Source: Chloroflexia bacterium
GTDB taxonomy: Bacteria > Chloroflexota > Chloroflexia > QHBQ01 > JADMIH01
Direction of reading: 5' to 3'
Assembly: GCA_036386675.1 (NCBI GenBank)
Contig: DASVVE010000063.1
Location: 2,279 to 66,278, forward strand
Length of the DNA stretch: 64,000 bases
Each line of letters begins with the position of its first letter. Position 1 is the first letter of the stretch. The notes beneath the pieces were generated by a model. The model was not told where the DNA came from. It ran no database searches and worked only from the letters and a program-made list of their open reading frames with translations. Shown here piece by piece: positions 1 through 64,000 of this stretch. Both the position numbers and the translations under genes were made by a program.

Positions 1-108
1 GTAGCCGGGTCCGCACCGCAACTCGACAGCAAAAAGGCTGCCGTTATGGCAGCCATACATGTTCTGGGTAGCGTTCGTCGTGACATATTGGTGAGCGCGT
101 GTCCGTAC

Positions 109-822
109 CTAGTCCTCGCCGAGGTAAGCCTTGCGCACCTTCTCGCTCTTGAGCAAGTTCTGCCCCGTGTCTTCCAGCACGATCTGCCCTGTTTCGATGA
201 CATATCCCCTGTGGGCAACTTGAAGAGCCAGCAACGCATTCTGTTCAACAAGGAGAATTGTGGAGCCGTTCTGGTTGAGATCGCGAATGATGTTGAAGAT
301 GGTTTCCACGAGGATGGGCGAGAGTCCCATCGAAGGTTCGTCAAGCAGCAGGATTCGAGGGCGCGACATGAGGGCACGGCCTATGGCGAGCATCTGCTGT
401 TCGCCGCCTGAGAGCGTGCCGCCGCGCTGAGTCAGGCGTTCCTTCAGGCGGGGAAAGAGGGTCAGCACGCGGTCGAGGTCCTGTGCGATACCGGCACGGT
501 CACTCCTGGCGAACGCGCCCATCTCGAGGTTTTCTTGCACGGTCATCCGGCTGAAGATGCGCCTGCCCTCCGGCGAGTGGGCGATTCCCATCTTCACCAG
601 CCGGTCAGGAGCTATGTTGTCGATGCGCTCCCCCTCAAGCTTGACGCTGCCCTTTTTGGGTCGCAGAATGCCTGAAATGGTGCGGAGGGTGGTCGTTTTG
701 CCCGCTCCGTTACTGCCGATGAGGGTCACTACCTCGCCGAGGTTCACGGTGAGTGAGACGCCTTTGAGCGCCTGGATGTTGCCGTAGTATGTTTCTATGC
801 CGTCAACTTCGAGTAAGGCCAA
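109..822 (-). CDS. livF: Branched-chain amino acid ABC transporter ATP-binding protein, LivF-type
   Basis: 237 aa; Walker A GSNGAGKTT, ABC signature LSGGEQQ, Walker B ILLLDEPS; last gene of the livKHMGF arrangement. Confidence 0.85.
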   Translation of the reverse strand: MALLEVDGIETYYGNIQALKGVSLTVNLGEVVTLIGSNGAGKTTTLRTISGILRPKKGSVKLEGERIDNIAPDRLVKMGIAHSPEGRRIFSRMTVQENLEMGAFARSDRAGIAQDLDRVLTLFPRLKERLTQRGGTLSGGEQQMLAIGRALMSRPRILLLDEPSMGLSPILVETIFNIIRDLNQNGSTILLVEQNALLALQVAHRGYVIETGQIVLEDTGQNLLKSEKVRKAYLGED

Positions 823-847
823 TGAGCTAGCTCCTCACGCCCGAATG

Positions 848-1684
848 CTATCCAGTGATCGTAGCCGCGCGTCCCAGGTAAGCCTCGATGACCCTGGGGT
901 TGGCGCGTACCTCGGCGGGGCTGCCCTCCGCTATCTTCTGCCCGTAGTCGAGCACAGTGATGCGTTCGGAGAGGCCCATGACGACCTTCATGTCGTGTTC
1001 TATCAAGAGTATGGAGAGGCTCAGCCGGGTCCGCAAATCACGAATAAACTGGATCAGGTCGCTCGTCTCGAAGGGATTCATGCCTGCCGTCGGTTCGTCC
1101 AGCAAGAGCAACTTGGGGTCGCTCCCCAGGGCGCGGGCTATCTCGAGCCTCCGCTGCGCGCCGTAGGGAAGGTTCTTGGCTAACTCCTCGGCCGCGTAAC
1201 TCAAGCCGACGGTCCGCAGTATTTCTATGCCTTTCTCGCGGGCGCGCACCTCTTCCTCTCGCATTTTCGCCGTGCGCAGTACGCTGCTCAGTACGCTGGA
1301 TCGCAGGCGGGAGTGCTGCCCCACGAGCACGTTTTCGAGGGCCGTCATGTTGGCGAACAGGCGGATGTTCTGGAAGGTGCGCGCTATGCCCAGGGCGGTG
1401 ATATCCGAGGGTGACGTACCTGTTATGTCACGACCCTCAAAGATCATGCGGCCCGACGTAGGCTTGTACAGGCCGGTGATCGTGTTGAAGAAGGTGGTCT
1501 TGCCCGCGCCGTTCGGGCCAATGATGCTCACGATGCCGCCGCGAGGGATATCGAAGTCTACGTTATTCACCGCCACCAGACCGCCGAAGCGCATCGTGAT
1601 GCCCTGCGCGGAAAGCACGTACGCGCCGTCTGCTGACGAGCTTCGGGCAGGAGCGGTGGCGGCGGCGCGGTGTGCTTCGCTCAA
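848..1684 (-). CDS. livG: Branched-chain amino acid ABC transporter ATP-binding protein, LivG-type
   Basis: 278 aa; GPNGAGKTT Walker A, LLLLDEPTAGMNP; C-terminal extension typical of LivG; 4-nt overlap with upstream permease. Confidence 0.85.
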   Translation of the reverse strand: MSEAHRAAATAPARSSSADGAYVLSAQGITMRFGGLVAVNNVDFDIPRGGIVSIIGPNGAGKTTFFNTITGLYKPTSGRMIFEGRDITGTSPSDITALGIARTFQNIRLFANMTALENVLVGQHSRLRSSVLSSVLRTAKMREEEVRAREKGIEILRTVGLSYAAEELAKNLPYGAQRRLEIARALGSDPKLLLLDEPTAGMNPFETSDLIQFIRDLRTRLSLSILLIEHDMKVVMGLSERITVLDYGQKIAEGSPAEVRANPRVIEAYLGRAATITG

Positions 1685-2910
1685 GGTTGGCTCCCTTTCA
1701 CGTCGGTGTCGCTCTGGTTGGTCTCGCGTACGTCATAAAGGTCCTGGCGCTCCTGGTCGCTTATCTTCTCGGACTCGGGGTGAAGTTCCAGCTTCCTCCG
1801 GCGACTCGAAATCAGCCCTTCGGGGCGGAATAACATGAACAGGACGAGGATTATGCCGTAAATGAAGAACGTATAGTCGGTGAGGCGCACGTTCTGGTTG
1901 AAGTTGACCAGGAAGTCCAGGTCGGTATCCTTCGCAAGGTTGGAAATCCAGGTAGGGAACTGGATGAGCACCACCGTTTGGAGCAGGTAAATGACGACCG
2001 CCCCAAGCATGACGCCCCACAGGTTCCCCATGCCTCCCAGGATGACCATGCACAGGATGAGCACCGATTGGCTGAAGCTGAACTGCCCCGGCGAGGCGAA
2101 ACCGAGGTGGGAGCCGTAGAAGGTGCCCGCGAAGCCGGAGAGGGCCGCGCCAAGCCCGAACGCCCACAACTTGGCAGTGGTTGTGTTAATGCCCATGGTG
2201 GCCGCCGCCAGCTCGTCCTCGCGAATCGCCATCCAGGCGCGCCCCATGCGAGAGTCGCGCAGGCGATTGATGATGAAAACGACCAGGGCGATGAGCAGCA
2301 GGCCCAGGTAGTAGAAGCTGATATTGTCGTTGTTCGCCCCGATGATGATAGAGCCGATGGCGGGCTTGTCAACGCCCGCAATGCCGTTCGTGCCACCCGT
2401 AAGCTGGTCCAGGTTGAGGATGAAGATGGGCACGATTTCACCGAAGCCCAAAGTAACTATCGCAAGGTAGTCACCGCGTAACCTGAGGGTGGGTGCGCCA
2501 AAGACCACTCCGAACAGGGCGGTAATAATACCGGAGACGATCAGCATGATCCAGAAAGGTACGTGAAGGTCGAAAAGGGAGGACGCCAGGATGGCATAAC
2601 TGTAAGTGCCTATTGCGAAGAAGGCGGCGTAACCCAGGTCCAATAGACCCGCGTACCCGACCACGATGTTGAGGCCGAGTGCCAGCAGGGTAAAGGCGGC
2701 TGTGTCTGCTGCCGCGTTCAGGAAAGCCTGGTCGAACCTGATGGGCAGGCGGACAATACCGGCTTCTGAGAGCAGTTGAGGCACCGGCAGCAGCAGCAAG
2801 AATACCGAGAGCACCCCGGCCACGATCATAGAGCTGCGGCTGGCTTTCTTTGGAGCCGGGAATAGGCTCCCGCTTCCGGCGGTCTGTGGGGAGTTGGCTG
2901 TTCTTTGCAT
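1681..2910 (-). CDS. livM: Branched-chain amino acid ABC transporter permease, LivM-type
   Basis: 409 aa polytopic; LivM-like core (GYAGLLDLGYAAFFAIGTY) with an N-terminal extension. Confidence 0.8.
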   Translation of the reverse strand: MQRTANSPQTAGSGSLFPAPKKASRSSMIVAGVLSVFLLLLPVPQLLSEAGIVRLPIRFDQAFLNAAADTAAFTLLALGLNIVVGYAGLLDLGYAAFFAIGTYSYAILASSLFDLHVPFWIMLIVSGIITALFGVVFGAPTLRLRGDYLAIVTLGFGEIVPIFILNLDQLTGGTNGIAGVDKPAIGSIIIGANNDNISFYYLGLLLIALVVFIINRLRDSRMGRAWMAIREDELAAATMGINTTTAKLWAFGLGAALSGFAGTFYGSHLGFASPGQFSFSQSVLILCMVILGGMGNLWGVMLGAVVIYLLQTVVLIQFPTWISNLAKDTDLDFLVNFNQNVRLTDYTFFIYGIILVLFMLFRPEGLISSRRRKLELHPESEKISDQERQDLYDVRETNQSDTDVKGSQP

Positions 2911-2916
2911 GGGTGC

Positions 2917-3867
2917 CTACACTTTCTCCGCGACACGCTGCCCCAGCAGCCCCGAGGGTCTGAACACAAGGATGAGAATGAGCACGGCAAAAACCACTGC
3001 CTGCGTCCACCGCGTCTCCAGAAAGGTATCGCTCATGGCCTCGACCATGCCGATGACGAACCCGCCGAGCATGGCACCCGGTATGTTGCCGATGCCGCCC
3101 AGCACGGCGGCAGTAAACGCCTTCAGGCCGATTACGAAGCCAATGGTGAATTGCACGCCCTTGATGAACATGCCGTAGAGAATTGCCCCCGCCCCGGCGA
3201 GCGCAGCGCCAATGAAGAAAGTCAGCGCGATAGTCCGGTTGATGTTAATTCCCATCAACTGGGCGGTCGTCTTGTCCTGGGCGGTTGCTCGCATAGCCTT
3301 GCCGAGCTTGGTGCGCTGCACGAAGAATGTGAGCAGGATCATGAATGCAATACTGATCGAGAAAATGATAACAGCTTTCCACCGGATAAGGAGGAATTGC
3401 TCGCCAATGGGTATGCGGATAAAGGTCTCAGGTATGATATCCGGGAACGTAATATTGCTCGGCCCCTTCCAGACCTGGCCGACATTCTGCAAGATATAGG
3501 ACACACCAAGCGCCGAGATGAGGGGGGCCAGCTTGGGCGCGTTTCTTAACGGTCTATATGCGAATCTCTCAATCAGTACGCCGAGTAGGCCTGTCACCGT
3601 CATCGTTACTACGAACGTCAACAGCAGCACTACAATGAGAGCAATAGGATCCTGGAGGGCCGAGTTCCGGCTGTCAATACCAAAGACAGCAACGAAGGTC
3701 AGGGCGGTAAAGGTCCCCAGCATGAAGATGTCACCATGAGCGAAGTTAATTAGCTCGATGATGCCATACACCATCGTGTAGCCAAGGGCGATGAGGGCGT
3801 AAACGGAGCCGCGCGAGATCCCGTTGATGATCTGCTGCAAGAACTCCGCGAGGGAAGGCAAGTCCAT
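2917..3867 (-). CDS. livH: Branched-chain amino acid ABC transporter permease, LivH-type
   Basis: 316 aa polytopic membrane protein; LivH-like (FAHGDIFMLGTF, GFVIGLKAFTAAVLGGIGN). Confidence 0.85.
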   Translation of the reverse strand: MDLPSLAEFLQQIINGISRGSVYALIALGYTMVYGIIELINFAHGDIFMLGTFTALTFVAVFGIDSRNSALQDPIALIVVLLLTFVVTMTVTGLLGVLIERFAYRPLRNAPKLAPLISALGVSYILQNVGQVWKGPSNITFPDIIPETFIRIPIGEQFLLIRWKAVIIFSISIAFMILLTFFVQRTKLGKAMRATAQDKTTAQLMGININRTIALTFFIGAALAGAGAILYGMFIKGVQFTIGFVIGLKAFTAAVLGGIGNIPGAMLGGFVIGMVEAMSDTFLETRWTQAVVFAVLILILVFRPSGLLGQRVAEKV

Positions 3868-3949
3868 CTGCTCTCCAGGTGCTCAGGTAGGTTGTGGGCC
3901 GTCCGGGAACGTTCCCGGACGGCCCAGCATGTTCCGCGTCAGCTGGGAA

Positions 3950-5314
3950 TTACTCCTCGCCGAAGCGAATCTGGTCAACGAAGACCCAGGCTAGCTCGCC
4001 TGCATCGTTCGTGTCTGCCCTGTAGAAGCTGATCACCTTGTTGGTGGTGTCGCCGTTCTCATCGAAGCTGGTCGTGCCGAGAACGCCCTTGAAGTCCTTC
4101 GTGTTGCGGAGGGCTTCGCAGACAGCGTCGCGAGACGGCTCGGAGGCACGGCTGATGGCATCGATGGCGATGTTAGCGACCTCGTAGCCGGGGCCGGAGT
4201 ACGCGCCCAGAGCCTCCTTGAAGCCTGCCGCGTTGTAGTCTTCGATGAACTGCTTGGCTTCGTCGAGCGTTTCGACGTTCACGGCGGCCACTGTGGAGTA
4301 GCTACCGACAGCGTCTTCGCCAGCGACGTTCAGGAACTCGGCGTCCTGGATGCCGTCGCCGCCCATGAGGGGCACGTCGAGGCCGGAGGACTTCATGGCC
4401 TTGCGGGCCAGCGGGATGTTGTTCGAGGAAGTGCCACCGTAGTAGACCAGGTCGGGGCCAGCGGCGGCAACCTTGGTCATGATGGAGCTAAAGTCCGTCG
4501 TACCCTTCGGTACACCATCATGGCCGAGGACCGTGCCGCCCAGTTCCTCAAAGCGCCGCTTGAAGTTATCAGCGATGCCTTTACCATAGGTCTCCGTGTC
4601 GTCAAGGACATAGACCTTGGTCAGCTTAAGCTCGGTGTAGGCGTAGTCAGCAGCCGCCGGACCCTGGATGTCGTCGGTGGCGGCCACGCGGAAGTAGGTG
4701 ACCTCACCGGTTGGGCGGTAATTCTGAGTCTGACCGTACTCAGGCTTGGTCAGCGTCTCGTTGGTGTTCGAGGGGCTGATCTGGCACAGGCCGGCCGTGT
4801 TCAGCTTCGGCATCATGGCCTGGGCGTTCGAGCTATTGAAGGGGCCGAGCACTGCAAGCACTGCCGGGTCGGCAATGAAGGAGTCGGCGTTCTTCGAGCT
4901 TTGTGCCGGGTCGTGAGCCGTTCCGCCGGGCGGCACGTCATCGAGGAAGTACATCTCCAGCTCGTAGGTCTTGCCCGCGACCGTCACGCCGCCGTTCTCG
5001 TTGGCCTGGCGGATGGCAAGCTCCATACCGTTGCGAGTGGGGAGACCGATAGAAGCGTCGCCACCCGACACAGGGAGGTCAACGCCTATCTTGATCGTGT
5101 TCCCTTCAAAGGTGCCGCCGGTTGTGGTGCCGGTAGTAGCGGTGGCGGTATCTGTGGTGCCGGTGGTGGCAGTAGCAACATCTGTGGCGGCACCGGTGGT
5201 GTTGGTCGGGACGGGAGTGGAGGCAGCAGGGCCGCCGCACGCCGACATAATGATACTTCCAGCCAAAGATAGCGAGGCTACCAACAAGCTGAGTTTACTC
5301 GATTTTCTTAGCAT
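3950..5314 (-). CDS. livK: Branched-chain amino acid ABC transporter substrate-binding lipoprotein (LivK/LivJ family) with Thr/Gly-rich linker
   Basis: 454 aa; signal peptide with lipobox (…IIMSAC); low-complexity T/G/A linker, then a periplasmic-binding-protein type I fold (KIGVDLPVSGG…); first gene of the operon. Confidence 0.8.
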   Translation of the reverse strand: MLRKSSKLSLLVASLSLAGSIIMSACGGPAASTPVPTNTTGAATDVATATTGTTDTATATTGTTTGGTFEGNTIKIGVDLPVSGGDASIGLPTRNGMELAIRQANENGGVTVAGKTYELEMYFLDDVPPGGTAHDPAQSSKNADSFIADPAVLAVLGPFNSSNAQAMMPKLNTAGLCQISPSNTNETLTKPEYGQTQNYRPTGEVTYFRVAATDDIQGPAAADYAYTELKLTKVYVLDDTETYGKGIADNFKRRFEELGGTVLGHDGVPKGTTDFSSIMTKVAAAGPDLVYYGGTSSNNIPLARKAMKSSGLDVPLMGGDGIQDAEFLNVAGEDAVGSYSTVAAVNVETLDEAKQFIEDYNAAGFKEALGAYSGPGYEVANIAIDAISRASEPSRDAVCEALRNTKDFKGVLGTTSFDENGDTTNKVISFYRADTNDAGELAWVFVDQIRFGEE

Positions 5315-5681
5315 GAACTCTCCTCCGAAATCTGTGTGCTATAGTCTATACCTCGCCACAACGACCAGCCCATAGTCATGGCCGCATCGGGTTGCCCAAA
5401 CCCCGGAGCTTGCAAGCGAGGAACTTGACCCCTAGTAGGCCGATCACCTCCCCTCTTAAGTTGGTGGAAGATCGAGGGCGGAGATGGTTCGCGCACCCCG
5501 TCCAAAACCTAGAGGATGGTTACTCCAACACCCAGCCGCTTATGGGAAGGTACAGCAGGGTACGAAGTAGGCGCATTATAGATTACCCATCTTTCTGCTG
5601 TCAAGAGCTTACACCCCTTGCTGCCGTTGAGGGTGGGCTGGGACACGCTAGCATACCTATTGAGCGCGTCCCAGCAATCCC

Positions 5682-8600
5682 CTATCTCACCTCGGTGAGT
5701 CTCTGCCTTGCAGCGTCTACCCAACCCTCGGCCCCGGCCGGAGCGTTGTCAATCACCTTCTGGTAGGACGCGATGGCGTTCTCACGGTCGCCCTTCAACT
5801 GGTAAGCCTGGCCCATATGATAGTATGCCTCTACAAATCGGGGGTCCCTCTCGACTGTGGCCTGGAACTCGCGGATGGCGTCGTCCATGCGCTTGCGGTC
5901 GAGGTAAGCGATACCCACCTTGTTGTGCCCGGCAGGATTGTTGACGTCTATGTCCCTTGCATCTTCCCAGGCCTTGAGCGCCTTGTCCGGCTCCCCTCCT
6001 TGCTGGTAAGCGTCGCCAAGCATGTGACGCAGAGCCACGTTTGAGGGGTCCTGCGTCACGAGGGTCTCCAGCTCGCGGGCGGCATCAAGCGGGAAGTTGT
6101 GCTGGCGGTACCAATCTACTAGCTTGAAGCGGTTGTCTCGGTTCAGCGGGTCCAGTGCGACCAGGTCGAGAAGCGCCCGCAACTCAGGGTCGTCGGTCGG
6201 CGGCGTGGGCATCGGCGTGGCCGTAGGAGCAGGTATAGGGGTGAAGGAGACGCCGGGTATGCCTGAATTGGCGACGGGCGCACCTACCAGGGTGCTGACT
6301 TTTCGCGCCGGGTCGCGCACCACCTCATAGATGATGGTACCGGCAATGCCTTCGGGTTGCTGAGTCCTGAAGACCTCGCGGAGTATGTTCACGTCAGGGT
6401 CAGCAAGCTGCTCGAACTTGCGCATGCCGGTCGCGCCGGCTCTTGCCTGCTCTAGCTGTCCGAGGTAAATGTAGTCGATATCGTACTTGCTAAGTAAGGT
6501 GAGGACGACTTGCACGTCGGGCGTGGTGAAGAACGTATTCATGTCGCTGCGGCGGTCACCCACGAGCCAGCCGTAACGCTGCTCTTCCTGGTGGAGGCCG
6601 CCGACAACCATTGGCAATCCTGTGTTCGCCGCCGCCCGCATGCCATAAGCCCGGTAGTACTCCACCGGCAACTCCGCCAGCACCTTTGCTCCTTTCACGT
6701 TACTATTGAGCCAGTTGATAGCTTCGTAGTCGTATTTGAGGTTGACCTGTACGGGCGGCACGTCGGGGCCGATATCGGCGGTGAAGACGGCTGAAGTCAT
6801 GAAGGCCAGTCCGTTAAGCGTTCCTGCGGGCGGGGTCGCGCCGAAGCGTTTCACGAGGCGGTCGGGAGTCCCAAGGAAGGTAAAGGCCAGCGAGCTCATC
6901 AGCAGGAGTGCAAAGGCTCCCAGCCAGACGAGCCTCCCCACAGTCCAGCGAATAGCGGGACCTTCCTGCTCCTGGTCTTTCCCGTGGGTGATATCCAGTG
7001 GTGCGGGACCACTCACCCGGTCCGCTGCCGGGGCCGTGTGCTCAACTTGTGCAACGTCCGTGGCATCCGATGCATGCTCCATCGACCAGACTAGCCAGTT
7101 CTCAGGTTCCGCACCTCTATTGCCATCGGAGCCTTGAGTCTCACGAGGGGCGGGGTGGCTCGCGGAGTTCACTGCCGTTTGGGATGAGGTAGGCACGCTC
7201 GCACCATGCGCGCTTAATGAACTATCCGTCTCATCGAGGCGTTCCTCGCGCTCGCCTGCCGTACCCAGGGCATGCTCCCGTAAGCCAAATAGCATGTAGT
7301 AAATGGCTGATGCACCCGCGAGTGCCCAGAGCACCCACACCTGCATGTAGAACTTGAAGACGGTGTTCATGCGGAACTTATCGCTGCGGCTCAGGTGGTC
7401 GGCCAGGTAAACCAGTTCCACACCCGTGGCGACCGCAAGCGCGCCCATCATGAGAAGTCCGCAGAACAAGTTTCCGGCGGTGCGTGAGGTGGAAAGGGTG
7501 GTGGCCGCAATGCCTCCGAGAAGCGCGACAAGGAGGGCCAGCAGCCACTGGCCGGTGACCATTTGCAGCACCACCAACCCGGCCGTGATACCGAGCAGGC
7601 CGAGTCCGGCCCATAACGGGATTAATCCAGGCTCAACTGCCTCGGTGCGAGCAACGGGCGACTGCGCCGGCACTGCTACTTCGTGCATCCCCAACTCCGA
7701 GTCATCGACCGAATCGCTCAGACCGGGGAACGGTGTTGCCGTCACCGCACCAAGGGTAACACGGCGTCTCACCTTCAGAGTCTTGTCTGCTTCGGCGCTC
7801 GCGGCGCTCAACCAGCCGCCGGACGAGGGATTGTTGCCGTTGCCATCTGTAGTCGTTGCGACCGCACCATTACCACCCGAATCAGCAGGGCCGTTCGTGG
7901 GCGGCGTACCTTCGGGCGCGGCCCGGCCGTCAACCTCCTGGGTGGACTCCTGCTCGTCCAGCGTACCTTCACCGGAGCCACGCACGAACCGCACCGGGTC
8001 TAGGGGCAACGGAGCGCCCTGGGGTAAGGCGAGTGCCGGTACGAGACCGGAACCCTGCCGCTGACGGTCTCCACTCCCGAACAGCGTAAATGCCTGTTGG
8101 GGCGCTAAATCTGTGGTTGGGCGCTCCGCAGCGCGGGGCAGCACGCCCATGAGGCTATCTACTGCCGCCGTCCAGGGGAAGTGCCACAGCCGGTAGACGA
8201 GATAGGACGCCGCGATGAACACAAACAGGCCCCATACCACCAGGAATTCGCCGACCGTAGTCCTGTGCATGAATTCCGCGGTGTCAGCGATGCGTCCACC
8301 GTCAACGAGCGCGTTGATGGCGGTGTAGAAGGCCTTGAAGTTGAGGAAGAAGGGGAGATAGGCTAAGAGCGAAAGTCCCGCCAGGAGTCCGACGGACGCC
8401 AGGGCAGTTCCGTACATACCTACTTGTTCCCTGAACGTCAGGTGACTGCGTAGCGAGGTATCAGAGGCAGCGGGAGCACCCGCCTGCCACTCACGCCGAG
8501 GTCGTCCGAGTAGCAAGAGGGCGACGACCGCACCACCCCCGGCGAGACCCAGGTACGTCGGGAAGTCCCATGAATTGATGACGAGCAGCGCGCCGAGGTT

Positions 8601-11600
8601 GAGGGCGAACAGCACGAAAGTAAGCGCGCCGGTCGCGCCGCTGCCCCACAGCCAGCCCAACGTGCTTGCCACCCGGAGACGAGAAGCTTGCCACCAGGAC
8701 AGCGCGCTGTTGCCTGAAACCAGGAGGAGCGGCTTTCGGTAAGCCCCTGCAAGGACCAGATTCAGGATGAAGAGCACCGCCATGACGGTAAAAGGCATGT
8801 TTATGAGGTGCGGGTGCAAATCCGCGAACAGGAACGTCCAGTAGGGAAATTCGTTGATCGTGTCGTTGATGATACGGCTGGCGTCCCAGTAGTTGAAGCT
8901 GGGGTAGTAGTTGTACATCGATTGTTCGCCGAAGCCGAGCCTGCTGCCCAGGTCCGCGATACTGCGCCCGACATCCGGGAAGGTAATCATGACCCACTGA
9001 ATCAGGCCGTGCATGTTTCCGATCACCAGCATCAGGAAGCCGGCCAGTGCGCCAAATACGATGCCCGACTGCGATACCTGGCTGGTGCTCCCACGCCGCC
9101 TCTGGCTCCAGGCGACCAGGTTGTAGACGACGCTCATACCCGCCGTGAACGTGAGCGCATAGAACAGCGGTACAGCGAGGTTGAAGGCAATGGCCGGGTG
9201 GATGCCGAGCAGCTTTACCAGGCAGGCGATAATAAAGTAGCCGTAATAGTAATAGTTGATGAAACCGCCCGCGAAGAAGGGGTCAAGGGCGGGCATCCAC
9301 GGGCTGCGAAGCACCGCATTGAGGAAGCCGATTTCCATTGGCTTCTCACCACCCTGGAACGTGTGCCAGAGGTCGGGGTTCGCCATCCGCAGCGCGAGCA
9401 CGCCCGCGAAGGCAACCAGGAACACCGCTTCATACGCCAGTACGAGGTTCCGCTTCGTCCTGAAGAATTCTCGAATTTGGCTACCCGCGCCCAGCCGCCA
9501 ACAAAGTGTGGACAGCGCCGCCAGCATACCTACCATCAACAGGAGTCCCCAGATCGTGAAGGGAATCACCCTGGTGCTCGCGGCGATCCACATGCCCCAG
9601 GCTATCATCAGCAGGGCGGCTAGCTTGGCGACTGCGTAGCCACGGTCGGGCACGTTGCGGAAGACCGTAAACACCACCGGGAGCGCCAGCAGCCCAAGGG
9701 CCTCTACCAGCAACAGCCACAGAGCTACGGCGAACCACTGAGTCTGCTCCTGGCCCAACGGGTTCCAGGCGTAGTCATCTAGCTGCGGCAGCGTATTTAC
9801 AGGCTGGGTGTAGCTCAGCCCCTTGTCGTCCTCGACTTTGCCGTTCGAGGCATCTATGGACATGATCGGGCGGTTGAGCGCGGTGCTGAACAACATGCGG
9901 TACTGGTCGTCCGTCAGTTCGCTTACCTTCTTGAAGACGTCCACGCGCGGGTGGTCGTAGACGGTAAAGCTTTCGTCGGCAGGCTGGTCGTTTATCGCGA
10001 TGCCGAATAGTTCCGGCGTTACTTGCGTGGTGTTGGCGCTGACAAAGCCCAATTTCTCGGCAAACAGCAACTCGTAGTACTTGCTCTGAACCGGGTATTG
10101 CCAGGGCAGCCGCGGGATCGAGCCATAGAGGCGGTTGCTACTCATGATGATGTAGTCAGCACGCCGCAGCCAGGTCTTGATCCGCTCAAGCTCCAGGTCG
10201 GGCTGCGCGAAGTTATACAGCTCCATCTCGAAAGCGGTGGGGTAGCCGCTACGGTCCTGCCCGTTACGCGGGGGCAAGGAAATAGGCAGGCCGTAATCCC
10301 AGTGTTCGGTCGCCAGGGTGGCCTCTCTAGGCACGTTATCGTGAATCCACTCGGAAGCCTGCACCCGCGAGTGGGGTTGGCTGTACACGTTCATGAACGC
10401 CACAGCCCACAGGAAGGCCCAACCTATGCTCAGCGCGATAAGCGCGGGGAAGACGCCGCGCTGTAAACTCACCAGGCGAACTGCCCTCCGGGAGGAGTCC
10501 GCACTGGCCCTGGCAACGAACCGCTTGCGGGACCAAATAGCTCCGCGCACCAGGAATGCAGCACCGAGAATGCAAAAGATGGGGACCAGCGGCAGCATGT
10601 ACCGCATCCACTTGCTGAGCAGCGTGGCTATAGTCAGGAAGTAAGGGATGCCCGCCGAGAGGAGCAGAATCTCGGCCGGACGGCGACGAAGCGCCTGCCA
10701 AAAGGCGGCAAGGGCACCAATCACTGACATCAGGCCGGGCACCAAGCCCATGCCCCAGAAAACCATCTGTTCAAGTTGGTATACGACGGGCGCGGTCCCG
10801 ATGTACTGCCGCGTAAACGGCACCGGGCTTAGCCCCGACTGTACGGCCTGTTCGCCTCTGATTCTCCTGGACCAGGGGTTGGACTGGATAAGGGCGTCCA
10901 GGCCACCGCTGCTTAGCGTCGAGAAGTCAAAGCTCCAAAGGACGTAAGGCTCACCGACTGCGAAAGCCAGTAGCGAGAAAACCGCAGCCAGCAGAACGTA
11001 CTTCGCCCCACCGAGCAAGTGTCCGCCAAAACTACGCTCTCTCTCCTCGGTGGTGGCGGGGGAGACACCCACGGGGTCGCCGAATTCTGCGCCAAGCCTC
11101 CTCGTTCGTTTGCGATAGACCGCGCGAAGCACCACAGCGGCCACAATGACCAGCGCGATTGGCAGCACCGAGATCTTGCATGCGACCGCGAGGCCCAGGC
11201 AGGCACCGGCCGCTACCGCTACCCACCAACGCGGCCGTTGCATGAGCACTACGCTGAAATAAACCGCCCCCATGATGAAAGTCACGAGAAAGCTCTCAAC
11301 GATGAAGAAGTGGGCGATTTGAATGGCAGTGACCGCAAACCCATACAGGGCCGCCGCGATAAGGGCTGTGCCGCTGGAATAGAGTCGTCGGGCAACCAGG
11401 AAGACCAGCAGCACGGTAATAAGGTCGAAAATGGAGGCCAGAGAGCGTCCGATGATGGCGATGCCTTCTATGCTCCTTACCCAGTAGCCGTCCGGCTGCG
11501 TAGACGTAGGGGGCAGGACCGAGTCGAGAAGCCAGCCCGTCGCACGTTCCAGGTAGATCGGGAAGGCACCCCAGGGGTACTCGTTCAATTCGTCGCGCCG

Positions 11601-11876
11601 GGTGTTGAGCGTGCTCACATGCCAGTCGAAAATGTCCTCGTTCCTGGAGGGCCAGTTGATCTGCGGCGTCGTATAATTGAGGATCGACATCTCGTCGGGG
11701 TTCTGCCAGGTGCCCTGGTCGTACATGCGCCCGTAGAAGCGGAAGAAGGTGGCGCACGCCATAATCAACACGAGGAGCAACAACACCCTGTGCCGCCGCC
11801 AGAACGGCTCGCGTTCTCGCCCGGCTGCTTCCAGGGGCCGATCTACCGACAGGGTGGTAACATGCTGTGAAGACAA
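5682..11876 (-). CDS. Giant polytopic membrane protein: N-terminal GT-C/PMT-like glycosyltransferase module, two hydrophobic 'Chlor_Arch_YYY' (DUF2298-type) modules, C-terminal TPR repeats
   Basis: 2064 aa. N-terminal module has its first TM followed by a loop with NPDE (Asp-Glu as in GT39/GT83 loop 1), many TMs, then a soluble segment beginning EHWDYG at about residue 525. YYYxG motif (GGFINYYYYGYF, nt ~9240–9260). Long low-complexity acidic/Gly inserts. C-terminal ~160 aa are TPR-like repeats. Architecture matches the TIGR03662 description (N-terminal region + 2 YYY copies + 3–4 TPR). Confidence 0.8.
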   Translation of the reverse strand: MSSQHVTTLSVDRPLEAAGREREPFWRRHRVLLLLVLIMACATFFRFYGRMYDQGTWQNPDEMSILNYTTPQINWPSRNEDIFDWHVSTLNTRRDELNEYPWGAFPIYLERATGWLLDSVLPPTSTQPDGYWVRSIEGIAIIGRSLASIFDLITVLLVFLVARRLYSSGTALIAAALYGFAVTAIQIAHFFIVESFLVTFIMGAVYFSVVLMQRPRWWVAVAAGACLGLAVACKISVLPIALVIVAAVVLRAVYRKRTRRLGAEFGDPVGVSPATTEERERSFGGHLLGGAKYVLLAAVFSLLAFAVGEPYVLWSFDFSTLSSGGLDALIQSNPWSRRIRGEQAVQSGLSPVPFTRQYIGTAPVVYQLEQMVFWGMGLVPGLMSVIGALAAFWQALRRRPAEILLLSAGIPYFLTIATLLSKWMRYMLPLVPIFCILGAAFLVRGAIWSRKRFVARASADSSRRAVRLVSLQRGVFPALIALSIGWAFLWAVAFMNVYSQPHSRVQASEWIHDNVPREATLATEHWDYGLPISLPPRNGQDRSGYPTAFEMELYNFAQPDLELERIKTWLRRADYIIMSSNRLYGSIPRLPWQYPVQSKYYELLFAEKLGFVSANTTQVTPELFGIAINDQPADESFTVYDHPRVDVFKKVSELTDDQYRMLFSTALNRPIMSIDASNGKVEDDKGLSYTQPVNTLPQLDDYAWNPLGQEQTQWFAVALWLLLVEALGLLALPVVFTVFRNVPDRGYAVAKLAALLMIAWGMWIAASTRVIPFTIWGLLLMVGMLAALSTLCWRLGAGSQIREFFRTKRNLVLAYEAVFLVAFAGVLALRMANPDLWHTFQGGEKPMEIGFLNAVLRSPWMPALDPFFAGGFINYYYYGYFIIACLVKLLGIHPAIAFNLAVPLFYALTFTAGMSVVYNLVAWSQRRRGSTSQVSQSGIVFGALAGFLMLVIGNMHGLIQWVMITFPDVGRSIADLGSRLGFGEQSMYNYYPSFNYWDASRIINDTINEFPYWTFLFADLHPHLINMPFTVMAVLFILNLVLAGAYRKPLLLVSGNSALSWWQASRLRVASTLGWLWGSGATGALTFVLFALNLGALLVINSWDFPTYLGLAGGGAVVALLLLGRPRREWQAGAPAASDTSLRSHLTFREQVGMYGTALASVGLLAGLSLLAYLPFFLNFKAFYTAINALVDGGRIADTAEFMHRTTVGEFLVVWGLFVFIAASYLVYRLWHFPWTAAVDSLMGVLPRAAERPTTDLAPQQAFTLFGSGDRQRQGSGLVPALALPQGAPLPLDPVRFVRGSGEGTLDEQESTQEVDGRAAPEGTPPTNGPADSGGNGAVATTTDGNGNNPSSGGWLSAASAEADKTLKVRRRVTLGAVTATPFPGLSDSVDDSELGMHEVAVPAQSPVARTEAVEPGLIPLWAGLGLLGITAGLVVLQMVTGQWLLALLVALLGGIAATTLSTSRTAGNLFCGLLMMGALAVATGVELVYLADHLSRSDKFRMNTVFKFYMQVWVLWALAGASAIYYMLFGLREHALGTAGEREERLDETDSSLSAHGASVPTSSQTAVNSASHPAPRETQGSDGNRGAEPENWLVWSMEHASDATDVAQVEHTAPAADRVSGPAPLDITHGKDQEQEGPAIRWTVGRLVWLGAFALLLMSSLAFTFLGTPDRLVKRFGATPPAGTLNGLAFMTSAVFTADIGPDVPPVQVNLKYDYEAINWLNSNVKGAKVLAELPVEYYRAYGMRAAANTGLPMVVGGLHQEEQRYGWLVGDRRSDMNTFFTTPDVQVVLTLLSKYDIDYIYLGQLEQARAGATGMRKFEQLADPDVNILREVFRTQQPEGIAGTIIYEVVRDPARKVSTLVGAPVANSGIPGVSFTPIPAPTATPMPTPPTDDPELRALLDLVALDPLNRDNRFKLVDWYRQHNFPLDAARELETLVTQDPSNVALRHMLGDAYQQGGEPDKALKAWEDARDIDVNNPAGHNKVGIAYLDRKRMDDAIREFQATVERDPRFVEAYYHMGQAYQLKGDRENAIASYQKVIDNAPAGAEGWVDAARQRLTEVR

Positions 11877-12062
11877 TACGTAGCTCCTAGCTGCGCTTGA
11901 ACGGGATAGGTGGGATTTACGCGGAAAAGTGCAAGCAACCCAAATGTGAGAAGGGGCCGAACCCCACCTCTACAGGCGATTTTAACACAGAGCGATTACC
12001 TGGGGCAAGACCCCGCCGGTCAAGCGTGCGTAGCAAGGAGGCTAATTGCGTGGGAGCGCGGT

Positions 12063-12092
12063 TTGACAAGGTGACTGACCCACGAGAATAAT
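12063..12092 (+). promoter_or_regulatory. Putative sigma70-like promoter (TTGACA–18 nt–AATAAT) upstream of the NUDIX gene
   Basis: TTGACA at 12063–12068, AATAAT at 12087–12092, ~23 nt before the ATG at 12116. Confidence 0.3.
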
Positions 12093-12115
12093 AGCCTGAA
12101 AGAACCGCGACGAGA

Positions 12116-12640
12116 GTGAGATCCATGCTTGAGTATAAGTACTGCCCCATGTGCGCGGCGCCGCTCCAGGTGCTTCACCTTCCGACCGAAGACCGGCCCC
12201 GCCTCGTATGCTGCGGCTGCGGCCACGTATTCTACGTCAACCCCAAGGTGGTGAGTGGCACCCTTCCCATCGACAGGGGTCGTGTGTGGCTGTTGAGGCG
12301 CGGCATAGAGCCGAGGGTAGGCTACTGGACGCACCCGGCGGGCTACCAGGAGTGGGATGAGACGACCGAGGAGGCGGCGGTCCGCGAGACACGAGAAGAA
12401 ATCGGGTGTGAGGTCAGGCTCGACAGTCTGCTGGGAGTCTATTCTCGTGCCGCTGCCCCTGTAGTGAACGTGATCTACGTTGCATCGCTCGTTGGCCCCG
12501 ACCAACGGCCCCGCCTTACGCCCGAAGCCACAGAGGTGCAGGCGTTTGCCCACGACCAGATACCGTGGGACGACCTGGCCTTCATCAGCACCGAACGCGC
12601 CTTGCGTGACTGGATAGAGCTAGTTCGACGGTCGGCGTGA
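12116..12640 (+). CDS. NUDIX hydrolase with N-terminal C4 zinc-ribbon
   Basis: 174 aa; CPMC…CCGCGH zinc ribbon; NUDIX box GYWTHPAGYQEWDETTEEAAVRETREEIG. Confidence 0.8.
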   Translation: MRSMLEYKYCPMCAAPLQVLHLPTEDRPRLVCCGCGHVFYVNPKVVSGTLPIDRGRVWLLRRGIEPRVGYWTHPAGYQEWDETTEEAAVRETREEIGCEVRLDSLLGVYSRAAAPVVNVIYVASLVGPDQRPRLTPEATEVQAFAHDQIPWDDLAFISTERALRDWIELVRRSA

Positions 12641-12648
12641 GGCGTGCG

Positions 12649-13179
12649 CTACAAGTCGGTACCGGGCTTCTGTGCACGCTCCTCGTCTTCCCCTGGCGAG
12701 GGGTAATATAGATCGTCGCTGACTTCCGTCTCCGGGCTGTAAGGTGTTTCCGCGTGTGGCATCGCGTAGTGGATGTGGGGAAGCTCCACTGCCTCGCGAG
12801 AGCCGTTCGAGTCGACCGAGGGTGCAACAGTTTGGGCCGCCAGGTGCTCCGCGATGCGGGGCGGCATATCCCCCCCGGCCATGAACTGGGCTTTCTCCTC
12901 GTCCGTCATCATCTCCAGGACGGGGTGAATCTGTTCGGGTCTGCCGTTCCGGCGGGCGGGTGGTGTGTTGAAGGTGCTAGTGGTCGTAGTCGCCACATTG
13001 TTCAGCTCCGTGGAGATGTCCCGCCAGACGCTCCTCGCAGGCTCAACGGCACGGCGCACTTCGGCAATGCCCTTACCTATGGAGCGGGCGGCTTCGGGCA
13101 GGCGCTCAGGCCCTAGCACAATCAGCGCAACGAGCGCGATCAGCATTATCTCCCCGAAACCCATGCCGAATATTTCCAC
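12649..13179 (-). CDS. tatA: Twin-arginine translocase subunit, TatA/TatB family (length suggests TatB-like)
   Basis: 176 aa; N-terminus FGMGFGEIMLIALVALIVLGPERLPE (Tat TM + amphipathic-helix signature) followed by a charged tail. Confidence 0.75.
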   Translation of the reverse strand: MEIFGMGFGEIMLIALVALIVLGPERLPEAARSIGKGIAEVRRAVEPARSVWRDISTELNNVATTTTSTFNTPPARRNGRPEQIHPVLEMMTDEEKAQFMAGGDMPPRIAEHLAAQTVAPSVDSNGSREAVELPHIHYAMPHAETPYSPETEVSDDLYYPSPGEDEERAQKPGTDL

Positions 13180-13235
13180 GCTAACTCCTGGACCGGTTCT
13201 CGCGAAAAAGTGCGCCTGTCAGCAAGTAATATCCT

Positions 13236-13697
13236 CTAGCTCGCATTCTGCGGGGCACTTGAAGCTACCTCAGCCGACACCCAACGATAGTAATCGCCAT
13301 TTGCGTGCGCGGGCACAATTCTCAAAATGCAGGGTACATCATAGCTGTGGATTTGTTCGATCAGCGCTGCCGCGTCGTTGGCGCGCGAGGCCAAAGTCTT
13401 GCAGACCAGCACCATTTCTTGCGCGTCTGCCACTTCGTCGTTCCACCTGTATAACGACCGCGACGCGTAAATATTGGCGCAAGCGATTAGGCGTTCCGCC
13501 AGCAAGCGCGACCCGATGCCTGCGGCCTCTGTTTCGCTGCTACACGGGACATAAAGCATTGCGAGCGGATCGGCTGCCTGTGAACGTTCTTTCATGTTTA
13601 CACCATTATAACCATCGACGGTGCCGGTCACAATAGGGCCATTCGGCACGAGCCGTGGGCAATCGACGCTTTGGTCGGCTAACGTTTGAACTAGCAA
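13236..13697 (-). CDS. cutA: CutA1 divalent-cation tolerance protein family
   Basis: CutA-like C-terminus (SYDVPCILRIVP…GDYYRWV); the true start is probably the internal Met near 13595 (MKERSQ…). Confidence 0.7.
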   Translation of the reverse strand: MLVQTLADQSVDCPRLVPNGPIVTGTVDGYNGVNMKERSQAADPLAMLYVPCSSETEAAGIGSRLLAERLIACANIYASRSLYRWNDEVADAQEMVLVCKTLASRANDAAALIEQIHSYDVPCILRIVPAHANGDYYRWVSAEVASSAPQNAS

Positions 13698-13780
13698 GTA
13701 CCATGCGCTGTACTTTATAATGGAGATGCGTACCTCTACAACTACGTGTCGCCGCCTGAACCTCCAGAAGTGAGGACGCC

Positions 13781-15829
13781 TTGCTAGTCTTGTCGAAGCG
13801 GCCCCGGGTAAGTCTCAACGCCGATACCTGGAGCCTCACAATCGAAAACGCGCTTCGTGCCGCCGGGCAAAGGATTTTCTGGCGGCGCGCCCTGCGCATG
13901 GCGGCGCTTTCCCTACCTCTCCTTGTACTTAGTGTCGCGGCTTACATAGCCGTGCTCCGATTTACGCTCGCCAGCCTACCTGCCTGGCCCGTGCCGGTCG
14001 CGTTCGCCTGTTGGCTGCTGATAGTTGGACTGTGGACCCGCGCGCAACCGGTGACCAGCGCCGAGGCCGCCCGCTTCATAGACCACTCGCTCGGGCTTGA
14101 CGAACGGGTATCCACATCGGTCGAGTTGATAAACTCGGCCAGGCTGGTGCGTTCGCAAGCGCCCCGCACCGGAGTGCATTACGCATTGCTCGCGGATACC
14201 GCCGAGGCACTCAATGACCGGCTGCACGGTCTGCCCGGAGCACTTCGCTTCCGCTGGACCCGACTCAACGCGGTGGCGGTGGCGGTCGCGCTGCTGGCGC
14301 TCATGGGCGCGATGACAGTGCCCACGCAGGCCGAGTTTGCTCGCGGCGAGCGGAGCGCGTTGGCGAAAGCGGTCCAGGATCAGTTGGCGCAGGTCCAGGT
14401 GCTGCGCGCTGACGTCGAGGTCAACGAACTTCTTTCTTCGGACCTGAAAGCGTCCATCCTGCAGGAGCTTTCCTCGCTGGAAAGCACGCTCCAGAACTCC
14501 TCGCTCGACCAGGCGACGGCGATAGCTACCCTGGCTGACGCGGAGCAGCGACTGCGGGCTATGCTTGAAACGCCGTCGGCGGACTTCGATGGCCTGGTGG
14601 CGGCCGCGCAACTTGTGTGGAACGCCGCTGTCCAGAACCTGGAATGGGAGGTAGACCAGTCGCTTTATACCACCGACCTGGGGAGGGCCTCCGAAGCCTC
14701 GTTGTTCTTGAGCGAGAACGTGAGGAGAATGACTCCCAACGCGGAACGGCGCGTCGCGTTCAGCCTGGAGCGCGCCTCGGGGCAGGCGTCGGGACGCGAG
14801 CCGGACCTCGGTAGGGTGCTCGCGGAAGCCTCGACCTCGGTCCGCAGCCGCGACCATACCCCGGCAGTCCGCGCCCTGGTAGACGCCTCGGAGAAGTTCG
14901 CTGCTGCCAATAACCAACGAGAAGACTCTGTAGCGCTCGAAAATGTGCTGTCGCAACTGAACAAGGGACGCGAACAACTCGCGCAGGCCGGGCGGCCTCA
15001 GACCAAGAAGGCCCAGGTTGGGTTCCGACGCCGTGGCCCGGCAGCAGCCAACCCGAACGCAACCCCAGACCTCGGAAACTTTGACCCTGATGCCGAAGTT
15101 GCGGAAGGCGGGGCCAATGGCAGCCAGGGCAGCGAGAGCGTCAGCGGCCTTGGCCCGCTCGTGGGGGAGAACAACGTAGCCGCGTACGGTGGCTCGCAGT
15201 CGTCGGACGGGACGGGAGGGCAGCCGGCGCAGACTGAGGGTCAGGATGGCACTACCTCGCCAGGCAGCGGCCCTGGTGGTGGCACAAACGCGCAGGAGGG
15301 CGGGCAAGCAGAAGGCAGCCAGCAAACCTCAGGTGGTGGTACCGCCGGTGGCGGGACCTCCGACTCGGGCGAGCAAGGAACTCTCGGCGGCTCGGTGACG
15401 GGGCCGGTGGGAGGCGTGGGAGGAGCAATCAGCCACGTACCGAACCCCTCAGGGCAAGGCAACGCTACCGAGGCCAACAGCACCCCCGTGCCGGGCCAGG
15501 AGGAAAGCGATACAGGTGGGGAGCAAGTCTACGTACCCGGCGGTACTGAAGGCGATAGTGCCGGAATCGAGACGGCGCCTGAGGTAGCGGACGCGAACTC
15601 AGAAGAACCCAACACAGAAGGCGTGGGCGGCCGCATAGGTGAAGGGGATAGCGGTGGGGCCGACGTCTCCTCAGGCACGGGAGAAGGTGGTGCGGTACGC
15701 GTGCAGACACCGTACCGGGAAGTGCTGGCCGAGTACGCGCGCCAGGCTACGGAGGCTATCGATCGTGCTTATGTACCCCCTGATGCTAAGGAATATGTGA
15801 AGAATTACTTCTCCGAACTTGGTAAATAG
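13781..15829 (+). CDS. Membrane-anchored hypothetical protein: N-terminal TM helices, alpha-helical middle, long Gly/Ser/Thr/Glu-rich disordered region, conserved-looking C-terminal ~40 aa
   Basis: 682 aa; hydrophobic segments at the N-terminus; ~250 aa low-complexity (GGTSDSGEQGTLGG…); ends YREVLAEYARQATEAIDRAYVPPDAKEYVKNYFSELGK; directly upstream of MoxR. Confidence 0.6.
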   Translation: MLVLSKRPRVSLNADTWSLTIENALRAAGQRIFWRRALRMAALSLPLLVLSVAAYIAVLRFTLASLPAWPVPVAFACWLLIVGLWTRAQPVTSAEAARFIDHSLGLDERVSTSVELINSARLVRSQAPRTGVHYALLADTAEALNDRLHGLPGALRFRWTRLNAVAVAVALLALMGAMTVPTQAEFARGERSALAKAVQDQLAQVQVLRADVEVNELLSSDLKASILQELSSLESTLQNSSLDQATAIATLADAEQRLRAMLETPSADFDGLVAAAQLVWNAAVQNLEWEVDQSLYTTDLGRASEASLFLSENVRRMTPNAERRVAFSLERASGQASGREPDLGRVLAEASTSVRSRDHTPAVRALVDASEKFAAANNQREDSVALENVLSQLNKGREQLAQAGRPQTKKAQVGFRRRGPAAANPNATPDLGNFDPDAEVAEGGANGSQGSESVSGLGPLVGENNVAAYGGSQSSDGTGGQPAQTEGQDGTTSPGSGPGGGTNAQEGGQAEGSQQTSGGGTAGGGTSDSGEQGTLGGSVTGPVGGVGGAISHVPNPSGQGNATEANSTPVPGQEESDTGGEQVYVPGGTEGDSAGIETAPEVADANSEEPNTEGVGGRIGEGDSGGADVSSGTGEGGAVRVQTPYREVLAEYARQATEAIDRAYVPPDAKEYVKNYFSELGK

Positions 15830-15902
15830 TCTGCCTTGCTGGTGACGTGAGATATGCATTGTAGACCTTGCCGCCGTACTAAAGATTCCCAAGGAGCACC
15901 GA

Positions 15903-16946
15903 GTGGCACTGACTGAGAGAGAGACGAGCGCTGTTGGCACGGGCAACGTGACTCACCCGCGACGCGAGATGAGTCCGGAGGCATTTAGAGAACGGGCGGT
16001 GGCGATTGAGCAGGAAGTCGGCAAGGTAATCGTAGGGCAGCGCAACCTGATACACCAGGTGCTTGTCGCGCTCGTCGCGGGCGGCAATGTGCTCCTAGAG
16101 GGCGTGCCGGGCCTCGGCAAGACGGTGCTGGTAAGGACGCTTGCCGACGTGATCGACTGCCAGTTCAGCCGCGTGCAGTTCACTCCGGACCTGATGCCCG
16201 CCGACATCATCGGCACGAACATCCTCAACGAGGACGAGCATGGCCGCCGCGCCTTTGAGTTCCAGCCCGGCCCGGTGTTTGCCAATCTGCTGCTGGCCGA
16301 CGAAATCAACCGGGCTACCCCGAAGACGCAATCGGCGTTACTCGAGTCGATGCAAGAGGGCACCGTGTCGGTGGCTCGCACGATCTACGAGCTACCCAAG
16401 CCCTTCTTCGTGCTCGCCACGCAGAACCCCCTGGAAATGGAGGGCACGTATCCACTGCCGGAGGCGCAACTCGACCGCTTCTTCTTCAAGCTGGAAGTGG
16501 GCTTCCCTACCGCGGCGGAACTGATAGCTATCTCGGACCGCACAACTTCGGGAATCGATCCTAACGTGGGGCGGGTGGCGGATGCGCAGGACATCCTGGC
16601 TATGCAGCACCTTGCCCGACAGACGCCGATTGCCACACATGTCACGGCCTACGCGGTGCGCATATTGAGGGCCACCCACCCGGACAACCCTGAGGCGGTT
16701 CCCCTCGTGAAGCGCTACGTCCGCTACGGCGGCTCACCAAGGGCGTTACAGGCGATGATTCTCGCGGGCAAGATAATGGCGCTGCTCGACGGGCGTTACA
16801 ACGTGGCCTTCCGCGACATTCGGACGGCCGCGCTGCCCGCGTTGCGTCACAGGCTCATCCTGAACTTTGACGGCGAAGCGGAAGGCATCTCCCCGGATGC
16901 GATTGTCGCGGGCGTGTTGGAAGAAACGTCAGAAGAGATGAAGTAA
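15903..16946 (+). CDS. MoxR-family AAA+ ATPase
   Basis: 347 aa; Walker A GVPGLGKT, Walker B LLADEINRA; MoxR-typical length and C-terminal lid. Confidence 0.85.
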   Translation: MALTERETSAVGTGNVTHPRREMSPEAFRERAVAIEQEVGKVIVGQRNLIHQVLVALVAGGNVLLEGVPGLGKTVLVRTLADVIDCQFSRVQFTPDLMPADIIGTNILNEDEHGRRAFEFQPGPVFANLLLADEINRATPKTQSALLESMQEGTVSVARTIYELPKPFFVLATQNPLEMEGTYPLPEAQLDRFFFKLEVGFPTAAELIAISDRTTSGIDPNVGRVADAQDILAMQHLARQTPIATHVTAYAVRILRATHPDNPEAVPLVKRYVRYGGSPRALQAMILAGKIMALLDGRYNVAFRDIRTAALPALRHRLILNFDGEAEGISPDAIVAGVLEETSEEMK

Positions 16947-17025
16947 CTTGATGCCACCGAGTGGTATCGCTCCAGTGCGTAGCGGGGCAGAAGTTTGCCT
17001 GGCCGGCGCGGGAGAGCGTTAGGCG

Positions 17026-19035
17026 GTGGGTACGATGGGGCTATTGCAACCACTTGCGCTCCTGGCGCTACCCCTGGTCGGGTTCATTCTCGCACTTTAC
17101 TTGCTGCGATTCCGGCGGCCCAGCGCGCCGGTTGGTAGCCTCCACCTTTGGGACAATCTCACACGCGACCGAGAGGCGAACTCCCTGTGGCAGCGACTGC
17201 AACTCACGGGTCTCTTGCTGCTCCAGCTGCTGGTGATGTTGGCCCTCATCCTGGCGCTCGCGCGTCCGTGGGTACCGTCCGAGACTGCTGCCGGACAGAA
17301 CGCGATCATAATCGTGGACACGTCAGCAAGCATGGGCGCCATGGATGGCGGCACCAGTCCCCGGAAAAGCAGGCTTGAGGCCGCCCTTGAAAAGGCACGC
17401 AGCCTGGTGGACGACCTGCCGCAGGGTGCAATTGCCGCCATCATTACCTCTGATGAACATGCCGCCGTTCTTGTGGCCCCGACTGACGATAAGTCTAGGC
17501 TTCGGGACGGTCTTTCTGGGCTGCGGCCTCAACCTACGGGCACCAACATGTACGAGGCTATTCAACTCGCTTCGGTGCTCGCGCAGAAGCAATCGAACGC
17601 AGTAATATGGGTGCTCTCCGACGGTATATTCCCCGCGACAAGAGGGAACGCCGAACAGGTGCCGGCGGAGGTACGCTATTTCTCCGTGGGGCGCGCCGCT
17701 TCCAACCAGGCCATCACCGCCATATCCGTCGACCAGCGTGGGGGTAGTCTGGGGCTGTTTGTGCAACTCGCCAACGCCGACAACCTGACTGTGACGCGCA
17801 GACTGGACGTGCTTGTGGATGATGCTCACTGGAACGCGCGCACGGTGTCGTTGGGGCCGCTCGAGACGCAGGAATTGATCGTCGACGACCTGCCTATCGA
17901 CGGGCGAGTGATAGCGGCGCACCTGGACGGCCTCGATGAGCTTGAGATAGATGACACGGCCTGGACGGTGAACAGGGCGAGCGTGCCTGCCAACGTGCTT
18001 GTGGTGACGAACGGCAACAAGTTCCTGGAACTCTCCCTGGCGCTACTGCCGAATGTTACCCTTTACAAGGTGGCACCGGCCGAATACGACCCTGGCGCTA
18101 CCCTTGAAGGTATACCCTTTGACCTGACGGTGCTGGATGCCGGAGTCGTCTCACCTACCTTGTCCAGGCTGCCTGACGGTAACATGCTCATCTTTGAACC
18201 GAAAGCCTCAACGTCTATCTTCACAATCGGGGACCAGATTATTGCGCCGGTGCCTTCGTTCTCTCCCCTGGAGTCGGGGGGGCTGTCCAGCACGTCCGAG
18301 TCCTCCGGACGCGACCCACTGCTGCGGTTCGTGGACCTCTCCAACTTACATGTCTCCCAGGCGGCCCAGGTCAACCTGCCCACCTGGGGCCACGCCGTAC
18401 TCGGGAGCGACAAAGGTCCTCTGATCATCGCAGGCGAGGAGAGTGGCCGTAAGGTGAGCATTGTTGCCTTTGACCTACAGCAGAGTGACCTTCCATTACA
18501 GATGGCGTACCCATTGCTCATGCGCAACCTTGTCACGTACCTGCTGCCTGACCCTACAGGAGGGGTGCCCGTAGCCGTCACGCCAGGCTCGATTGTCACG
18601 GTGGATGCCGTCGACCAGGCGGTGAACAAGCTGCTGGTGGAAGACCCCTCCGGCAAGGAGTGGACATACGATCTGGTACCGGAACGGAGGCGGGTAGCCT
18701 TCCCGGAGACACGGCAGCCTGGAGTGTATTACATCACCCAGTACGCCCTCGAGGAAATAGTTGCTCAGGAGGCGTTTGCCGTCAACCTGGCCTCCCGTGA
18801 CGAGTCAGCCATCCGCCCCAACCCTGAGCCTGGCTTGCCCGTAGGCGTCCGACCGAACGCCGGTGCAACGACGGTGTCGGACGGCAACCCGTTCCGCCGC
18901 GAGTTTTGGCCTCATGTTGCGGTTGCGGGCTTCGCTGTGTTACTGGCTGAGTGGTTTATTGCACAACGTCTCACACTACGACGCGCCTTCCTGGAATGGC
19001 GCAACCGCCGTGCCCTTCGCAAGTTGAGCACTTAG
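17026..19035 (+). CDS. BatA-like protein: N-terminal double-TM aerotolerance-regulator domain + von Willebrand A domain + long C-terminal region + C-terminal TM
   Basis: 669 aa; N-terminus LLALPLVGFILALYLLRFRRP (BatA_N/TIGR02226-type); vWA MIDAS IIVDTSASM; C-terminal hydrophobic helix. Confidence 0.75.
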   Translation: MGTMGLLQPLALLALPLVGFILALYLLRFRRPSAPVGSLHLWDNLTRDREANSLWQRLQLTGLLLLQLLVMLALILALARPWVPSETAAGQNAIIIVDTSASMGAMDGGTSPRKSRLEAALEKARSLVDDLPQGAIAAIITSDEHAAVLVAPTDDKSRLRDGLSGLRPQPTGTNMYEAIQLASVLAQKQSNAVIWVLSDGIFPATRGNAEQVPAEVRYFSVGRAASNQAITAISVDQRGGSLGLFVQLANADNLTVTRRLDVLVDDAHWNARTVSLGPLETQELIVDDLPIDGRVIAAHLDGLDELEIDDTAWTVNRASVPANVLVVTNGNKFLELSLALLPNVTLYKVAPAEYDPGATLEGIPFDLTVLDAGVVSPTLSRLPDGNMLIFEPKASTSIFTIGDQIIAPVPSFSPLESGGLSSTSESSGRDPLLRFVDLSNLHVSQAAQVNLPTWGHAVLGSDKGPLIIAGEESGRKVSIVAFDLQQSDLPLQMAYPLLMRNLVTYLLPDPTGGVPVAVTPGSIVTVDAVDQAVNKLLVEDPSGKEWTYDLVPERRRVAFPETRQPGVYYITQYALEEIVAQEAFAVNLASRDESAIRPNPEPGLPVGVRPNAGATTVSDGNPFRREFWPHVAVAGFAVLLAEWFIAQRLTLRRAFLEWRNRRALRKLST

Positions 19036-19046
19036 TAGAAGGAAAC

Positions 19047-21746
19047 ATGGAGCTACCGTTCAGCATCACCGAGCCGCGCGCTCTCATACTGCTTCTTGCC
19101 GTCCCGCCTGTCGTGTGGCTTGGGATATTGACAGCGCGCGCTCGCCCCAGGGACCGCTCGCGCATCGCCACGAGCACCGTCATTCGCGCCCTCATCCTGA
19201 CATTTATCACGCTTGCGGTCGCCGGCACCCAGTTCATCGCGTCTGGAGGCCCCCTGAATGTTGTATTCCTGGTGGACCGATCGGCCAGTGTGTCCGAGGC
19301 AAGCAAGCAGTCCTCGTTCGACTTCGTGCGACAAGCCATTGGGGCTATGGGGCCGGACGACCGGGCGGCGGTGGTGTTGTTCGGAGAGAATGCCATACTC
19401 GACCGGGCATTGAGCGCGGATACCATATGGGCTGCCGCGGGCAAGGAGCCTTCGGCGCTGGCGACCGACATTGCCGACGCGATCCAGGTGGGCACCGCAC
19501 TTTTCCCCGAGGGCGGCGCGAAGAGGCTCGTGCTCCTGAGTGACGGGGTGGAAACGGTCGGTGAGGCCAGGAGCATAGCAGCGGGAGAGGTGCTGTCCGG
19601 TATCCAGTTATCGGTGGTACCCCTCGGCGAGACCGCACAGAATGAAGTAGCGGTGGACCGGGTGGTAAGCCCGAACAGTGTGCCTTCGGGCCAGCAGATA
19701 CCCGTAAGGGTACTTGTAAAGAGCAACAGCGACAGGGCGGCGACCGTGACACTGTACGACGGCGACACCCCTGTCGCGACCGAGGACGCGCAACTGAAGG
19801 CTGGTGACAACGTCCTTACCTTTTCCACCGAGGCCCGCGAGCAGGGCTTTCACGTTCTCAAGGCGCGAGTAGACTCCGTCGATGACCGCTTCAGCGAAAA
19901 CAACGAAGCACTGTCTTTCACCATCGTGAAGCGACCGCCCACCGTCCTCATTGTCAGTGGTGCCGAGGCGGATAGCCTTGCGCTTCAAAATGCGCTGGAG
20001 GCGAGTGCAATCGAGGTGGATGTTGTTGCGTCGGTTGGCCTCCCCCGCGAGGCAAAGAACATCGGGCAGTACGATGCTATAGTCCTTGCCAATGTTTCGG
20101 CTAGCTCGCTGGAAATCGAAGGGCAGCAGGTGTTGCAAAGCTACGTGCGAGACATGGGACGCGGCCTCATCATGATAGGCGGCGACCTCAGTTACGGGGC
20201 CGGCGGCTACACTAGGTCCCCTATCGAAGAGGTGCTGCCGGTGCGCATGGACGCACGCACCTCGGAGGAGCGGGCCTCCCTTGCAATGACCTTCGTCGTG
20301 GACAAGAGCGGCAGCATGGGCCGATGTCACTGTGGAGGCAACCAGCAGTTCAACCCCAACATGCGGACGGAGTTCGGTGAGAGCAAGATTGAGCTGGTGA
20401 AGCAGGCTATAACCAAGGCCACCACGCTCCTCAATTCCAGCGACCAGGTGGGCGTAATCACATTCGATGAGCAACCAACCTGGCTGGCGCGCCTGCAACC
20501 CATAGCGGAACTTGGCGAGCAACGACTCGAACAGCTGCTACAGCCGGTGGAGGCGCAGGGCAACACAGACATGTTTGCTGCCCTCTCGCAGTCCGTAGAG
20601 TCGCTTGAGACCAGTAACGCACAGCTAAAGCACATCGTCTTACTGGGCGATGGTTGGAGCAAGCACTCGGATTACGACCAACTCCTGGAGCGTATGTCCG
20701 CCGGCAATATCACGCTTTCCACAGTAGGTGTCGGCGATGGCGCTGACGAGCTGATGCACGACCTCGCGACCAGGGGAGGAGGCCGCTTCTATGCAGCTAA
20801 GGATGTCACCACGGTGCCCGACGTCCTGCTCAAGGAAACGATCCGGCTCGCAGGCTCATACTACGTCGAGGAGGCGTTCACCCCGGCGGTGGAGCGCGCT
20901 AGCCCTATCCTGAACGGGATCGATACGGGAGCCATGCCGCCCCTGCTCGGCTACAATGCCAGCACGATCAAACCGGAGGCGGATCTGATACTCCGCTCTC
21001 CTCGCGGCGACCCGCTCCTCGCACAGTGGCAGTATGGACTCGGGCGTGCAGTCGCCTGGACCTCGGATGTGAAGGGACAGTGGGCGGCTGACTGGGTGGA
21101 GTGGCCCCAGTTCGGCAAGTTTATGGGACAGATGGTCAGTTGGACGCTCTCCCGGCAAGACAGCATTGGTCTGGAGGCTACGTTCTCAAGCCGGGCTGAC
21201 GCACAGGGAGTCGCGCAGGAAGTCGCCGTGCGAGTGGACACTGTCACGGTCACGGGCGCGCCCCGCAACTTCCTGCCGACGAGCCTGGTGATTACTGACA
21301 CCCTGGGCATCTCGACTACAGTTGAGGTTTCACCGCGCTCGCCTGGGGTGTACGATGGGATCGCGCACGGGCTGAGTCCGGGCGCGTATGCCGCCACAGT
21401 GGAACAGGTGCAGGCCGAAACCGGGGAGCTGGTGGAGCGGCTGGAAACCGGCTTCATCGTACCTTATCCGAGCGAATACCGGCTCTCCGGCGACTCGACG
21501 GCTGGCGCACAGGCATTGATGGCTGACCTAGCGCAGCTCGGTGGTGGAAGGGTACTCGAGATAACGCAGCCAGCTTCAGCGTTTACTCACGACATATCCC
21601 CTGAGCCACGGCGCTTAGCGATGTGGCCGTGGCTGATACTGGCGTCCATATTGCTTTTCCCGCTGGACGTAGCGGTACGGCGTGTGAGTCTTACGCCCCG
21701 CGAATTGTGGCGCTTGCTGAGGGGGCGAACACCGGACGATGCCTGA
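19047..21746 (+). CDS. BatA/BatB-like protein with N-terminal double-TM domain and two vWA domains, C-terminal TM
   Basis: Start reassigned to the ATG at 19047 (RBS AGGAA 8 nt upstream, 11 nt after the upstream stop) rather than the ORF-track 18951. vWA 1 VFLVDRSASVSE, vWA 2 TFVVDKSGSMG; C-terminal TM WPWLILASILLFPL. Confidence 0.7.
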   Translation: MELPFSITEPRALILLLAVPPVVWLGILTARARPRDRSRIATSTVIRALILTFITLAVAGTQFIASGGPLNVVFLVDRSASVSEASKQSSFDFVRQAIGAMGPDDRAAVVLFGENAILDRALSADTIWAAAGKEPSALATDIADAIQVGTALFPEGGAKRLVLLSDGVETVGEARSIAAGEVLSGIQLSVVPLGETAQNEVAVDRVVSPNSVPSGQQIPVRVLVKSNSDRAATVTLYDGDTPVATEDAQLKAGDNVLTFSTEAREQGFHVLKARVDSVDDRFSENNEALSFTIVKRPPTVLIVSGAEADSLALQNALEASAIEVDVVASVGLPREAKNIGQYDAIVLANVSASSLEIEGQQVLQSYVRDMGRGLIMIGGDLSYGAGGYTRSPIEEVLPVRMDARTSEERASLAMTFVVDKSGSMGRCHCGGNQQFNPNMRTEFGESKIELVKQAITKATTLLNSSDQVGVITFDEQPTWLARLQPIAELGEQRLEQLLQPVEAQGNTDMFAALSQSVESLETSNAQLKHIVLLGDGWSKHSDYDQLLERMSAGNITLSTVGVGDGADELMHDLATRGGGRFYAAKDVTTVPDVLLKETIRLAGSYYVEEAFTPAVERASPILNGIDTGAMPPLLGYNASTIKPEADLILRSPRGDPLLAQWQYGLGRAVAWTSDVKGQWAADWVEWPQFGKFMGQMVSWTLSRQDSIGLEATFSSRADAQGVAQEVAVRVDTVTVTGAPRNFLPTSLVITDTLGISTTVEVSPRSPGVYDGIAHGLSPGAYAATVEQVQAETGELVERLETGFIVPYPSEYRLSGDSTAGAQALMADLAQLGGGRVLEITQPASAFTHDISPEPRRLAMWPWLILASILLFPLDVAVRRVSLTPRELWRLLRGRTPDDA

Positions 21747-22512
21747 CAGGATGCGGACCGTCGATCTCAATGCGGACGTAGGTGAGAGTTTCGGGCCGTG
21801 GCCCATGGGCCACGACCGGGAAATCATGCCTTTCATCACATCCGCAAACCTTGCCTGTGGCGGTCACGCGGGCGACCCTGACGTCATGGCCGCCACGGTC
21901 CGGCTCGCGGCAAGTCATGGTGTCAATGTCGGTGCGCACCCTGGTTACCCGGACCTGGCCGGCTTTGGTAGACGAGCCATCGCCTTCAGCCCGGACGAGG
22001 TGCGGAACTTCGTACTATATCAGGTGGGGGCGCTCTGGGCCATCGCGCGCGCCTGTGGAGTTGAACTGCGCCACGTCAAACCCCATGGGGCGCTATACAA
22101 TGTGGCAGCGAGAGATCGCCTAACCGCCGAAGCTATAGCCGGTGCCGTACGGGAGTTCTCACGCGAGTTACCCCTGGTGTGCCTGGCCGGGTCAGCTGCC
22201 GAGGAAGTGTCGCTCGAAATGGGGCTTCCCACGCTCGCCGAGGGCTTCGCAGACCGCGCCTACGAACCCGGTGGAGCACTGCGAGACCGTAAGCTGCCGG
22301 CGAGCGTACACCACGATCCCGCGGCGGTGGCAGCTCAGGTCTTGGGTCTGGCCAGGGGCGAAGTGCGAGCCGTCGACGGAAGCACTCTGCAAGTGCGTGT
22401 GGACACAATCTGCCTGCACAGTGACACCCCGGAAGCCCCGTTGTTCGCTCGTGTCGCCCGCCAGGCGCTCGAAGATGCCGGCTACGTTGTTGCGCCCCCA
22501 ACGAACAGCTGA
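21739..22512 (+). CDS. pxpA: 5-oxoprolinase subunit A (LamB/YcsF family, PxpA)
   Basis: 257 aa; DLNADVGESFG…GHD N-terminal motif; alternative start at 21751. Confidence 0.85.
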   Translation: MPDRMRTVDLNADVGESFGPWPMGHDREIMPFITSANLACGGHAGDPDVMAATVRLAASHGVNVGAHPGYPDLAGFGRRAIAFSPDEVRNFVLYQVGALWAIARACGVELRHVKPHGALYNVAARDRLTAEAIAGAVREFSRELPLVCLAGSAAEEVSLEMGLPTLAEGFADRAYEPGGALRDRKLPASVHHDPAAVAAQVLGLARGEVRAVDGSTLQVRVDTICLHSDTPEAPLFARVARQALEDAGYVVAPPTNS

Positions 22513-22513
22513 G

Positions 22514-24166
22514 ATGAACGCAGGACGTACGGCGATCATAGACCGCATGGGCGAGAGCGCGCTGCTCGTGACGCTTGGAAGTGGCATTTCGCCGTCGCTG
22601 AATCGGGCCGTGCACGCGTTGGCGGACAATCTACGGAAGCTGGCGCTTAGAGGTGTTTGCGACATCGTGCCGGCTTATGCGAGTGTGCTCGTAACCTTCG
22701 AGGACTCGGTGGTCGCCGCTGAGGAAGTGGCCGAGCACGTGCGGCATGCCCTTCCTCTTGCAGGTCCCACGCCGGACGCTCCTCCGCGCCGGCATAACAT
22801 TCCAGTTGCGTATGGCGGCGAGTACGGTCCTGATCTCGAAGCCCTGTCGGCCGCGCTCGGACTGACGCCAACCGAAGTGGTCCGAAGACATACCAGCCGA
22901 ACATATCTCGTCTACTTCCTTGGCTTCATGCCAGGTTTTGCATACCTCGGAGGACTAGAGCCGTCTATTGCTGCACCGCGTCTTGGAAGCCCAAGGGTGC
23001 GCGTTCCGGTAGGCTCAGTTGGAATAGCGGGCGAGCAAACGGGGGTGTATCCTCTCGCAAGCCCCGGTGGTTGGCAACTCGTGGGCCGCACCGGGATCGT
23101 GCTGTGGGACGTCAATAGGAACCCACCGGCACTCCTGGCTCCGCACGACGAGGTACACTTCCTGGCCTCAGACGGACTCACATTGAGCAAGCCCACGTAT
23201 CACGAGCCTGATGGACCGCGCGAACCCGGCTCAATTCCGGTCTTGACAGTGGAGGCACCCGGAGCACTAACTCTGGTTCAAGACATGGGTCACCCAGGAT
23301 ATAGTCACCTTGGACTAAGCCCTGGAGGCGCGATGGACCCCTTCGCGCTGGCGGTCGCGAACAGCCTGGTCGGCAGCCCCCCTGGCGCTGCTGCCCTTGA
23401 GATAACCTGGTCGGGACCAACGTTGAGAGCACTTGCTACTACGGTCATCGGCATGGCCGGCAGTGACCTTGGCTGTCAGGTCGACGGGCGGCCGGTGCCT
23501 TGTGGTATCAGTTGGTTGGTACGTGCCGGTAGCGAAGTACGCTTCACCGGACGTGGGGCAAGCAGTGCGGCACGATGTTATCTTGCGGTCGCTGGAGGTT
23601 TCAGCGTGCCGACACTGCTGGGTTCTCGGTCCACTTACCTACCGGGCGGCTTCGGTGGCTATGGCGGGCGGCAGTTGCGCGCGGGCGATACTTTGTACGC
23701 CGCCGCGTCCGGTAAGTCACCGGCGGAGCTTGCGGGGAAAATAGCTTCCATCCTGCCTGCTACTGTGCCGCCGGGTGGTAGCCTGAGATACGTGCCGTAC
23801 CTGGGAGCGGGCTGTGTAGCCACAACGTTGAGGGAGCACGCTGATAGCTTGACCTACGAGGTTAGTGTTGCCAGTGATAGGATGGGTGTACGATTGTTAC
23901 CTGAGCAGGAGGGAGAACTAGCCTGGAGCGGTGGGGAGCTAACGTCCTTCGGAGTGCCCCGTGGGGCCATCCAGCTGCCACCGGGCGGCACCCCAGTAGT
24001 GCTGGGTGCAGACCACCAAACAACCGGCGGGTATCCGGTGCTAGGCGTCGTCGCAAGGGGTGATTGGCCGCTACTCGCACAACTGAGACCCGGCTCAAAA
24101 GTGCGGTTGAAGCCGGTCACGCTGGCAGAGGCCAGGGCTGCACGGCGTGGCTGGCCCCTCTCGTAA
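22514..24166 (+). CDS. Fused 5-oxoprolinase subunits B and C (KipI/allophanate-hydrolase-subunit-1 + KipA/subunit-2 fusion)
   Basis: Start at the ATG 22514, 1 nt after the pxpA stop. The ORF-track 22142 start lies inside pxpA. N-terminal ~220 aa is PxpB-like, C-terminal ~330 aa PxpC-like. Confidence 0.75.
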   Translation: MNAGRTAIIDRMGESALLVTLGSGISPSLNRAVHALADNLRKLALRGVCDIVPAYASVLVTFEDSVVAAEEVAEHVRHALPLAGPTPDAPPRRHNIPVAYGGEYGPDLEALSAALGLTPTEVVRRHTSRTYLVYFLGFMPGFAYLGGLEPSIAAPRLGSPRVRVPVGSVGIAGEQTGVYPLASPGGWQLVGRTGIVLWDVNRNPPALLAPHDEVHFLASDGLTLSKPTYHEPDGPREPGSIPVLTVEAPGALTLVQDMGHPGYSHLGLSPGGAMDPFALAVANSLVGSPPGAAALEITWSGPTLRALATTVIGMAGSDLGCQVDGRPVPCGISWLVRAGSEVRFTGRGASSAARCYLAVAGGFSVPTLLGSRSTYLPGGFGGYGGRQLRAGDTLYAAASGKSPAELAGKIASILPATVPPGGSLRYVPYLGAGCVATTLREHADSLTYEVSVASDRMGVRLLPEQEGELAWSGGELTSFGVPRGAIQLPPGGTPVVLGADHQTTGGYPVLGVVARGDWPLLAQLRPGSKVRLKPVTLAEARAARRGWPLS

Positions 24167-24197
24167 CCCATACGAAATGGACGCCGAGAGGTTGTGG

Positions 24198-24467
24198 TTA
24201 GGCTTTGGTGTACGGCCCGGTGCTGATGCGGTGGGCGCGGCCACCTGCGGTGAACTCGAGGTTGCGCAGGATGCCCACCTGCGCCCCGATGCCTATTTGC
24301 TTGTTTCCCACGGTGATACCTGCCTGCATGGCGTCGGTTGCAGCACCTTCCGGCGTCAGGGCACGCTCGCCGGGATTGGCGTCAATGTCCTCGCCACCGG
24401 GTCCGGTAACCTGGTTCTGGCCGGACATTCCAGGGTCTTGTCCTCTTCGGTAGTAGGTATCTGCCAT
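24198..24467 (-). CDS. Small Gly-rich hypothetical protein (89 aa)
   Basis: Fills a 310-nt gap between convergent genes; strong SD (GGAGAG, 4 nt spacer) before the ATG; no recognisable domain. Confidence 0.35.
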   Translation of the reverse strand: MADTYYRRGQDPGMSGQNQVTGPGGEDIDANPGERALTPEGAATDAMQAGITVGNKQIGIGAQVGILRNLEFTAGGRAHRISTGPYTKA

Positions 24468-24476
24468 GTTGCTCTC

Positions 24477-26135
24477 CTAAACTAGTCGCCGCTCCCTGTA
24501 CTCACCGAACACGGCGCGTAAGGTGTCACTGATCTCGCCAAGCGTCACGAAGCCTTGCGCGCAGTCGATGATGAAGGGCATCAGGTTTTCATTCGCTTCA
24601 GCGGCGTTCCGCAATCGTTCGAGATTGCTTGAAACTGTTGCGCTGTCACGCTCCGATTTCAGTGCGCGTAATCCCTCTATCTGCCGGGCTTGCAGCGTGG
24701 GGTCCACGCGGTGTATTTCTGTTGTGTCTGTATCGTCTGAGACGTAGCGATTGACTCCGACAATCACGCGCTCACCGCCATCGACCTCGTTTTGCCAGCG
24801 ATACGCCGCCTCCTGGATCTCCGACTGCGGGAACCCTTCTTCAATAGCTCGGAGTGTGCCGCCCAGTTCTGTGATGCGCCGCAGGTAGTCTCGTGCCCCT
24901 TCCTCGATCCGGTTGGTCAGCCATTCAACGTAGTACGAGCCGCCAAGCGGGTCGATAGTTGACGCTACGCCGGTCTCGTGCGCGATGATCTGCTGGGTGC
25001 GTAGCGCGAGGCGGGCGGAGCGTTCGGTTGGAAGCGCCAGCGCCTCGTCAAGCGAATTGGTGTGTAGCGACTGTGTGCCCCCGAACACCGCCGACAGGGC
25101 TTGCAGCGCCACACGCACGACGTTGTTGTCCGGCTGCTGCGCGGTAAGGCTGGAGCCTGCTGTCTGCGTGTGGAACCGGAGCATGAGGCTCTGGGGGTTC
25201 TGCGCACCGAAGTCATCTCGCATAATCCGTGCCCAAAGCCTGCGCGCCGCCCGGAACTTGGCTACCTCTTCCAGGAAATCGCTGTGAGCGTTGAAGAAGA
25301 ACGCCAGGCGCGGAGCAAATGTGTCTACAGAAATCCCACGGCTCAAGACCTCTTGAACGTAGGCAATCGCATTGGACAGGGTGAATGCCACTTCCTGAAC
25401 GGCAGTAGACCCGGCTTCGCGGATGTGGTAGCCGCTGATGGAGATGGGATTCCACTGCGGCAACTGCTCGGCGCAGAACGCAATAATGTCACCCGCGATC
25501 CGCATCGATGGTGCGGCGGGGTAAATGTAGGTGCCTCGCGCGATATATTCCTTGAGTACGTCGTTCTGGACTGTGCCGCTAAGGGCCCGGTCCGAGATGC
25601 CCCTGTTGCGCGCCACCGCTACGTAAAATGCCAGGAGGATAGAAGCGGTGGCGTTGATGGTCATCGAAGTGCTGACCTTGTCCAGGGGAATGTCGGCCAG
25701 CAGCAGTTCCATATCACGGATCGAAGAGATTGACACGCCCACCTTGCCAACCTCGCCTGCTGCCAGTGGGTGGTCGCTGTCGTAGCCCATCTGGGTGGGC
25801 AGGTCAAAAGCTACCGAAAGTCCGGTCTGCCCCTGTTCTAGAAGGTACTTGTAGCGGCGATTCGACTCTTCTGCCGTCCCGTAGCCTGCATACTGGCGCA
25901 TGGTCCAGAGCCGGCCACGGTACATCGTTGGCTGCACACCCCTCGTGAACGGGTATTGTCCGGGAAAGCCCAGGTCCTCTTCGTAGCGGTCGTGGGGTGC
26001 CTCCTCGGGGGTGTAGAGGCGGTTGACGGGGATATCGGAGGCCGTCCGAAACTCAGGTTGGCGTTCGGGGAAGCGTTCTAGCGCGGGCTTGAGCACCTTG
26101 TCTTCCCACTTGGCCTTATCGCCGGACTTTATCAT
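24477..26135 (-). CDS. Acyl-CoA (methylmalonyl-CoA-type) mutase large subunit, catalytic TIM-barrel domain only
   Basis: 552 aa; N-terminal substrate-binding region typical of MCM/ICM alpha ([36 protein letters not shown]); no B12-binding domain in this polypeptide. Confidence 0.85.
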
Positions 26136-26147
26136 GAGAGGACCTGC

Positions 26148-26687
26148 CTATTCCAGGGTAACCAGGGGACTGTCGGCCTCCACCACGTTGCCCGGCTGTA
26201 CGTGCACCTGGGCGACCCTGGCATCGCGGGGGGCGGTGATCTCATTCTCCATCTTCATGGCTTCCAGCACTACAAGTCGCGTGCCCACCTTCACTTCAGC
26301 TCCGACTTCCACTAACACAGCCTTTACCAGCCCCGGCATCGGCGCGCTGACGACCCTCGTACCACCCTCGGCTGCTTGCTTGGGAGCCACCTTCATAAGG
26401 CGCCACTCGCGCTCTGTGTGCACCTTGACATCGTAGCGGTGCCGCCAAATCATCACGCGGAAATGCGGGCCGCGCTTTTCGACGTACAACTGGTAGCTCT
26501 TACCGCCGATGAGAAGAGAGTACAGGCCCTCCCCCGTCTCTACGTTGGACTGCACCGGCACGAAGTCTACGGCAGAATCTCCGCTGCCTGCGCCGTCGTC
26601 GATTGGGCGCAGATGTGTTACGCCACCGGATTGGGTGACCTCAAAACCGAGTTCCCGTTCGCCTAGCTCTACGTAATACTTTGCCAT
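26148..26687 (-). CDS. Biotin carboxyl carrier (biotinyl-domain) protein
   Basis: 179 aa; C-terminal biotinyl domain with EAMKMENEI. Confidence 0.7.
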   Translation of the reverse strand: MAKYYVELGERELGFEVTQSGGVTHLRPIDDGAGSGDSAVDFVPVQSNVETGEGLYSLLIGGKSYQLYVEKRGPHFRVMIWRHRYDVKVHTEREWRLMKVAPKQAAEGGTRVVSAPMPGLVKAVLVEVGAEVKVGTRLVVLEAMKMENEITAPRDARVAQVHVQPGNVVEADSPLVTLE

Positions 26688-26690
26688 GAT

Positions 26691-28223
26691 CTACCTGAAG
26701 CCTTGCCGGCGGCCCGCTAGACGCCACGCATTGTCACCCGGACCTGGTGCCTGGTGCCCTGTAGTACCGTTGGAGGCTGCTGAGCCTGCAAGGAGCTTTC
26801 GGTCAAGCACCAGTGCCGCTGATATCGCCGCTATGTCTTCCAGGCGCTCGTCTTCCTCTTGCCGCTCCCCGGCTGTATTCGCCAGCAGCCGGTCTACGAA
26901 CTTGGTGTCGAGGCGGCCCCGCTGGAAGTCGAGGGACTGCATTACCCGCAGGTGAAAGGGGATATTAGTTTGAATGCCGGCGACCCGGTACTCGCGCAAG
27001 GCCCGGCGCATCCGCAAAATCGCATGCGCCCGACTTGGCGCCCAGACTATCAGCTTGGCGATCATGGGGTCGTAATACACGGAGACTTTGCCGCCTGCGT
27101 ACACGCTGCTGTCCACACGCACCCCGGCGCCGCCAGGCTCAGAGACGGCGGCGATTGTGCCGAGTGAGGGCGCGAAGTTGTTGAAGGGGTCTTCTGCCGC
27201 GATTCGGCACTCCATTGCGTGGCCGTTGAGCCGCACGTCTGCCTGTTTTAGCCGTAAAGGTCTGCCGGAGGCGATCCGGAACTGTTCGAGCACAAGATCG
27301 ACGCCCGTTACCAGCTCCGTTACCGGGTGCTCGACCTGGAGTCGCGTATTTACCTCAAGGAAGTAGAAGTTCTTGAACTTGTCCAATAGAAACTCGACGG
27401 TGCCTGCCGAGGTATAGCCCACCGCTCGCGCCGCCGCTACCGCCACGCTACCCATGCGCTCGCGCAAGTCTGCGTCTACTGCCACCGAGGGCGATTCCTC
27501 GATCAGCTTCTGGTACCTGCGCTGCACCGAACACTCGCGCTCGCCCAGGTGGATGACGTTGCCGTGGGTGTCACCCAGCAGTTGTATCTCGACGTGGCGT
27601 ACCGACTCCAGGTACTTTTCAAGGTAGACCGTGCCGGATCCAAAGGAAGACCGGGCTTCGCTTTGCGCGCTCCTCAACGCCGACTCAAGATCGTCGGGGC
27701 TGTGCACGATGCGCATGCCCTTGCCGCCGCCACCCGCCGACGCCTTTATCAGGACCGGGTACCCGATGCGTTCCGCCGCCGCCAGGGCACTTTCAACATC
27801 GTCGGTGGCAACATCAGTTCCTGGGACGGTCGGCACTCCCGCTGCTTGCGCGGTCCTGCGGGCCTCCAACTTGTCACCAAGCATCCTCATGGCTCTCGGT
27901 TCAGGCCCAATCCAGGTGAGACCCTCATCCAGCACAGCCTGGGCGAAGTTGGCGTTCTCAGCCAGGAAACCATAGCCGGGGTGTACGGCATCCGCCCCCG
28001 ACTTGCGCGCTACCTCTAGCAACCTGTCAATTCTGAGGTAGGACTCGACGGAGGGTGCGGGCCCAATCGGGTATGCTTCGTCGGCGGCACGAACGTGGAG
28101 GGCGGTGCGGTCCGCTTCTGAGAATACAGCTACCGACTCGATGCCGACCTCGGCACAGGCACGCACCACGCGCAAGGCGATCTCACCCCGGTTCGCTATC
28201 AAGACCTTTCTGATCTTACGCAA
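26691..28223 (-). CDS. Biotin carboxylase subunit (AccC-like) of an acyl-CoA carboxylase
   Basis: 510 aa; IANRGEIALRVVRA N-terminus, ATP-grasp, no fused BCCP. Confidence 0.85.
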   Translation of the reverse strand: MRKIRKVLIANRGEIALRVVRACAEVGIESVAVFSEADRTALHVRAADEAYPIGPAPSVESYLRIDRLLEVARKSGADAVHPGYGFLAENANFAQAVLDEGLTWIGPEPRAMRMLGDKLEARRTAQAAGVPTVPGTDVATDDVESALAAAERIGYPVLIKASAGGGGKGMRIVHSPDDLESALRSAQSEARSSFGSGTVYLEKYLESVRHVEIQLLGDTHGNVIHLGERECSVQRRYQKLIEESPSVAVDADLRERMGSVAVAAARAVGYTSAGTVEFLLDKFKNFYFLEVNTRLQVEHPVTELVTGVDLVLEQFRIASGRPLRLKQADVRLNGHAMECRIAAEDPFNNFAPSLGTIAAVSEPGGAGVRVDSSVYAGGKVSVYYDPMIAKLIVWAPSRAHAILRMRRALREYRVAGIQTNIPFHLRVMQSLDFQRGRLDTKFVDRLLANTAGERQEEDERLEDIAAISAALVLDRKLLAGSAASNGTTGHQAPGPGDNAWRLAGRRQGFR

Positions 28224-28262
28224 TCAAATGCTCCAATGGCGTTTACTGCTCTCGCGGAAGTC

Positions 28263-29183
28263 TCATGCAGCGCACTGGGCCAGGTAGGCCTGTAGGTAGC
28301 GGCTGGCGGGCGGCTTGTTCAGCACTGTCGTAATGAATCGGGAGGCCTCTACCACCTTCTCAAGGTCCACTCCGGTTTCGATGCCGAGGCCGTTCAGCAT
28401 GTAGAGCAAGTCTTCAGTTGCAAGGTTGCCGGACGCACCAGGCGCATAGGGACACCCGCCAAGCCCGGCAGACGAGGAGTCGACGGTACCTATCCCTAAT
28501 TCCAGCGCGGCGAGCACGTTCGCCAGCGCGGTGCCTCGCGTGTCGTGGAAGTGCACGGCAAGATTCTCAGCGGGCACATCGCGCAGGAGGAGGCCCATGA
28601 CGTCGTAGACCTGGTTGGGCGTGCCCACCCCGATTGTGTCTCCGATTGACACCTGCCAGGCACCCATGTCCAGCAGCGACAGAGCTACCTCCCGCACCTT
28701 CTCAGGAGCTACCTCACCCTCATAGGGGCAACCAAACGCGGTGCTGACGTAGCCACGAACTTGAACATTGTTAGCGCGGGCTAGCGTCATCACCGGGCGG
28801 AAGTTCTCAATCGACTCCGCAATCGTAGCGTTGATGTTGGCCCTGGTGAAACTCTCCGAAGCCGCGGTGAATACAGCTACATCTGTAGCTCCTGCTGCCA
28901 AAGCTCGGAGCATGCCTTTCTCATTAGGCACCAGGACCGGGTAACGCGCACCAGGGTTATGCACAATATTAGTGAGAACCTCCGAGGCGTCACCCAGTTG
29001 CGGGACGGCCTTGGGGCTGACGAACGAGGTCGCCTCAATGTAGGAGAAACCCGCGCTGCTCAGCAGGTCAATGTAGCGCACCTTGTCAGCGGTAGGCACG
29101 TGCGCTTTCTCGTTCTGCAGTCCGTCTCTCGGCCCGACCTCGTACACGGTTACGTGCGATGGCAATGAAGGGATGCCACTCAT
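28263..29183 (-). CDS. Hydroxymethylglutaryl-CoA lyase
   Basis: 306 aa; VTVYEVGPRDGLQNE N-terminus, DRE-TIM fold. Confidence 0.85.
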   Translation of the reverse strand: MSGIPSLPSHVTVYEVGPRDGLQNEKAHVPTADKVRYIDLLSSAGFSYIEATSFVSPKAVPQLGDASEVLTNIVHNPGARYPVLVPNEKGMLRALAAGATDVAVFTAASESFTRANINATIAESIENFRPVMTLARANNVQVRGYVSTAFGCPYEGEVAPEKVREVALSLLDMGAWQVSIGDTIGVGTPNQVYDVMGLLLRDVPAENLAVHFHDTRGTALANVLAALELGIGTVDSSSAGLGGCPYAPGASGNLATEDLLYMLNGLGIETGVDLEKVVEASRFITTVLNKPPASRYLQAYLAQCAA

Positions 29184-31225
29184 TTCTGTAGCTCCACCAG
29201 GATGTCGCCAGCGGCCACTTGCGCCCCCTCCGCGAAGAGTACGGCGGCCACTCGGCCCGCGTGCGGCGCGCGGACTGTGAATTCCATCTTCATAGCCTCT
29301 ATTATAACCAGCGGCTGCTCTTCAGTAACACTGTCGCCCGCACCGACGAGGACCTTGAGCACCTTGCCGGGCATGGGGCTTTCCAGGTTGTCTTCGTCGT
29401 TAAGGTGCAGGGCCTTGGTCAAACGCTCGGTAGATAGCGCGGGCGCGCGGCGCACCCAGTATTCACGCCCCTCCCAGTAGAGGTACGCTTCTCGTGCTGT
29501 ATCGGAGAAGCCGCACTCCAACATGAACAGCGGCCCACCCTCCTGTAGCTGCACCCGCACCGCCGCACCTACCCCTGATACATCTTGCTGGCTAGCTGGC
29601 GGCGCGGGAACGCCAATCACAGCCGGTCCTTCGAAGAGTGCCTCCCCGCCCTGTGATACCTTTGCGTGGTAACCGTTTGCCACTCCGTCTAAAGTGGACA
29701 ACTCCACGTGATACTCTCGTCCCTCTATCTCCACGGCGGCGCGCATTGCCTGGCGTGCCTGCCGCCAACTGTTTGAGTGCCATAGGTGGGCCGCCCCATC
29801 CCCCGGTGTCAGCATGAGCAGCGCCCCGGCGGCAAGTACCACCTGAGTAGGAACCAGCGTAAAGGCCCCAGGCCGGTAATAGCGTTCGATGAAGCGCGTG
29901 GAGGTGTTGCCAAGCTCAAACTGTGGGTGCGAGAACAACCAGCGCAGGAAGTCGAGGTTGGTCTGCACGCCCTCAAGCTCCATGCTTCCCAACATCTCCT
30001 GCATTCGGGTCAGTGCCTGGTGCCGCGACTCTCCCGAAGCTATAATCTTTGCGATCATAGGATCGTAGTAGGGGCTGATCTCGTCGCCCTCCGCGACACC
30101 GGCGTCCACACGAATGCCGTAGCCGTCGTAGGGCGCGTTCAGCAGCGTCACCTTGCCCGTGGAGGGGAGAAATCCCTTCTCAGGGGCTTCTGCGTAAAGG
30201 CGGGCTTCCATGGCGTGGCCCTCGAATTCGATTTCGTCCTGGGCAACCCACAGTCGCTCGCCACCGGCGATACGAATCTGCGCTTCAACGAGGTCGAAGT
30301 TTAGAGCCTGTTCGGTCACGGGGTGCTCCACCTGGAGACGCGTGTTCATCTCGAGAAAATAGAACTCTCCATCCTGGAAGATGAATTCGACCGTCCCCGC
30401 GTTGGTGTAGCCTGCTCTGCGTGCCAACTTCAGGGCGGCGCCGGTGATTTGCGCCCGTAGCATCGCGTTCACTACGGGGGAGGGTGACTCCTCAACCACC
30501 TTCTGGTGCCTGCGTTGGATGGAACATTCGCGCTCTCCCAGGTGAACCAGGTTGCCGAACTGGTCCCCCAGCACTTGCACCTCGATGTGCCGTGGCTCAG
30601 TCAGGTACCTCTCCAGCATTACACTGCTGTCGTTGAACGCCGCGAGCGCCTCGCGTTGCGCACCCTCCAACTCGCCCGCAAACTCGCCCCGACTCTCGAC
30701 CACACGCATCCCCTTGCCCCCACCCCCTGCCGAGGCTTTTATCAGAACCGGGTACCCAATACGATCTGCCTCTGCTTCGAGACGTTTCAGGGACTGGTCG
30801 TCGCCGTAATAACCGGGCACAACAGGTACGCCAGCCTGCTCGGCCAGCCGCTTGGCCTCAATCTTAGATCCCATGAGGGTAATCGCTTCCGGGGTGGGGC
30901 CAATCCAGGTCAGCCCGGCGTCCATAAACGCGCGGGCGAAGGCTGCGTTCTCGGAGAGGAAGCCATAGCCGGGGTGGACGGCGTCACAACCCGCCCGCTT
31001 CGCAACTTCGATGATCTTATCGCCACGGAGGTAGCTTTCGAGGGCGGGCGCCGCGCCGATATGGTACGCTTCGTCGCAGGCGCGGACATGGAGCGCCCGT
31101 TCGTCGGCGTCCGAGAAGACGGCCACCGACTTGATATCGAGGGCAAGGCAGGCGCGGGCGATACGCACAGCTATCTCGCCACGGTTGGCAATTAGTATCT
31201 TGCGGAACACCATCAGCTCGCCCAC
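29180..31225 (-). CDS. Methylcrotonoyl-CoA carboxylase alpha subunit (biotin carboxylase + C-terminal BCCP)
   Basis: 681 aa; IANRGEIAVRIARA; C-terminal EAMKMEFTV biotinyl domain; possible coupled start at 31213 (TGATG overlap with the upstream stop). Confidence 0.85.
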   Translation of the reverse strand: MGELMVFRKILIANRGEIAVRIARACLALDIKSVAVFSDADERALHVRACDEAYHIGAAPALESYLRGDKIIEVAKRAGCDAVHPGYGFLSENAAFARAFMDAGLTWIGPTPEAITLMGSKIEAKRLAEQAGVPVVPGYYGDDQSLKRLEAEADRIGYPVLIKASAGGGGKGMRVVESRGEFAGELEGAQREALAAFNDSSVMLERYLTEPRHIEVQVLGDQFGNLVHLGERECSIQRRHQKVVEESPSPVVNAMLRAQITGAALKLARRAGYTNAGTVEFIFQDGEFYFLEMNTRLQVEHPVTEQALNFDLVEAQIRIAGGERLWVAQDEIEFEGHAMEARLYAEAPEKGFLPSTGKVTLLNAPYDGYGIRVDAGVAEGDEISPYYDPMIAKIIASGESRHQALTRMQEMLGSMELEGVQTNLDFLRWLFSHPQFELGNTSTRFIERYYRPGAFTLVPTQVVLAAGALLMLTPGDGAAHLWHSNSWRQARQAMRAAVEIEGREYHVELSTLDGVANGYHAKVSQGGEALFEGPAVIGVPAPPASQQDVSGVGAAVRVQLQEGGPLFMLECGFSDTAREAYLYWEGREYWVRRAPALSTERLTKALHLNDEDNLESPMPGKVLKVLVGAGDSVTEEQPLVIIEAMKMEFTVRAPHAGRVAAVLFAEGAQVAAGDILVELQK

Positions 31226-32004
31226 TCCGGCTTCCTCTTCTCGAGGAAAGCGCGGAGACCCTCCTGGCCGTCGGGGCTTACACGGAGCGCAGCGATTGTC
31301 TGCACGGTCAACTCCCTGGCTTCCTGGGGCTGGAGAGTTGGCACCACGCTAACCAGCTCCTTTGCCTTCGCGATAGCGCTGCCGGAGCTACTCTTAACTT
31401 CCCTGAGCAGTCGTTCGACTTCTGAGTCGAGCGCGTCCTCGGCAACCACAACATGGGCGAGGCCAATCTGCTGTGCGCGGCGGCTGTCGAAGCGTTCGGC
31501 AGTGAAGAAGAGAGCCCGCGCGTGACTGCGGCCGATCTTTGCCAGCACGTAGGGTGAGATAACGGCGGGCGCGATGCCCAGTTTCGTCTCCGAGAAAGCC
31601 CAGACGGCGTTTTCAGCCGCAACCACGATGTCACAGACGGCAGCGAGACCAACACCTCCACCCAGTGCGGCACCGTGTATGCGGGAAATAACTGGAACAG
31701 GGCACCGGTTGATTGCTTCGAACATTTCGGACATGTGGGTGGCATCCGCGACGTTCTGTTCGTGGGTGAATTCGAGGCTGGCCCGCATCCAATTCACGTC
31801 CGCGCCTGCGCAGAAAGAGTGGCCTGCACCGGAGAGGACGGCCGCCCTTACCTCTCCGAAAGCGCCATTGTCTATACTCACGAAGGTCGCGCGAAGCTCC
31901 TCGATTAGCTGTGAATTGAAGGCATTACGGACCTCGGGCCGGTTGAGCGTAACTCGTGCGACCCTTTCGCTGATCTCGACGTTGAGTAGCTGCGGTTGCT
32001 GCAT
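31213..32004 (-). CDS. Enoyl-CoA hydratase/crotonase family, likely methylglutaconyl-CoA hydratase
   Basis: Start moved to the internal Met at 32004 (SD AGGA upstream, 5 nt after the upstream gene end); crotonase motif GAGHSFCAGAD. Confidence 0.8.
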   Translation of the reverse strand: MQQPQLLNVEISERVARVTLNRPEVRNAFNSQLIEELRATFVSIDNGAFGEVRAAVLSGAGHSFCAGADVNWMRASLEFTHEQNVADATHMSEMFEAINRCPVPVISRIHGAALGGGVGLAAVCDIVVAAENAVWAFSETKLGIAPAVISPYVLAKIGRSHARALFFTAERFDSRRAQQIGLAHVVVAEDALDSEVERLLREVKSSSGSAIAKAKELVSVVPTLQPQEARELTVQTIAALRVSPDGQEGLRAFLEKRKPEWAS

Positions 32005-32008
32005 TGTG

Positions 32009-33616
32009 TCACATCCTGAAGACGCCGAAATGCGTCTCCGGTATAGGTGCGTTGGCAGAGGCGGCGATTCCCAGCCCCAGGACCATGCGGGTGTCCAACG
32101 GGTCAATTATACCGTCGTCCCACAGGCGCGCCGTGGAATAGTAGGGATTGCCCTCCTCCTCGTACTTGTCGAGCGTGGGCTGCATGAACTCGGCCTGCTC
32201 GTCCGGGGTCATGTCCTTACCTTGTGCGCGGAGATTGTCGCGGCGGACTGTGAGCAGAACGTTGGCCGCCTGCTGCCCACCCATGACCGAGATGCGGGCG
32301 TTGGGCCACATCCAGAGTTGGCGTGGCTGGTAGGCTCGACCGCACATCGCGTAATTACCCGCACCGAATGAGCCGCCGATGATAACTGTAAACTTGGGCA
32401 CCCGGGCCGTTGCCACGGCGGTCACCATCTTGGCACCGTCCTTCGCAATGCCTCTGTTCTCGTATTCTTTGCCGACCATGAACCCGGTGATGTTCTGTAG
32501 AAACACCAGGGGTATACGACGTTGCGCGCAAAGCTCGATGAAGTGAGCGCCCTTGAGCGCACTCTCGGAAAAGAGAATGCCGTTGTTGGCAATTATGCCG
32601 GCAGGGTAGCCCATGATTCGGGCAAAGCCGCACACCAGCGTCGAACCGTAAAGGGGCTTGAACTCGTGGAAGCGCGAGCCGTCCACGATCCGCGCGATTA
32701 CGTCACGCACGTCATAAGGTCTGCGGGCGTCCTTCTCAACGATGCCGTAGATCTCAGCCGGGTCGTACAGTGGAGGCTCCGGGCTGATTACCTCCCAGGG
32801 TAGGTCTTTACGGCGGTGGAGATTCGCTACTATGTCGCGGGTGATGGCTAGGGCGTGCTCGTCGTCAACCGCCAGGTGGTCTGTCACGCCGCTGATACGG
32901 CTGTGGACTTCACCCCCGCCCAGTTCCTCAGCGGTGACTTCTTCGCCCGTGGCCGCCTTTACGAGGGGTGGGCCGCCGAGGAAGATGGTGCCTGTTCCCT
33001 TCACGATCACCGACTCGTCGGACATTGCAGGGACGTAGGCACCGCCGGCCGTGCACGAACCCATTACGACGGCTATCTGCGGGATCGCTTTGGCGGACAG
33101 GTTGGCCTGGTTGTAGAAGATACGGCCAAAGTGGTCGCGGTCCGGGAACACCTCGGCTTGCAGTGGCAAAAACGCGCCTCCCGAATCGACCAGGTAAATG
33201 CACGGAAGGTGATTTTCTTCAGCAATCTCCTGGGCGCGCAGGTGCTTCTTCACCGTAATGGGGTAGTAGGTGCCGCCCTTCACGGTGGCATCATTGGCTA
33301 CGATGACGCATTCCTGTCCCGACACGACCCCGAGGCCAGTGACCACCCCAGCCGCCGGAGCATCTCCGTTATACATATCCCATGCAGCTAGGGCTGAGAG
33401 TTCCATGAACGCGGTGCCGGGGTCGAGGAGCAGTTCTATGCGGTCGCGTGCGAGTAGCTTGCCGCGGGACTGGTGGCGCGCTATCGAGTCTGGGCCGCCT
33501 CCCAGCCGCACGCTCGTAAGCCTCTCGCGCAACTGAGACACGAGAGACGACATGTGGGCCAGGTTCTCTCTGTACTGGTCCGTGCTGGTGGAGACGTGAG
33601 ACTTTATGACTGCCAT
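32009..33616 (-). CDS. Methylcrotonoyl-CoA carboxylase beta subunit (carboxyltransferase)
   Basis: 535 aa from the Met at 33616 (ORF-track start 33796 adds 60 aa with no homology pattern); acyl-CoA carboxyltransferase family. Confidence 0.85.
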
Positions 33617-33734
33617 GTGTGGGAGGTGAAGTTCCTTTGAGGAAAACTGACAGTGTTGGACCCCCGGATGAGCAGCCAGCCGGAGGTCCATTGGTGGCGT
33701 TATGAAGGTGAGCCGGTGAAAACGTGTCCTATAC

Positions 33735-33995
33735 TTAGAGATCGAAGAATTCCCGGTTCTTCGCGGTGTATTCCTGGTACTCTTCAGGGACGTCATCTTC
33801 GGGGTATATTGCGTTTACCGGGCACTCCGGTTCGCACGCGCCGCAGTCGATGCACTCGTCCGGGTTGATAAAGAGCTGGAGCACTTCGGCATGGCCCGGC
33901 TCGTCCTTGCGCGGGTGGATGCAGTCGACCGGGCAAACGTCGACGCAGGCGGCGTCCTTGACGTTGATGCACGGCTCGGTGATTACGTAGGTCAT
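33735..33995 (-). CDS. fdxA: 7Fe ferredoxin (FdxA-type, [3Fe-4S][4Fe-4S])
   Basis: 86 aa from the Met at 33995; CxxxxxCxxxCP and [12 protein letters not shown] cluster motifs. Confidence 0.8.
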
Positions 33996-34348
33996 GTGGC
34001 TCGGATCCTCCTCTGAGTTTTGCCCATACCAGGCCAGGGAAAATTGCGTAGCTTCAGGCATCATTATACTCTGGAGCGCGTGCCTGTCAAGACTCCGGAC
34101 ACGGCGCACAACCGTGCTACATATCCCTACAGAACACCACGATGAAAATCAGCAGCAAACATGGTACGAATGTCGTATTGAGATTTCTCGTAAGCAACCT
34201 TAGAATTGACATAGCACACGAGCGCAACCTGAGAGCCTATTGTGCGTCGTATCAGTATATCTGTGTCATTCCGTCGACCCGGACCATCCCTCTCGACGGG
34301 AGGCAGGGTCGAGCATACCTACCGACAAGAAGCGTAACGAGGTAGCAT

Positions 34349-36745
34349 ATGAACAGCCGCCTATACAAACAATCCTTCCGCGCGGTCGAAAAGCGTGCCC
34401 TCATGTTCAGAACGTGGTCAGTACTGGCCTGGCTGTTCGCTGTGCCCTTCTTGTTTGGCTCTGCGTCCGAAGCCGCCGTGCCACAGCCGCAGCCGCAGCC
34501 CACGTCCCAGGTCGTGGCTAACGCTACATCGGTTCGCGCTGCCGAGCTACAAGACGCCTTCGACTCAGCTGCTTTGCGCTGGGGTGTGCCTGTAGAGTTG
34601 CTCATGTCGGTGGGCTACGTTGAGTCGCACTGGGAGCAGCGCGGGGGCGAGCCGTCCATTGACGGCGGCTACGGGATCATGCACCTGGTGGACGGCGAAG
34701 GCGAAGCGGGTACCCTACAGAAGGCTGCTGAACTTACCGGCATCACGGTCGACCGACTCAAGGCTGACGCTCGGTCGAACATCGAGGGTGGTGCCGCGCT
34801 TCTGAGTTACATATCCCAAAAGCCAGAAACCACCATCAAGTCTGCAAACAAGTGGGCTAGCTGGTTTGAGGTTGCCGCCACCTACTCCGGGGCTAACGAC
34901 CCGTGGGTGCGGGACGAATATGCTCGCGAGGTGTTTCGCGTCCTCGGGGGCGGTGCCTCCGTAAAGTTGACTTCGGGTGAGACACTGAGCCTGTCGCCTG
35001 CCGGCGGGGTAGAAGCGCCCGCTCGCAATGGGACTGTCCATACGCCCAACAGCGAGGACTACTCGGAGGCCAACTGGGTGCCCGCGCATAGTAACAATTA
35101 CACAACGGGGAGGCCGTGGTCGCAGTCGAGCGGGCTATGCAGCTCTATCAAATATTTTGTTATCCACGATACAGAGGGGAGCTATAACTCCGCGATCAAC
35201 TGGTTTCAGAACTCAGGCTCCGGTGTCAGCGCCCACTACGTAATTCGCTCGTCCGACGGCCACATGACGCAGATGGTGCGCAACGCCGACACCGGCCACC
35301 ACGCCGGTAGCTGGAAGTACAACATCTGTTCGATAGGCATAGAGCACGAAGGTTACATGAGCCAGAGCGGTTGGTATACAGAGGCGATGTACCAGGCATC
35401 GGCCAAGCTAGTCGCGACGATGTCCGACAGGTACGGGATCAAGAAGGACCGTACCCGTGTCATCGCCCACTCGGAGGTGCCGGGCGCTACCCACCAGGAC
35501 CCCGGCCCCAAGTGGGACTGGGACTACTACATGGGCCTGGTACGCGGTGACTCGCGGCGAGCCGGGTTGGTAGATAACACCGATAGCGGCTTCTCAGCAT
35601 CGCCCTCACAGCTGGATGCTGACCACGCCTGGTGGACGTACTCCAACGGTTACAACGGATCGAGCACGTTGTCCACCAGATCGGTGACAAGCCAGCAATC
35701 GTCGGAGAATTCCGGCACCTGGACCACGTACCTACCGAACACCGGGAATTACGACCTCTACGCCTTCGTTCCCTACGTGGACAACAACACGCCTGACACC
35801 GAGAACGCCCGGTACACCGTATACGCATCCGACGGTACCAGGGTGGCCGCCGTGAGCCAGAAGGCGATCACAGACCGGGGCGTGGGAGGCTGGGCGCACC
35901 TCGGCAAGTTCCACTTTAACGCGGGCTCTGAAGCCAGGGTCTACCTGGGCGACGACACGGGCGAGAGCGGCCGCAACGTCTGGTACGACGCCATGATGTG
36001 GATTCCCACCGACGGCACGGCACCTCCGCCGCCCGCGGCGACCACCACCCCCTACAGGCCGCCCGCGACAGCGACAAACACCCGTGTGCCCACCAGAACC
36101 GCTACCCCTGTGCCAACCTGGACCCCCGGACCCTGCAACATGCGCTTCTACGACCTGCCCGATACCAGCTGGGCTTACTCCTACATCAGCAACCTGTACT
36201 GCCGCAACGTCGTCTCCGGCTTCTCCGACGGGACCTTCCGCCCTAACGCGGACATCACACGGGGCCAGTTCACAAAGATGCTGGTGCTGAGCTTCAACAT
36301 GGCGGGGCAGACGCCGAGTCAGGCTACCTTTGCTGACGTACCCCTGGGCAGCACGTACTCGGCCTTTGTGGAAACAGCGGCCAGGGCGGGTATCGTCGGC
36401 GGTTACTCCGATGGCAATTTCCGACCTAACGAGTCGGTGACCCGCGGCCAGGCTGTTAAGATGATTACCATAGCTGCCAACTGGGGGCAAGCGTATCCGC
36501 CCGTGGCAACGTTCGCCGACATACCGAGCGGTCATTGGGCCTTCGGCTACGTCGAATCGGCTTATCGCCAGGGCATTATCAACGGATACTCTGACGGTAC
36601 CTTCCGGCCGCAGGTCGGTATGTCCCGCGCGCAGGTGTCGAAGGTTTTGACAATCGCTACGCAGCCCTGGCTACCTCGCAGCAAACCGGACGGACAGCCG
36701 GTGGCCGTAGCTTCACCCATGACGGCAGAACCCGCCAGGAAATAG
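34349..36745 (+). CDS. Secreted peptidoglycan hydrolase: N-acetylmuramoyl-L-alanine amidase (Amidase_2/PGRP) with Pro/Thr-rich linker and three C-terminal SLH domains
   Basis: 798 aa; signal peptide; N-terminal transglycosylase-like segment; amidase_2 core (YFVIHDTEGSY…SAHYVI…GIEHEG); three SLH repeats (FYDLPDTSWAY…, FADVPLGSTYS…, FADIPSGHWAF…). Confidence 0.85.
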   Translation: MNSRLYKQSFRAVEKRALMFRTWSVLAWLFAVPFLFGSASEAAVPQPQPQPTSQVVANATSVRAAELQDAFDSAALRWGVPVELLMSVGYVESHWEQRGGEPSIDGGYGIMHLVDGEGEAGTLQKAAELTGITVDRLKADARSNIEGGAALLSYISQKPETTIKSANKWASWFEVAATYSGANDPWVRDEYAREVFRVLGGGASVKLTSGETLSLSPAGGVEAPARNGTVHTPNSEDYSEANWVPAHSNNYTTGRPWSQSSGLCSSIKYFVIHDTEGSYNSAINWFQNSGSGVSAHYVIRSSDGHMTQMVRNADTGHHAGSWKYNICSIGIEHEGYMSQSGWYTEAMYQASAKLVATMSDRYGIKKDRTRVIAHSEVPGATHQDPGPKWDWDYYMGLVRGDSRRAGLVDNTDSGFSASPSQLDADHAWWTYSNGYNGSSTLSTRSVTSQQSSENSGTWTTYLPNTGNYDLYAFVPYVDNNTPDTENARYTVYASDGTRVAAVSQKAITDRGVGGWAHLGKFHFNAGSEARVYLGDDTGESGRNVWYDAMMWIPTDGTAPPPPAATTTPYRPPATATNTRVPTRTATPVPTWTPGPCNMRFYDLPDTSWAYSYISNLYCRNVVSGFSDGTFRPNADITRGQFTKMLVLSFNMAGQTPSQATFADVPLGSTYSAFVETAARAGIVGGYSDGNFRPNESVTRGQAVKMITIAANWGQAYPPVATFADIPSGHWAFGYVESAYRQGIINGYSDGTFRPQVGMSRAQVSKVLTIATQPWLPRSKPDGQPVAVASPMTAEPARK

Positions 36746-36760
36746 CGCGGCGTTGCGAAG

Positions 36761-36800
36761 AAAAGGCCCTCCTGACACCTGAGCAGGAGGGCCTTTTCTC
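36761..36800 (+). terminator. Rho-independent terminator after the SLH-amidase gene
   Basis: GGCCCTCCTG–9 nt loop–CAGGAGGGCC followed by TTTTCTC, 16 nt after the stop. Confidence 0.6.
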
Positions 36801-36891
36801 TGGTGGGGCCGGTCGGTCCGGTTGTTAATGCATTCCTGGTACGTTATAATGCGCTGGCCTCGAAAAGCGATTACGACGTGAGATACGCGAG

Positions 36892-37977
36892 ATGGAGGAA
36901 TGCATGGACTCGACGGAGCGAACTGGCAACGGAGCCACAGCGCCGGACGGACTACCCGACTTGCGACAAGGCGGCACTACAAGCGATGGCAGTGCCGGTG
37001 CGGACATTCACGACATAACCATCATCGGTGCCGGGCCAACTGGCCTCTTTGCCGCCTTCTACGCGGGCATGCGCACCATGAAGACGAAGATCATCGACGC
37101 CCTGCCGGAGCCTGGCGGCCAGCTGATGGCGCTCTACCCGGAGAAATACATCTACGACGCTCCAGGGTTCCCACGGATCGTAGCCAAGGACCTGGTGAAG
37201 AACCTGGTCGAGCAGTGTATGCAGTGGAACCCGAGCATGGTGCTAGGAGAGCGCGTGCTCAGGCTTGAGCAGGCCCAGGAAGGTCACTGGGTACTTACGA
37301 CCGATAAAGCTACCCACCTCTCGAAGGCTATTGTGATCGCCGCCGGTGTCGGCGCTTTTGCACCCAACAAATTGAACGCACCCGGCGTGAACGAGCTTGA
37401 GGGGCAGGCGGTCTATTACTTCGTCAAGGAGAAGGCTGCCTTCCAGGGCAAAGACCTGCTTATCGTGGGGGGTGGAGACTCGGCTGTAGACTGGGCTTTG
37501 AACTTGCAGGACGTCGCCAGGTCGATTACCGTCGTCCACCGCCGTAGCGAGTTCCGGGCACACGAAAGCTCGGTCGCGGAGATGATGAACTCAAAGGCCA
37601 CTGTGCTGACACCCTATGAAGTGAAGGAGGTGGCGGGCGATGGTCGGCTGGAGCGGGTGACTATTTACAACAACAAATCGAACGACGAGCAGACGCTGGA
37701 TGTCGACGCCATACTGGTGAACATCGGCTTCAAAGCAGACATCGGCCCGATACGCGAGTGGGGGCTGACCCTGGACAAGCGCGGCATCGTGGTCAACTAC
37801 CGAATGGAGACCAACCTGCCCGGTATTTACGCCGCCGGGGATATTGCGGCCGAAGAGGTGAAGATGAACCTGATTGCGACCGGTTACGGTCAGGCGGCAA
37901 TGGCTGTGAACGTCGCCAAGAACTATATCGACCCCAAGGCGAGCATCTTCCCAGGCCACAGCAGCGAGAAGATGTAG
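36892..37977 (+). CDS. Ferredoxin–NADP+ reductase type 2 / thioredoxin-reductase-like flavoprotein (YumC family)
   Basis: 361 aa; FAD motif IIGAGPTGLFAAFYAG, NAD(P) motif LIVGGGDSAVDWAL; ~35-aa N-terminal extension (alternative later start possible). Confidence 0.8.
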   Translation: MEECMDSTERTGNGATAPDGLPDLRQGGTTSDGSAGADIHDITIIGAGPTGLFAAFYAGMRTMKTKIIDALPEPGGQLMALYPEKYIYDAPGFPRIVAKDLVKNLVEQCMQWNPSMVLGERVLRLEQAQEGHWVLTTDKATHLSKAIVIAAGVGAFAPNKLNAPGVNELEGQAVYYFVKEKAAFQGKDLLIVGGGDSAVDWALNLQDVARSITVVHRRSEFRAHESSVAEMMNSKATVLTPYEVKEVAGDGRLERVTIYNNKSNDEQTLDVDAILVNIGFKADIGPIREWGLTLDKRGIVVNYRMETNLPGIYAAGDIAAEEVKMNLIATGYGQAAMAVNVAKNYIDPKASIFPGHSSEKM

Positions 37978-37979
37978 GC

Positions 37980-39467
37980 ATGAGAGGACACGTAGTGAAC
38001 TTAGAAGTGACATCTCAGCCGTTAGCGGCTCTGGACACCGACCTGCTGGTTGTGGGGATCGCGCAGGACGAGTCGCTCTCCCCGGCGGCCCAGGCGCTCG
38101 ACTCGGAATGGGAGGGCCTCATTGGCAGGGTCCGCGAGGATGGCGCGTTCAAAGGCAAGGCCTACGAGCTGGAGTGGATCTACCCGGCACCTGGAAAGGC
38201 GCGCAGAGCGCTGCTAATAGGCACGGGAAAAGTGTCGGCCTACGATGTGCGTGTGGTGAGGCGCTCGGCGGCAATTGCCTTGAGGCAAGCCCGCGCCAAA
38301 AGAGCGGCTCGCGTCACGATCGCTCTGCCTGCCGGGGGGCGGGTCGACTCTAACCTGCTGGTCCAGGCAGTCGCCGACGGTGCGCTAACAGGGCTGGCAG
38401 GGTCTGATCTCTACAAGGATGTGGAGAACAGGGGCGAGATACAGACCTTGCACATAGTGGTGGCGGAGGCCGGTGGCGGCGCGTCCGAAGCTCTCGAGCG
38501 GGGCCGCAAGATAGCGGAAGCCGTCAACTTTGGGCGCTGGCTCGGTGACGAACCCGCGAACATAATGACCCCGGTGCGGGCCGCTGAGGAAGCCCAGCGC
38601 TGGGCTGCCGAGTGTGGCCTGGAGTGCCAGGTGCTGGGTGAAGATGAACTGCGCGAAGCGGGCATGGGCTCGCTGCTGAGCGTAGCAACCGGCAGCAAAC
38701 TCCCTCCACAGGTCGTGGTGCTCGCCTACAATGGCGGCGGCGGTCCGATGCTCGGGCTGGTGGGCAAAGGAGTTACGTTCGATACCGGCGGCATCTCAAT
38801 CAAGCCCGCGGCTGACATGCATTACATGAAGTACGACATGTGTGGCGCTGCGGCTGTTATTGCGGCGATCGGCGGTATCGCACGGCTTGGCCTGAAAGCG
38901 AATGTCATCGCCGTGGCCGGACTAGTCGAGAACATGCCAAGTGGCACCGCCACCCGGCCTGGCGATGTCGTGAGGGCCGCGAACGGCAAGACAATCGAGA
39001 TCATCAACACCGATGCTGAGGGCCGTCTCGTGCTGGCTGACGCGCTGGACCTGGCCCGTACGCGCGGCGCAGAACGGCTCGTGGACGTGGCGACACTCAC
39101 GGGTGCTATAAAGGTTGCGCTTGGTGACGTAGCCACGGGCGCGATGGGCAACAACGAGGACTGGACCAACCAGGTGCTTGCCGCCGCCAAAGCGACGGGA
39201 GAACCGCTCTGGCCGATGCCCCTATACCCGGAGTACACTGAGAAGCTAAAGAGTAACATCGCGGACCTGATGAACACGGGCGGTCGTTTTGGTGGTGCCC
39301 TCACGGCGGCGGCGTTCCTCCAACAATTCGTCGGCGACACGCCCTGGGTGCACCTGGACGTGGCGGGCACTGCTTACACAGAGAAGGACGTTAGCTGGCA
39401 GATGAAGGGAGCCACAGGCGTGATGATCCGTACTCTTATAGAACTCGCGAGTAGCGACCTCGAATAG
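37980..39467 (+). CDS. pepA: Leucyl aminopeptidase (M17, PepA)
   Basis: Start at the ATG 37980, 2 nt after the FNR stop (ORF-track 37758 overlaps FNR); M17 motifs VGKGVTFDTGG, NTDAEGRL. Confidence 0.85.
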   Translation: MRGHVVNLEVTSQPLAALDTDLLVVGIAQDESLSPAAQALDSEWEGLIGRVREDGAFKGKAYELEWIYPAPGKARRALLIGTGKVSAYDVRVVRRSAAIALRQARAKRAARVTIALPAGGRVDSNLLVQAVADGALTGLAGSDLYKDVENRGEIQTLHIVVAEAGGGASEALERGRKIAEAVNFGRWLGDEPANIMTPVRAAEEAQRWAAECGLECQVLGEDELREAGMGSLLSVATGSKLPPQVVVLAYNGGGGPMLGLVGKGVTFDTGGISIKPAADMHYMKYDMCGAAAVIAAIGGIARLGLKANVIAVAGLVENMPSGTATRPGDVVRAANGKTIEIINTDAEGRLVLADALDLARTRGAERLVDVATLTGAIKVALGDVATGAMGNNEDWTNQVLAAAKATGEPLWPMPLYPEYTEKLKSNIADLMNTGGRFGGALTAAAFLQQFVGDTPWVHLDVAGTAYTEKDVSWQMKGATGVMIRTLIELASSDLE

Positions 39468-39495
39468 ACACGCTGTACTTCGACTCCTGTAAACT

Positions 39496-39534
39496 AAAAG
39501 AGTCGCCGGGCGTGTTTGCCCGGCGACTCTTTTA
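39496..39534. terminator. Bidirectional intrinsic terminator between convergent pepA and ABC-ATPase genes
   Basis: AAAAGAGTCGCCGGGC–loop–GCCCGGCGACTCTTTT; A-run and T-run flank a GC-rich stem. Confidence 0.55.
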
Positions 39535-39542
39535 TGCTTTGT

Positions 39543-41063
39543 CTAAGCCTCTGTGTCTGGGTGCACGCTCCACTGCGCCGGTATGAGGACGAGGCCCATG
39601 CGCTCGGCTACGCTTGGTGTGGGCTGTACAACGAAGCTGCCCGCGTGGAACTGGTGGTCCAGTATGTCGGTCATCTCGCTTCCCGTGACGGCTACCGTGA
39701 CAAAGTAGCGGCCCGCCAGCAGGGGCAGACGCTCAATATGGTAATCGACGTGCCCTGTGCCCTCAATGGCGGGAATGGGCAGCCCGGCGAAGCGAGTGTT
39801 CGGCCCGTTGACGTGGGTGCCGCCCTCTGTGTAGATGGCGACTCCAAATATGGGGTCTTCCACCCGGTCGTGGGCATGGAAGTGCAAACGTATGGTGAGA
39901 GGCTCATCAGTGCGGAAGACCTGGGAGGAGGCTCCACTGCCGTCGACGAAAGTGATGCCGGTGATTTTCACGTCAGCGCGCGGAGCGTGGGGCGGCGGAC
40001 CTGCCTGGCTGGGTTCGGTGGCAGCCTCCTGGGGCAGCATTTCCTCGTCGTCCTCCACCGTCTCCATCGCTTCCGGGACAGTGGGGGCAGCGGGCATATT
40101 TACCGGGCGGTTATCCTGCTCAGCCTTCAGCCGCTCGGTGTGCTTTTCGTTCTCATAGGCCAGGTAGCGGTCTACGACGCTACCCGCTGGCCCGTCGGCT
40201 ATCATGCGCCCGTGGTCCAGCCAGATGGCCCGGCTGCACAGCGAGCGCACCGCGTCAAGTGCGTGCGACACAAACACTATGGTGACGCCGCGCCTGCGTA
40301 GCATGGAGATATAGTCGAGGCATTTGCGCTGGAACGCCTCGTCACCTACCGCAAGCACCTCGTCTGTGAGCAATATGTCGGGGTCTACGTTGATCGCTAC
40401 GGCGAACCCAAGGCGCATGACCATGCCCGACGAGTAGTGTTTGATAGGTGTGTCTATGAACTCGCCGATCTCCGAGAAGTCCACGATCTTATCGTAGCGG
40501 GCCGCCATCTCCTTCCGGGAGAGTCCCAGCAGCGAACCGTTGAGGAAGATGTTCTCGCGGCCGGTCAGCTCCGGGTGAAAGCCGGTGCCAAGCTCCAGGA
40601 GGGCTGACACTTTGCCGCGCACCGAGACGCTGCCCGAAGTAGGCTCCAGTATGCGCGAGACTAGCTTCAGGGTGGTGGACTTACCAGACCCGTTCTCACC
40701 AATGATGCCGACGGCTTCACCGGCGTAGATGCTGAAGTTCACATCTCGCAACGCCCAGAACTCCTCGTTGGCGGGCCTGGGCATGGCGACTCCGCGCCTG
40801 GAAAGGGTGCGCAGCCCGAACAGGCTTACGAGCATGTCCTGGAACGAGCGTGGCCGCTCGTGGCGCAAGATGAACCTCTTGCTTACCTTGCTGAACTTGA
40901 TGACCTTGAGCGGCCGCTCGCTTACGTTAGACGCCCTTGAGTGCGCCACCGGCTGCGTGGCCGGGGCAGAGTCCTTGTGGCCGTTTGAAGCGCCGTTCTG
41001 GCCGTTCCCTGGGTCGGGACCTAAAATACTCTGCTGTTCGGGCTTTCCCACGGCGCTCGACAT
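39543..41063 (-). CDS. ABC transporter ATP-binding protein, polysaccharide/teichoic-acid exporter type (Wzt/TagH/KpsT-like) with C-terminal carbohydrate-binding extension
   Basis: Start at the Met at 41063 (SD GGAGA; 3 nt from the permease stop); GENGSGKST Walker A, LSGG-like YSSGM, LLTDEVLAVGD; ~200-aa C-terminal beta-rich domain as in Wzt. Confidence 0.8.
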   Translation of the reverse strand: MSSAVGKPEQQSILGPDPGNGQNGASNGHKDSAPATQPVAHSRASNVSERPLKVIKFSKVSKRFILRHERPRSFQDMLVSLFGLRTLSRRGVAMPRPANEEFWALRDVNFSIYAGEAVGIIGENGSGKSTTLKLVSRILEPTSGSVSVRGKVSALLELGTGFHPELTGRENIFLNGSLLGLSRKEMAARYDKIVDFSEIGEFIDTPIKHYSSGMVMRLGFAVAINVDPDILLTDEVLAVGDEAFQRKCLDYISMLRRRGVTIVFVSHALDAVRSLCSRAIWLDHGRMIADGPAGSVVDRYLAYENEKHTERLKAEQDNRPVNMPAAPTVPEAMETVEDDEEMLPQEAATEPSQAGPPPHAPRADVKITGITFVDGSGASSQVFRTDEPLTIRLHFHAHDRVEDPIFGVAIYTEGGTHVNGPNTRFAGLPIPAIEGTGHVDYHIERLPLLAGRYFVTVAVTGSEMTDILDHQFHAGSFVVQPTPSVAERMGLVLIPAQWSVHPDTEA

Positions 41064-41065
41064 GG

Positions 41066-41896
41066 TTATATCTCCTCGCCGAAGCTGCGGCTGGTGCGCA
41101 TGAAGAAGAGGTAGCCTGCAATCAAGATGATCGTGCACTCGGCCAGGGTGCGCAGCATGAAGAGGAGATCGGGGCTGCCCGCCTGGTTGTGGTAGAAGAT
41201 GTCGCGGTAGTTGGTGATGATTGATGCCATTGGATTGAGGTAATACATGAGCGTAGGAAACGCCGTGAGGCTCCTGGCGTCATAGATAATCGGCGTAAGA
41301 AAGAACCACGCGTTCAAACCGACCTCGACGAGCACACTCGTGTCGCGGAAAAAGACGTTGAGGGCTGAGAGGAAGAATCCAAGGCCCACGAGAAACACGG
41401 CCTGTGTCAGTATCAGCAGGGGCAGCCACAGCAGATGGCCGTTGATACATGCGTGCTTACAACTTGCGCTGAACGCATCGCCCGCCTCCGGTGAGCGGAA
41501 CGTCAGCATGAAAATCAGCAGCGCGGGCAGCGACAGCAGGTAGTTGATCATGTTCGAGGCGACTACCGAAAAAGGTAGGAACTCGCGGGGGAAATAGACT
41601 TTCTTTATGAGGTGCCCGTTGTTGACGATGCTGCCGAGCGTCCCCACAGTCGAGCTAGCGCACCAGTTCCAGGGCAGAAGCGCGCACAGGAAGAAGATGT
41701 GATACATGGGGACCGCGTTACTGGCGCCCAGGAGCGTGGAAAAGACGAAGGTGAACACCGCCATGAGCAGCAGCGGGTTCAAGAGGGACCAGAAGAAGCC
41801 GAGGAAGGAGTGTTTGTAACGGACCTTGAGGTCCCGTACAACCAGGTTGTACAGCAGATCGCGGTAGAGGATTGACTGACGTGCTCTTGCTAACAA
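41066..41896 (-). CDS. ABC-2 type exporter permease (Wzm/TagG-like)
   Basis: 276 aa, 6 TM; immediately upstream of the Wzt-like ATPase. Confidence 0.75.
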   Translation of the reverse strand: MLARARQSILYRDLLYNLVVRDLKVRYKHSFLGFFWSLLNPLLLMAVFTFVFSTLLGASNAVPMYHIFFLCALLPWNWCASSTVGTLGSIVNNGHLIKKVYFPREFLPFSVVASNMINYLLSLPALLIFMLTFRSPEAGDAFSASCKHACINGHLLWLPLLILTQAVFLVGLGFFLSALNVFFRDTSVLVEVGLNAWFFLTPIIYDARSLTAFPTLMYYLNPMASIITNYRDIFYHNQAGSPDLLFMLRTLAECTIILIAGYLFFMRTSRSFGEEI

Positions 41897-42074
41897 TATG
41901 AGGACTCAGGCGTGAAAAGTCTAGTATGCATTATTAACGTCCGAGCGGCTGCGCGGTTCTATCCCGGAATTATAAGAGGGGCACCGGGGGGTGTCAAGCG
42001 TTTTACCCAGTGCCAGGCGGGACGGCATGTGAGATAATACGTTTCGAAGGCCTGGCCGGGCTACCGAGGAGTGC

Positions 42075-43505
42075 ATGCATACACACAGACTAGAAGCAAA
42101 GAGCGAGGACCAACGCAGCCGCGAGAAGAACTGGGCCGCGCTGTCATCTATGCTGGTGGCGGTGCTCCTGACGGCAGCCAAGCTTGTCGCGGGCCTCATC
42201 TCCGGCAGCCTCGGCCTGCTGTCTGAGGCGTTGCACTCGGCTATGGACCTGGTGGGCACCGTACTCAGCTACGCCGCGGTGCGCATCTCCAGCAGACCGG
42301 CTGATGCCACTCACCCCTACGGCCACGCCAAGGTTGAGAGCCTATCGGCGCTGGTGGCCGTTGGCATACTGTCGATTACCGCGCTCGGCATCTTGCGGGA
42401 AGCTTTCGAGCGGATTGCCGGCAGCCACGTTGTGCCCCAGCAGAACTGGCTGGGCATCGCCGTGCTGGTTGTGGCGGTGGCGGTTGACTATTCACGCTCG
42501 CGCTACTTGAGGCGGGTGGCGGACGAGCATGGCAGCCCGGCGCTCGCCGCGGATGCCGCCCACTTCGCCACGGACCTGCTTGGTTCCCTGGCCGTCCTGC
42601 TGGGCCTGCTGATTGTGACGCTCGGAACGTTCCTGGGTTGGCCCTCGCAGGTGCTGGGGCTGGTAGACGCCTCGGCCGGGGCTTTGGTGGCGCTCATCAT
42701 ACTGGGGGTGGCGGGCCAACTGGCAGTGCGTGCCGTCCACGCCTTGACCGACCGGGTACCGCCTGGCCTCGTCAGTGAAGTGGTGGCGGCGGCCGAGGGC
42801 ACACCCAACATGATCGGCAAGCCCTCGGCCCGCGTGCGGTTTCTCGGGGACCGACCCTACGCCGATGTGTTGATAAACGTGGCGCGTGGCCTCTCGCTGG
42901 AACGCTCGCGAGAGGTCTCCGACGAGGTTGTCTCGCGGGTGCAGAAGATACTTCCTCATGCGGATGTCGTGGTGCATACCCAACCTGTAGCCTCTCAGTC
43001 CGAGAGTGCGGTGGAGGCCGCCACCGTGACAGCAGCACGCCTGGGGCTTGGCGTTCACCATGTACGGGCCTTCGAGACGCCTTCGGGCCTTCGGTTGGAC
43101 ATGCACATGGAAGTACCCGCCTCGCTATCGTTGCGGGAGGCGCATGAGCAGGCGGACCGCCTGGAAGCGGCCCTAACCTCGGAACTACAAAGCGCCGAGG
43201 TGCAGGTCCACATAGAACCACGGCATGAAGAACTATACCGCCTCTGGAAGGACGACGAGAGCCGTATCGTAGAGGCACAGATCGCGCGGATTACACGCGA
43301 GATTGACGGCGTGCACGATATCGAGGTTTTGAACTCGGATCAGGGACTTGTGGTGACCCTCCATTACTACATGCCGGACAACCTACCAATCGCAGCAGCA
43401 CACTCCAAGACTGCACAGATAGAGCAGGCAGTTCGAGATGCCCTGCCCGGCATTTACCGCATAACAGTCCATCCTGAGCCTCCGTCAGAGCTACATATCC
43501 CATAA
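42075..43505 (+). CDS. Cation diffusion facilitator (CDF) family metal efflux protein with extended C-terminus
   Basis: 476 aa; CDF TM signature (SLGLLSEALHSAMDLV…HPYGHAKVE) and a duplicated C-terminal cytoplasmic domain. Confidence 0.8.
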   Translation: MHTHRLEAKSEDQRSREKNWAALSSMLVAVLLTAAKLVAGLISGSLGLLSEALHSAMDLVGTVLSYAAVRISSRPADATHPYGHAKVESLSALVAVGILSITALGILREAFERIAGSHVVPQQNWLGIAVLVVAVAVDYSRSRYLRRVADEHGSPALAADAAHFATDLLGSLAVLLGLLIVTLGTFLGWPSQVLGLVDASAGALVALIILGVAGQLAVRAVHALTDRVPPGLVSEVVAAAEGTPNMIGKPSARVRFLGDRPYADVLINVARGLSLERSREVSDEVVSRVQKILPHADVVVHTQPVASQSESAVEAATVTAARLGLGVHHVRAFETPSGLRLDMHMEVPASLSLREAHEQADRLEAALTSELQSAEVQVHIEPRHEELYRLWKDDESRIVEAQIARITREIDGVHDIEVLNSDQGLVVTLHYYMPDNLPIAAAHSKTAQIEQAVRDALPGIYRITVHPEPPSELHIP

Positions 43506-43564
43506 AGCACAACTCCAAGCTAGTACTAACCACTTGACAGAGACAGGCTCAGCAAAATAGACTC

Positions 43565-45985
43565 ATGAGGACGACCCCTAAATTGCCCCTCCTAGTTAGG
43601 AACTCATCGATGTCGAACACGCAATCGATTAACGTTGTGACCCTTCGGTCACATGGTAGGGTGGTGGTCGCACTTCTCGTCGCAGTGCTAGGCCTGTTGT
43701 GGGCGTACTGGAGCGCTCCACGATACTCCAGCGCGGCACCTGATGACGTGATGGACGTGCGTGCCAACCAGGTCACTACCGCTGACCAGCACGAGCCTAC
43801 GCTGGCCGTGGACCCGACGAACCCCAACAATGTGCTGGTGGCCGCGAAGGACTGGCGGACGGGGCCGAAGCAGGTCTGGTACTATCGCTCCACAGACGGC
43901 GGGCGCACCTGGGCAGACGGCCACGTGGGCACAGGCGCGAGCGAGCTACCTAACGCCAGCGACCCCGTGCTTGCCTTCGCTGCCGATGGTACCGCCTATA
44001 TCTCCTTCATCGGCTACAACCAGAACGACCTGACCGTCGGCGGTATCTACGTCGCGCGCTCCACCAACGGCGGGGAATCGTGGGAGCAACCGAAGCTGGT
44101 GGCGGGTCACAACGCCGTAAATTTCCACGACAAAGAGTGGATCACAGTAGACCGGAGCAACAACCCGGCTACACGCGGCACCATCTACGTTAGCTGGACC
44201 CTCTTCTCCAGCGTGAACCCTCGCAGCGAAAGAGGGGACATTGTCGTCTCCAGGTCCATCAACGGGGGCCAGACCTTCTCCCCGCCCGTGAGGGTGAGTC
44301 TGCCCGCGCAGGACGAGACACAGGGGTCGTTTCCCGCGACAGGCCCGAACGGCGAGTTGTACGTGCTCTACTTCAGCGATAGCCCTGCCTCAACCGGGAA
44401 CCCCGGACGCGGACTCTACATTGCCAGGTCTACCGATGGCGGCGTTACCTTCTCTCAAGCTACCAGGATAAGCAACGTTTTGAGACCACCCAGTCCGCTC
44501 CCTGGCAGCGAATTCCGCATCTTCGTGCTCCCGGCCTTAGCCGTGGACCCCACCAACGGGTCGCTCTATGCCACCTGGAACGACTATCGTAATGACGACA
44601 GCGACGTGATGCTATCGCGCTCCACCGATGGAGGTGTAAGCTGGACTGCGGCGCAACGCGTGAACAACGACCCAGCACAGCCCCGAAAGGACCAGTTCTT
44701 CCCTGCCGTGATTGTGGGCAGAGACAGCGCCGTGCACCTCCTGTGGCTGGACCGCCGCGACGACCCAGCCAACAAGGTCTATCTGCCTTACTATGGGACC
44801 TCCACCGACGGCGGCGCGACCTTCACACAGGAGCCGTTGAGCCGCACCCCAAGCGACCCTACAATAGGCTTCCAGGGCACCCTCATCGGCGACTATATAG
44901 CGATAGATACCTCCCCGGACGGCTCCAGGGTTTACGCAGCCTGGGTCGATTTGCGCAACGGCGACCAGGACATCTACTTCGCCGCGTTTGGGGCTACGGA
45001 AGGTCCTGAGGGACCAGCCCCGGTGCCGACGCGGCCCGCGCCTGTTGCAGTGCCGTCACCACAGCCCCTAACGGGCTTCTTTGACGAGGCCTTCCTGCGC
45101 AAGTGGCAACGCACCGACCGCCCTGTCTTACTCGCCGTGGCAAGCCGCCCGTGGGTATGGGGGCCCGTAAGCTTCGCCGCCGCCAGCGAGCCTTACGCAC
45201 AGGGCCGCCGCGGCCTGAGGGACGTCCAGTACTTCGACAAGGCCCGCATGGAGATAAACAATCCTGCCGGAGACCCAACCAGCAGATTCTTCGTCACAAA
45301 CGGCCTGCTGGTCGTTGAACTGCTAAGCGGCAGGGTCCAGACGGGGAACAACGAGTTCGAGGCGGCCCGGTCACCCGCGCAGATTCCGGTGGCTGGCGAC
45401 GCCGACAGCCCGGAAGCACTGACGTACGCCTCGCTCGTCCCGGTGGCCTCTCTGAACGGCGATAAACGGGCCGCCGACAGGACCGGCCAGCAAGTAACGG
45501 CCGTGTTGGATAGGAGCGGTACCATCAGAGATGACCCGGCCCGTGCGGGTAGTATTCGCATCGTAAGGTACGAGCCTGTGCTGGGGCACAACATTCCCGA
45601 TGTCTTCTGGAACTTCATTAACCAAAAAGGCCCCGTGCAACTCTCAAGCCTCGGAGGGGCCACCAGTGCAGGTGAGGAAGGAGAGGGCAGCGAAGGCAGC
45701 GAAGCTGCGGAAGGTAGCGGCTCCAGCGTCCTCATGCAGACAATCCCGATGGCTGACGAGACAATTCTCGACTGGGAAGTGGACCTCGGCTACCCGATCA
45801 CGGAGCCATACTGGACCAACGTGAGGATAGGGGGCACGAGCAAGTGGGTGCTGGTGCAAGCCTTCCAGCGGCGTGTGCTCACCTATGTGGCCGACAATCC
45901 TCCAGGTTGGCAGGTCGAGATGGGGAACGTGGGGAGACACTACTACGACTGGCGCTACAACCAGGTAGGCACCGCCACCCGTTAG
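43565..45985 (+). CDS. Membrane-anchored/secreted BNR (Asp-box) repeat protein, sialidase-like beta-propeller
   Basis: 806 aa; N-terminal hydrophobic anchor; ≥6 Asp-boxes (STDGGRTW, STNGGESW, SINGGQTFS, STDGGVTFS, STDGGVSW, STDGGATFT). Confidence 0.75.
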   Translation: MRTTPKLPLLVRNSSMSNTQSINVVTLRSHGRVVVALLVAVLGLLWAYWSAPRYSSAAPDDVMDVRANQVTTADQHEPTLAVDPTNPNNVLVAAKDWRTGPKQVWYYRSTDGGRTWADGHVGTGASELPNASDPVLAFAADGTAYISFIGYNQNDLTVGGIYVARSTNGGESWEQPKLVAGHNAVNFHDKEWITVDRSNNPATRGTIYVSWTLFSSVNPRSERGDIVVSRSINGGQTFSPPVRVSLPAQDETQGSFPATGPNGELYVLYFSDSPASTGNPGRGLYIARSTDGGVTFSQATRISNVLRPPSPLPGSEFRIFVLPALAVDPTNGSLYATWNDYRNDDSDVMLSRSTDGGVSWTAAQRVNNDPAQPRKDQFFPAVIVGRDSAVHLLWLDRRDDPANKVYLPYYGTSTDGGATFTQEPLSRTPSDPTIGFQGTLIGDYIAIDTSPDGSRVYAAWVDLRNGDQDIYFAAFGATEGPEGPAPVPTRPAPVAVPSPQPLTGFFDEAFLRKWQRTDRPVLLAVASRPWVWGPVSFAAASEPYAQGRRGLRDVQYFDKARMEINNPAGDPTSRFFVTNGLLVVELLSGRVQTGNNEFEAARSPAQIPVAGDADSPEALTYASLVPVASLNGDKRAADRTGQQVTAVLDRSGTIRDDPARAGSIRIVRYEPVLGHNIPDVFWNFINQKGPVQLSSLGGATSAGEEGEGSEGSEAAEGSGSSVLMQTIPMADETILDWEVDLGYPITEPYWTNVRIGGTSKWVLVQAFQRRVLTYVADNPPGWQVEMGNVGRHYYDWRYNQVGTATR

Positions 45986-46060
45986 TCTCGTTTACATTGG
46001 ATGAAACACCAGTGACCCGGGACGCGAAGAACGCGCCGAACCTTAGGTAATGATTCCATA

Positions 46061-46105
46061 AAAAGAAGGCCAGGGTACACCGTTTGGTACCCTGGCCTTC
46101 TTTTT
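46061..46105. terminator. Bidirectional intrinsic terminator between convergent genes
   Basis: GAAGGCCAGGGTAC–8 nt–GTACCCTGGCCTTC flanked by AAAA/TTTTT. Confidence 0.55.
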
Positions 46106-46142
46106 ACTGCGATGCTTTGCTGATGTCCCCCGGCTCTCGGCG

Positions 46143-49100
46143 CTACGGAGTTACGCTCACCTGGGCACCTGTCACGGTAGCCAGGAGGTTCTGGCCGCCG
46201 TTGGTGAGTTGCATAAGGCTAGATGGGCCGGAGTGGAAACTGAGGGCGGTCGTGCCACCGGGCGGGGCTGCCACGACCCGGAACCGCAGCTTCGCCAGCA
46301 CCACCTGGCCGGAAGGAGCCTCTCCTTGCAACATGCCAGCTGAGAACCCGGCGGCACCACCATTGCCGTCGACCCAGTTGCCCAGGACGGAGGGAAGCGC
46401 CACCCCAGGCTCCATGCCGGCGATGGCCCCACCACTGGCGCTCACGGGCGTCAACACAGCCGGGTCGAACTTCATCACGAACGCGGCCCCATCGATGGGC
46501 TGCGTCCCAGTCTCAGCGAGTACCGCAACATCAAGGTAGTCACCCACTTGTACCTGGTCGGCAGACGTCCAGATCGAAAGGCCGAGGTTGCGCGCCAGCG
46601 TGTCCGGCCGCAGCCAGGGAGCCAGGACCTGGGAAAGAGATGGGGCCGCACTTGCGCTCTGGACTGTGAACTGTGTGTCAGCCGAGACATCTCCACAGCG
46701 GTCGAAGCCGGAGCGTAACAGGCTCACGTCCGACATGCTGACCTCGCCGTCGTTGTTCAGGTCGGCAGCAGCATCGAAGCCTTCCATGCCGCGGTGCGTG
46801 CCCAAGCGGGCCTGCACATGCGAATAGTCATCTACCGTGACACAGTTATCACCGTTGACGTCACCCTCGACCTGCATCTTCATGTCCAGTTCCAGGCTCG
46901 CGCCGGGTGTGAGGGAGATACTAGCGCGGGCGCTCTGGAGGCTGTGCTGCCCCTTTACGTGGACGTTATATATGCCCGCCGGTAGCCCTGTGTACTGCGC
47001 GACACCGTTACGGTCTGTCGCGCCCTTGAAGGAGGCCACAACTGCCGCGTTACCAGGGGTGCTAAGCTGAAGTGTCAGGGGCTGCACCCAGCTATCGTTC
47101 GGCGGCGCACCCCGGCCCAGCCACTGTACCCGTACGCGCAACTGTGCCGGCTGCTGCGCGGGCGGTGCCTGTGGGGAAGCGGCGGGCGCTGACGTGGCGG
47201 CGGGTGGTGTCGGCGCGCCAACCTTCTTCATTTCAAAGCCAAGCTGCGCGGAAGCGTCCAGGTTATAGTACTGCACGCGAATCTGGTGAGCGCCGGGAGA
47301 CAGGTCGGCCGTATAACGCTCCTGCTGCGGAGTCGTCCAGTGCCAGCCGTTCACCGCCAGCATATTGTCGATCCAGAGCCGGATGCCACTGTCGGCGCTC
47401 ACGGTGAACTCATAGCTGCCACCGCCCGTTTCTTCCTGCCTTGTAAACTGTGCCGACCAATCTCCCTTACCGGCACCCACGGCATACGGCTTCTGCTGGT
47501 CCGCGGACCAGGCAAAGCTGGGTGACGACACGTCCTGCACTGAGGCAGCATAACCAGGAAGGTCGCGGGTTGGAGCCAGTTGGGGCGAAGGGGTCTGGTG
47601 ACCGGCAAAGTACTCGGCTTTCCAATTAGGGAAGCTCTGCGGCCAGGGAGCGGCCTCTATCTTGTCGCCCTTCAATTGCAGCGAACCTCTCGCGAAGCCC
47701 TGGCGGGTCGAGGCCCCACCATCAACCGTGTAGGGGTCGGACGTGGGAGCACCGAGCCATTCGGGGCCTGGGGGCTGATGAGTGGCGTACGCGGTGGCGA
47801 GCGATCCAGCTAGGAGGTGTGCGCGACTCACGCCCATATTCGGCACCTTGAGCACGTCGAACACGAGCCAGCTATTACCTTTGCCATCTGCCCCGCTGAA
47901 GGGCTGGGCTATGACGTTATGCTCCGAAACGTAGGGCAGCCACCAACGCACCGGGCCTGCTGGCCTGCCCAGTGCCGCCATGCCACCGTTGCGCTCGAAT
48001 GCGTCACGAAATACCTGTGGGTAATCCGAGCCTTGTCCTACCTCAAAACTGGCAGGTACCGCGGTTGGCGCCGGTTGTTTGGCAGCGGGAGGTGCGGGAG
48101 GTGCGGGGGCTACGGGCGGACCTTCATAGCCGCCACCTGGAGGGGCAGGAGTCACGACCGCGTCGGAATAGTAGAACTGGATGAGCCAGCCCCAAGTGCG
48201 TCCCTGGTCGGCGTGCCAGGCGCTGCCCCATTGGGTCATATAGGGGCCGGGCCAGGGGCACTCGCCAGTGGGGTCCGCGTCATAGGAGCCTGCGCAGTAC
48301 TGCGCCTGGAACAGGGCACCCCCACGGGTCATGGCATAGTTGAAAGTAGTGTCAACGGCCTCATCGGTAGTTGAATAGCTGAGGTTGGGGTCATAGACCT
48401 GGTCCTCGGTATTGTCCTTCACATCCGCGCCCAGGGCGACTTGCTTGCCTCCACGCGCCACCCAGTACCAGGCGTAAGTTTTTACAGCCATCGCTCCGGC
48501 TTGCAGCGAGGACATCTTCCAGGTCGGTATCCACTCGGAAGGAAGCACGTGCTTTACATACTCGCGGAAGGGCACCACCTCGACCTGTCCGGTGGCGGTG
48601 CGGTAGACCCTGATGGTGGCGGGCGGCACCAGAGCCGAGTTGGCGGCAAGTGCGTCTACCTGTGCGAAGGCCCTGGCGAGTGCCATCTGATCCGGCGAAG
48701 TCGCGTCAGGCCCGGGTACGGAGAAACCCTGCGCAATCTGCGTCTCCAAGCTCTCACTAGAGGGCGAGGCAGCCATGTGCATGGCGGGCGACTCGCCGGG
48801 GGCGGGCAGCTTGGCGTGCAGGCGTAAAGCGGCACCGCTAAAGTACCGGGCGTTGGAGATAGACCAGCTTCCGTGGCCGTGGGCGCTGACCTGCACCGAC
48901 ACCGGCAATCCACGCTCGACAGATTCAGAGGCGGAGGTGCTGTCTTGTTGCAGCAAAGCCGTGGCAAACGAGAAGTAACCTTCAGCGTCGGTGGTGGTAG
49001 ATGCCGAGCCGTTCAAGACCACCTGTGCACCCACGATGGGCGCTGAACCGGCCTTGTCTTTCACCCAGCCTTCCACGGCAGGAGAACCCCCTCGAGGGGT

Positions 49101-49307
49101 GCTACTTTCCGCCACCGCGGGCAATGATGGAAACAGGTTGAGAGGGATCGCCTGGAGCGCGGCTCCGGTCAAAAAGCAAAGAGCGAGTGCGACACGTGCA
49201 GTCTTGTTTGCCAGGAATCGTCGCAAGAAGAGCATTGGCCCTCCATTGTTGAGCAGTGTGGTAGGGTCGCGATGTGAAGTGCTGTCATTGAGAAAAGGGC
49301 GCACCAA
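46143..49307 (-). CDS. Large secreted multidomain protein: CarbopepD_reg-like – SpoIID/LytB – PA14 – CarbopepD_reg-like – dockerin – cohesin-like
   Basis: 1054 aa; signal peptide; GWVKDKAGSAPIVGAQVVL…DAEGYFSF (carboxypeptidase regulatory-like); SpoIID/LytB motif LQAGAMAVKTYAWYWV; PA14-like (GIRLWIDNMLAVNGWH…); Pro-rich linkers; paired Ca-binding loops DVNGDNCVTVDD / DLNNDGEVSMSD (dockerin type I); C-terminal beta domain with cohesin-like character. Confidence 0.75.
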   Translation of the reverse strand: MVRPFLNDSTSHRDPTTLLNNGGPMLFLRRFLANKTARVALALCFLTGAALQAIPLNLFPSLPAVAESSTPRGGSPAVEGWVKDKAGSAPIVGAQVVLNGSASTTTDAEGYFSFATALLQQDSTSASESVERGLPVSVQVSAHGHGSWSISNARYFSGAALRLHAKLPAPGESPAMHMAASPSSESLETQIAQGFSVPGPDATSPDQMALARAFAQVDALAANSALVPPATIRVYRTATGQVEVVPFREYVKHVLPSEWIPTWKMSSLQAGAMAVKTYAWYWVARGGKQVALGADVKDNTEDQVYDPNLSYSTTDEAVDTTFNYAMTRGGALFQAQYCAGSYDADPTGECPWPGPYMTQWGSAWHADQGRTWGWLIQFYYSDAVVTPAPPGGGYEGPPVAPAPPAPPAAKQPAPTAVPASFEVGQGSDYPQVFRDAFERNGGMAALGRPAGPVRWWLPYVSEHNVIAQPFSGADGKGNSWLVFDVLKVPNMGVSRAHLLAGSLATAYATHQPPGPEWLGAPTSDPYTVDGGASTRQGFARGSLQLKGDKIEAAPWPQSFPNWKAEYFAGHQTPSPQLAPTRDLPGYAASVQDVSSPSFAWSADQQKPYAVGAGKGDWSAQFTRQEETGGGSYEFTVSADSGIRLWIDNMLAVNGWHWTTPQQERYTADLSPGAHQIRVQYYNLDASAQLGFEMKKVGAPTPPAATSAPAASPQAPPAQQPAQLRVRVQWLGRGAPPNDSWVQPLTLQLSTPGNAAVVASFKGATDRNGVAQYTGLPAGIYNVHVKGQHSLQSARASISLTPGASLELDMKMQVEGDVNGDNCVTVDDYSHVQARLGTHRGMEGFDAAADLNNDGEVSMSDVSLLRSGFDRCGDVSADTQFTVQSASAAPSLSQVLAPWLRPDTLARNLGLSIWTSADQVQVGDYLDVAVLAETGTQPIDGAAFVMKFDPAVLTPVSASGGAIAGMEPGVALPSVLGNWVDGNGGAAGFSAGMLQGEAPSGQVVLAKLRFRVVAAPPGGTTALSFHSGPSSLMQLTNGGQNLLATVTGAQVSVTP

Positions 49308-49478
49308 GGGTATGGCGCTGCCGTATCAGAACGATAGTAACCGAAGTAGGCACGCACGCACAATAGGCAATTTGTACTTATGTCATGTGGTACGCGTGGC
49401 TCACACGTGGCTGCGGGGCAGGGGAGAGGGGGTAAGTCCTAATACCTGCGTCACGTTCCATCTGATATACTGCCTCTT

Positions 49479-50363
49479 GTGGAAGTCGTGCGGCAAGCAA
49501 GGCAGGGCAGCATTGGTGGGGAGCGAAGCGGGACTGAAGTCACTTCGAAAGCCTTCTCTCAGTACGCGCCGTATTATGACGCGGAGCAACACGGCAATGT
49601 TATCGCCCGTTGGACCAGGGCAAGAAACCTGCACGTGCTGCGCGGCACATTTGGACCCGGCGAGAGGGTTCTGGAGATCGGCTGCGGCACCGGAGAGGAG
49701 GCCCTGTACCTGGCTGCCAGGGGTGTGGAAGTGCTTGCCACGGACCCCGCTGAAGGTATGATCGAAGTCGTCCGTGCGAAGGTGGCGGTCCCTACGTGGG
49801 ATGGGAAAAGCAGAGGAGCGGTAACCCCACAAGTTCTTGCTGCCCACGAGATAGCACGTCTCTTGACAGAATATGGCCGAGCATCATTCGCGGGCGCGTA
49901 TTCAAGCTTTGGGCCGCTGAATTGCGAGCCGGACCTACGGCCGGTCGTGTCCGCTCTGGCTGACCTCGTACAGCCGAGGGGCAAGGTAGTAATTTCGCTG
50001 CTCAACCGCTACTGCGCGTGGGAGACCCTCTGGCACCTGGTGAAGTTGCAGCCACAGACTGCCTTCAGACGCTGGGGAGGGTATGCAGAGGCTACAGTGC
50101 GCGCCCAATGGGGCGACCAGAGGATCCCGGTGTATTACTGGACTCCAGGCGCGGTGGAGCACTTGTTCTCACAGCACTTCGTGACGACCCGCCGCACGGC
50201 ACTTACATGGGCCATACCGCCACCTTATTTAGAACGGCTGGTAAAGGGCAGGGCCCGCTTGTTCCGGCGACTTGCCAGGGCAGAACTTAGGCTGGGGCAC
50301 CGCTGGCCCTTCAATGCTCTCGGCGATCATGTTATTCTGGAAATGGAGCGTAAGCCTAAATGA
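49479..50363 (+). CDS. Class I SAM-dependent methyltransferase
   Basis: 294 aa; motif I VLEIGCGTGEEALYLA, acidic motif II LATD. Confidence 0.7.
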   Translation: MEVVRQARQGSIGGERSGTEVTSKAFSQYAPYYDAEQHGNVIARWTRARNLHVLRGTFGPGERVLEIGCGTGEEALYLAARGVEVLATDPAEGMIEVVRAKVAVPTWDGKSRGAVTPQVLAAHEIARLLTEYGRASFAGAYSSFGPLNCEPDLRPVVSALADLVQPRGKVVISLLNRYCAWETLWHLVKLQPQTAFRRWGGYAEATVRAQWGDQRIPVYYWTPGAVEHLFSQHFVTTRRTALTWAIPPPYLERLVKGRARLFRRLARAELRLGHRWPFNALGDHVILEMERKPK

Positions 50364-50469
50364 ATGGTGTTCCTACTTCACGGCAGCATGAGAACTCAAT
50401 GACTTCCGAAGTGATATTTGCGCTGGGAAATTGCGTAAATAGCCAACTAGAATACAATTCCTCCCTATC

Positions 50470-51231
50470 TTGTTCTTGGCTAACAACCTTGGTACGTATA
50501 AATTGAGACTTCAGAGGCTTGTAGGAGCCAAGCGGTCGCCTTTCAGGAGGGTCGTTCGCCGCGCGGGGAAGTTGTGGCTCTCCTGGAGGTACCGTAGCTT
50601 CTCCCCTGATGCAGTCACGTCCCGTTACGTGAAAGTGGCGGGGCTGAGCCTGATACTAGAGCCGACCGTCTTCAACCCGAACCTGCACTTTACGAGCGAA
50701 TTCCTCGCGAGGTACCTGCGGCGTGAAGGCGTGATAGGCAGCACCAACCGGGTACTGGACATGGGCACGGGCAGCGGGCTACTTGCAATCAGCGCCGCGC
50801 TGGCGGGTGCCAGGCAGGTGACAGCCGTCGATTTGAACCCGGCGGCGGTGCTGGCCGCGCGTATGAACGTTTCGCTGTACGGCCTCGCAGGCAAGGTCAA
50901 CGTGGTGCATGGAGACATGTTCGATCCTGTGGCGGGAGAGTGCTTCGAGGTGGTCGTGTGCAACCCCCCGTACTTGAGAGGCGAACCTTCCTCCCGAGGG
51001 ACCTTAGCCTACATGGCCGGTGACGACTTCCAGTGGCTGCGGCGCTTCTCACAGTCCGCGGCTGATTACCTCATGCCTGGAGGCAGGTGCCTGCTCGTGC
51101 TGGCCGACAGCACCGACCTCTCTTCAGTGCTCAGGATTTTCAGCGATGGCGGCTGGAGCGTACGGCGCATGGCTATACGTGACTTAATAGTTGAGCGCCT
51201 GTTCATTGTGGAACTGCAAAAGCCCCGTTAG
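50470..51231 (+). CDS. HemK/PrmC-like (NPPY) methyltransferase, small-domain type
   Basis: 253 aa; VLDMGTGSGLLAI…CNPPY; N6-adenine / protein-Gln MTase family signature. Confidence 0.7.
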   Translation: MFLANNLGTYKLRLQRLVGAKRSPFRRVVRRAGKLWLSWRYRSFSPDAVTSRYVKVAGLSLILEPTVFNPNLHFTSEFLARYLRREGVIGSTNRVLDMGTGSGLLAISAALAGARQVTAVDLNPAAVLAARMNVSLYGLAGKVNVVHGDMFDPVAGECFEVVVCNPPYLRGEPSSRGTLAYMAGDDFQWLRRFSQSAADYLMPGGRCLLVLADSTDLSSVLRIFSDGGWSVRRMAIRDLIVERLFIVELQKPR

Positions 51232-51304
51232 GTGGCACTCTTCTTGCCGCTCACAGCGCCGGAACCCGCACAGCAAGGACCAACGTATAACTGGAGGAAG
51301 CTTC

Positions 51305-52684
51305 TTGGATTCGCAACCCACAAACAGTTCAACTTTTCCCCGTAACTTCGTTTGGGGAGCGGCCACAGCGGCCTACCAGATTGAGGGCGGCCCGAGGGCA
51401 GATGGCAAGGGCGAGAGCATCTGGGACCGCTTCTGCCGCATGCACGGCACGATTGCGAATGGTGACACCGGCGACGTGGCCTGCGACCATTACAGGCTGT
51501 GGCGGGAAGACGTGGCGCTGATGAAGGAGCTGGGCCTGGACGCTTATCGCTTCTCAATCTCGTGGCCCAGGGTGCTGCCGGAAGGCCGTGGCAAAGTCAA
51601 CGCGGCGGGGCTTGACTTCTACGACCGCCTCACCGACGCATTGTTGGAGGCCGGCATTGTGCCGTTCGTCACCCTCTACCATTGGGACCTGCCCCAGGCA
51701 TTGCAGGACAGGGGCGGTTGGGGTGCCCGCGACATTGCGCCCTACTTCGCCGCCTACACAACCGCTGTGGCCGAGAGATTGGGCGACCGGGTCAAGCACT
51801 GGATCACCCTCAACGAACCGTGGGTGACGGCCTTTGTGGGGCACCTGTGGGGCGAACATGCGCCCGGCATGCGCTCCCTCCGGCTCTCGTTCGCGGCGGC
51901 GCACAACACCCTGCGGGCGCACGGTATGGCTATGCAGGCGATAAGAGCTGCGGTGCCGGCCGGCAAGGCCGGAATCACCCTCAACCTGCATGCGGTGCAT
52001 CCCCATGGCGACAGCTCGGAAGATGACGAGGCTGCGCGGCTAGCAGACGCCTTTCATAACCGCTGGTTTCTAGACCCGATCTTCAATGGGCGCTACCCGG
52101 ACGACATATCACAGCTTCTAGGTGATGCCGGCCCTCCCATAGAGGAAGGCGACTTCGCTACCATCCAGCAGCCTGTGGATTTCCTGGGCGTCAACTACTA
52201 TACACGCAGCGTGGTGCGGCACCGGGACCGCAGCCAGTGGTTCAAGGACGGCAAGCTGCCCTTCGAGACGACCAAGCCCGATGGCCGGGAGTACACCGAT
52301 ATGGGTTGGGAGGTCTATCCCGACGGGTTACGGGAGCTGCTTGAGCGACTGCACCGGGACTACCCGGCAGAGGCGTACTACATCACCGAGAACGGCGCTG
52401 CGTTCCCCGACACAGTCACGGCGGAAGGCACCGTTCGTGACACCCGACGGCAAGCGTACCTGGAGAGCCACTTTGAGGCTGCCCGAATGGCAATTAGCGC
52501 TGGAGTGCCGCTGAAGGGCTACTTCGTCTGGTCGCTGCTCGACAACTTTGAGTGGGCGTTCGGATACTCCCGGCGGTTCGGCCTCATCTATGTGGACTAC
52601 AAGACACAGGACCGCATATGGAAGGACAGCGCCAGGTGGTACCAGCGCTGGCTAGCTTCACGGGTAGCGCCGGCAGGCAGGTAG
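51305..52684 (+). CDS. GH1 beta-glucosidase
   Basis: TTG start at 51305 with GGAGGA 7 nt upstream (ORF-track ATG 51191 would overlap the upstream gene by 40 nt); FVWGAATAAYQIEG, TLNEP (acid/base), YITENG (nucleophile). Confidence 0.85.
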   Translation: MDSQPTNSSTFPRNFVWGAATAAYQIEGGPRADGKGESIWDRFCRMHGTIANGDTGDVACDHYRLWREDVALMKELGLDAYRFSISWPRVLPEGRGKVNAAGLDFYDRLTDALLEAGIVPFVTLYHWDLPQALQDRGGWGARDIAPYFAAYTTAVAERLGDRVKHWITLNEPWVTAFVGHLWGEHAPGMRSLRLSFAAAHNTLRAHGMAMQAIRAAVPAGKAGITLNLHAVHPHGDSSEDDEAARLADAFHNRWFLDPIFNGRYPDDISQLLGDAGPPIEEGDFATIQQPVDFLGVNYYTRSVVRHRDRSQWFKDGKLPFETTKPDGREYTDMGWEVYPDGLRELLERLHRDYPAEAYYITENGAAFPDTVTAEGTVRDTRRQAYLESHFEAARMAISAGVPLKGYFVWSLLDNFEWAFGYSRRFGLIYVDYKTQDRIWKDSARWYQRWLASRVAPAGR

Positions 52685-52691
52685 TAAGCTG

Positions 52692-53012
52692 ATGCCCGAC
52701 TACGAGACGGCACGCCTGAAGATCGGGGCCATAGAGGCCGAGATGAAACGCATCGGTATGTGGAGCGCCCAGCCGCCACCACCTGAAGCCTTGAACTTTC
52801 GAGTGGCATTCGCGATGGACACCATGCCGTTCGTCCACTGGCTACAGTTTGTCTTCATACCCAGGGTGCAGGAGATAATCGCCACTGAGGGGGACTTCCC
52901 ACCCGGCAGTCAGGTTGGCGCGCAGGCAGTCCGCGAGTTCGACGGCATCAATGAGGCCAGCGGGCTGGTATCTCTGTTGAGCGACTTCGACCACTTTATA
53001 AGGTCCGGCTGA
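52692..53012 (+). CDS. YqcC-like protein (DUF446)
   Basis: 106 aa; FAMDTMPFVHWLQFVFIPRVQEII closely parallels the E. coli YqcC core FFMDTMEPLEWLQWVLIPRMHDLL (recalled from memory). Confidence 0.7.
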   Translation: MPDYETARLKIGAIEAEMKRIGMWSAQPPPPEALNFRVAFAMDTMPFVHWLQFVFIPRVQEIIATEGDFPPGSQVGAQAVREFDGINEASGLVSLLSDFDHFIRSG

Positions 53013-53358
53013 TTTCCGAGAGGAAAGCAAGAAGGTCGCCATTCAAGGAAGAGCCGGGTGCGCTGGACATCGTGCCGACCAGCACCTCAAAGGCTTCGGT
53101 GGTAGGTCCACAGGCGAGCAGGTCCAGGCAATTCTTCCGTAGCGAACGCAACACCTCACCCGACTCTATGCTGTCAGCCTCGGCTTGGGTAGCGTAGAGC
53201 ACGAGGACCAACACTTCGGCTCGCTCACAGTTCGTCAGTATGTAGGCTCCACGGGCCGTGCGTTCCACGTATGCGGGCATCACAAGATCGGCCGCCAGGG
53301 CCTTGACATCATCGAACCTGCCCGGAGCCGCCGTCAACCTGATAATAACTGCGTGCAT
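52996..53358 (-). CDS. Putative antibiotic-biosynthesis-monooxygenase (ABM)-like small protein
   Basis: 120 aa; ferredoxin-like beta-alpha-beta pattern; 17-nt 3' overlap with the convergent yqcC-like gene; weak. Confidence 0.45.
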   Translation of the reverse strand: MHAVIIRLTAAPGRFDDVKALAADLVMPAYVERTARGAYILTNCERAEVLVLVLYATQAEADSIESGEVLRSLRKNCLDLLACGPTTEAFEVLVGTMSSAPGSSLNGDLLAFLSEISRTL

Positions 53359-53745
53359 CAGAGACCCCCCTTCGAGGATTGTTGGTGCTCACTCTACTCT
53401 AGAACACTGCTCACTTTCCATGCCGTTCCATGGTCACTTGATGCTCAATGTGCGAGGCGGTGTGGAGCTCCTCAGTCTGTTCAGGTGGTAACGTCGCCTA
53501 TCCTTATGGCGCACGACGTATATGGTTATGGCACCCCCTCTTATAGGTGGTGCTGCGATGCTATACTACCACCCCTTTGGGTGTATGTAAATAGCGGAAT
53601 AATTAGTAATGAGAATGACTCTTCTCAGAACCTATGTAGGGGGTCGGGACCCATTTTCTAAAGCGAGTTCCGGGATATAGTATAATCTGTCTCGAAGCTC
53701 ACACTGTTGGCTATGCTCACTTAGTAGTTTCTGAGTCAAAGGCTC

Positions 53746-54735
53746 ATGGGGAAACGCGTGATGTCAAAGCCTAACTCGTCCAGACGCAGGTCCAATCCAA
53801 CAGATAAGACGATACCTGACGGACGCAACAACACCTCTGTTGCTCCATTTGCTGGAGGTTTTGTAGGTTTGGGACTTGGTATTCTGGGCAATTTGTTGGC
53901 TAGTTGGCTTGAACCTGCTATTCTGCAGGACGCCTTTTTACCCTGGAACTTGGTAGCTATTATTGCGCTAATTGTAATCGGTGTCGTCCTGGGAGTACGG
54001 GCGCAGGGTGGGAAATTCACTTGGTTCCTCAACCAAAACACATACTGGTCACTTCTGATCTTTGTTGGAGTTGCGTTGCTAGTTATTATTTTGCTCAGCG
54101 TGATAACCCGTAGGACGCCAGTTCTGTACTTCGTAATTGATACTACTGCTAAAATGCAGCCAATCTTCAATGATGTGCGTCGCGAGGTCCAATTATCAAC
54201 CAGTCTCGTTCCCCGCACTTTTAAGATTGGACTTCGAACCTATGGTGGAAGCGCTGACAATATTCCAAACTGCCAGGACACGGAGCAACTATTGCCCCTT
54301 CAGACTTATGACAACTTCAGTGCACGCATAGATAGTGTGCTTGCAAGGTTACAGCCCAGGGGCAATGGCTCTTTGACAGGGGCGGTGCTAGAGGCTATTT
54401 ACACAGATCTTGCGAACGAAAACAATCACATTCAGATGCTGGTCGTAACTTCTGGAACCGATCCGCTTTGCGATCCAACGGGTGGCGGAATATTGGAAAG
54501 GCGTGCAAAGGAGGTCAAGGACAATTTGGAGGTGATTATTATCAGTATTGGAGAGATAGACGCGAGCCGCAAACAGATCCTCAACAGCTACGCTGAAGCA
54601 TTTAACGGCAGGCATATAAATGTACCTACGGCGGCGTCATTGCATTCTATCGTGCAGAATGCCGCTTACTATGGATATGGCTATTACGGCGATGGTACAT
54701 TCCCTGGCGAGCCGGATGCAACACTGGTGCCGTAA
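53746..54735 (+). CDS. Membrane protein with 3 N-terminal TM helices and a degenerate vWA-like domain
   Basis: 329 aa; TMs at ~40–120; VLYFVIDTTAKM…GLRTYGG…VVTSGTD reminiscent of a vWA fold with a non-canonical MIDAS; Tyr/Gly-rich C-terminus; AT-rich codons. Confidence 0.55.
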   Translation: MGKRVMSKPNSSRRRSNPTDKTIPDGRNNTSVAPFAGGFVGLGLGILGNLLASWLEPAILQDAFLPWNLVAIIALIVIGVVLGVRAQGGKFTWFLNQNTYWSLLIFVGVALLVIILLSVITRRTPVLYFVIDTTAKMQPIFNDVRREVQLSTSLVPRTFKIGLRTYGGSADNIPNCQDTEQLLPLQTYDNFSARIDSVLARLQPRGNGSLTGAVLEAIYTDLANENNHIQMLVVTSGTDPLCDPTGGGILERRAKEVKDNLEVIIISIGEIDASRKQILNSYAEAFNGRHINVPTAASLHSIVQNAAYYGYGYYGDGTFPGEPDATLVP

Positions 54736-55915
54736 GTTGGTAGATAATCCTGCCCTTGGGCACAAGGTAAGTTCTGGGCTTTTTTCCTTGCTGACCTTAG
54801 TAATAGGTCTGGTTATTGGAGTATTAGTTCTCAACCCGCTTTGGGGAACACTCGCCCAGCCCAACTTATTTCCGGCAGCTATATTGCCTCCAATCACAGG
54901 CCCCATTGACGGCCTATTTTATATTCGTAATGCCGAGCTGGGTTATGCATGGAGCACCCGCGACCCACTTAGTCTTTGGTTCCACCCCCTGCTGTCTAGT
55001 TTCTTACAAGTACTGCCAGGTTGGCTGCCAAAGAATAGCTGGTTCTGGCTTATTAGCTTAGTGTTTGCGGCGGCTTGTTTGCCACTTATTTTTCGGTTGA
55101 CAGTTATTCTGACTGGGAATAGTAGCGTACAGCCGAAAATGATCCCCTTGTGCCTAGTGGCACCCGGTGGGCTGTCTCTAGCCACGGGTAATGCTGAAAT
55201 TCCTACATTGTTTTTCTCAACTTTACTACTGCTTTCAGTCCTCGCTTGGGAGAAGTGGTGGCTGACCGTAGTGTCCGCCGCGGCAGCTATCCTGACAAAG
55301 CCAAATGCTCTGTACATGGTGGCTGTATTGTTCATATATTTCCTTTTCGCAGTGGCAACAAGGAACCTGAAGCTGTGGAAACATTCACTGCTAGGGATGG
55401 CCGCGTTACTTGGGGGCTGGCTTATCTGGATCTGGATCGTTGATTGGCAGACAGGGCATCCTGGAGCCTACTGGGAAGCTCGCCTAGCTTTTAGCCCCTA
55501 TTCCGGTCCTGTAGATCTGCGGGGATTCTTTGAGCAATGGCTCAATGCGTTCCTCGTAGATGATTTGCGCAATCAAATTCGGTTCTCAACAGCTATCTTG
55601 ATACCGATGGTCAGCCTAATTGTAATTGGTCTCGTGCCATTTGCATCGGAACCCCACCGTTATGCTTTCGCAGCAGGTAATCTAGCCATGCTGATCATTA
55701 GTTTAGCTTTGGGCAACCCAAACAAAATATTGCTGTATGCAACAACATTACCCGGCTACTTTGTGACGCATTTAGTTCTGCTGGCATGGCTCATAAGCCA
55801 GCGTCGGCAGCAAAATATGGGTGCTCGTTGGCTCGTTGGCGCTTGTTATCTAGCTTATTGCGTCGGCATGCAGGTCGTTTACGTAATTGGAACGCCCTTG
55901 GGTTGGTACTTCTAG
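54620..55915 (+). CDS. Polytopic (≈12 TM) membrane protein, GT-C-like / unknown function
   Basis: Start uncertain: candidates are the ATG at 54716 or the TTG at 54737, immediately after the upstream stop at 54735. Uniformly hydrophobic with large extracytoplasmic loop 1; AT-rich codons. Confidence 0.5.
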   Translation: MYLRRRHCILSCRMPLTMDMAITAMVHSLASRMQHWCRKLVDNPALGHKVSSGLFSLLTLVIGLVIGVLVLNPLWGTLAQPNLFPAAILPPITGPIDGLFYIRNAELGYAWSTRDPLSLWFHPLLSSFLQVLPGWLPKNSWFWLISLVFAAACLPLIFRLTVILTGNSSVQPKMIPLCLVAPGGLSLATGNAEIPTLFFSTLLLLSVLAWEKWWLTVVSAAAAILTKPNALYMVAVLFIYFLFAVATRNLKLWKHSLLGMAALLGGWLIWIWIVDWQTGHPGAYWEARLAFSPYSGPVDLRGFFEQWLNAFLVDDLRNQIRFSTAILIPMVSLIVIGLVPFASEPHRYAFAAGNLAMLIISLALGNPNKILLYATTLPGYFVTHLVLLAWLISQRRQQNMGARWLVGACYLAYCVGMQVVYVIGTPLGWYF

Positions 55916-56032
55916 CACTTTGTACCAATAGATTAGGCGGACATGGAGCCAGAAAGAGCGCGGATTTCTGTTCATGACTCGAAGGCGAATAACACAGCAG
56001 ACATGTGGTGCATGTGCTAATCTACATGCACC

Positions 56033-57091
56033 ATGCGCATTGTTGACGATAGGTACAGAGAGGCTGGCCTCGGAAATGAGGACGTTGCAGGTCGAGACTC
56101 CGCCATAGTGCTGGCTCGTGCTGGAACTCATGTGACTACACTTGCCCTGCGACATCAACCTAGCGCTGACCAACACCCCGCCACGGTTTACCTTGCAAGG
56201 CTGGCCCCTGGCTCTCGGCGCACCATGTCCGAAGCCCTGAATGTAGTGGCAAGCATACTCACCACGAACCGCTACGACATGCAAAGCCTCGATTGGAGCG
56301 CCTTACGCTACCAGCACACTGCCGCCGTTCGCTCGGTGCTGGCCGACCTGTACGCACCCACTACCGCCAACAAGATGCTGGCCGCGTTGCGGGGGGTTCT
56401 TAGGGAGGCGTGGCGGCTAGGGCAGATGAGCGCCGAGGACTACCACCGCGCCGCCGACTTGCCTTCGGTGCGAGGCACAACGCCTCCCAGAGGCCGCGCA
56501 CTGGATGGAGACGAATTGGGGCAGCTATTCGCCCGCTGCGCCCTCGACAAGTCGCCTGCGGGGCTTAGGGACGCCGCTATGCTTGCAGTGCTGTATGGCT
56601 GCGGGCTGCGGCGTAGCGAGCTTGTGGCGCTGGACGTGAGCGACTACGTGACCAAGGACGGCGCGTTGCATGTAAGGTCGGGCAAGGGGAACAAGGCGCG
56701 CACCAACTACGCCACGGGCGGCGTGCGCAACGCTCTGGAAGCCTGGCTCAAGGCTCGTGGCAAGGCAGCGGGACCGCTATTCTGCCCGGTGAACAAGGCG
56801 GGGAAAATTACCTTCCGCAGGCTCACCGACCAGGCTGTACGCAAGATGCTGCTTAAGCGAGCCAAAGAAGCCGGAGTTGAGCACTTCTCTCCCCACGACC
56901 TGCGCCGTAGCATGATTGGCGACTTGCTCGACGCTGGGGCCGATATCTCTACGGTGCAGCGGCTGGCCGGGCACGCCAATGTCACCACAACGGCGCGCTA
57001 CGACAGGCGTGGAGAGGCGGCCAAGCGCAAAGCAGCCGAGTTGCTTAGCGTACCCGTCACACCTGCCCCTAACGACGCAGACACAGAATAG
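56033..57091 (+). CDS. Tyrosine site-specific recombinase (phage-integrase family)
   Basis: 352 aa; C-terminal catalytic region with R…HDLRRS…[16 protein letters not shown] (R-H-R-Y tetrad-type motifs) and an N-terminal SAM-like DNA-binding domain. Confidence 0.85.
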
Positions 57092-57116
57092 ACCCGCTGC
57101 TATAGGGGTCTATTCT
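57085..57116. other. Perfect 11-bp stem hairpin overlapping the integrase stop codon (candidate att core or U-less terminator)
   Basis: AGAATAGACCC–10 nt–GGGTCTATTCT; no following T-tract. Confidence 0.5.
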
Positions 57117-57138
57117 GAAGAATCCGACGGGCAAGCCG

Positions 57139-57561
57139 TCAGTCGTCAGCTTCCCCAGTACGTTCGGGGTTCTCGACCCCAAGTAGCCGGTTCCAGAGCT
57201 GGTAATCTACTTCGGTCTTCGGCACGTACCAATTCTCCGGCCCTGCCTCCATATCGCCCCACGCGGTAAGCTCCTCTGGGGCCTCCGAGCGCAGGTCGAT
57301 ATAGGTAGCGTTCTGCTCCAGCCTGCTGCCCACCGGTAGGACCGTGAGCTGCTTAAGCTCGTCGTCGGTGAACCCTTCCAGGCTATTGTGCAGGTCCTTA
57401 ATGTCGTAGGCGGTCCTCACGCCGTCCGCCTTCTCCGGGTGCAGTCCCTGCACGCCCTCATTTTGCCCGGCGTTGTCGTCCGGTCGCAGGTCCTGGTCCC
57501 AGTACCTGTCCTCCTCGCTGAAGCTTGCCGAACCACCACCTCCACCACCAGTCGCGCCCAT
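57139..57561 (-). CDS. Hypothetical acidic protein with Gly-rich N-terminus
   Basis: Start at the Met 57561 (SD GGGAGG, 5-nt spacer) rather than the ORF-track 57615; 140 aa; no recognised domain. Confidence 0.5.
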   Translation of the reverse strand: MGATGGGGGGSASFSEEDRYWDQDLRPDDNAGQNEGVQGLHPEKADGVRTAYDIKDLHNSLEGFTDDELKQLTVLPVGSRLEQNATYIDLRSEAPEELTAWGDMEAGPENWYVPKTEVDYQLWNRLLGVENPERTGEADD

Positions 57562-57562
57562 C

Positions 57563-57865
57563 TCAGCCTCCCTGTGTGCTTGGGCCAGCATTCGAGTCGC
57601 TGCCACTGCGTCCACTGCCGATATCCGAGTCCCGCGCCCTTACGCTGTCTTCGATTGAGGGTTTGTCGCGGGTGTCCTCGTTCCACTCGTTGCGTTGTTG
57701 CGCCGGTGGCCTGTCGGTGTCCTGCCCCTCGGCCGCCTGGCGAGCGTAGGTCTCCTGCTTCTTCGGAGTCCCGGTAGTAACGTCTACGCTCTTCGACGGA
57801 TTGTTAGGACCCTTGGACTGGTCCTTGTCGTCAGAGTCGTTATTGTGCTGTCCCTGCTTTGCCAT
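57563..57865 (-). CDS. Small highly hydrophilic disordered protein (stress-protein-like)
   Basis: 100 aa, about 50% D/E/K/R/Q/N/S, no hydrophobic core; GGAGGT upstream; ends 1 nt before the next start. Confidence 0.45.
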   Translation of the reverse strand: MAKQGQHNNDSDDKDQSKGPNNPSKSVDVTTGTPKKQETYARQAAEGQDTDRPPAQQRNEWNEDTRDKPSIEDSVRARDSDIGSGRSGSDSNAGPSTQGG

Positions 57866-57912
57866 AACCTCAAGTACCTCCGGTAGTTGGTGAGCTTGCC
57901 TTACTGGCCTTA

Positions 57913-58068
57913 CTAGCCTTTTGAGCTACCCTCGCTCGGCGGGCTGGCCCTGCGCTGGCTCTCCGAACCACCCTTGTGCTTGATCTTGCCCTCTTTCGGG
58001 TTGCGGTCCTCGCCCTGTCGCGGCGAGTCCATGCGGCTCACCTGCTCTTGTCCTTTCTTTACCATCAT
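57913..58068 (-). CDS. Small hydrophilic protein, KGG-repeat stress-protein-like (51 aa)
   Basis: Strong SD AAGGAG 4 nt before ATGATG; MMVKKGQEQ…KEGKIKHKGGSESQRR; the ORF-track's longer 94-aa version lacks an RBS. Confidence 0.5.
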   Translation of the reverse strand: MMVKKGQEQVSRMDSPRQGEDRNPKEGKIKHKGGSESQRRASPPSEGSSKG

Positions 58069-58302
58069 GAGGCTCCTTTCGCACGCACCTCGCCAGTCGC
58101 AACACCGGTCAATCTGGCCGCCGGCTCCCGACGAGTGGTGAGTTTGTCTACTGTTCAGACCAAGCAAGCAAGGGGTGTGCCAGTAGCCAAGTGACAATAC
58201 CTGCGCAGCCGTGGTGCAAAGTAAGACTTCCGAGGGTAGAATAGAGCGTGCCGAAGCGCAATCACAGGAATCATATGCCCGTGTAGTTGAAAGGCCTCAA
58301 CC

Positions 58303-58692
58303 ATGCTTATCGTGGACGTAAATGACTGCCCCGAGTTTGTCGCGGGCGACGAGACGCTACTCAGAGAGGTACTACACCCGTCAGTGAACGGCGCGCCCCT
58401 CCGTTACAGCATAGCCCAAGCGCTGCTACGGCCCGGAGGGCGCTCCCTGCCACACCGTCTGGTAGGATCGGAGGTATACTATATCTTGCAGGGCCGCGGA
58501 AGAATTTGTATAGACGACGAATCTAGCGAGGTCCGAGCCGGTCACGTGGTCTACGTGCCCCCAGGAGCCACGCAGTTCCTGGAGAACGGCGGTCGTGACG
58601 ATCTGGTCTTCTTGTGTATCGTAGACCCAGCCTGGAGTGCCGAGGACGAGGAAGTCGACGGCGAATCCCCGGTTAGACAGGATAGATCATGA
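58303..58692 (+). CDS. Cupin-domain protein
   Basis: 129 aa; cupin motif spacing (HRLVGSEVYYILQGRG…VYVPPGATQ). Confidence 0.7.
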   Translation: MLIVDVNDCPEFVAGDETLLREVLHPSVNGAPLRYSIAQALLRPGGRSLPHRLVGSEVYYILQGRGRICIDDESSEVRAGHVVYVPPGATQFLENGGRDDLVFLCIVDPAWSAEDEEVDGESPVRQDRS

Positions 58693-59003
58693 GCGAAGTA
58701 AAGGTCACCGGTTGGCGGGGAACGCAGCCCGTTACTGAAGCCGCGATCCAGGGCCTCCTCAGGGCAGAAGGCCTGTCGGCTTATGCATGGCAGAATGGCC
58801 CAAACGACACCTACGCCGCGCACAGCCACTCGTATGACAAGGTCATATACGTCGTACGCGGCTCGATTACCTTCGGGTTACCGAAGCTGGGCGAGAGTGT
58901 TTCGCTGGCCGCGGGAGACCGCCTAGACCTGCCCAGGGGCGTGCGGCACGATGCGCAAGTCGGGCCTGAGGGGGTAGCCTGTCTGGAAGCACACTTGCCT
59001 TGA
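58689..59003 (+). CDS. Cupin-domain protein
   Basis: 104 aa; AHSHSYDKVIYVVRGS…GVRHDA; ATGA overlap with the upstream cupin gene. Confidence 0.7.
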   Translation: MSEVKVTGWRGTQPVTEAAIQGLLRAEGLSAYAWQNGPNDTYAAHSHSYDKVIYVVRGSITFGLPKLGESVSLAAGDRLDLPRGVRHDAQVGPEGVACLEAHLP

Positions 59004-59339
59004 CCGGCCAACGCGCCGCGATGGGACTTCAGGCTTGCGTCTGCTCGTTGTCCCGCAGATCGGCTTCAACGGTATCGCGGTCCCCTTCAGCCTGGCTGGG
59101 CCTTACGTCTTCTATAGGGTCCTGACCTTCAGGCTGTGGAATGGTACTTGAGTTGTCTTCCTCGATGCTTTGGCGGTTGTCTTGCGTGTCGTGGGTCATA
59201 GCCTGCTCCTTCTTGGTTACCGGTAATGGGGTTTTCTTCGTGTTTCCAGGTTAGCAAATGACATACCATTGTTGTTATTGTTAGGTTTAGGGATGTAGTT
59301 ATTTGGGATATGTCAACCACATTCTTCTGTTAAGGGGGA

Positions 59340-61577
59340 CTATGGGGTAACGGAGTCTAGAACTTCGATGCTTGCGGTGAATCTAAGTTCAGGTTGACCA
59401 GCGCTCCCTGCCGTCGCTTGCAGAACCCACGCCCCTGCTACCGGGAATTCTGCCTCGGTGGTATATTGCCCCGCTTCGGAACTCTCCCTCATCGGTATTG
59501 GCTGTTCAGCTAGTTTACGACCCGCTGGACCTAATGCGTTCAGGTTCACGTCAACGCCACTCACCAGCTGACCTTCCGCACCGTACATCTCAACCGCTAG
59601 GACGTCACGGCCCACAATCGCAGGCTCTGGCATGGTGGTAAACCGCGCCTCAAGGTATTCGATTGCACGTACGGTTATTTGCCCCGATTCTGTTAGTGTC
59701 AGCCAAAAGGCGGCCTTCAGGTCGCGGCTGGTGTTCCTCCGAGCGACTGCTGTTACAAGGTAATCCCCCTGGAATGCGAGCACCGGTGCCCTGGCGACCC
59801 ATGCCTGCCCATTTCCGGTCTCCTGGGGAGCGAGTTCTGCCTCAAGTACCGTGCTCCCCGCCTCTACGTCCTGCGGACTTACAGTAAGTAGCAGCCTTGT
59901 TACGTCCGTTGCCAGGTCCTGGCCGGTTGCTCCGGAAGCAAGTGTCAGGGTGAAAACTTCACCAGCGTCTGCCTGCGATACACGGAGCACGAACGACGTG
60001 CCCGCAACGGAAGTTGCTGCCTCTACCGGCAACATCGTAGCGGCGACAGTGGGGCTGGTGCTCGCTACCGCTGCCGTCGGCAGGGTCAGGCCACGTTGGT
60101 CGGCATCGGTGGAAGCGATTATGACGGCGCTCGGCGGCGGTAGGAGGGTTAGACCTCCGGCACACAGCAGGACGACGGACATAATAGCAATCTCCAGCCT
60201 CACATTGCGCTTGAAGCTCGAGACGGGGCTGTCACTTTCTCCTAAACGTGCGAGTCGCAGGCGAGGAGTGAGATACGCCAGGTTTATGGCACCAATGAGG
60301 ATGAGGGCACCAAATAGGAGTACCTTCAGGCCTACTACTTGTCCGTAAAGACTGGAGGCGATGGCCGGGAGGTCGGTAGTCTGTATTGCCAGGTTGTAGG
60401 TGCCTGATACGCCAAGCGCCAGCACGCTCACCAGGGCGAGCCTGGAAAACCTCGGCACCGCAGCCATCAGGAACACCCTGCGTTCATCCGGGTCGATGCT
60501 CTGGTGCCGGTATGCCGGGAACAACACGACCGCAAAGAAGAGCAGGCCACCAATCCAGGTCGAGGCAGTTACAAGGTGTACCCAGTCACTGATAACGGGT
60601 AGCGGCAACCCCGCCACGTTTTCGCCCTGCACCGCCGCCGGGTGACTGCTCAGCGACTCCGCAAGCAGGAAGAGAGACCCCGCCGCGATGCCTATCTCCC
60701 ACAGCCCCCCACCGGCCCTCCGGCGAACCCATATGAACGTGAACAGGCAGAACAACACCACCGCACCCAACATCTTCATGGTCCACGCGAAGCCGTAACG
60801 TGTGGATGCGAGAAGCAGGCTACCCAGATCGGGATTGCCAAGTGCGCCGAGCATATCCGTCTGGGAAATGGCCGCTACCTGCGCCCAGAAGTCGAGTGCC
60901 AGCAGAGGCACCAATGCGGCGGCCGCAATCGCCCCTGTTTGCGCAAACCCCAAGCCCAGCGCCGGCCACAGGTCTTTCCAGGCCAGCCGTAGCTCCGCCG
61001 CCGCAGGCTCGACCACCAGGACCAGGAATATAGCTCCACCGAGGCAGAAGGTGATGCACGCAAGCACGAGGGCACGCACGAGCCAATGCACCGGGCTTGG
61101 ATTCTGCGCTGCCGTTCCGAGTTCTGTCTCCATGCCTCCGGTGGCGCCGAGGACCGCTTCAGGCGGCGTCTGAGGGCTTTCACCGGCACTTAGCACCCGG
61201 AACACAAAGCTCCCGGTTGTAAAGTGGCCGTCAATAGCTGACACCACGCGCCACACGACGCCGTAAGTCCCAGGCGGCAAGCTACTGTCTAGGGCGGCAC
61301 TTATGCTACTCTCGCCAGGCGCGCTGTACCCAATGCGACCGAGCGGCAACTCCCTGCGGCTGCGGTCGAAGAGGACTATAGAGCTGAAATCGAGAGACAC
61401 AGCCTCACTAAGGCTGATCTCTATGTGCTCGGGGGAGGCTTCGAGTGAGGTGCCGGGAGCGGGATTGCTGCCGAGCAGGCGGGCGTGGGCGTGGGCTGAG
61501 GCGGGGCCAAGCAGGGCGCCGACCCACAGCATAGCAAAGAGCAAGACCACGCGCCCTTTCGGCCAGTGCTTCATCAT
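59340..61577 (-). CDS. CopC–CopD fusion copper-resistance/import protein with C-terminal YtkA-like periplasmic domains (YcnJ-like)
   Basis: Start at MMKHWPKG (SD GAGGAA); signal peptide, then CopC motif AHAHARLLGSNPAPG; 8-TM CopD core; ~280-aa C-terminal extracytoplasmic region. Confidence 0.75.
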   Translation of the reverse strand: MMKHWPKGRVVLLFAMLWVGALLGPASAHAHARLLGSNPAPGTSLEASPEHIEISLSEAVSLDFSSIVLFDRSRRELPLGRIGYSAPGESSISAALDSSLPPGTYGVVWRVVSAIDGHFTTGSFVFRVLSAGESPQTPPEAVLGATGGMETELGTAAQNPSPVHWLVRALVLACITFCLGGAIFLVLVVEPAAAELRLAWKDLWPALGLGFAQTGAIAAAALVPLLALDFWAQVAAISQTDMLGALGNPDLGSLLLASTRYGFAWTMKMLGAVVLFCLFTFIWVRRRAGGGLWEIGIAAGSLFLLAESLSSHPAAVQGENVAGLPLPVISDWVHLVTASTWIGGLLFFAVVLFPAYRHQSIDPDERRVFLMAAVPRFSRLALVSVLALGVSGTYNLAIQTTDLPAIASSLYGQVVGLKVLLFGALILIGAINLAYLTPRLRLARLGESDSPVSSFKRNVRLEIAIMSVVLLCAGGLTLLPPPSAVIIASTDADQRGLTLPTAAVASTSPTVAATMLPVEAATSVAGTSFVLRVSQADAGEVFTLTLASGATGQDLATDVTRLLLTVSPQDVEAGSTVLEAELAPQETGNGQAWVARAPVLAFQGDYLVTAVARRNTSRDLKAAFWLTLTESGQITVRAIEYLEARFTTMPEPAIVGRDVLAVEMYGAEGQLVSGVDVNLNALGPAGRKLAEQPIPMRESSEAGQYTTEAEFPVAGAWVLQATAGSAGQPELRFTASIEVLDSVTP

Positions 61578-61663
61578 TACGATTCCTCGCCACCATCTTA
61601 ACGCAAATGGGAGAAGCGGCGAAGCTGCCTCTCCCATGTGAGGGTGTCATTTCGTAACCAGAT

Positions 61664-62110
61664 CTAACCGGCTTCGAGAGTCGCCTGAACGCGAATGTCC
61701 ACGTTGCCCGCGATGGCCCCGGAGACGGGGCAGTTGCGCGCGGTGTTCTCGGCGGCTGCCTGGAAGGCTTCCTGGTCGATTCCCGGCACGCGGCCCGTTA
61801 CCTCCAGGTCCATCGTGGTGACCTTCAGCTTCCCGTCAACCCGGTCCAGGGTGCAGGTAGCGGCTACCGACACCCGCTCAGGTGTGTTCCCTTGCTTCGC
61901 AAGGTCGTTAGATAGAGCCATAGAGAAACAGGCTGCCTCCGCCGCAGCCATCAATTCTTCGGGACTGGTCTTTCCGTTGGAGCTTTCCGTGCGCGAGGCC
62001 CATGTAACGGGAAACTCCTCCAGGGCACCGCTACCTACCTGTACCCTGCCCTGCCCTTCGGTCAGGTTGCCCTCCCACACCGCGTTAGCTCGTCTTTCAG
62101 CTAGTGCCAT
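61664..62110 (-). CDS. osmC: OsmC/Ohr-family peroxiredoxin
   Basis: 148 aa; paired Cys (…AACFSMAL… and …ARNCPVSG…) in OsmC spacing. Confidence 0.85.
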   Translation of the reverse strand: MALAERRANAVWEGNLTEGQGRVQVGSGALEEFPVTWASRTESSNGKTSPEELMAAAEAACFSMALSNDLAKQGNTPERVSVAATCTLDRVDGKLKVTTMDLEVTGRVPGIDQEAFQAAAENTARNCPVSGAIAGNVDIRVQATLEAG

Positions 62111-62326
62111 TGTTTAGCTTCCTCCTGGTTGTACTGCTCGACCAGCGTCGATACTTCTCGGCATTATAACATTTGTGCCCTGATTGGTCATGTGGCCTTA
62201 GTGTAGCTTTAGGGGATATGTAAACCAAGCGGGCCGCGCCTTTTTTGACGTACAAATGCGCAACCTTAGCGACTGCGCATTTGTAACGTAGCTGCTACCT
62301 ATGAACCGGCGCTCAATAGCTCAATA

Positions 62327-63265
62327 TCAGTAGCCTGTTAGCCTATCAATCATTCCGCGCTCTTTAGCCGCGTTCTCCACCCAGTTGTAGAACAGGTACG
62401 ATGCGACCATGCAGACCACGGCTGAAAACGTGAGGATGCCGAGCAACTGCCAGTTATCGAACTGGGCCAGCACCGGGCTGACCGCCTGGGTTACCGCCTG
62501 CCCGTTCTCAGACTGGACCGTCACAGTAAGAATGCCGCCTTCCATCGCGCGGCGCATGCCCTCCAGCCAATACGTGATTGGCACGCCCAGGCTGATCTCC
62601 TTCAATGGCGTCGGCAGGATGTCAACCGCGAAATAGGCGCCGCTGAACAACAAGAGGCTGCCGCCCACCACCTCACCTATCGCCGCCCCGTTTCTGGCGA
62701 CCACCAGTGCCACGCCCGCCATTATGATGCCCAGCGACAGCAGGATCACCAGGCCGAGTATGAAGTAGACTAGGAGCCAGCCCCAGGCGATTTGTGCCAG
62801 GTCGAGATGCAGCCCCAGGAAGAGCACTCCCGTTACGAGCAGGATTACGGTGGTCACCAGCCCGATCAACATCTTTGCTACCGCCCTACCCAACAGGTAG
62901 GACAGGTGGCGAGCCGGAGACGTGTAAATGTACTTGAGCATCCGGTAGTTCTCACGATCGTCCAGCACCGCCCACGCCATACCCGACAGCGCCTGCAACA
63001 CCACCATGAAGAACGCGTTGCTCACGTACAGGTAATCGAAGAAGTTGTCCCGCTGGCCGCCTCGGATCACCTCGTACATGACGTAGAGGATGAGGGCCGA
63101 AGCCATCGGGCGCAGGATCGTGAAAATGAAAAACACCAGCGGATCGGCCCAGTTCCCTTCCACCTGCCAGCCGAGCCACGCCGCAATCCTGAAGGTCCGC
63201 AGGTTCTGGCGGGCCTCCGACATGGGGCGAGCTTCATCCCGCTCGGTCGTCTGTGCCTCTAGCAT
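62327..63265 (-). CDS. ABC-2 family transporter permease
   Basis: 312 aa, 6 TM with ABC-2 topology. Confidence 0.7.
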   Translation of the reverse strand: MLEAQTTERDEARPMSEARQNLRTFRIAAWLGWQVEGNWADPLVFFIFTILRPMASALILYVMYEVIRGGQRDNFFDYLYVSNAFFMVVLQALSGMAWAVLDDRENYRMLKYIYTSPARHLSYLLGRAVAKMLIGLVTTVILLVTGVLFLGLHLDLAQIAWGWLLVYFILGLVILLSLGIIMAGVALVVARNGAAIGEVVGGSLLLFSGAYFAVDILPTPLKEISLGVPITYWLEGMRRAMEGGILTVTVQSENGQAVTQAVSPVLAQFDNWQLLGILTFSAVVCMVASYLFYNWVENAAKERGMIDRLTGY

Positions 63266-63275
63266 CTGTTACTCC

Positions 63276-63992
63276 TTACTGCCACCGCAAGCTTAACCGT
63301 GCCTCGACCTTCGCCAGCCATTCCATGCGCTTGAGCATCAGGTAAGCCACTGTCACGAACACCACGCCCATGGCAGCCAGCGCTCCAAGCTCCAGACCCC
63401 ACGGCAGCACACCCTCGATCTTGCCGGGGAAGAGCAACTGCCTCAGAGCGTCAAGTCCGAGGCCGACCGGGATAATCGCGGAGATGACGGTGGTGAGCGC
63501 CTGGATGCTGTTGAAAAGCTGGTTCAGGGGGAAGTTCATGCCCGACATAAAGAACACAGGCTCCTGGAGAGCCAGCGAGACCTGCCACGCCTCGCGCCCC
63601 CACATCAGGAAGACCGAGCTAAGTACCATGCCCAGTCCGTACAGCGCGACCATCGTAACGAAGAAGACGAGGGCCGCCGCTCCCCACTGAGAAACATCGA
63701 TCTGGACGTTGAACAGCAACGTCCCCACAATGGCTATAGAACCGGCGCGTAAAGTGCTCATATACAAGCCCCCCACACCCATGCCGAGCAAAATCGCCAT
63801 CATGGAGGCGGGTGACATTATGTAGATTTCGAGCAACCCGGCCTGCTTGTCCCAGTAAAGCTGCGAGGCCATCATCCAGAGCACGTTCAGCCAGTACGTA
63901 GCCAGGGCCGCCCCCAGCACCACAAAGCCGACGTACGCCGGATCGGCCTGTAGCGCTTTGTAAAGGAAGACAGAGGCCGACATGGTAATCAT
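63276..63992 (-). CDS. ABC-2 family transporter permease (N-terminus may extend beyond window end)
   Basis: ≥238 aa, 6 TM; the first Met lies 8 nt from the window edge, so the true start is undetermined. Confidence 0.65.
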   Translation of the reverse strand: MITMSASVFLYKALQADPAYVGFVVLGAALATYWLNVLWMMASQLYWDKQAGLLEIYIMSPASMMAILLGMGVGGLYMSTLRAGSIAIVGTLLFNVQIDVSQWGAAALVFFVTMVALYGLGMVLSSVFLMWGREAWQVSLALQEPVFFMSGMNFPLNQLFNSIQALTTVISAIIPVGLGLDALRQLLFPGKIEGVLPWGLELGALAAMGVVFVTVAYLMLKRMEWLAKVEARLSLRWQ

Positions 63993-64000
63993 GGGTATGA

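Follow-up and report, generated by a model that had tools for sequence, protein, structure and literature searches.

What is the function of a 2064-residue membrane protein that belongs to DUF2298, a family in whose literature we found no enzymatic or genetic data for any such protein? The envelopes of Chloroflexota are, to our knowledge, poorly understood, and we know of no glycosylation enzyme of this type that has been studied there. The gene considered here lies on the reverse strand of a 64,000-nucleotide stretch of Chloroflexia contig DASVVE010000063.1 (the window). Its open reading frame is confirmed as genuine, and orthologues with 45-88% identity span the entire length of the protein. 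Coordinates are collected in Table 1; topology throughout was read from DSSP, hydropathy and the positive-inside rule.

Judged by profile scores, the protein belongs to TIGR03662/DUF2298, as the initial annotation had supposed; it reaches 455.8 bits against TIGR03662 (curated cut-off 300.25) and 347.3 bits against DUF2298 (PF10060; curated cut-off 27.8). The family is not rare, as had been thought, but large and already catalogued: with its core profile, 5867 clusters (50% identity) are retrieved, and in GTDB species genomes the confirmed matching stretches number at least 593. In the GTDB species genomes scanned, members occur in most Chloroflexota classes, including Chloroflexia, Dehalococcoidia/SAR202, Anaerolineae, Caldilineales and Ktedonobacteria. 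The family also occurs in Archaea. The TIGR03662 description mentions an N-terminal region and TPR architecture, and the protein here is of the same kind; it likewise carries the N-YYY-x-G motif of TIGR03662 and PF10060. It differs from the long class of TIGR03662, which has an N-terminal region, two copies and TPRs, in having one copy, into which two long disordered stretches are inserted.

Table 1. Features of the gene and its upstream region, numbered from the first letter of the window
Feature	Position	Strand	Remarks
Promoter-like site TTGCCC-18-TAAAAT with TG	11979..12008	-	consensus match only
AGGAG ribosome-binding site	11884..11888	-	7 nt before TTG start
Whole gene	5682..11876	-	2064 codons + stop; stop = 5682-5684
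Module 1, PMT/PMT_2-type GT-C TM domain, aa 1-505	10362..11876	-	Pfam PMT_2, PMT; AF2; Foldseek
First outer loop motif D53...N59-P60-D61-E62	11691..11720	-	family consensus D...HPDER
Soluble domain 1, aa 506-705, alpha/beta	9762..10361	-	predicted extracytoplasmic
E524-H-W526-D527-Y-G-L-P531	10284..10307	-	family consensus E-x-W-D-[DE]-x-L-P
YYY part A, aa 706-1244, 11 TM helices	8145..9761	-	TIGR03662 1-430, DUF2298 2-390
YYY first outer loop, GT-C-style	9240..9389	-	R830, N833-P834-D835, G-G-E844-K-P-M-E, P862-P-x-D865-P, N874-YYY-x-G879
E1009-F-P...D1019-L-H1021-P-H1023 acid/His cluster	8808..8852	-	invariant; predicted at outer end of TM helix
Disordered insert 1, aa 1245-1410, G/A/P/T/S-rich	7647..8144	-	pLDDT <50; predicted cytoplasmic
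YYY part B, aa 1411-1534, 4 TM helices	7275..7646	-	conserved outer motif R1502-x-N-T-x-F-K1508
Disordered insert 2, aa 1535-1645 (~110 aa), acidic, Ser/Ala-rich	6942..7274	-	predicted cytoplasmic
YYY part C, aa 1646-1890	6207..6941	-	last TM helix + soluble domain 2; TIGR03662 551-711
TPR tail, aa ~1931-2048, 3-4 repeats	5733..6086	-	TPR profile above curated cut-off

The N-terminal head (module 1, aa 1-705) has about 11 TM helices in its membrane domain, with the N-terminus inside and the C-terminus outside. Of the two sequence families suggested for it, PMT_2 was borne out (35.3 bits, cut-off 26.1), together with PMT (30.7 bits, cut-off 22.7), both over aa 144-253, and STT3 was not, there being no match at E<=1 in Pfam or NCBIfam; at the level of sequence the head is of the PMT/PMT_2 type. 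An AF2 model of the N-terminal 712 residues was of good quality (pLDDT 85.8, pTM 0.88), and its best 45 Foldseek matches in the PDB were all GT-C proteins (AglB, STT3, ArnT, ALG, Pmt4, PglB), with E-values of 7e-9 for AglB, 7e-9 to 1e-7 for AglB and STT3 as a group, and 1e-6 for ArnT, and a TM-score of 0.54 against Pmt4; AftD, AftA, Emb and PIG-U were also among the fold matches. In this model the N-terminal ~500 residues are a complete GT-C-fold module. The Asp-Glu pair of the first outer loop, D61 and E62, is invariant in 112 of 112 aligned homologues (D53 in 107, P60 in 111) and stands among the opening residues of the model's first juxtamembrane helix (60-72), where it is a putative catalytic acid pair. 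GT-C similarity and conservation of this pair, two features on which the initial annotation had staked its reading in advance, were both clearly found.

Comparison with the PMT/PMT_2 enzymes (Pmt1/2/4, ArnT) shows the same GT-C fold and helix number, and a first outer loop that likewise opens with an invariant Asp-Glu. The sequence likeness, however, is confined to aa 144-253, and module 1 carries an alpha/beta outer domain of its own, in which E-x-W-D-D and ADESFxVYDHP motifs occur (in the latter D641 and P643 are invariant and E635 and H642 nearly so). Unlike the protein O-mannosyltransferases of GT39, the protein is without MIR (beta-trefoil) domains, for which Pfam gave no match at E<=1. 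The E524-H-W-D-Y-G529 stretch, about 25 residues past the head's final TM helix, had been likened to the WWDYG motif of oligosaccharyltransferases (OSTs). Among 120 homologues, E524 (114), W526 (116), D527 (115) and P531 (119) are conserved, but position 528 is D in 92 and Y in only 5, position 529 is G in 24, and the residue preceding W526 is never W. As an OST motif WDYG was therefore rejected.

Module 2 (aa 706-1890) is the YYY/DUF2298 part. When the protein was scanned in pieces, it gave a single ordered pass through the profile, positions 1-430 falling on aa 713-1233, Pfam positions 406-488 on aa ~1430-1517 and TIGR positions 551-711 on aa 1648-1826. What had been described as two YYY hydrophobic modules is one copy, interrupted by the two low-complexity inserts; genuine two-copy proteins (loci L047, L055, L080, L082 and L084) look different. 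Part A begins outside, with AF2 pLDDT above 90 over most of its length, and soluble domain 2 is predicted to be extracytoplasmic. Insert 1 is about 170 residues long in the ~2050-aa length class, compared with a median of 14 in the ~1500-aa class.

The YYYxG motif is present as described, in GGFINYYYYGYF (aa 870-881), where N874, Y875, Y877 and G879 of N874-Y-Y-Y-Y-G879 are found in 119-120 of the 120 homologues (Y875, Y877 and G879 in all). The other listed residues of this first outer loop are also invariant or nearly so. In all, about twenty residues of the module are invariant among homologues down to 25-30% identity, most of them being D, E, H, N or aromatic, and the DSSP pattern and positive-inside rule place every one of them in outer loops. 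The acid/His cluster, which the same reading would put at a TM helix's outer end, could possibly form a metal site. Alignment of modules 1 and 2 with hhalign returned two collinear matches (aa 25-66/804-848 and aa 219-251/1086-1118; P = 0.004-0.008, reversed controls about 0.4), in which the YYY first outer loop pairs with the TM1/HPDER segment of module 1 (P = 0.0037); with secondary structure left out, the probability was 5-11%. All Foldseek matches of the YYY model with probability >=0.2 were GT-C enzymes or an AglB domain, at E-values of 0.13-0.3: DPY19 (0.72-0.75), STT3B (0.77), AftA (0.47) and the AglB C-terminal globular domain (3vu0_B; 0.82), the last a weak match to soluble domain 2 with a TM-score of 0.40. 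The YYY profile matched no PDB sequence. These results amount to a weak, collinear likeness to GT-C in sequence and fold; a GT-C assignment of the YYY module by itself is not significant.

The TPR tail, predicted to be extracytoplasmic, occurs in proteins of the ~2050-aa and ~2700-aa classes and is missing from the ~1500-aa class. Across the family the C-terminal tail may be TPR, an NHL propeller or none, a variety that fits add-ons for binding an acceptor or a partner. The analogy drawn earlier with TMTC1-4 is a fair one, in that both join a GT-C membrane domain to C-terminal TPRs that face away from the cytoplasm (predicted here). They differ in the extra 16-helix YYY module that separates GT-C head from TPRs and in the lack of a TPR tail in most YYY family members; no TMTC-specific family match was returned.

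A head-YYY fusion was found in 75 of 80 GTDB Chloroflexota loci, and a head with two YYY copies in 5. A further stand-alone YYY gene adjoins in 22 of the 80, and in 11 a PMT_2-like gene of the Agl23 family (TIGR03663) is nearby; two of these neighbours, scored on NCBIfam, reached 280.5 and 194 bits (cut-off 126.25), and some carry outer NHL propellers. At L004 an Agl23-family gene comes directly after a stand-alone YYY gene, and in Anaerolineae, Caldilineales and unclassified Chloroflexota up to four paralogous PMT_2-like/YYY genes stand in a row. Agl23 of Haloarcula hispanica, which is likewise PMT_2-like and whose family is paired with YYY genes in this way, is a separate protein and reported flippase that acts on dolichol-phosphate-linked sugars, whereas module 1 scores far under the TIGR03663 cut-off (24.3-27.8 bits).

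The gene itself is bordered by a TatA gene on one side and by a Liv-type ABC operon on the other. Neither a polyprenyl-phosphate sugar synthase (GT2) nor a small flippase gene lies beside it among the nearby window ORFs scanned or the recurrent neighbours elsewhere, and no polysaccharide genes flank it. The window also encodes, at 39543-41138, an ABC transporter of the Wzt type, a kind linked to polysaccharide export. Nearby SLH proteins had been put forward as candidate substrates; the window ORFs scanned include one, an amidase (34349-36745), which is 22 kb from the gene on the opposite strand, beyond unrelated metabolic operons. A genomic link between the gene and SLH proteins finds no support here.

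As an explanation of the whole protein, we think it on balance probable that this is a tandem extracytoplasmic glycosylation enzyme fed by polyprenyl-phosphate sugars, that is, a membrane enzyme of roughly 27 helices whose glycosylation target would lie at the outer surface of the cytoplasmic membrane. Module 1 would be a PMT/ArnT-type GT-C glycosyltransferase and, by analogy with those enzymes, may take a sugar from an outer-leaflet polyprenyl-phosphate carrier and pass it to an extracytoplasmic acceptor. Module 2, with its GT-C-style outer loop (NPD, GGEKPME, PPxDP, NYYYxG), D-x-H-x-H cluster and own outer alpha/beta domain, would be a second, very divergent GT-C-like unit that is either catalytic or binds the lipid carrier. 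As a pair, the modules could add successive sugars, or one could pass a lipid-linked sugar through the membrane or along it, as reported for archaeal Agl23, and the other transfer it. The TPR tail would be accessory, holding the acceptor or a partner protein. Candidate acceptors are a secreted or surface protein, which keeps the protein or S-layer glycosylation first suggested as one possible class, or an envelope glycopolymer.

The alternative that survives best, although we regard it as unlikely, is that the protein is not a protein glycosyltransferase and belongs to a GT-C paralogue set that extends an envelope glycopolymer or lipoglycan outside the membrane, like mycobacterial Emb/Aft/Mpt. 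The rows of paralogous PMT_2-like and YYY genes, the Emb and Aft fold matches and an occurrence across most Chloroflexota classes, like that of a core envelope function, all suit it. Emb/Aft arabinosyltransferases are also large GT-C enzymes with outer carbohydrate-handling domains that come in paralogue sets and use polyprenyl-phosphate sugars, but they resemble the protein here only by fold (E 6e-5 to 1e-2) and are without YYY and TPR. The occurrence of the family in Dehalococcoidia, whose envelopes, like those of Archaea, are dominated by surface proteins, TPR and NHL tails more typical of protein recognition, and a gene without flanking polysaccharide genes argue against it.

A split of labour in which the PMT_2-like head flips a polyprenyl-phosphate-linked sugar like Agl23 and YYY is the sole transferase, or the reverse, seems improbable to us. 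Agl23-family genes adjoin YYY genes, the neighbours scanned hold no separate flippase gene, and Agl23, in purified form, can translocate lipid-linked glycan in vitro and also suppresses a yeast rft1 deletion (PMC11182771). Module 1 nevertheless falls outside TIGR03663, its Asp-Glu pair and large outer domain are traits of a transferase and not of a simple flippase, and the outer NHL propellers of some Agl23-family neighbours are a transferase trait as well. Still less probable is a non-catalytic YYY module, serving as scaffold, chaperone or transporter for a single active GT-C; it would agree with the want of significant likeness to any solved enzyme and with the existence of non-catalytic GT-C-fold proteins such as PIG-U, but about twenty outer-loop residues kept at 25-30% identity form an active-site-like pattern. 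An OST-like head, to which a polyprenyl-diphosphate carrier would bring a preassembled glycan for attachment to proteins and in which E-x-W-D-D would stand in for WWDYG, is very unlikely. AglB and STT3 do give the lowest fold E-values in alignments that extend over the outer domain, W526-D527 sits at an OST-like place and a Wzt-type transporter is in the window. Of WWDYG, however, neither the first W nor the Y or G is conserved, STT3 profiles do not match at E<=1, the first outer loop carries a PMT-type motif, the PMT/PMT_2 members that the head does match use monophosphate-linked single sugars, and the TM-score is equal or higher for Pmt4.

Returning to the tandem enzyme, a broader proposal can be offered tentatively, and we would not be surprised to see it fail: DUF2298/YYY may be an unrecognised and extremely divergent family of GT-C-type glycosyltransferases that works only with PMT_2/Agl23-type partners, be they fused to it or encoded next door, the two making up a tandem glycosylation machine outside the cytoplasm that would serve a core envelope function in Chloroflexota; its archaeal counterpart would be the missing transferase for the Dol-P-hexose that Agl23 handles. 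The pairing would offer this family, which runs to several thousand sequence clusters, a function that can be tested, and one large gene conserved across Chloroflexota classes would be a direct handle on surface decoration. For archaeal glycosylation it bears on the true role of the Agl23 family and on the enzyme that uses dolichol-phosphate hexose outside the cell.

Finally, the JGI call (P0001) is 2026 residues, 38 shorter than the model used here, consistent with a start at Met39 within TM1. The AGGAG before the TTG start codon at 11876 favours the longer model, which retains TM1. Judging by the consensus match upstream, the gene appears to have its own promoter-like site.

The giant gene encodes a protein in which a GT-C-type head (module 1) is followed by one YYY module (module 2) and a TPR tail (see table). 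The ORF has exactly the position reported in the initial annotation, and its TTG start at 11876 follows an AGGAG at a distance of 7 nt. The public call for the identical protein, P0001, gives 2026 aa, 38 fewer (11763-11876 region), which fits a start at Met39; because such a start would fall inside the first TM helix, the longer model, with its TTG and AGGAG, is better supported. The gene appears to have its own promoter-like site upstream, and the perfect consensus promoter immediately beyond its stop codon probably serves the Liv-type ABC operon downstream, so the giant gene looks monocistronic. It is flanked by this operon, a TatA gene and a MoxR/BatA/VWA cluster; no glycosylation-related genes were found among these flanks in the window, and no further genes of the head or YYY kind within the window, where it is single copy.

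Features of the giant gene, its protein and the rest of the window
Feature	Window position (strand)	Protein position (aa)	Observation
Giant gene	5682-11876 (-)	2064 aa	TTG start
Promoter-like site	12008-11979		consensus match
Consensus promoter	5604-5575		perfect match
PMT		144-253	30.7 bits (curated cut-off 22.7)
PMT_2		146-251	35.3 bits (curated cut-off 26.1)
TIGR03662		713-1826, in pieces	455.8 bits (curated cut-off 300.25)
DUF2298		758-1517, in pieces	347.3 bits (curated cut-off 27.8)
First insert	7647-8144	1245-1410	~170 aa, low complexity
Second insert	6942-7274	1535-1645	~110 aa, low complexity
TPR families		~1931-2048	several above cut-off
ORF just upstream of Bat-like genes	13781-15829	682 aa	no Pfam match
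Bat-like genes	15903-21746 (+)		MoxR AAA ATPase, BatA/VWA protein, 931-aa VWA/GATase1-like protein
Acyl-CoA metabolism block	22142-33796		
SLH protein	34349-36745 (+)	798 aa	N-acetylmuramoyl-L-alanine amidase, Golvesin_C, three SLH domains
Wzt-type ABC ATPase	39543-41138 (-)		Wzt_C domain
ORF adjoining it upstream	41066-41896		
Multidomain protein	46143-49307 (-)	1054 aa	SpoIID, CarboxypepD_reg, PA14, dockerin
Low-GC stretch	53700-57100		GC 0.487 at 54-56 kb, about 0.61 elsewhere
ORF in low-GC stretch	53746-54735		no Pfam match
ORF in low-GC stretch	54620-55915		no Pfam match
Phage-type integrase	56033-57091		after the low-GC ORFs

The number of YYY copies was judged by scanning the protein in three pieces. 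Positions 1-430 of the TIGR03662 profile matched aa 713-1233, the end of the Pfam model matched aa ~1430-1517, and TIGR03662 positions 551-711 matched aa 1648-1826; the gaps in the profile are the two low-complexity segments, which are disordered in the AlphaFold model. Because the profile is passed once and in order, with disordered inserts in its gaps, there is one YYY module and not the two that had been proposed. Inserts of similar length recur across the ~2050-aa Chloroflexia class, which keeps them down to about 45% identity; in a ~1500-aa class their median lengths fall to 14 and 16 residues. Genuine two-copy proteins (2360-2909 aa, in the order head, YYY, YYY) were found in five relatives (L047, L055, L080, L082 and L084) and fit the 'two copies' class of the TIGRFAM description; the window protein belongs to another class. 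This anatomy of one YYY copy plus inserts is new from the present analysis. The TPR tail was recovered as first described.

The reading of the head as a GT-C enzyme was borne out. An AF2 model of aa 1-712, built from a 40-sequence alignment, had a mean pLDDT of 85.8 and a pTM of 0.88, and in a Foldseek search of the PDB, GT-C fold proteins took all of the first 45 places, among them AglB (7e-9), ArnT (1e-6), Pmt4 (TM-score 0.54), STT3A/B, yeast Stt3, ALG12/ALG9, PglB, DPY19, AftD/AftA, Emb and PIG-U; a sequence search of the PDB with module 1 gave no real match. From helices and charges, the head is predicted to have about 11 TM helices and to run from an N-terminus inside the cell to a C-terminus outside. 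The acidic pair noted earlier in the first outer loop, D61 and E62, is invariant (112/112 aligned homologues each), and P60 (111/112) and D53 (107/112) are nearly so. In the model these residues lie where the first juxtamembrane helix of that loop begins, the position at which PMT/ArnT-type enzymes bear their catalytic acids.

The proposed likeness of the WDYG to the motif of oligosaccharyltransferases (OSTs) did not hold. The residues WDYG are present at aa 526-529, about 25 residues past the last TM helix of the head, but among 120 homologues the pattern retained is E524 (114), W526 (116), D527 (115), L530 and P531 (119), with D or E at position 528 in 104 and Y in only 5, and any residue at position 529 (G in 24). 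Of the OST motif WWDxG, the family pattern therefore lacks the first Trp, the Tyr and the Gly, and no STT3 family match was returned for the window protein at E<=1. The E-x-W-D motif is a family-specific acidic motif in an OST-like position and not an OST signature.

A model of aa 706-1900 reached a pTM of 0.80, with most blocks above 90 outside both inserts. In an alignment covering sequences down to about 25-30% identity, the invariant or near-invariant residues of the YYY module were R830, N833-P834-D835, W837, G842-G843-E844-K845, M847, P862-P863, D865-P866, N874-YYY-x-G879, E1009, P1011, D1019, H1021, H1023, W1103-D1104, P1175 and R1502-x-N-T-x-F-K1508. Judged by helix pattern and positive-inside rule, all of these would lie in outward loops or at outer helix ends, both inserts in the cytoplasm, and soluble domain 2 (in the last part of the module) and the TPR tail outside. 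A TM helix (809-832) is followed by the NPD, a short helix (845-857), PPxDP, a helix that begins with the YYY (877-890) and the next TM helix, an order that matches the layout of a GT-C first outer loop.

The YYY module is itself probably GT-C-like, and the evidence for this likeness is new from the present analysis. Searches of PDB sequences with the module and with a 20-sequence YYY-core profile gave no real match; the only hits from the head and YYY searches, a DasR fragment and antibody CDR-H3 loops that read NYYYYG by chance, were discarded. Foldseek matches were weak, but every one with a probability of at least 0.2 was a GT-C enzyme or an AglB domain (DPY19, E=0.13; STT3B, 0.19; AglB, PglB, AftA and the AglB C-terminal globular domain), the remainder falling below 0.2. 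Plain hhalign of module 1 against module 2, without secondary structure, found no similarity (probability 4.9%). When equivalent regions were compared with AF2 secondary structure added, the best match joined aa 25-66 to aa 804-848 (P=0.0037, probability 43%; reversed-sequence controls, P about 0.4), laying TM1 and HPDER onto the fourth helix and NPD..GGEKPME, with E62 on E844. A second, collinear match joined aa 219-251 to aa 1086-1118, and a relaxed alignment set the head's [FY]-x-[YW]-G103 on N-YYY-x-G879. The similarity obtained with secondary structure added is weak but correctly placed, and is suggestive only. Soluble domains 1 and 2 shared just a 17-residue 'W..NV + strand' start, which was not significant. 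In the 611-aa YYY fragment P0194, aa 413-545 gave a sub-threshold match to Wzy_C, the O-antigen ligase domain (28.6 bits, cut-off 31.7), that shares the final portion of the DUF2298 match and runs past it; it may be fortuitous or may point to a distant relationship.

Contrary to what had been supposed, the family is not rare: a YYY-core profile recovered 5867 clusters at 50% identity (E<=1e-3; 4987 at E<=1e-10), and at least 593 matching stretches were confirmed in GTDB. The best 80 of these loci, all from Chloroflexota (Chloroflexia, Dehalococcoidia, SAR202, Anaerolineae, Caldilineales, Ktedonobacteraceae and Thermoflexus), were searched with HMMs of five protein parts. Within these best 80, head-YYY fusions occurred in 75 and head-YYY-YYY proteins in 5, an extra stand-alone YYY gene lay nearby in 22, usually directly downstream, and a neighbour strongly similar to Agl23-family proteins was present in 11; two such neighbours passed TIGR03663 on NCBIfam (280.5 and 194 bits; cut-off 126.25), and L004 has a stand-alone YYY gene with a TIGR03663-type gene immediately after it. 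In several Anaerolineae, Caldilineales and unclassified Chloroflexota loci (L047, L059, L075, L017, L049 and L032/L038/L041, at about 5300-17200 in each), as many as four genes stand in a row on one strand, encoding the fusion, a stand-alone YYY protein, a PMT_2-like protein of 600-650 aa and an Agl23-family protein, and the Agl23-like member carries a C-terminal NHL beta-propeller in both cases checked (L047, L075). Neighbourhood clustering of 85 loci gave no recurrent partner beyond PMT_2-like and YYY genes; GAPDH, enolase, prephenate dehydratase and Usp were set aside as synteny among Dehalococcoidia. The pairing of YYY with PMT_2/Agl23-type proteins is thus recurrent and systematic, and is newly described here. 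In L001 (9983-16496) the orthologue is two ORFs overlapping by about 360 nt, one with the head and YYY part A and the other with parts B and C, and the break is near the first disordered insert; the called gene there has TPR matches too. The split suggests a frameshift, whether genuine or introduced by assembly.

Purified Agl23 translocated lipid-linked oligosaccharide in liposomes and rescued a yeast rft1 deletion (PMC11182771). Module 1 of the window protein is of the same general kind, with the same partnership, but scores as a non-member of that family (24-28 bits). Literature searches for DUF2298, TIGR03662, PF10060, the YYY domain and Chloroflex GT-C found no functional study, and the protein is an ordinary member of a catalogued, uncharacterised family. 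With its GT-C-fold head bearing conserved catalytic-type acids and its one YYY module dense in invariant polar residues, it may work as follows: the head would use a polyprenyl-phosphate sugar at the outer face, the YYY module, as a second and very divergent GT-C-like unit, would add a further sugar or share the handling of the lipid-linked donor, and the TPR tail, in whose place relatives have an NHL propeller or nothing, would hold an acceptor or partner. As a role for the protein, glycosylation of proteins is about as likely as synthesis of an envelope glycopolymer. The suggestion that SLH proteins are the substrates found no genomic support, the amidase, 22 kb off, being the only SLH protein among the window ORFs scanned. 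The initial annotation was thus largely correct in observation and half right in interpretation.

Elsewhere in the window, the genes from the MoxR ATPase onward resemble a Bat-type operon. The acyl-CoA block contains a CT_A_B/CT_C_D carboxyltransferase, methylmalonyl-CoA mutase, two biotin carboxylases, an HMG-CoA lyase-like protein, enoyl-CoA hydratase and a carboxyl transferase. In L001, too, the giant-gene orthologue has LamB/CT_C_D/CT_A_B genes downstream of it. Wzt-type transporters are associated with polysaccharide export, and the pair here, 28 kb away, shows no evident connection to the giant gene. The domain mix of the 1054-aa protein is unusual for a wall-associated protein. No tRNA genes were found in the whole window. 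The low-GC stretch with its integrase is probably an integrated mobile element.

Follow-up and report, generated by a model that had tools for sequence, protein, structure and literature searches.

The four-gene MoxR cluster described here is best read as a derivative of a larger arrangement, a five-gene, membrane-associated g1-MoxR-DUF58-g3-g4 cluster, from which the DUF58 gene is missing. Taken as a whole, together with the mechanism proposed for it below, we regard this account as probably correct. The five-gene cluster itself is Chloroflexota-wide, and it is a relative of the MoxR-DUF58-BatA operons of the Bat and RL3499-RL3502 type. The novelty of the cluster is modest, in that it is a local variant of a known system. 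A first-pass annotation had taken its composition for an arrangement not described before, and that view gives way here to one of clade-specific derivation from the Chloroflexota-wide cluster.

Within the window, by which we mean the entire 64-kb stretch of DNA that was analysed, the four genes are co-directional open reading frames on the forward strand, as had been described. The first, g1 (13781..15829), encodes a 682-aa membrane protein; the second, g2 (15903..16946), a soluble AAA+ ATPase of the MoxR-proper (AAA_3) type, hereafter MoxR; the third, g3 (17026..19035), a BatA-type membrane vWA protein; and the fourth, g4 (19047..21746), an 899-aa membrane protein. MoxR is directly followed by the two membrane-anchored, MIDAS-containing vWA proteins, with a gap of 79 nt before g3. 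The close spacing reported for g3 and g4 also holds, with 11 nt and a GAAGGA motif lying between the g3 stop codon (19033-19035) and the g4 ATG (19047). The cluster's neighbours in the window are genes for CutA1, TatA/B, a Nudix protein, and 5-oxoprolinase subunits, and the TatA/B gene is divergent and upstream of g1 both here and in 12 related loci. A Pfam scan found no TPR or SH3 domain, the hallmarks of the BatC, BatD, and BatE accessory proteins, in any of g1-g4. Promoter and terminator counts across 13100-22600 were at or below shuffle expectation, so they permit no statement on transcription units.

The absence of DUF58 (PF01882), which had been claimed for the cluster, extends to the whole window. 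Pfam returned no DUF58 match in g1-g4, and a search of all six frames of the 64 kb (--max), using an HMM derived from 48 DUF58 proteins linked to the cluster, found none either (best E = 0.53). To place this absence we draw on a survey of 80 genome loci labelled by HMMs, among which 68 are non-redundant and contain both MoxR and g3. These loci, nearly all from Chloroflexota, share the order g1-MoxR-[DUF58]-g3-g4, with the DUF58 gene present in 48 and absent from 20. The distance between MoxR and g3 tells the two groups apart, at 10-208 nt without DUF58 and at least 909 nt with it, and g3 itself is of equal length in both. On a neighbor-joining tree of MoxR the 20 DUF58-less loci are monophyletic, which indicates a single loss. 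DUF58 was thus lost a single time, in one lineage of Chloroflexia MAGs, and the order of the four remaining genes is unchanged across at least 20 species-level genomes. The DUF58-less order is retained down to 35% g1 identity and 42% g4 identity, and the cluster with DUF58 is found at 37% g4 identity.

The loci that keep DUF58 (for example Chloroflexus aggregans CP001337; L005, L028-L086) carry orthologous g1, MoxR, g3, and g4, with the same order, orientation, and domain layouts, and differ from the window clade in the soluble DUF58 protein of about 300 aa encoded between MoxR and g3. This protein has no TM helix, cross-matches VWA_2, and carries the motif DTSKSM. The cultured C. aggregans has all of the cluster genes except an adjacent g4 and has an inserted DUF402 gene, and more distant members of the five-gene cluster have extra FHA, ABC-transporter, and other unknown genes. 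The possibility that DUF58 had been fused into g3 was considered and rejected. PF01882 does match some g3 homologs, but these matches overlap VWA_2 (profile positions 36-142) and thus represent cross-matches within the vWA fold rather than a fusion.

Since a monophyletic and long-lived lineage does without it, DUF58 need not be encoded in cis. This leaves room for the possible, if doubtful, alternative that the system is functionally canonical, with a DUF58 encoded elsewhere, for example in another MoxR-DUF58 operon, serving MoxR in trans. The presence of the cluster DUF58 in all 48 other Chloroflexota loci suggests that it is important, and the MoxR of the DUF58-less lineage, which carries changes such as H153G and T156S and shows only six clade-specific substitutions, gives no strong sign of re-adaptation. 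The inspected sequence also comprises just 64 kb of this genome and some 22 kb for each of the related loci. Within those flanks, however, a DUF58 gene is missing from all 20 DUF58-less loci, and the close linkage of the operon is strictly preserved in other respects. The loss is also ancient, as the clade covers g4 identities between 93% and 42%. A different reading of the same absence, that the loss of a normally universal component inactivated the system and that its other genes are now being lost in turn, is highly improbable, as all four open reading frames are intact in the 20 species-level genomes and the MIDAS residues, the Walker motifs, the BatA loop, and the g1 motifs are still invariant. 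A DUF58-less derivative that has kept its other parts remains the reading we prefer.

The ATPase itself belongs to the MoxR-proper (MRP) subfamily. Pfam assigns it AAA_3 (2e-62, 209.3 bits against a cut-off of 27) and AAA_lid_2 (4e-14, 52.6 bits against 22.7), its translation contains both a Walker A (GVPGLGKT) and a Walker B (LLADEINR) motif, and the nearest solved structure is 2r44 (1.4e-75, residues 28-341). It also scores above the cut-off for bpMoxR (PF20030; 38.6 against 27 bits), and many Chloroflexota are filamentous, both of which could be taken to suggest a MoxR-vWA anti-phage or conflict system like those of multicellular prokaryotes. We consider this most unlikely. The AAA_3 score is far higher, and the cluster includes no beta-propeller or effector domain. 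PADLOC matched no defence family to g1, g3, or g4 and gave only weak, generic P-loop matches for MoxR. The cluster is also vertically conserved and syntenic rather than patchy.

Both vWA proteins had been assigned a BatA-type N-terminus, and for g3 this assignment stands. Pfam places BatA_N at residues 4-81 (42 bits; cut-off 25.9), followed by VWA_2 at residues 94-200 (61.5 bits). TIGR02226 from NCBIfam, which had been proposed as a check, falls narrowly under its cut-off on g3 (21.6 against 23.05 bits) and does not match g4. From end to end g3 consists of a TM helix, a conserved Arg-rich loop, a second TM helix, a vWA domain with MIDAS, a beta-sandwich, a putative GATase1-like fold, a second beta-sandwich, and a C-terminal TM, the hydrophobic helix with which it had been said to end. 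Pfam has no match in residues 200-669, and the domains of this region come from the AlphaFold2 model (mean pLDDT 79.8). Foldseek matches the model to BatB (3ibs, E = 7e-7) and to the B. fragilis aerotolerance protein (4jdu), and it also matches STM3548 (2gk3, E = 1.6e-5, TM 0.56 on the target over 266 columns). The last of these suggests an STM3548-like, GATase1-like alpha/beta domain at residues ~311-506 (17956..18543, forward strand), modelled with pLDDT 80-90. Comparison by hhalign of this middle domain with the GATase1_like domain of g4, and of the beta-sandwich segments, was not significant (probabilities 0.1-22%), so the GATase1-like call for g3 is a purely structural one, made on one match with a TM of 0.56.

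The g4 protein runs from a TM helix, an Arg-rich loop, and a second TM helix through vWA1, an Ig-like segment, and a GATase1_like domain with an inserted vWA2 to about 150 unassigned residues and the expected C-terminal TM. Its N-terminal 95 residues thus have the TM-loop-TM topology of BatA, but there is no BatA match at E <= 1, and the BatA-type assignment carries over to g4 in topology only. Pfam recognizes VWA (1e-23), VWA_2 (4e-21), and GATase1_like (1e-19) in the protein. The two MIDAS-bearing vWA domains that had been noted are both real, each with a complete DxSxS...T...D MIDAS that is invariant in the g4 alignment. The first, vWA1, occupies residues ~71-195 (19257..19631, forward strand; D77, S79, S81, T140, D166) and is followed by the Ig-like segment, a sub-threshold match to Big_3_5. 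The second, vWA2, occupies residues 415-593 (20289..20825, forward strand; D419, S421, S423, T507, D535), and its MIDAS is followed by an invariant C427-H428-C429. The two domains are not in tandem, as had been proposed, because vWA2 sits inside a GATase1_like domain that the first-pass annotation overlooked. GATase1_like (PF07090) scores 71.5 bits against a cut-off of 27 in two stretches on either side of vWA2, and profile searches of the PDB give 3soz (3e-16) and 2gk3 (6e-15), each again in two stretches flanking it. The N-terminal half covers residues 312-401 (19980..20249, forward strand), corresponding to profile positions 33-141 of 247 (4e-8) and 3soz residues 32-151, and the C-terminal half residues 614-700 (20886..21146, forward strand), corresponding to profile positions 158-245 of 247 (1.4e-12) and 2gk3 residues 171-244. 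A search seeded with the conserved peptide pattern GSMG[RKE]CHC places g4 relatives in at least 536 genomes.

With the putative GATase1-like domain of the g3 model, g3 and g4 appear to share one layout, in which a MIDAS vWA domain, a beta-sandwich, and a GATase1-like domain lie in turn between an N-terminal TM hairpin and a C-terminal anchor. These comparisons also bear on the idea that the missing DUF58 and the tandem vWA domains define a distinct, undescribed type of MoxR-vWA chaperone-adaptor system. DUF58 is indeed missing, g1 has no family assignment, and we found no paper that describes such a composition. The same g1, MoxR, g3, and g4 orthologs nonetheless accompany DUF58 in 48 related loci, the vWA domains of g4 are not tandem, and the vWA domain of g3 resembles in structure those of BatB and of the aerotolerance protein from B. 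fragilis. A distinct type is thus unlikely, and we continue to favor the derivative of the five-gene cluster.

The upstream protein g1 is a conserved partner family that is linked to the MoxR system rather than a chance neighbor. Its homologs lie upstream of MoxR in 52 of the 54 loci with enough upstream sequence, and the neighborhood comparison across Chloroflexi that had been suggested thus finds a conserved cluster. A profile of its N-terminal 388 aa retrieves 575 representatives at 50% identity (E <= 1e-3). The protein is 100% identical to P0001, a hypothetical protein of a Chloroflexia MAG, and the NCBI product is 679 aa long, so the start may be at 13790. More distant relatives are named ‘hypothetical protein’, apart from a single ‘DsbB’ label that has no other support here. 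Neither Pfam nor NCBIfam models give g1 a family, and a fold search of the PDB with its model returned nothing significant (best Foldseek E = 0.16, TM < 0.15). DUF4175 and TIGR02302 describe long alphaproteobacterial membrane proteins whose N-terminal TM helices precede an extended low-complexity region outside the cytoplasm. This general layout is like that of g1, and DUF4175 had been named as a candidate, but there is no sequence match: g1 matches neither DUF4175 (PF13779) nor TIGR02302 at E <= 10, and this candidate is rejected. Fragments of g1 gave no match to them either, and in scans of alignments of 9, 10, and 72 g1 relatives neither was among the matches listed, which comprised the 25 most frequent families.

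Four regions of g1 can be distinguished around and beyond its three hydrophobic helices. Between TM2 and TM3, residues 87-161 (14039..14263, forward strand) form a three-helix segment that is predicted to be cytoplasmic by the positive-inside rule. Its helices (93-104, 109-122, and 131-150) are modelled with pLDDT of about 90 or more, and it holds the family's most conserved motif, AARF(L/I)D..LGLDERVST.VEL, in which, across 116 members, R109 is invariant and A97, D101, L106, E108, and T112 are nearly so. Residues 181-410 (14321..15010, forward strand) follow as a predicted extracytoplasmic, all-helical rod. The middle of the protein had been called coiled-coil-like, and although it is helical, the AlphaFold2 model predicts a multi-helix rod instead (helices in 183-402, with pLDDT > 90 across most of residues 21-400), and relatives give weak matches to SbsC spectrin-like (20/72) and DUF4404 (17/72) families. 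The low-complexity tail is disordered as described, but is shorter than the ~250 aa proposed. It is a Gly/Ser/Thr/Glu/Gln-rich linker of ~210 aa (residues ~431-642; 15071..15706, forward strand) with pLDDT < 50, which aligns poorly and varies in length across the family. The short C-terminal box that ends the protein (residues 643-682; 15707..15826, forward strand) does prove to be conserved, in that almost every full-length member of the family ends in it, with the consensus vPY..V...Y...A..AL....IP...K.YVRDYFS.LeP and with P666, Y676, and F677 invariant. It is modelled as a helix-turn-helix (645-662 and 667-681) with pLDDT of 60-75.

Among known systems, the Bat operons of Bacteroides, Borrelia (bb0170-bb0176), and Leptospira (bat) resemble the window in having a MoxR-proper ATPase beside proteins with a BatA-N double-TM segment and a MIDAS vWA domain. 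To our knowledge no g1-type protein has been described for Bat clusters. They differ from the window in encoding DUF58 and the TPR/SH3 proteins BatC-E, and their BatA and BatB are short (~330 aa), with no GATase1-like or Ig-like ectodomains. Leptospira biflexa mutants that lack the bat genes showed no phenotype (PMC3557215). The NorQ/NorD, RavA/ViaA, and CbbQ/CbbO pairs likewise couple a MoxR AAA+ ATPase genetically to a MIDAS vWA protein without DUF58, but their vWA partner is cytoplasmic, whereas the vWA domains of the window are predicted to lie outside the membrane, and their ATPases belong to another MoxR subfamily, whereas ours is AAA_3, MoxR proper. In Rhizobium leguminosarum, Vanderlinde et al. 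reportedly described in 2011 an operon, RL3499-RL3502, that encodes MoxR, DUF58, and two transmembrane proteins, and its mutants are said to have cell-shape and envelope defects. It shares with the window a MoxR and two large membrane proteins, and differs in having DUF58. The first of its membrane proteins has a TIGR02226/BatA-type N-terminus and the second a GATase1-like domain, which would make RL3501 and RL3502 putative parallels of g3 and g4. We know of no equivalent of g1 in this operon.

By prediction, all three MIDAS vWA domains of the cluster, its GATase1-like domains, and the rod, linker, and box of g1 sit outside the cytoplasmic membrane. This topology draws on the positive-inside rule and on the experimentally mapped homolog BB0173, a BatA-like protein that has three TM helices and whose vWA domain is periplasmic (PMC5700661). 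MoxR, and likewise DUF58 in the relatives, would be cytoplasmic. In such a context, a MoxR hexamer would be active at the cytoplasmic face of the membrane. For most Chloroflexota, its action would be mediated by DUF58, a soluble protein with the vWA fold and a MIDAS-like DxSxS motif. Insertion of a finger of the NorD vWA domain into the NorQ pore has been put forward as a general mode of MoxR/vWA pairs, as cited in PMC11432383, and MoxR would then need a partner in its own compartment. In the DUF58-less lineage, we speculate that MoxR might act directly on the cytoplasmic parts of its partners, namely residues 87-161 of g1, the BatA loop of g3, and the Arg-rich tails. The outcome would be an envelope complex that is assembled or remodelled, with outward-facing MIDAS sites that would bind acidic ligands, and the tethered C-terminal box of g1 is conceivably one such ligand. 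The biological role of the system is probably envelope maintenance, as has been reported for the Rhizobium operon.

A more specific version of this mechanism would make g1 an unrecognized, obligate subunit of the Chloroflexota Bat-type MoxR machines. Its conserved 75-residue cytoplasmic domain would dock MoxR and be enough in this clade, where DUF58 is missing, and the box at its C-terminus, tethered by ~210 disordered residues, would be the ligand of the g3 and g4 MIDAS sites. We regard this joint reading as rather unlikely.

The Tat genes near the cluster raise another option, which is that MoxR is a cytoplasmic export chaperone that would hold or unfold the large ectodomain proteins g1, g3, and g4, or other cargo, ahead of translocation. 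Besides the divergent TatA/B gene of the window and of 12 related loci, C. aggregans has both TatA/B and TatC upstream and co-directional, and PMC4810496 reports that M. tuberculosis MoxR1 is required for Tat export of RipA. Most other flanks nonetheless lack Tat genes, including those of deeper DUF58-less loci (L004, L024-L027) and of DUF58-containing loci, and inspection of the translations found no twin-arginine signal before the first hydrophobic helix of g3 or g4. An export role is thus quite improbable, and the envelope-associated derivative of the five-gene cluster remains our working model.

Overall, this work does not overturn current views of MoxR systems, and we see it as a useful step of an incremental kind. 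Few bacterial gene clusters without a known client or mechanism are as widespread as operons of the MoxR-DUF58-BatA type, and a lineage that has lost DUF58 is a comparative handle on such operons, through the residues of MoxR, g1, g3, and g4 that changed along with the loss. The g1 family, with its 575 representatives and its link to MoxR, adds a testable component. The placement of the MIDAS domains, predicted to be outside the membrane, brings into focus how an AAA+ ATPase in the cytoplasm could communicate with such domains. If the docking and ligand roles suggested for g1 were true, MoxR would control an assembly of extracytoplasmic vWA proteins across the membrane without a cytoplasmic vWA-fold adaptor.

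The four genes of the cluster all point the same way: g1 (13781-15829, +; 682 aa), g2 (15903-16946, +; 347 aa), g3 (17026-19035, +; 669 aa) and g4 (19047-21746, +; 899 aa counted from an ATG backed by alignments of homologs). Pfam and NCBIfam scans place g2 as a MoxR-proper ATPase (AAA_3, 2e-62; AAA_lid_2, 4e-14), with PDB 2r44 as the nearest solved structure (1.4e-75). From the g3 stop to the g4 ATG there are 11 nt, as the first-pass annotation had counted, with a GAAGGA motif in between. The reported lack of DUF58 also holds: the same scans find no DUF58 in g1-g4, and an HMM that we built from 48 cluster-linked DUF58 proteins, run with filters off over all six frames of the 64-kb window, has no match (best E = 0.53).

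Scanning a g4 alignment against one genome per GTDB species recovered relatives in at least 536 genomes, and the best 80 of these loci are almost all from Chloroflexota MAGs. With HMMs for g1, MoxR, DUF58, g3 and g4 we labelled ORFs from all six frames of every locus; the best 80 gave 68 non-redundant loci having MoxR and g3. This gene-neighbourhood comparison across Chloroflexi shows that the order is always g1-MoxR-(DUF58)-g3-g4, with DUF58 present in 48 loci and absent in 20, including the window. NCBI titles of the DUF58-containing loci include Anaerolineae, Limnocylindria, Caldilineaceae, Ardenticatenaceae and Thermoflexales, and also 'Chloroflexia bacterium'. The gap between MoxR and g3 is 10-208 nt in DUF58-less loci, too short for a DUF58 remnant, versus at least 909 nt where DUF58 is encoded. 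On a neighbour-joining tree of MoxR the DUF58-less loci form one clade, which indicates that DUF58 was lost once and that the remaining genes were then long retained; g4 identities range between 93% and 42%. Genomes whose g1 homologs are only 35% identical still keep g1-MoxR-g3-g4 without DUF58. Strict conservation contradicts the idea of a decaying operon. The survey likewise contradicts a separate system type, as the first-pass annotation had proposed: the variant arrangement it thought undescribed is real in 20 of 68 loci, but belongs to one clade of a widespread cluster.

MoxR of the DUF58-less clade differs from 43 DUF58-linked MoxR proteins by only six diagnostic substitutions, two of which, H153G and T156S, fall within the MQEGTVS segment that follows Walker B (window 16359-16370, residues 153-156). 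Cultured Chloroflexus aggregans encodes a g1-like protein, MoxR, DUF58, DUF402 and g3, with no adjacent g4. In three distant Chloroflexota loci (L005 1-5917, L089 2223-11279, L090 1600-11890), the genes ahead of g1 encode an unannotated ~850-aa protein, an ABC ATPase and a downstream membrane component (by Pfam an ABC-2 permease in L005, without annotation in the other two), and an unannotated protein of ~200 aa lies between g1 and MoxR. L089 and L090 add an FHA-domain protein further upstream, and in L090 an unknown 890-aa gene separates DUF58 from g3. More than five genes may have made up the ancestral system.

The g1 protein, 100% identical to a hypothetical protein from a Chloroflexia MAG, represents a conserved partner family of the MoxR cluster for which Pfam and NCBIfam have no matching model. 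Scans covered g1 and up to 72 relatives, and DUF4175 and TIGR02302, a candidate identity we reject, are not among the families listed; recurrent signals are limited to weak matches of spectrin-like and coiled-coil type. An exhaustive search with a profile of its first 388 residues gave 575 cluster representatives at E <= 1e-3, 301 of them at E <= 1e-10. By hhalign, the unannotated proteins encoded 5' of MoxR in two loci, one with DUF58 and one deep locus lacking it, are g1 homologs (probabilities 99.4% and 99.5%), and g1 lies upstream of MoxR in 52 of the 54 loci with enough sequence. Conservation extends across the family in the segment linking hydrophobic helices two and three, where R109 is invariant and A97, D101, L106, E108 and T112 nearly so, and in the C-terminal box (vPY..V...Y...A..AL....IP...K.YVRDYFS.LeP; P666, Y676 and F677 invariant), which had already looked conserved in the single sequence. 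AlphaFold2 models residues 13-410 as confidently all-helical, about 431-642 as disordered and the box as a helix-turn-helix; a structure search of this model against the PDB found no resembling solved structure.

Both vWA proteins had been described as BatA-N-type, and this stands for g3, which has BatA_N at residues 4-81 and VWA_2 at 94-200, while g4 has a BatA-like N-terminal topology but no BatA match even at E <= 1 in a fragment scan. The two vWA domains of g4 are not in tandem as had been claimed, and the GATase1_like domain (PF07090, 1e-19) had been missed. Along g4, fragment scans and a PDB profile search place an N-terminal TM hairpin first and vWA1 next (about residues 71-195), then an Ig-like segment seen as a sub-threshold Big_3_5 match. 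The GATase1_like domain follows in two halves, N (312-401; positions 33-141 of the profile) and C (614-700; positions 158-245), with vWA2 (415-593) between them; an unassigned stretch of about 150 residues and a C-terminal TM helix complete the protein. Since the halves flank vWA2, these profile matches place it nested inside the GATase1-like domain. Complete MIDAS metal-site residues are kept in all three vWA domains of g3 and g4.

The AlphaFold2 model of g3 (mean pLDDT 79.8) comprises a vWA domain, then an alpha/beta domain flanked by two beta-sandwiches, and finally a TM helix. In Foldseek, the vWA domain matches BatB (3ibs) and a B. fragilis aerotolerance-related protein (4jdu), and another match, to STM3548 (2gk3; 266 columns, E 1.6e-5, TM 0.56), presumably covers the alpha/beta domain. 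As 2gk3 is also one of two top sequence matches for the GATase1_like halves of g4, g3 and g4 have one common layout, the putative GATase1-like call for g3 being made from modelled structure alone; sequence profile comparison did not confirm it. Right after the first MIDAS loop of vWA2 (DKSGSMGR-CHC) lies a Cys-His-Cys motif (g4 residues 427-429, window 20325-20333), invariant in 12/12 aligned homologs down to 37% identity, which could serve as an additional metal-binding or redox site; the segment is specific enough to serve as a genome-scan seed. The C-terminal membrane helix of g3 (residues 624-646, window 18895-18963) carries invariant E626, W628, E642 and W643 (40-42 homologs). Such acidic and aromatic residues are unusual for a simple anchor and suggest helix-helix contacts within the membrane.

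Hydropathy and positive-inside counts were applied to g1, g3 and g4. In g1 the N-terminus is predicted inside; after a TM hairpin there is a cytoplasmic domain of 75 residues, and beyond the third TM helix ~500 residues lie outside. For g3 and g4 the prediction puts a short N-terminus and the whole vWA/GATase1-like ectodomain outside, with an Arg-rich loop (the most conserved segment of g3) inside between them, and a C-terminal TM helix leading to an Arg-rich tail inside. The experimentally mapped BatA-like protein BB0173 of Borrelia agrees with this: it spans the membrane with three TM helices, and its vWA domain is periplasmic (PMC5700661). DUF58 proteins of sister lineages have no TM helix, cross-match VWA_2 and carry a DxSxS motif, and so are predicted to be soluble, cytoplasmic and of vWA fold. 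In the Chloroflexota cluster, DUF58 is the only vWA-fold protein sharing MoxR's compartment, and it is absent in this clade. In MoxR/vWA pairs that have been studied, the vWA partner touches the ATPase directly. In NorQ/NorD, a vWA finger of NorD enters the ring pore of NorQ, a mode that has been put forward as general (as cited in PMC11432383). The most economical reading is that MoxR acts at the cytoplasmic face of a g1/g3/g4 membrane complex. In the DUF58-less clade it would either engage conserved cytoplasmic elements of g1, g3 and g4 directly, or use a DUF58 supplied in trans from another genome position.

Divergent from g1, just 5' of it on the minus strand, are a CutA1 gene (13236-13697) and a TatA/B gene (12649-13179), which recur in 8 and 12 other loci of the inner DUF58-less clade, respectively. 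In C. aggregans (L087 3717-5242), TatA/B and TatC lie upstream of the g1-like gene in the same direction. A less likely reading would make MoxR an export chaperone tied to Tat; TatA/B adjoins g1 in 13 loci, the window among them, and in C. aggregans, but elsewhere it is not beside g1. A MoxR-Tat link involving MoxR1 and RipA is reported for M. tuberculosis (PMC4810496). Downstream, at 21739-24166, come a LamB/YcsF (PxpA-like) gene, whose ATG at 21739 overlaps the g4 stop codon (last base 21746), and a fused CT_C_D and CT_A_B gene resembling the 5-oxoprolinase subunits PxpB/PxpC; in L004, L005 and L087, the more distant loci examined, g4 and LamB/YcsF were not adjacent. About 1.9 kb upstream of the cluster, a 2064-aa ORF (5682-11876, -) looks like a giant glycosyltransferase-like membrane protein, judging from its 2083-aa syntenic counterpart in a related locus, which has PMT/PMT_2, DUF2298 and TPR matches. 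Farther away, 53746-57091 is probably an integrated mobile element, with two ORFs of 329 and 431 aa lacking Pfam matches in a low-GC stretch (0.487 at 54-56 kb versus about 0.61 elsewhere), directly beside a phage-integrase-family gene (56033-57091, 1e-32).

A role in defence is disfavoured, as g1, g3 and g4 match no PADLOC family and the cluster has no effector or beta-propeller domain. The three outward MIDAS sites would bind acidic envelope ligands, for which the tethered g1 box is an attractive candidate. The Rhizobium RL3499-RL3502 operon reportedly serves envelope maintenance, which by analogy suggests such a role here. In Leptospira biflexa, deletion of bat genes gave no phenotype (PMC3557215). 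The initial observation was largely correct, and the cluster is atypical in a narrow sense only: it is a DUF58-less variant, specific to one clade, of a MoxR/BatA-type system that is known and widespread but opaque in mechanism.

Follow-up and report, generated by a model that had tools for sequence, protein, structure and literature searches.

The locus and its base composition

Two genes, here called A and B, form a compositional islet within the window, the whole stretch of 64 kb that was analysed. Both lie on the same strand between an AT-rich stretch and the gene of a tyrosine recombinase (Table 1). The GC content of 53400-55900 is 0.487, compared with 0.610±0.013 in the remaining 2.5-kb windows of the profile (minimum 0.580; z -9.7). 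The computed profile is not uniform, and the islet is the sole such abrupt drop in the 64 kb. GC3 amounts to 0.494 in A and 0.499 in B, against 0.646-0.763 in eight neighbouring genes, so the shift concerns codon usage too, beyond amino-acid composition.

The abrupt change of composition and codon usage named in the original prediction was thus found, as was its onset with a non-coding AT-rich stretch, given there as 390 nt. The right edge had been placed just after the integrase. This was not borne out: the shift ends before that gene, whose GC content of 0.639 and GC3 of 0.66 are those of the backbone. The claim that the cargo was acquired horizontally agrees with the foreign composition of A and B. 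Three public contigs from this species have no called gene in the AT-rich stretch, an Rfam search gave zero matches, and no sequence conservation was seen with the regions upstream of homologous cassettes. The window copy of A-B is flanked by housekeeping and envelope genes.

Table 1. Features of the islet and its right flank in window coordinates.
Feature	Position	Strand	Remarks
Compositional islet	about 53359–56040		2.7 kb, two genes; based on GC and GC3
AT-rich stretch without called gene	53359..53745	.	386 nt, GC 0.488; left islet edge, 5' of gene A
Gene A	53746..54735	+	329 aa; TM, vWA and Tyr-rich tail
vWA domain of A	54121..54672	+	residues about 126-309; two invariant cysteines, partly degenerate MIDAS
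Tyr-rich C-terminal tail of A (AAYYGYGYYGDGTFPGEPDATLVP)	54661..54732	+	pLDDT 36-42
Gene B	54737..55915	+	392 aa from TTG 54737; about 12 TM helices, GT-C fold
Inverted repeat, perfect 10-8-10	56006..56033	.	91 nt past the B stop; touches first integrase ATG
Tyrosine recombinase	56033..57091	+	PF00589, 1e-32; intact-looking; neighbour of the cassette
Inverted repeat, perfect 12-10-12	57084..57117	.	spans the integrase stop; between the convergent integrase and a 158-aa ORF

Protein A

Protein A (NCBI start 53761, 324 aa, HEX8599821.1) has a basic cytoplasmic N-terminus, three TM helices (33-60, 66-86, 97-120), an extracytoplasmic vWA domain and a tyrosine-rich tail. The cytoplasmic tail of the window protein comprises about 30 residues only. 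The vWA domain has the Rossmann-like vWA fold. Compared with the MIDAS pattern DxSxS...T...D, D132 is invariant, position two is Thr, position three is unconserved, and 'TDG' has become 'TSG-x-D'. A is anchored in the membrane, with a cytoplasmic N-terminus and the vWA domain on the outer face. The outside location of the domain follows from single-TM variants with an N-terminal TIR or EAD; the basic N-terminus and the two invariant cysteines are further evidence for this topology.

The tail is flexible, tyrosine-rich and Pro/Thr-ended, lies at the outer face of the cytoplasmic membrane and is predicted to be disordered and extracytoplasmic. Among 92 representatives of the A family, tyrosine makes up 12.5% of the last 25 residues versus 2.8% elsewhere (4.5-fold). 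At least two tyrosines are present in 97% of the tails, and proline is the final residue in 47%. The three TM helices, the degenerate vWA fold and the Tyr/Gly-rich tail had all been predicted, and the tail proved to be kept across the family.

BatA/BatB-type TM-vWA proteins of aerotolerance/MoxR operons resemble A in their N-terminal TM anchor and vWA domain. The A-B locus differs in having no BatA_N, MoxR or DUF58 partner; the Tyr tail, the two invariant cysteines and the GT-C partner set the A family apart from them. A genuine Bat-like cluster, separate from A-B, is located at 17026-21746 of the window. One homologue has been labelled 'DUF58 family' by JGI.

Protein B

The start of B is ambiguous. 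Translation from TTG 54737 yields a product that fits the homologue lengths of 390-392 aa, while the alternative start ATG 54677, used by public gene callers, gives a product of 412 aa (P0001) that overlaps A. The NCBI entry HEX8599822.1 (414 aa) shares a 90%-identity cluster with B. Of the juxtaposition TAA-G-TTG reported for the A/B junction, the sequence is present (CCG-TAA-G-TTG at 54730-54739); TTG as the start of B is ambiguous against ATG 54677.

By its fold, B is a putative minimal GT-C membrane glycosyltransferase without a soluble domain. It has the multi-pass membrane fold common to OST, PMT, ArnT and ALG enzymes, and its best fold matches are ArnT, PimE, Aft and ALG. The fold comparison therefore agrees with the original prediction for both cargo proteins, a vWA fold for A and a GT-C-like protein of 12 TM helices for B. 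Enzymes of the GT-C class transfer sugars from polyprenyl-phosphate-linked donors on the outer membrane face, and lipids or glycans are commoner acceptors than proteins. D58, invariant in 40 homologues, is located in the external loop between TM1 (13-39) and TM2 (99-126) and is a presumed catalytic residue. This first external loop is long and contains short helices, and conserved basic residues suit polyprenyl phosphate binding. All three traits are shared with GT-C enzymes. The closest members of the superfamily are minimal ones without a soluble domain (PimE/GT87, PIG-M, ALG3) and, among protein-modifying members, AglB/PglB OST, PMT and DPY19.

B differs from the known GT-C families in its own motifs (PVDGxFY..NAExGY, SLWFHPL, KPNALY, GNPNK and the C-terminal GTPLGWY), in having no family match in Pfam, NCBIfam or PDB, and in its pairing with a TM-vWA protein. 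For the window protein, Pfam and NCBIfam searches gave zero matches even at E 10, as did the comparison with PDB sequences. Only 2 of 74 homologues came barely above the cut-offs of Pfam PMT_2 or GT87. Membership in a named GT-C family (PMT/GT39, GT87, GT83, others) was rejected for the window protein, as none of its matches exceeded a curated threshold.

The A-B pair in other genomes

In about 18 of 23 independent (non-redundant) loci, mostly from Chloroflexota, B is immediately preceded by A, so the neighbourhood search proposed with the original prediction confirmed the co-occurrence. The remaining loci comprise one frameshifted A, three A partners without vWA domain and one locus (L032) without an A-like gene upstream of B. 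The three vWA-less partners retain the TM region and the Tyr tail. Their homology to the TM region of A (z 7.8) is modest, hhalign having recovered an 11-residue TM motif only. A single metagenomic contig carries a natural in-frame deletion of 186 nt, through which the A vWA domain runs straight into the first external loop of B, a topologically consistent fusion.

The loci are unrelated in genomic context, defence or mobile genes being frequent neighbours, and no conserved third gene was found alongside A-B across them. Donor-synthesis or flippase genes of the gtrA/gtrB type linked to A-B were likewise not found. In the closest relative with long contigs, A-B is flanked by SLH surface proteins and an nSTAND NTPase, and an integrase is absent. 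A and B travel together through unrelated genomic contexts and form a true conserved two-gene membrane cassette of a vWA and a GT-C fold. The GC content of the cassette is below that of its flanks in 14 of 15 other loci; beside recent transfer, a family-specific constraint could be a partial cause of the low GC. A two-gene membrane cassette without described counterpart had been claimed, and none was found in Pfam, NCBIfam, PADLOC, PMC7159879 or PMC8195603. A, B and the integrase had no matches in the PADLOC search, where matches were limited to the TIR parts of fused A homologues (ThsB or PDC-S35).

Signalling domains and conflict-system context

About 30% of the A-family proteins carry a cytoplasmic TIR, Death-like adaptor (EAD1, EAD7, bDLD1), caspase-like CHAT, trypsin or HTH domain. 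These N-terminal fusions include TIR_2 and CAP12-type TIR, HTH_31 and also DUF4062. Neighbours at other loci comprise nSTAND genes with EADs, which adjoin the cassette in L001/L005, SLATT, CHAT, ResIII helicases, HSDR_N, an SMC-like ATPase, a transposase and a group II intron RT. The association with defence islands was judged by inspection of about 10 loci.

The EAD/Death-like/TIR conflict systems of multicellular bacteria have been described by Kaur, Burroughs, Iyer and Aravind (eLife 2020 and 2021; PMC7159879, PMC8195603). The A family uses the same vocabulary of EAD1, EAD7, bDLD1, TIR, CHAT and trypsin. A-B shares the host range, filamentous Chloroflexota, and nSTAND NTPases, SLATT and CHAT as neighbours. 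Domains of the vWA type are frequent in conflict systems, in one case within a multi-TM protein with extracellular vWA; the vWA-MoxR ternary systems combine a cytoplasmic vWA, a MoxR ATPase partner and C-terminal effectors (PMC7159879, PMC8195603). A-B is unlike the latter, its vWA domain being extracytoplasmic and C-terminal, MoxR absent and the constant partner a GT-C enzyme.

Given the output domains fused to about 30% of the family, A-B resembles, on sequence evidence, a membrane module of receptor type from bacterial conflict systems. The suggested role in surface modification, exclusion or defence is in keeping with the TIR, EAD, bDLD and CHAT fusions and with the defence-type neighbours at several loci. 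The window copy has no output domain, as is the case for most members, the minimal form being commoner. Unlike the EAD/TIR conflict systems, it has zero adaptor or effector domains, and no STAND, MoxR or GTPase NTPase core was found within 5 kb of A-B in the window. Assignment of this copy to the Kaur-Aravind EAD/TIR systems was rejected on the absence of both an adaptor/effector domain and a linked NTPase core. With no output domain and with housekeeping and envelope flanks, a conflict role of the window copy is an extrapolation from its relatives.

Some homologues (L009, L012, P0082, P0112) combine a cytoplasmic TIR, a TM segment and an extracellular domain of ligand-binding type, an analogy in architecture only to Toll-like/ectodomain-TM-TIR receptors. 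The TIR is N-terminal (inverted) and the ectodomain is vWA, not LRR. Common descent of the whole architecture has no support, and the window copy has no TIR.

The neighbouring recombinase

The catalytic residues R-K-H-R-H-Y of the integrase were picked out by eye, and the ORF appears intact. XerC and XerD models scored far under their cut-offs. At 52-54% identity, its nearest relatives are integrases encoded on plasmids, from Nostocales and from Chlorohelix (a Chloroflexota plasmid); they adjoin defence cargo and IS elements, e.g. a dnd cluster on the Chlorohelix plasmid. Phage integrases are only about 30% identical. The phage-type integrase of the original prediction is a tyrosine recombinase according to PF00589; 'phage' is the Pfam name only, the relatives being plasmid-borne.

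The structured DNA noticed at both integrase ends consists of perfect inverted repeats, which are of an ordinary type. The window contains seven perfect hairpins whose arms reach 10 nt or more, where 0.45 would be expected, and as all seven are located at gene 3' ends, the structured DNA is attributed to terminator-type hairpins, two of which merely flank the integrase. The upstream hairpin most likely terminates the A-B transcript. The downstream one is of the terminator type.

The recombinase might have inserted a 3.7-kb unit of leader, A, B and int, and might still excise it, with the inverted repeats as recombination sites. An apparently intact recombinase directly downstream of cargo with foreign composition resembles integrase-bounded islands and integrons, its plasmid relatives stand beside defence cargo and IS elements, and the 10-8-10 geometry is that of a recombinase core site. 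Nevertheless, this origin is markedly unlikely. The backbone GC and GC3 of the integrase argue against a recent joint arrival with the cargo, and the inverted repeats belong to the class of seven hairpins. No second copy of the repeat or convincing half-site was found at the left boundary, no direct repeats bracketing the region were found in the window, and tRNA genes are absent from the entire 64 kb, in accordance with the original prediction, which had recognised none at the boundaries. A flank comparison revealed no empty site either: three public contigs with an identical flank protein all carry the same arrangement, a weak piece of evidence since close relatives are thinly sampled. Outside the window's own species, the A-B loci have no recombinase homologue, save a fragmentary ORF 4.5 kb off in L018. 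An integrase-mobilised island is therefore not supported, with the integrase outside the foreign segment, no attL/attR, no empty site and no co-occurrence of cargo and integrase, and neither is the idea of a cassette carried by a recombinase. An integron was rejected: integron-integrase models gave only 65.7 and 50.5 bits where their cut-offs are 265 and 435, cargo and int point in the same direction instead of diverging, and a search for attC-like repeats found none. The integrase beside the cassette is taken to be a resident recombinase of plasmid type, its link to A-B being unproven.

Proposed mechanism and alternatives

The function of A-B can be inferred only. B may glycosylate the exposed C-terminal tail of A, or may grip it in its acceptor groove; the tail would be a recognition or acceptor element for B. 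This proposal derives from the membrane anchor and Tyr tail being the sole part of A present in every B-linked partner. Mature A would be a surface receptor or envelope sensor. For the roughly 30% of the family with an output domain at the cytoplasmic N-terminus, an outside ligand or envelope damage would act on that domain, leading in the cell to NAD+ depletion, proteolysis, STAND NTPase recruitment or transcription. The window copy without output domain would be at most a glycosylated surface vWA protein, with adhesion or a decoy function among its conceivable roles; it could also be a sensor that works by its three TM helices or through a partner from another locus. Horizontal acquisition of the islet as a two-gene cassette, a previously undescribed A-B family and this receptor mechanism are taken as one explanation, which is put forward tentatively, its probability falling somewhat short of even.

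B may add a sugar to a cell-wall polysaccharide, an S-layer glycan or a lipid without any signalling. A would then be an accessory subunit whose vWA domain binds or positions the acceptor, and the cell would gain from an altered surface, for example by keeping phages from adsorbing or by a change in adhesion. Lipids or glycans are the targets of most GT-C enzymes characterised to date, among them the fold matches ArnT, PimE, Aft and ALG. Envelope genes are abundant in the window genome (including an SLH-amidase and a giant PMT/DUF2298 protein), a relative's cassette is flanked by SLH-domain surface proteins, and the majority of the family has no cytoplasmic output domain. Such a modification is rather unlikely: it leaves unexplained the cytoplasmic TIR, Death-like, caspase, trypsin and HTH fusions of about 30% of the family, as well as the Tyr tail, not the vWA domain, being the always-kept B-linked part, and donor-synthesis or flippase genes do not accompany the pair. 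It is very unlikely that A and B are the killing end of an abortive infection, disrupting the membrane or depleting lipid-linked precursors after recruitment by STAND NTPases via EAD-EAD contacts or activation by TIR products. According to the 'EAD principle', an EAD identifies its protein as an effector that is drawn to an NTPase core (PMC7159879, PMC8195603); the fusions of A to EAD1, EAD7 and bDLD1 and the EAD-bearing nSTAND genes beside the cassette fit this principle. However, the HTH, TIR and protease fusions better suit 'sensor plus output' than 'effector plus effector', highly conserved catalytic-type residues of B and the folded ectodomain speak against a simple pore, and minimal forms would be constitutively present without a trigger.

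A remnant of prophage lysogenic conversion, with B as a serotype-converting GT-C glycosyltransferase beside a phage integrase, is largely refuted and hardly credible. Gtr clusters place a GT-C enzyme (GtrC) beside int-attP, and the GT-C gene of the window adjoins an integrase in the same way. The window neighbourhood has no phage genes, though, and equivalents of gtrA and gtrB were not found. B has no relatives among 2.9 million viral contigs and no significant structural match among viral proteins, and the distance of the integrase from phage integrases also opposes such an origin. A prophage Gtr-type module was rejected on these viral and phage-gene searches and on the missing conserved third gene.

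The receptor mechanism can be extended to a fuller reading, fairly improbable as a whole, in which transmembrane receptors for immunity or cell death form a new bacterial class, with A-B as their constant core. The B-glycosylated Tyr tail of the vWA ectodomain would perhaps be attached to the wall or S-layer. The ectodomain would sense phage attachment, envelope breach or neighbour-cell contact, and the signal would be relayed across the membrane to modules that can replace one another, of the TIR, Death-like, caspase or HTH type. The window copy would represent an output-less ancestral or decoy form. Toll-like receptors and the O-mannosylated wall sensors of yeast would be analogues of this core.

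Significance

The original observation was partly confirmed and its interpretation partly supported. The corrected annotation of the window is a foreign segment of 2.7 kb with two genes, of which the integrase and the hairpins are not demonstrated members. The B family is a GT-C family still to be characterised, for which the fixed genetic pairing provides a candidate protein substrate, and this makes its acceptor specificity directly testable. To our knowledge, the bacterial immune sensors characterised so far are almost all intracellular. If the proposed reading is true, filamentous bacteria would have a candidate for outer-face surveillance in the outward vWA domain, which a membrane anchor connects with TIR, Death-like or caspase domains, and the widespread A module would form a structural parallel to animal receptor-TIR signalling.

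Composition and boundaries of the islet

The gene pair A and B lies in the single deep GC trough that a sliding profile revealed in the entire 64-kb window. GC is 0.487 at 53400-55900 versus a mean of 0.610±0.013 and a minimum of 0.580 in the remaining 2.5-kb windows (z = -9.7). The shift is one of codon usage, because GC3 is 0.494 in A and 0.499 in B versus 0.646-0.763 in eight neighbouring genes. The original prediction of an abrupt change in base composition and codon usage was largely right as an observation, and the AT-rich non-coding stretch said to open the islet was recovered as 386 nt inside the trough for which no caller predicted a gene. The right end was misplaced. The trough extends from about 53359, where a divergently oriented 120-aa gene starts, to about 56040, and thus ends before the integrase, which has backbone composition, and not just after it. 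An RNA element in the 386-nt leader was rejected: Rfam gave no match at E up to 1, and comparison with the leaders of homologous cassettes revealed no conservation. As expected from the lack of a tRNA at the boundaries, none was found in the 64-kb window. The window flanks comprise ordinary chromosomal genes for GH1 glucosidase, DUF446, cupins, CopCD, carboxylases and SLH-amidase.

Coordinates of features in the window and in loci of other genomes and metagenomes (L numbers)
Sequence	Position (strand)	Feature
Window	5682-11876 (-)	giant 2064-aa membrane protein, PMT/PMT_2 (GT-C), DUF2298, C-terminal TPR repeats
Window	17026-21746 (+)	separate Bat-like cluster: BatA_N+VWA_2 protein and 931-aa VWA+GATase1-like protein
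Window	53359-53745	leader, 5' of A
Window	53746-54735 (+)	gene A, 329 aa
Window	54737-55915 (+)	gene B
Window	56006-56033	perfect inverted repeat, 10-8-10
Window	56033-57091 (+)	tyrosine-recombinase ORF, GC 0.639, GC3 0.66
Window	57084-57117	perfect inverted repeat, 12-10-12
Window	57139-57865 (-)	two small ORFs (158 and 100 aa), mutually overlapping, convergent to integrase, backbone composition
Window	3895-3926, 36764-36794, 39499-39530, 46067-46098, 62253-62283	five further perfect hairpins, each just 3' of a stop codon
L009	9143-10408 (-)	gene without Pfam family, convergent to B, immediately 3'
L012	9267-10523 (-)	homologue of the preceding gene, same position
L009	10409-12807 (-)	second TIR-TM-vWA-tail gene (382-410 aa), then 256-aa gene
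L030	2440-2520	in-frame deletion, metagenomic contig
L031	3065-3250	corresponding undeleted region, metagenomic contig
L034	1-369 (+)	two-TM protein upstream of cassette
L046 (NZ_CP128401.1)	316462-329433	Chlorohelix allophototropha plasmid, closest Chloroflexota relative of window integrase

Gene A and its family

The product of gene A has no match in Pfam, NCBIfam or PADLOC. Its basic N-terminus is followed by three helices of membrane-spanning length and a domain of vWA topology, in which the MIDAS motif is partly retained (D132-x-T134, with 'TSGxD' in place of 'TDG'). The protein contains two invariant cysteines and ends in a tail of 24 residues (AAYYGYGYYGDGTFPGEPDATLVP) with predicted disorder. 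When 1.84 billion representatives were searched exhaustively with HMMER, 132 family proteins had E values of 1e-10 or lower, 55 of them 1e-30 or lower. Tail statistics were obtained from the last 25 residues of the 92 core members whose C-terminus is complete. Tyrosine accounts for 12.5% of these residues versus 2.8% elsewhere, proline is 2.6-fold enriched, and 97% of the members carry at least two tyrosines in the tail. The final residue is proline in 43 of the 92 (47%), as in the window at 54730-54732, and glutamine in 17. This terminal residue could be a recognition feature, or it could be connected with slow Pro-stop termination and translational coupling with B.

At least 95 cytoplasmic residues precede the first TM helix in 28 of the 92 core members. 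The N-terminal extensions recognised by Pfam are TIR_2, CAP12/Pycsar-type TIR, EAD1, EAD7, bDLD1, CHAT, trypsin, HTH_31 and DUF4062. Single-TM variants bear an N-terminal TIR or EAD, which fixes the topology, with the enzyme or adaptor domain on the cytoplasmic side and the vWA domain and the tail outside. In a remoter branch, the proteins contain Ser/Thr kinase domains, and their long C-terminal extensions lack the Tyr tail. The 931-aa protein of the Bat-like cluster in the window matches the A-module profile weakly (E 0.006), which is general vWA similarity only.

Gene B

The window protein B likewise has no match in Pfam, NCBIfam or PADLOC. Its model, built from 40 homologues, reached a pLDDT of 93 and a pTM of 0.93. 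B is a minimal GT-C member of 392 aa without a soluble domain. Across 40 sequences the invariant positions include D58, which lies in the long first external loop, as well as H83, K188, R249, N329 and K330. Such a pattern would be expected if a GT-C enzyme is active, and B is presumably active. The Pfam cut-offs of PMT_2 and GT87 were barely passed by two distant homologues. The predicted TAA-G-TTG juxtaposition of both genes is present at the junction, which reads CCG-TAA-G-TTG. Public gene calls start B at the upstream ATG 54677 (412 aa); the TTG is favoured as putative start because homologues are 390-392 aa long. Given the giant PMT/DUF2298 protein in the window, the host already has large GT-C-type enzymes that are not related to B.

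Conservation and transfer of the pair

A word-indexed protein search returned 74 clusters of B homologues and five of A homologues, and a second one with the A profile added only two proteins. About 23 non-redundant contexts were obtained around B homologues, mostly from Chloroflexota MAGs and soil or wastewater metagenomes. Co-occurrence of the two cargo genes elsewhere was confirmed: at about 18 of these loci, the ORF directly upstream of B matches the A-module profile. At one more B locus A is frameshifted, and L032 has no A-like gene. In a divergent B branch of three loci, the upstream gene encodes a short three-TM protein without vWA, ending in a similar Tyr-rich tail. Pairwise alignment of its TM region with the nearest full-length A (from L015) was significant (z 7.8), alignments with three other A proteins were not. 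Profile-profile comparison of the vWA-less partners with A was weak (11 columns, 21% probability) and covered the TM1 motif only.

All-against-all BLAST of the neighbours identified no conserved third gene across 18 loci, with the sole exception of the gene 3' of B that the two TIR-bearing loci L009 and L012 share. It is absent from the window, and the TIR versions may have in it a third component of their own. The second TIR-TM-vWA-tail gene in the L009 genome is followed by a gene that appears, by its size and contig, to be a truncated B homologue (P0054). This second copy suggests that the cassette has undergone paralogous expansion or decay. Two metagenomic contigs, L030 and L031, are 99.9-100% identical apart from an exact in-frame deletion of 186 nt in L030. 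The deletion fuses the vWA domain straight to the first external loop of B, with loss of the A tail and B TM1. This fusion is topologically consistent with a position of both parts outside the membrane.

In the closest long-contig relative (A 59%, B 73% identical), SLH surface proteins flank the pair on one side and an nSTAND-TPR NTPase on the other. The locus contains no integrase, but close to the pair there is another nSTAND gene, with EAD2 and EAD8. Neighbours at other loci include SLATT, CHAT, ResIII helicases, a HSDR_N nuclease-type protein and an SMC-like ATPase as well as, of mobile type, a DDE transposase and a group II intron reverse transcriptase. The two-TM protein upstream of the L034 cassette resembles, by eye, SLATT or a TRADD-N-associated membrane domain. 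At 14 of 15 loci, cassette GC is below flank GC, and the gap sometimes reaches 20 points. The low GC together with the unrelated flanks indicates that the pair has been transferred horizontally, repeatedly and as a unit. The predicted horizontal acquisition of the cargo, read from its foreign composition, is thereby supported.

In host range and in its vocabulary of EAD, bDLD and TIR domains, the A family matches the conflict systems of Kaur et al. (PMC7159879, PMC8195603). These papers describe cytoplasmic vWA-MoxR ternary systems, and a single multi-TM protein whose vWA domain is extracellular receives a brief mention. The TM-vWA and GT-C pair is not described in them, and a full-text literature search combining GT-C, von Willebrand and TIR found nothing. 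Together with the lack of matches in Pfam, NCBIfam and PADLOC, this agrees with the suggestion that the two-gene cargo has no described counterpart.

Integrase, inverted repeats and phage origin

Alternative readings take the cassette as an islet borne by the adjoining integrase, as originally predicted, or as a prophage Gtr-like remnant; the integrase-borne islet is not supported. The integrase (PF00589) looks intact, its catalytic residues having been identified by eye. Scores against XerC, XerD and integron models were far below the cut-offs. The integrases most similar to it (52-54% identity, 90-95% coverage) are plasmid-borne site-specific enzymes of Nostoc, Anabaena, Tolypothrix and Chlorohelix (Chloroflexota); phage integrases share about 30% identity. 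The L046 integrase directly adjoins a dndBCDE phosphorothioation cluster, IS21 and IS4 elements and a DNA methyltransferase. The family may mark defence-cargo hotspots on plasmids. A search of all fetched loci found the integrase only in three contigs of the window's species and, as a fragment, in L018. Neither the direct repeats nor the empty site of an integrase-borne island was found: a repeat search at 52.5-58.5 kb gave chance-level pairs, none bracketing the region, and an exact-protein look-up of the left-flank gene led to three contigs, all with the insert. Near the left boundary, the 56006 inverted repeat has a single half-site, which carries one mismatch and is no better than expected by chance. 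Owing to its restricted occurrence, the lack of bracketing repeats and the same arrangement in all three contigs, the integrase is therefore treated as a neighbour of the cassette. It may have had a past role in capturing it, since its family adjoins defence cargo on plasmids. A phage origin was rejected; B has no relative in IMG/VR and no significant fold match in BFVD. Of the two small ORFs beyond the integrase, the 158-aa one is acidic and the 100-aa one rich in polar and charged residues; neither has a family match.

Structured DNA at both integrase ends is real, and both repeats are perfect, but they are more likely of terminator type than recombination sites. Perfect hairpins with arms of at least 10 nt occur seven times in the window versus 0.45 expected under a first-order Markov model, all at gene 3' ends. 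One of the two repeats begins 91 nt past the B stop; the other spans the integrase stop between convergent genes. Both are most simply transcription-terminator hairpins, and the reading as recombination sites was rejected on this basis. Regions upstream of integrase homologues have no equivalent repeat. Long perfect hairpins that lack T-tracts seem to serve as terminators in this genome.

Proposed function

GT-C enzymes use lipid-linked sugar donors and act at the outer face of the membrane. The sole feature of A retained in every B-linked partner is the membrane anchor with an exposed Tyr-rich, Pro/Thr-ended tail. For these two reasons B is proposed to recognise and glycosylate the Tyr-rich tail of A. 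Alternatively, A might be an accessory subunit of a glycan-modifying enzyme, or a membrane effector recruited through EADs. Following tail glycosylation by B, A would be a surface vWA receptor or envelope sensor. Versions with a cytoplasmic TIR, Death-like, protease or HTH domain would relay outside events inward, probably by clustering. The cargo is a horizontally mobile, previously undescribed two-gene membrane module, tied to bacterial conflict systems by comparative data; its function is inferred. The window copy of A carries no output domain and may serve in adhesion, as a decoy, or as a sensor via other partners.
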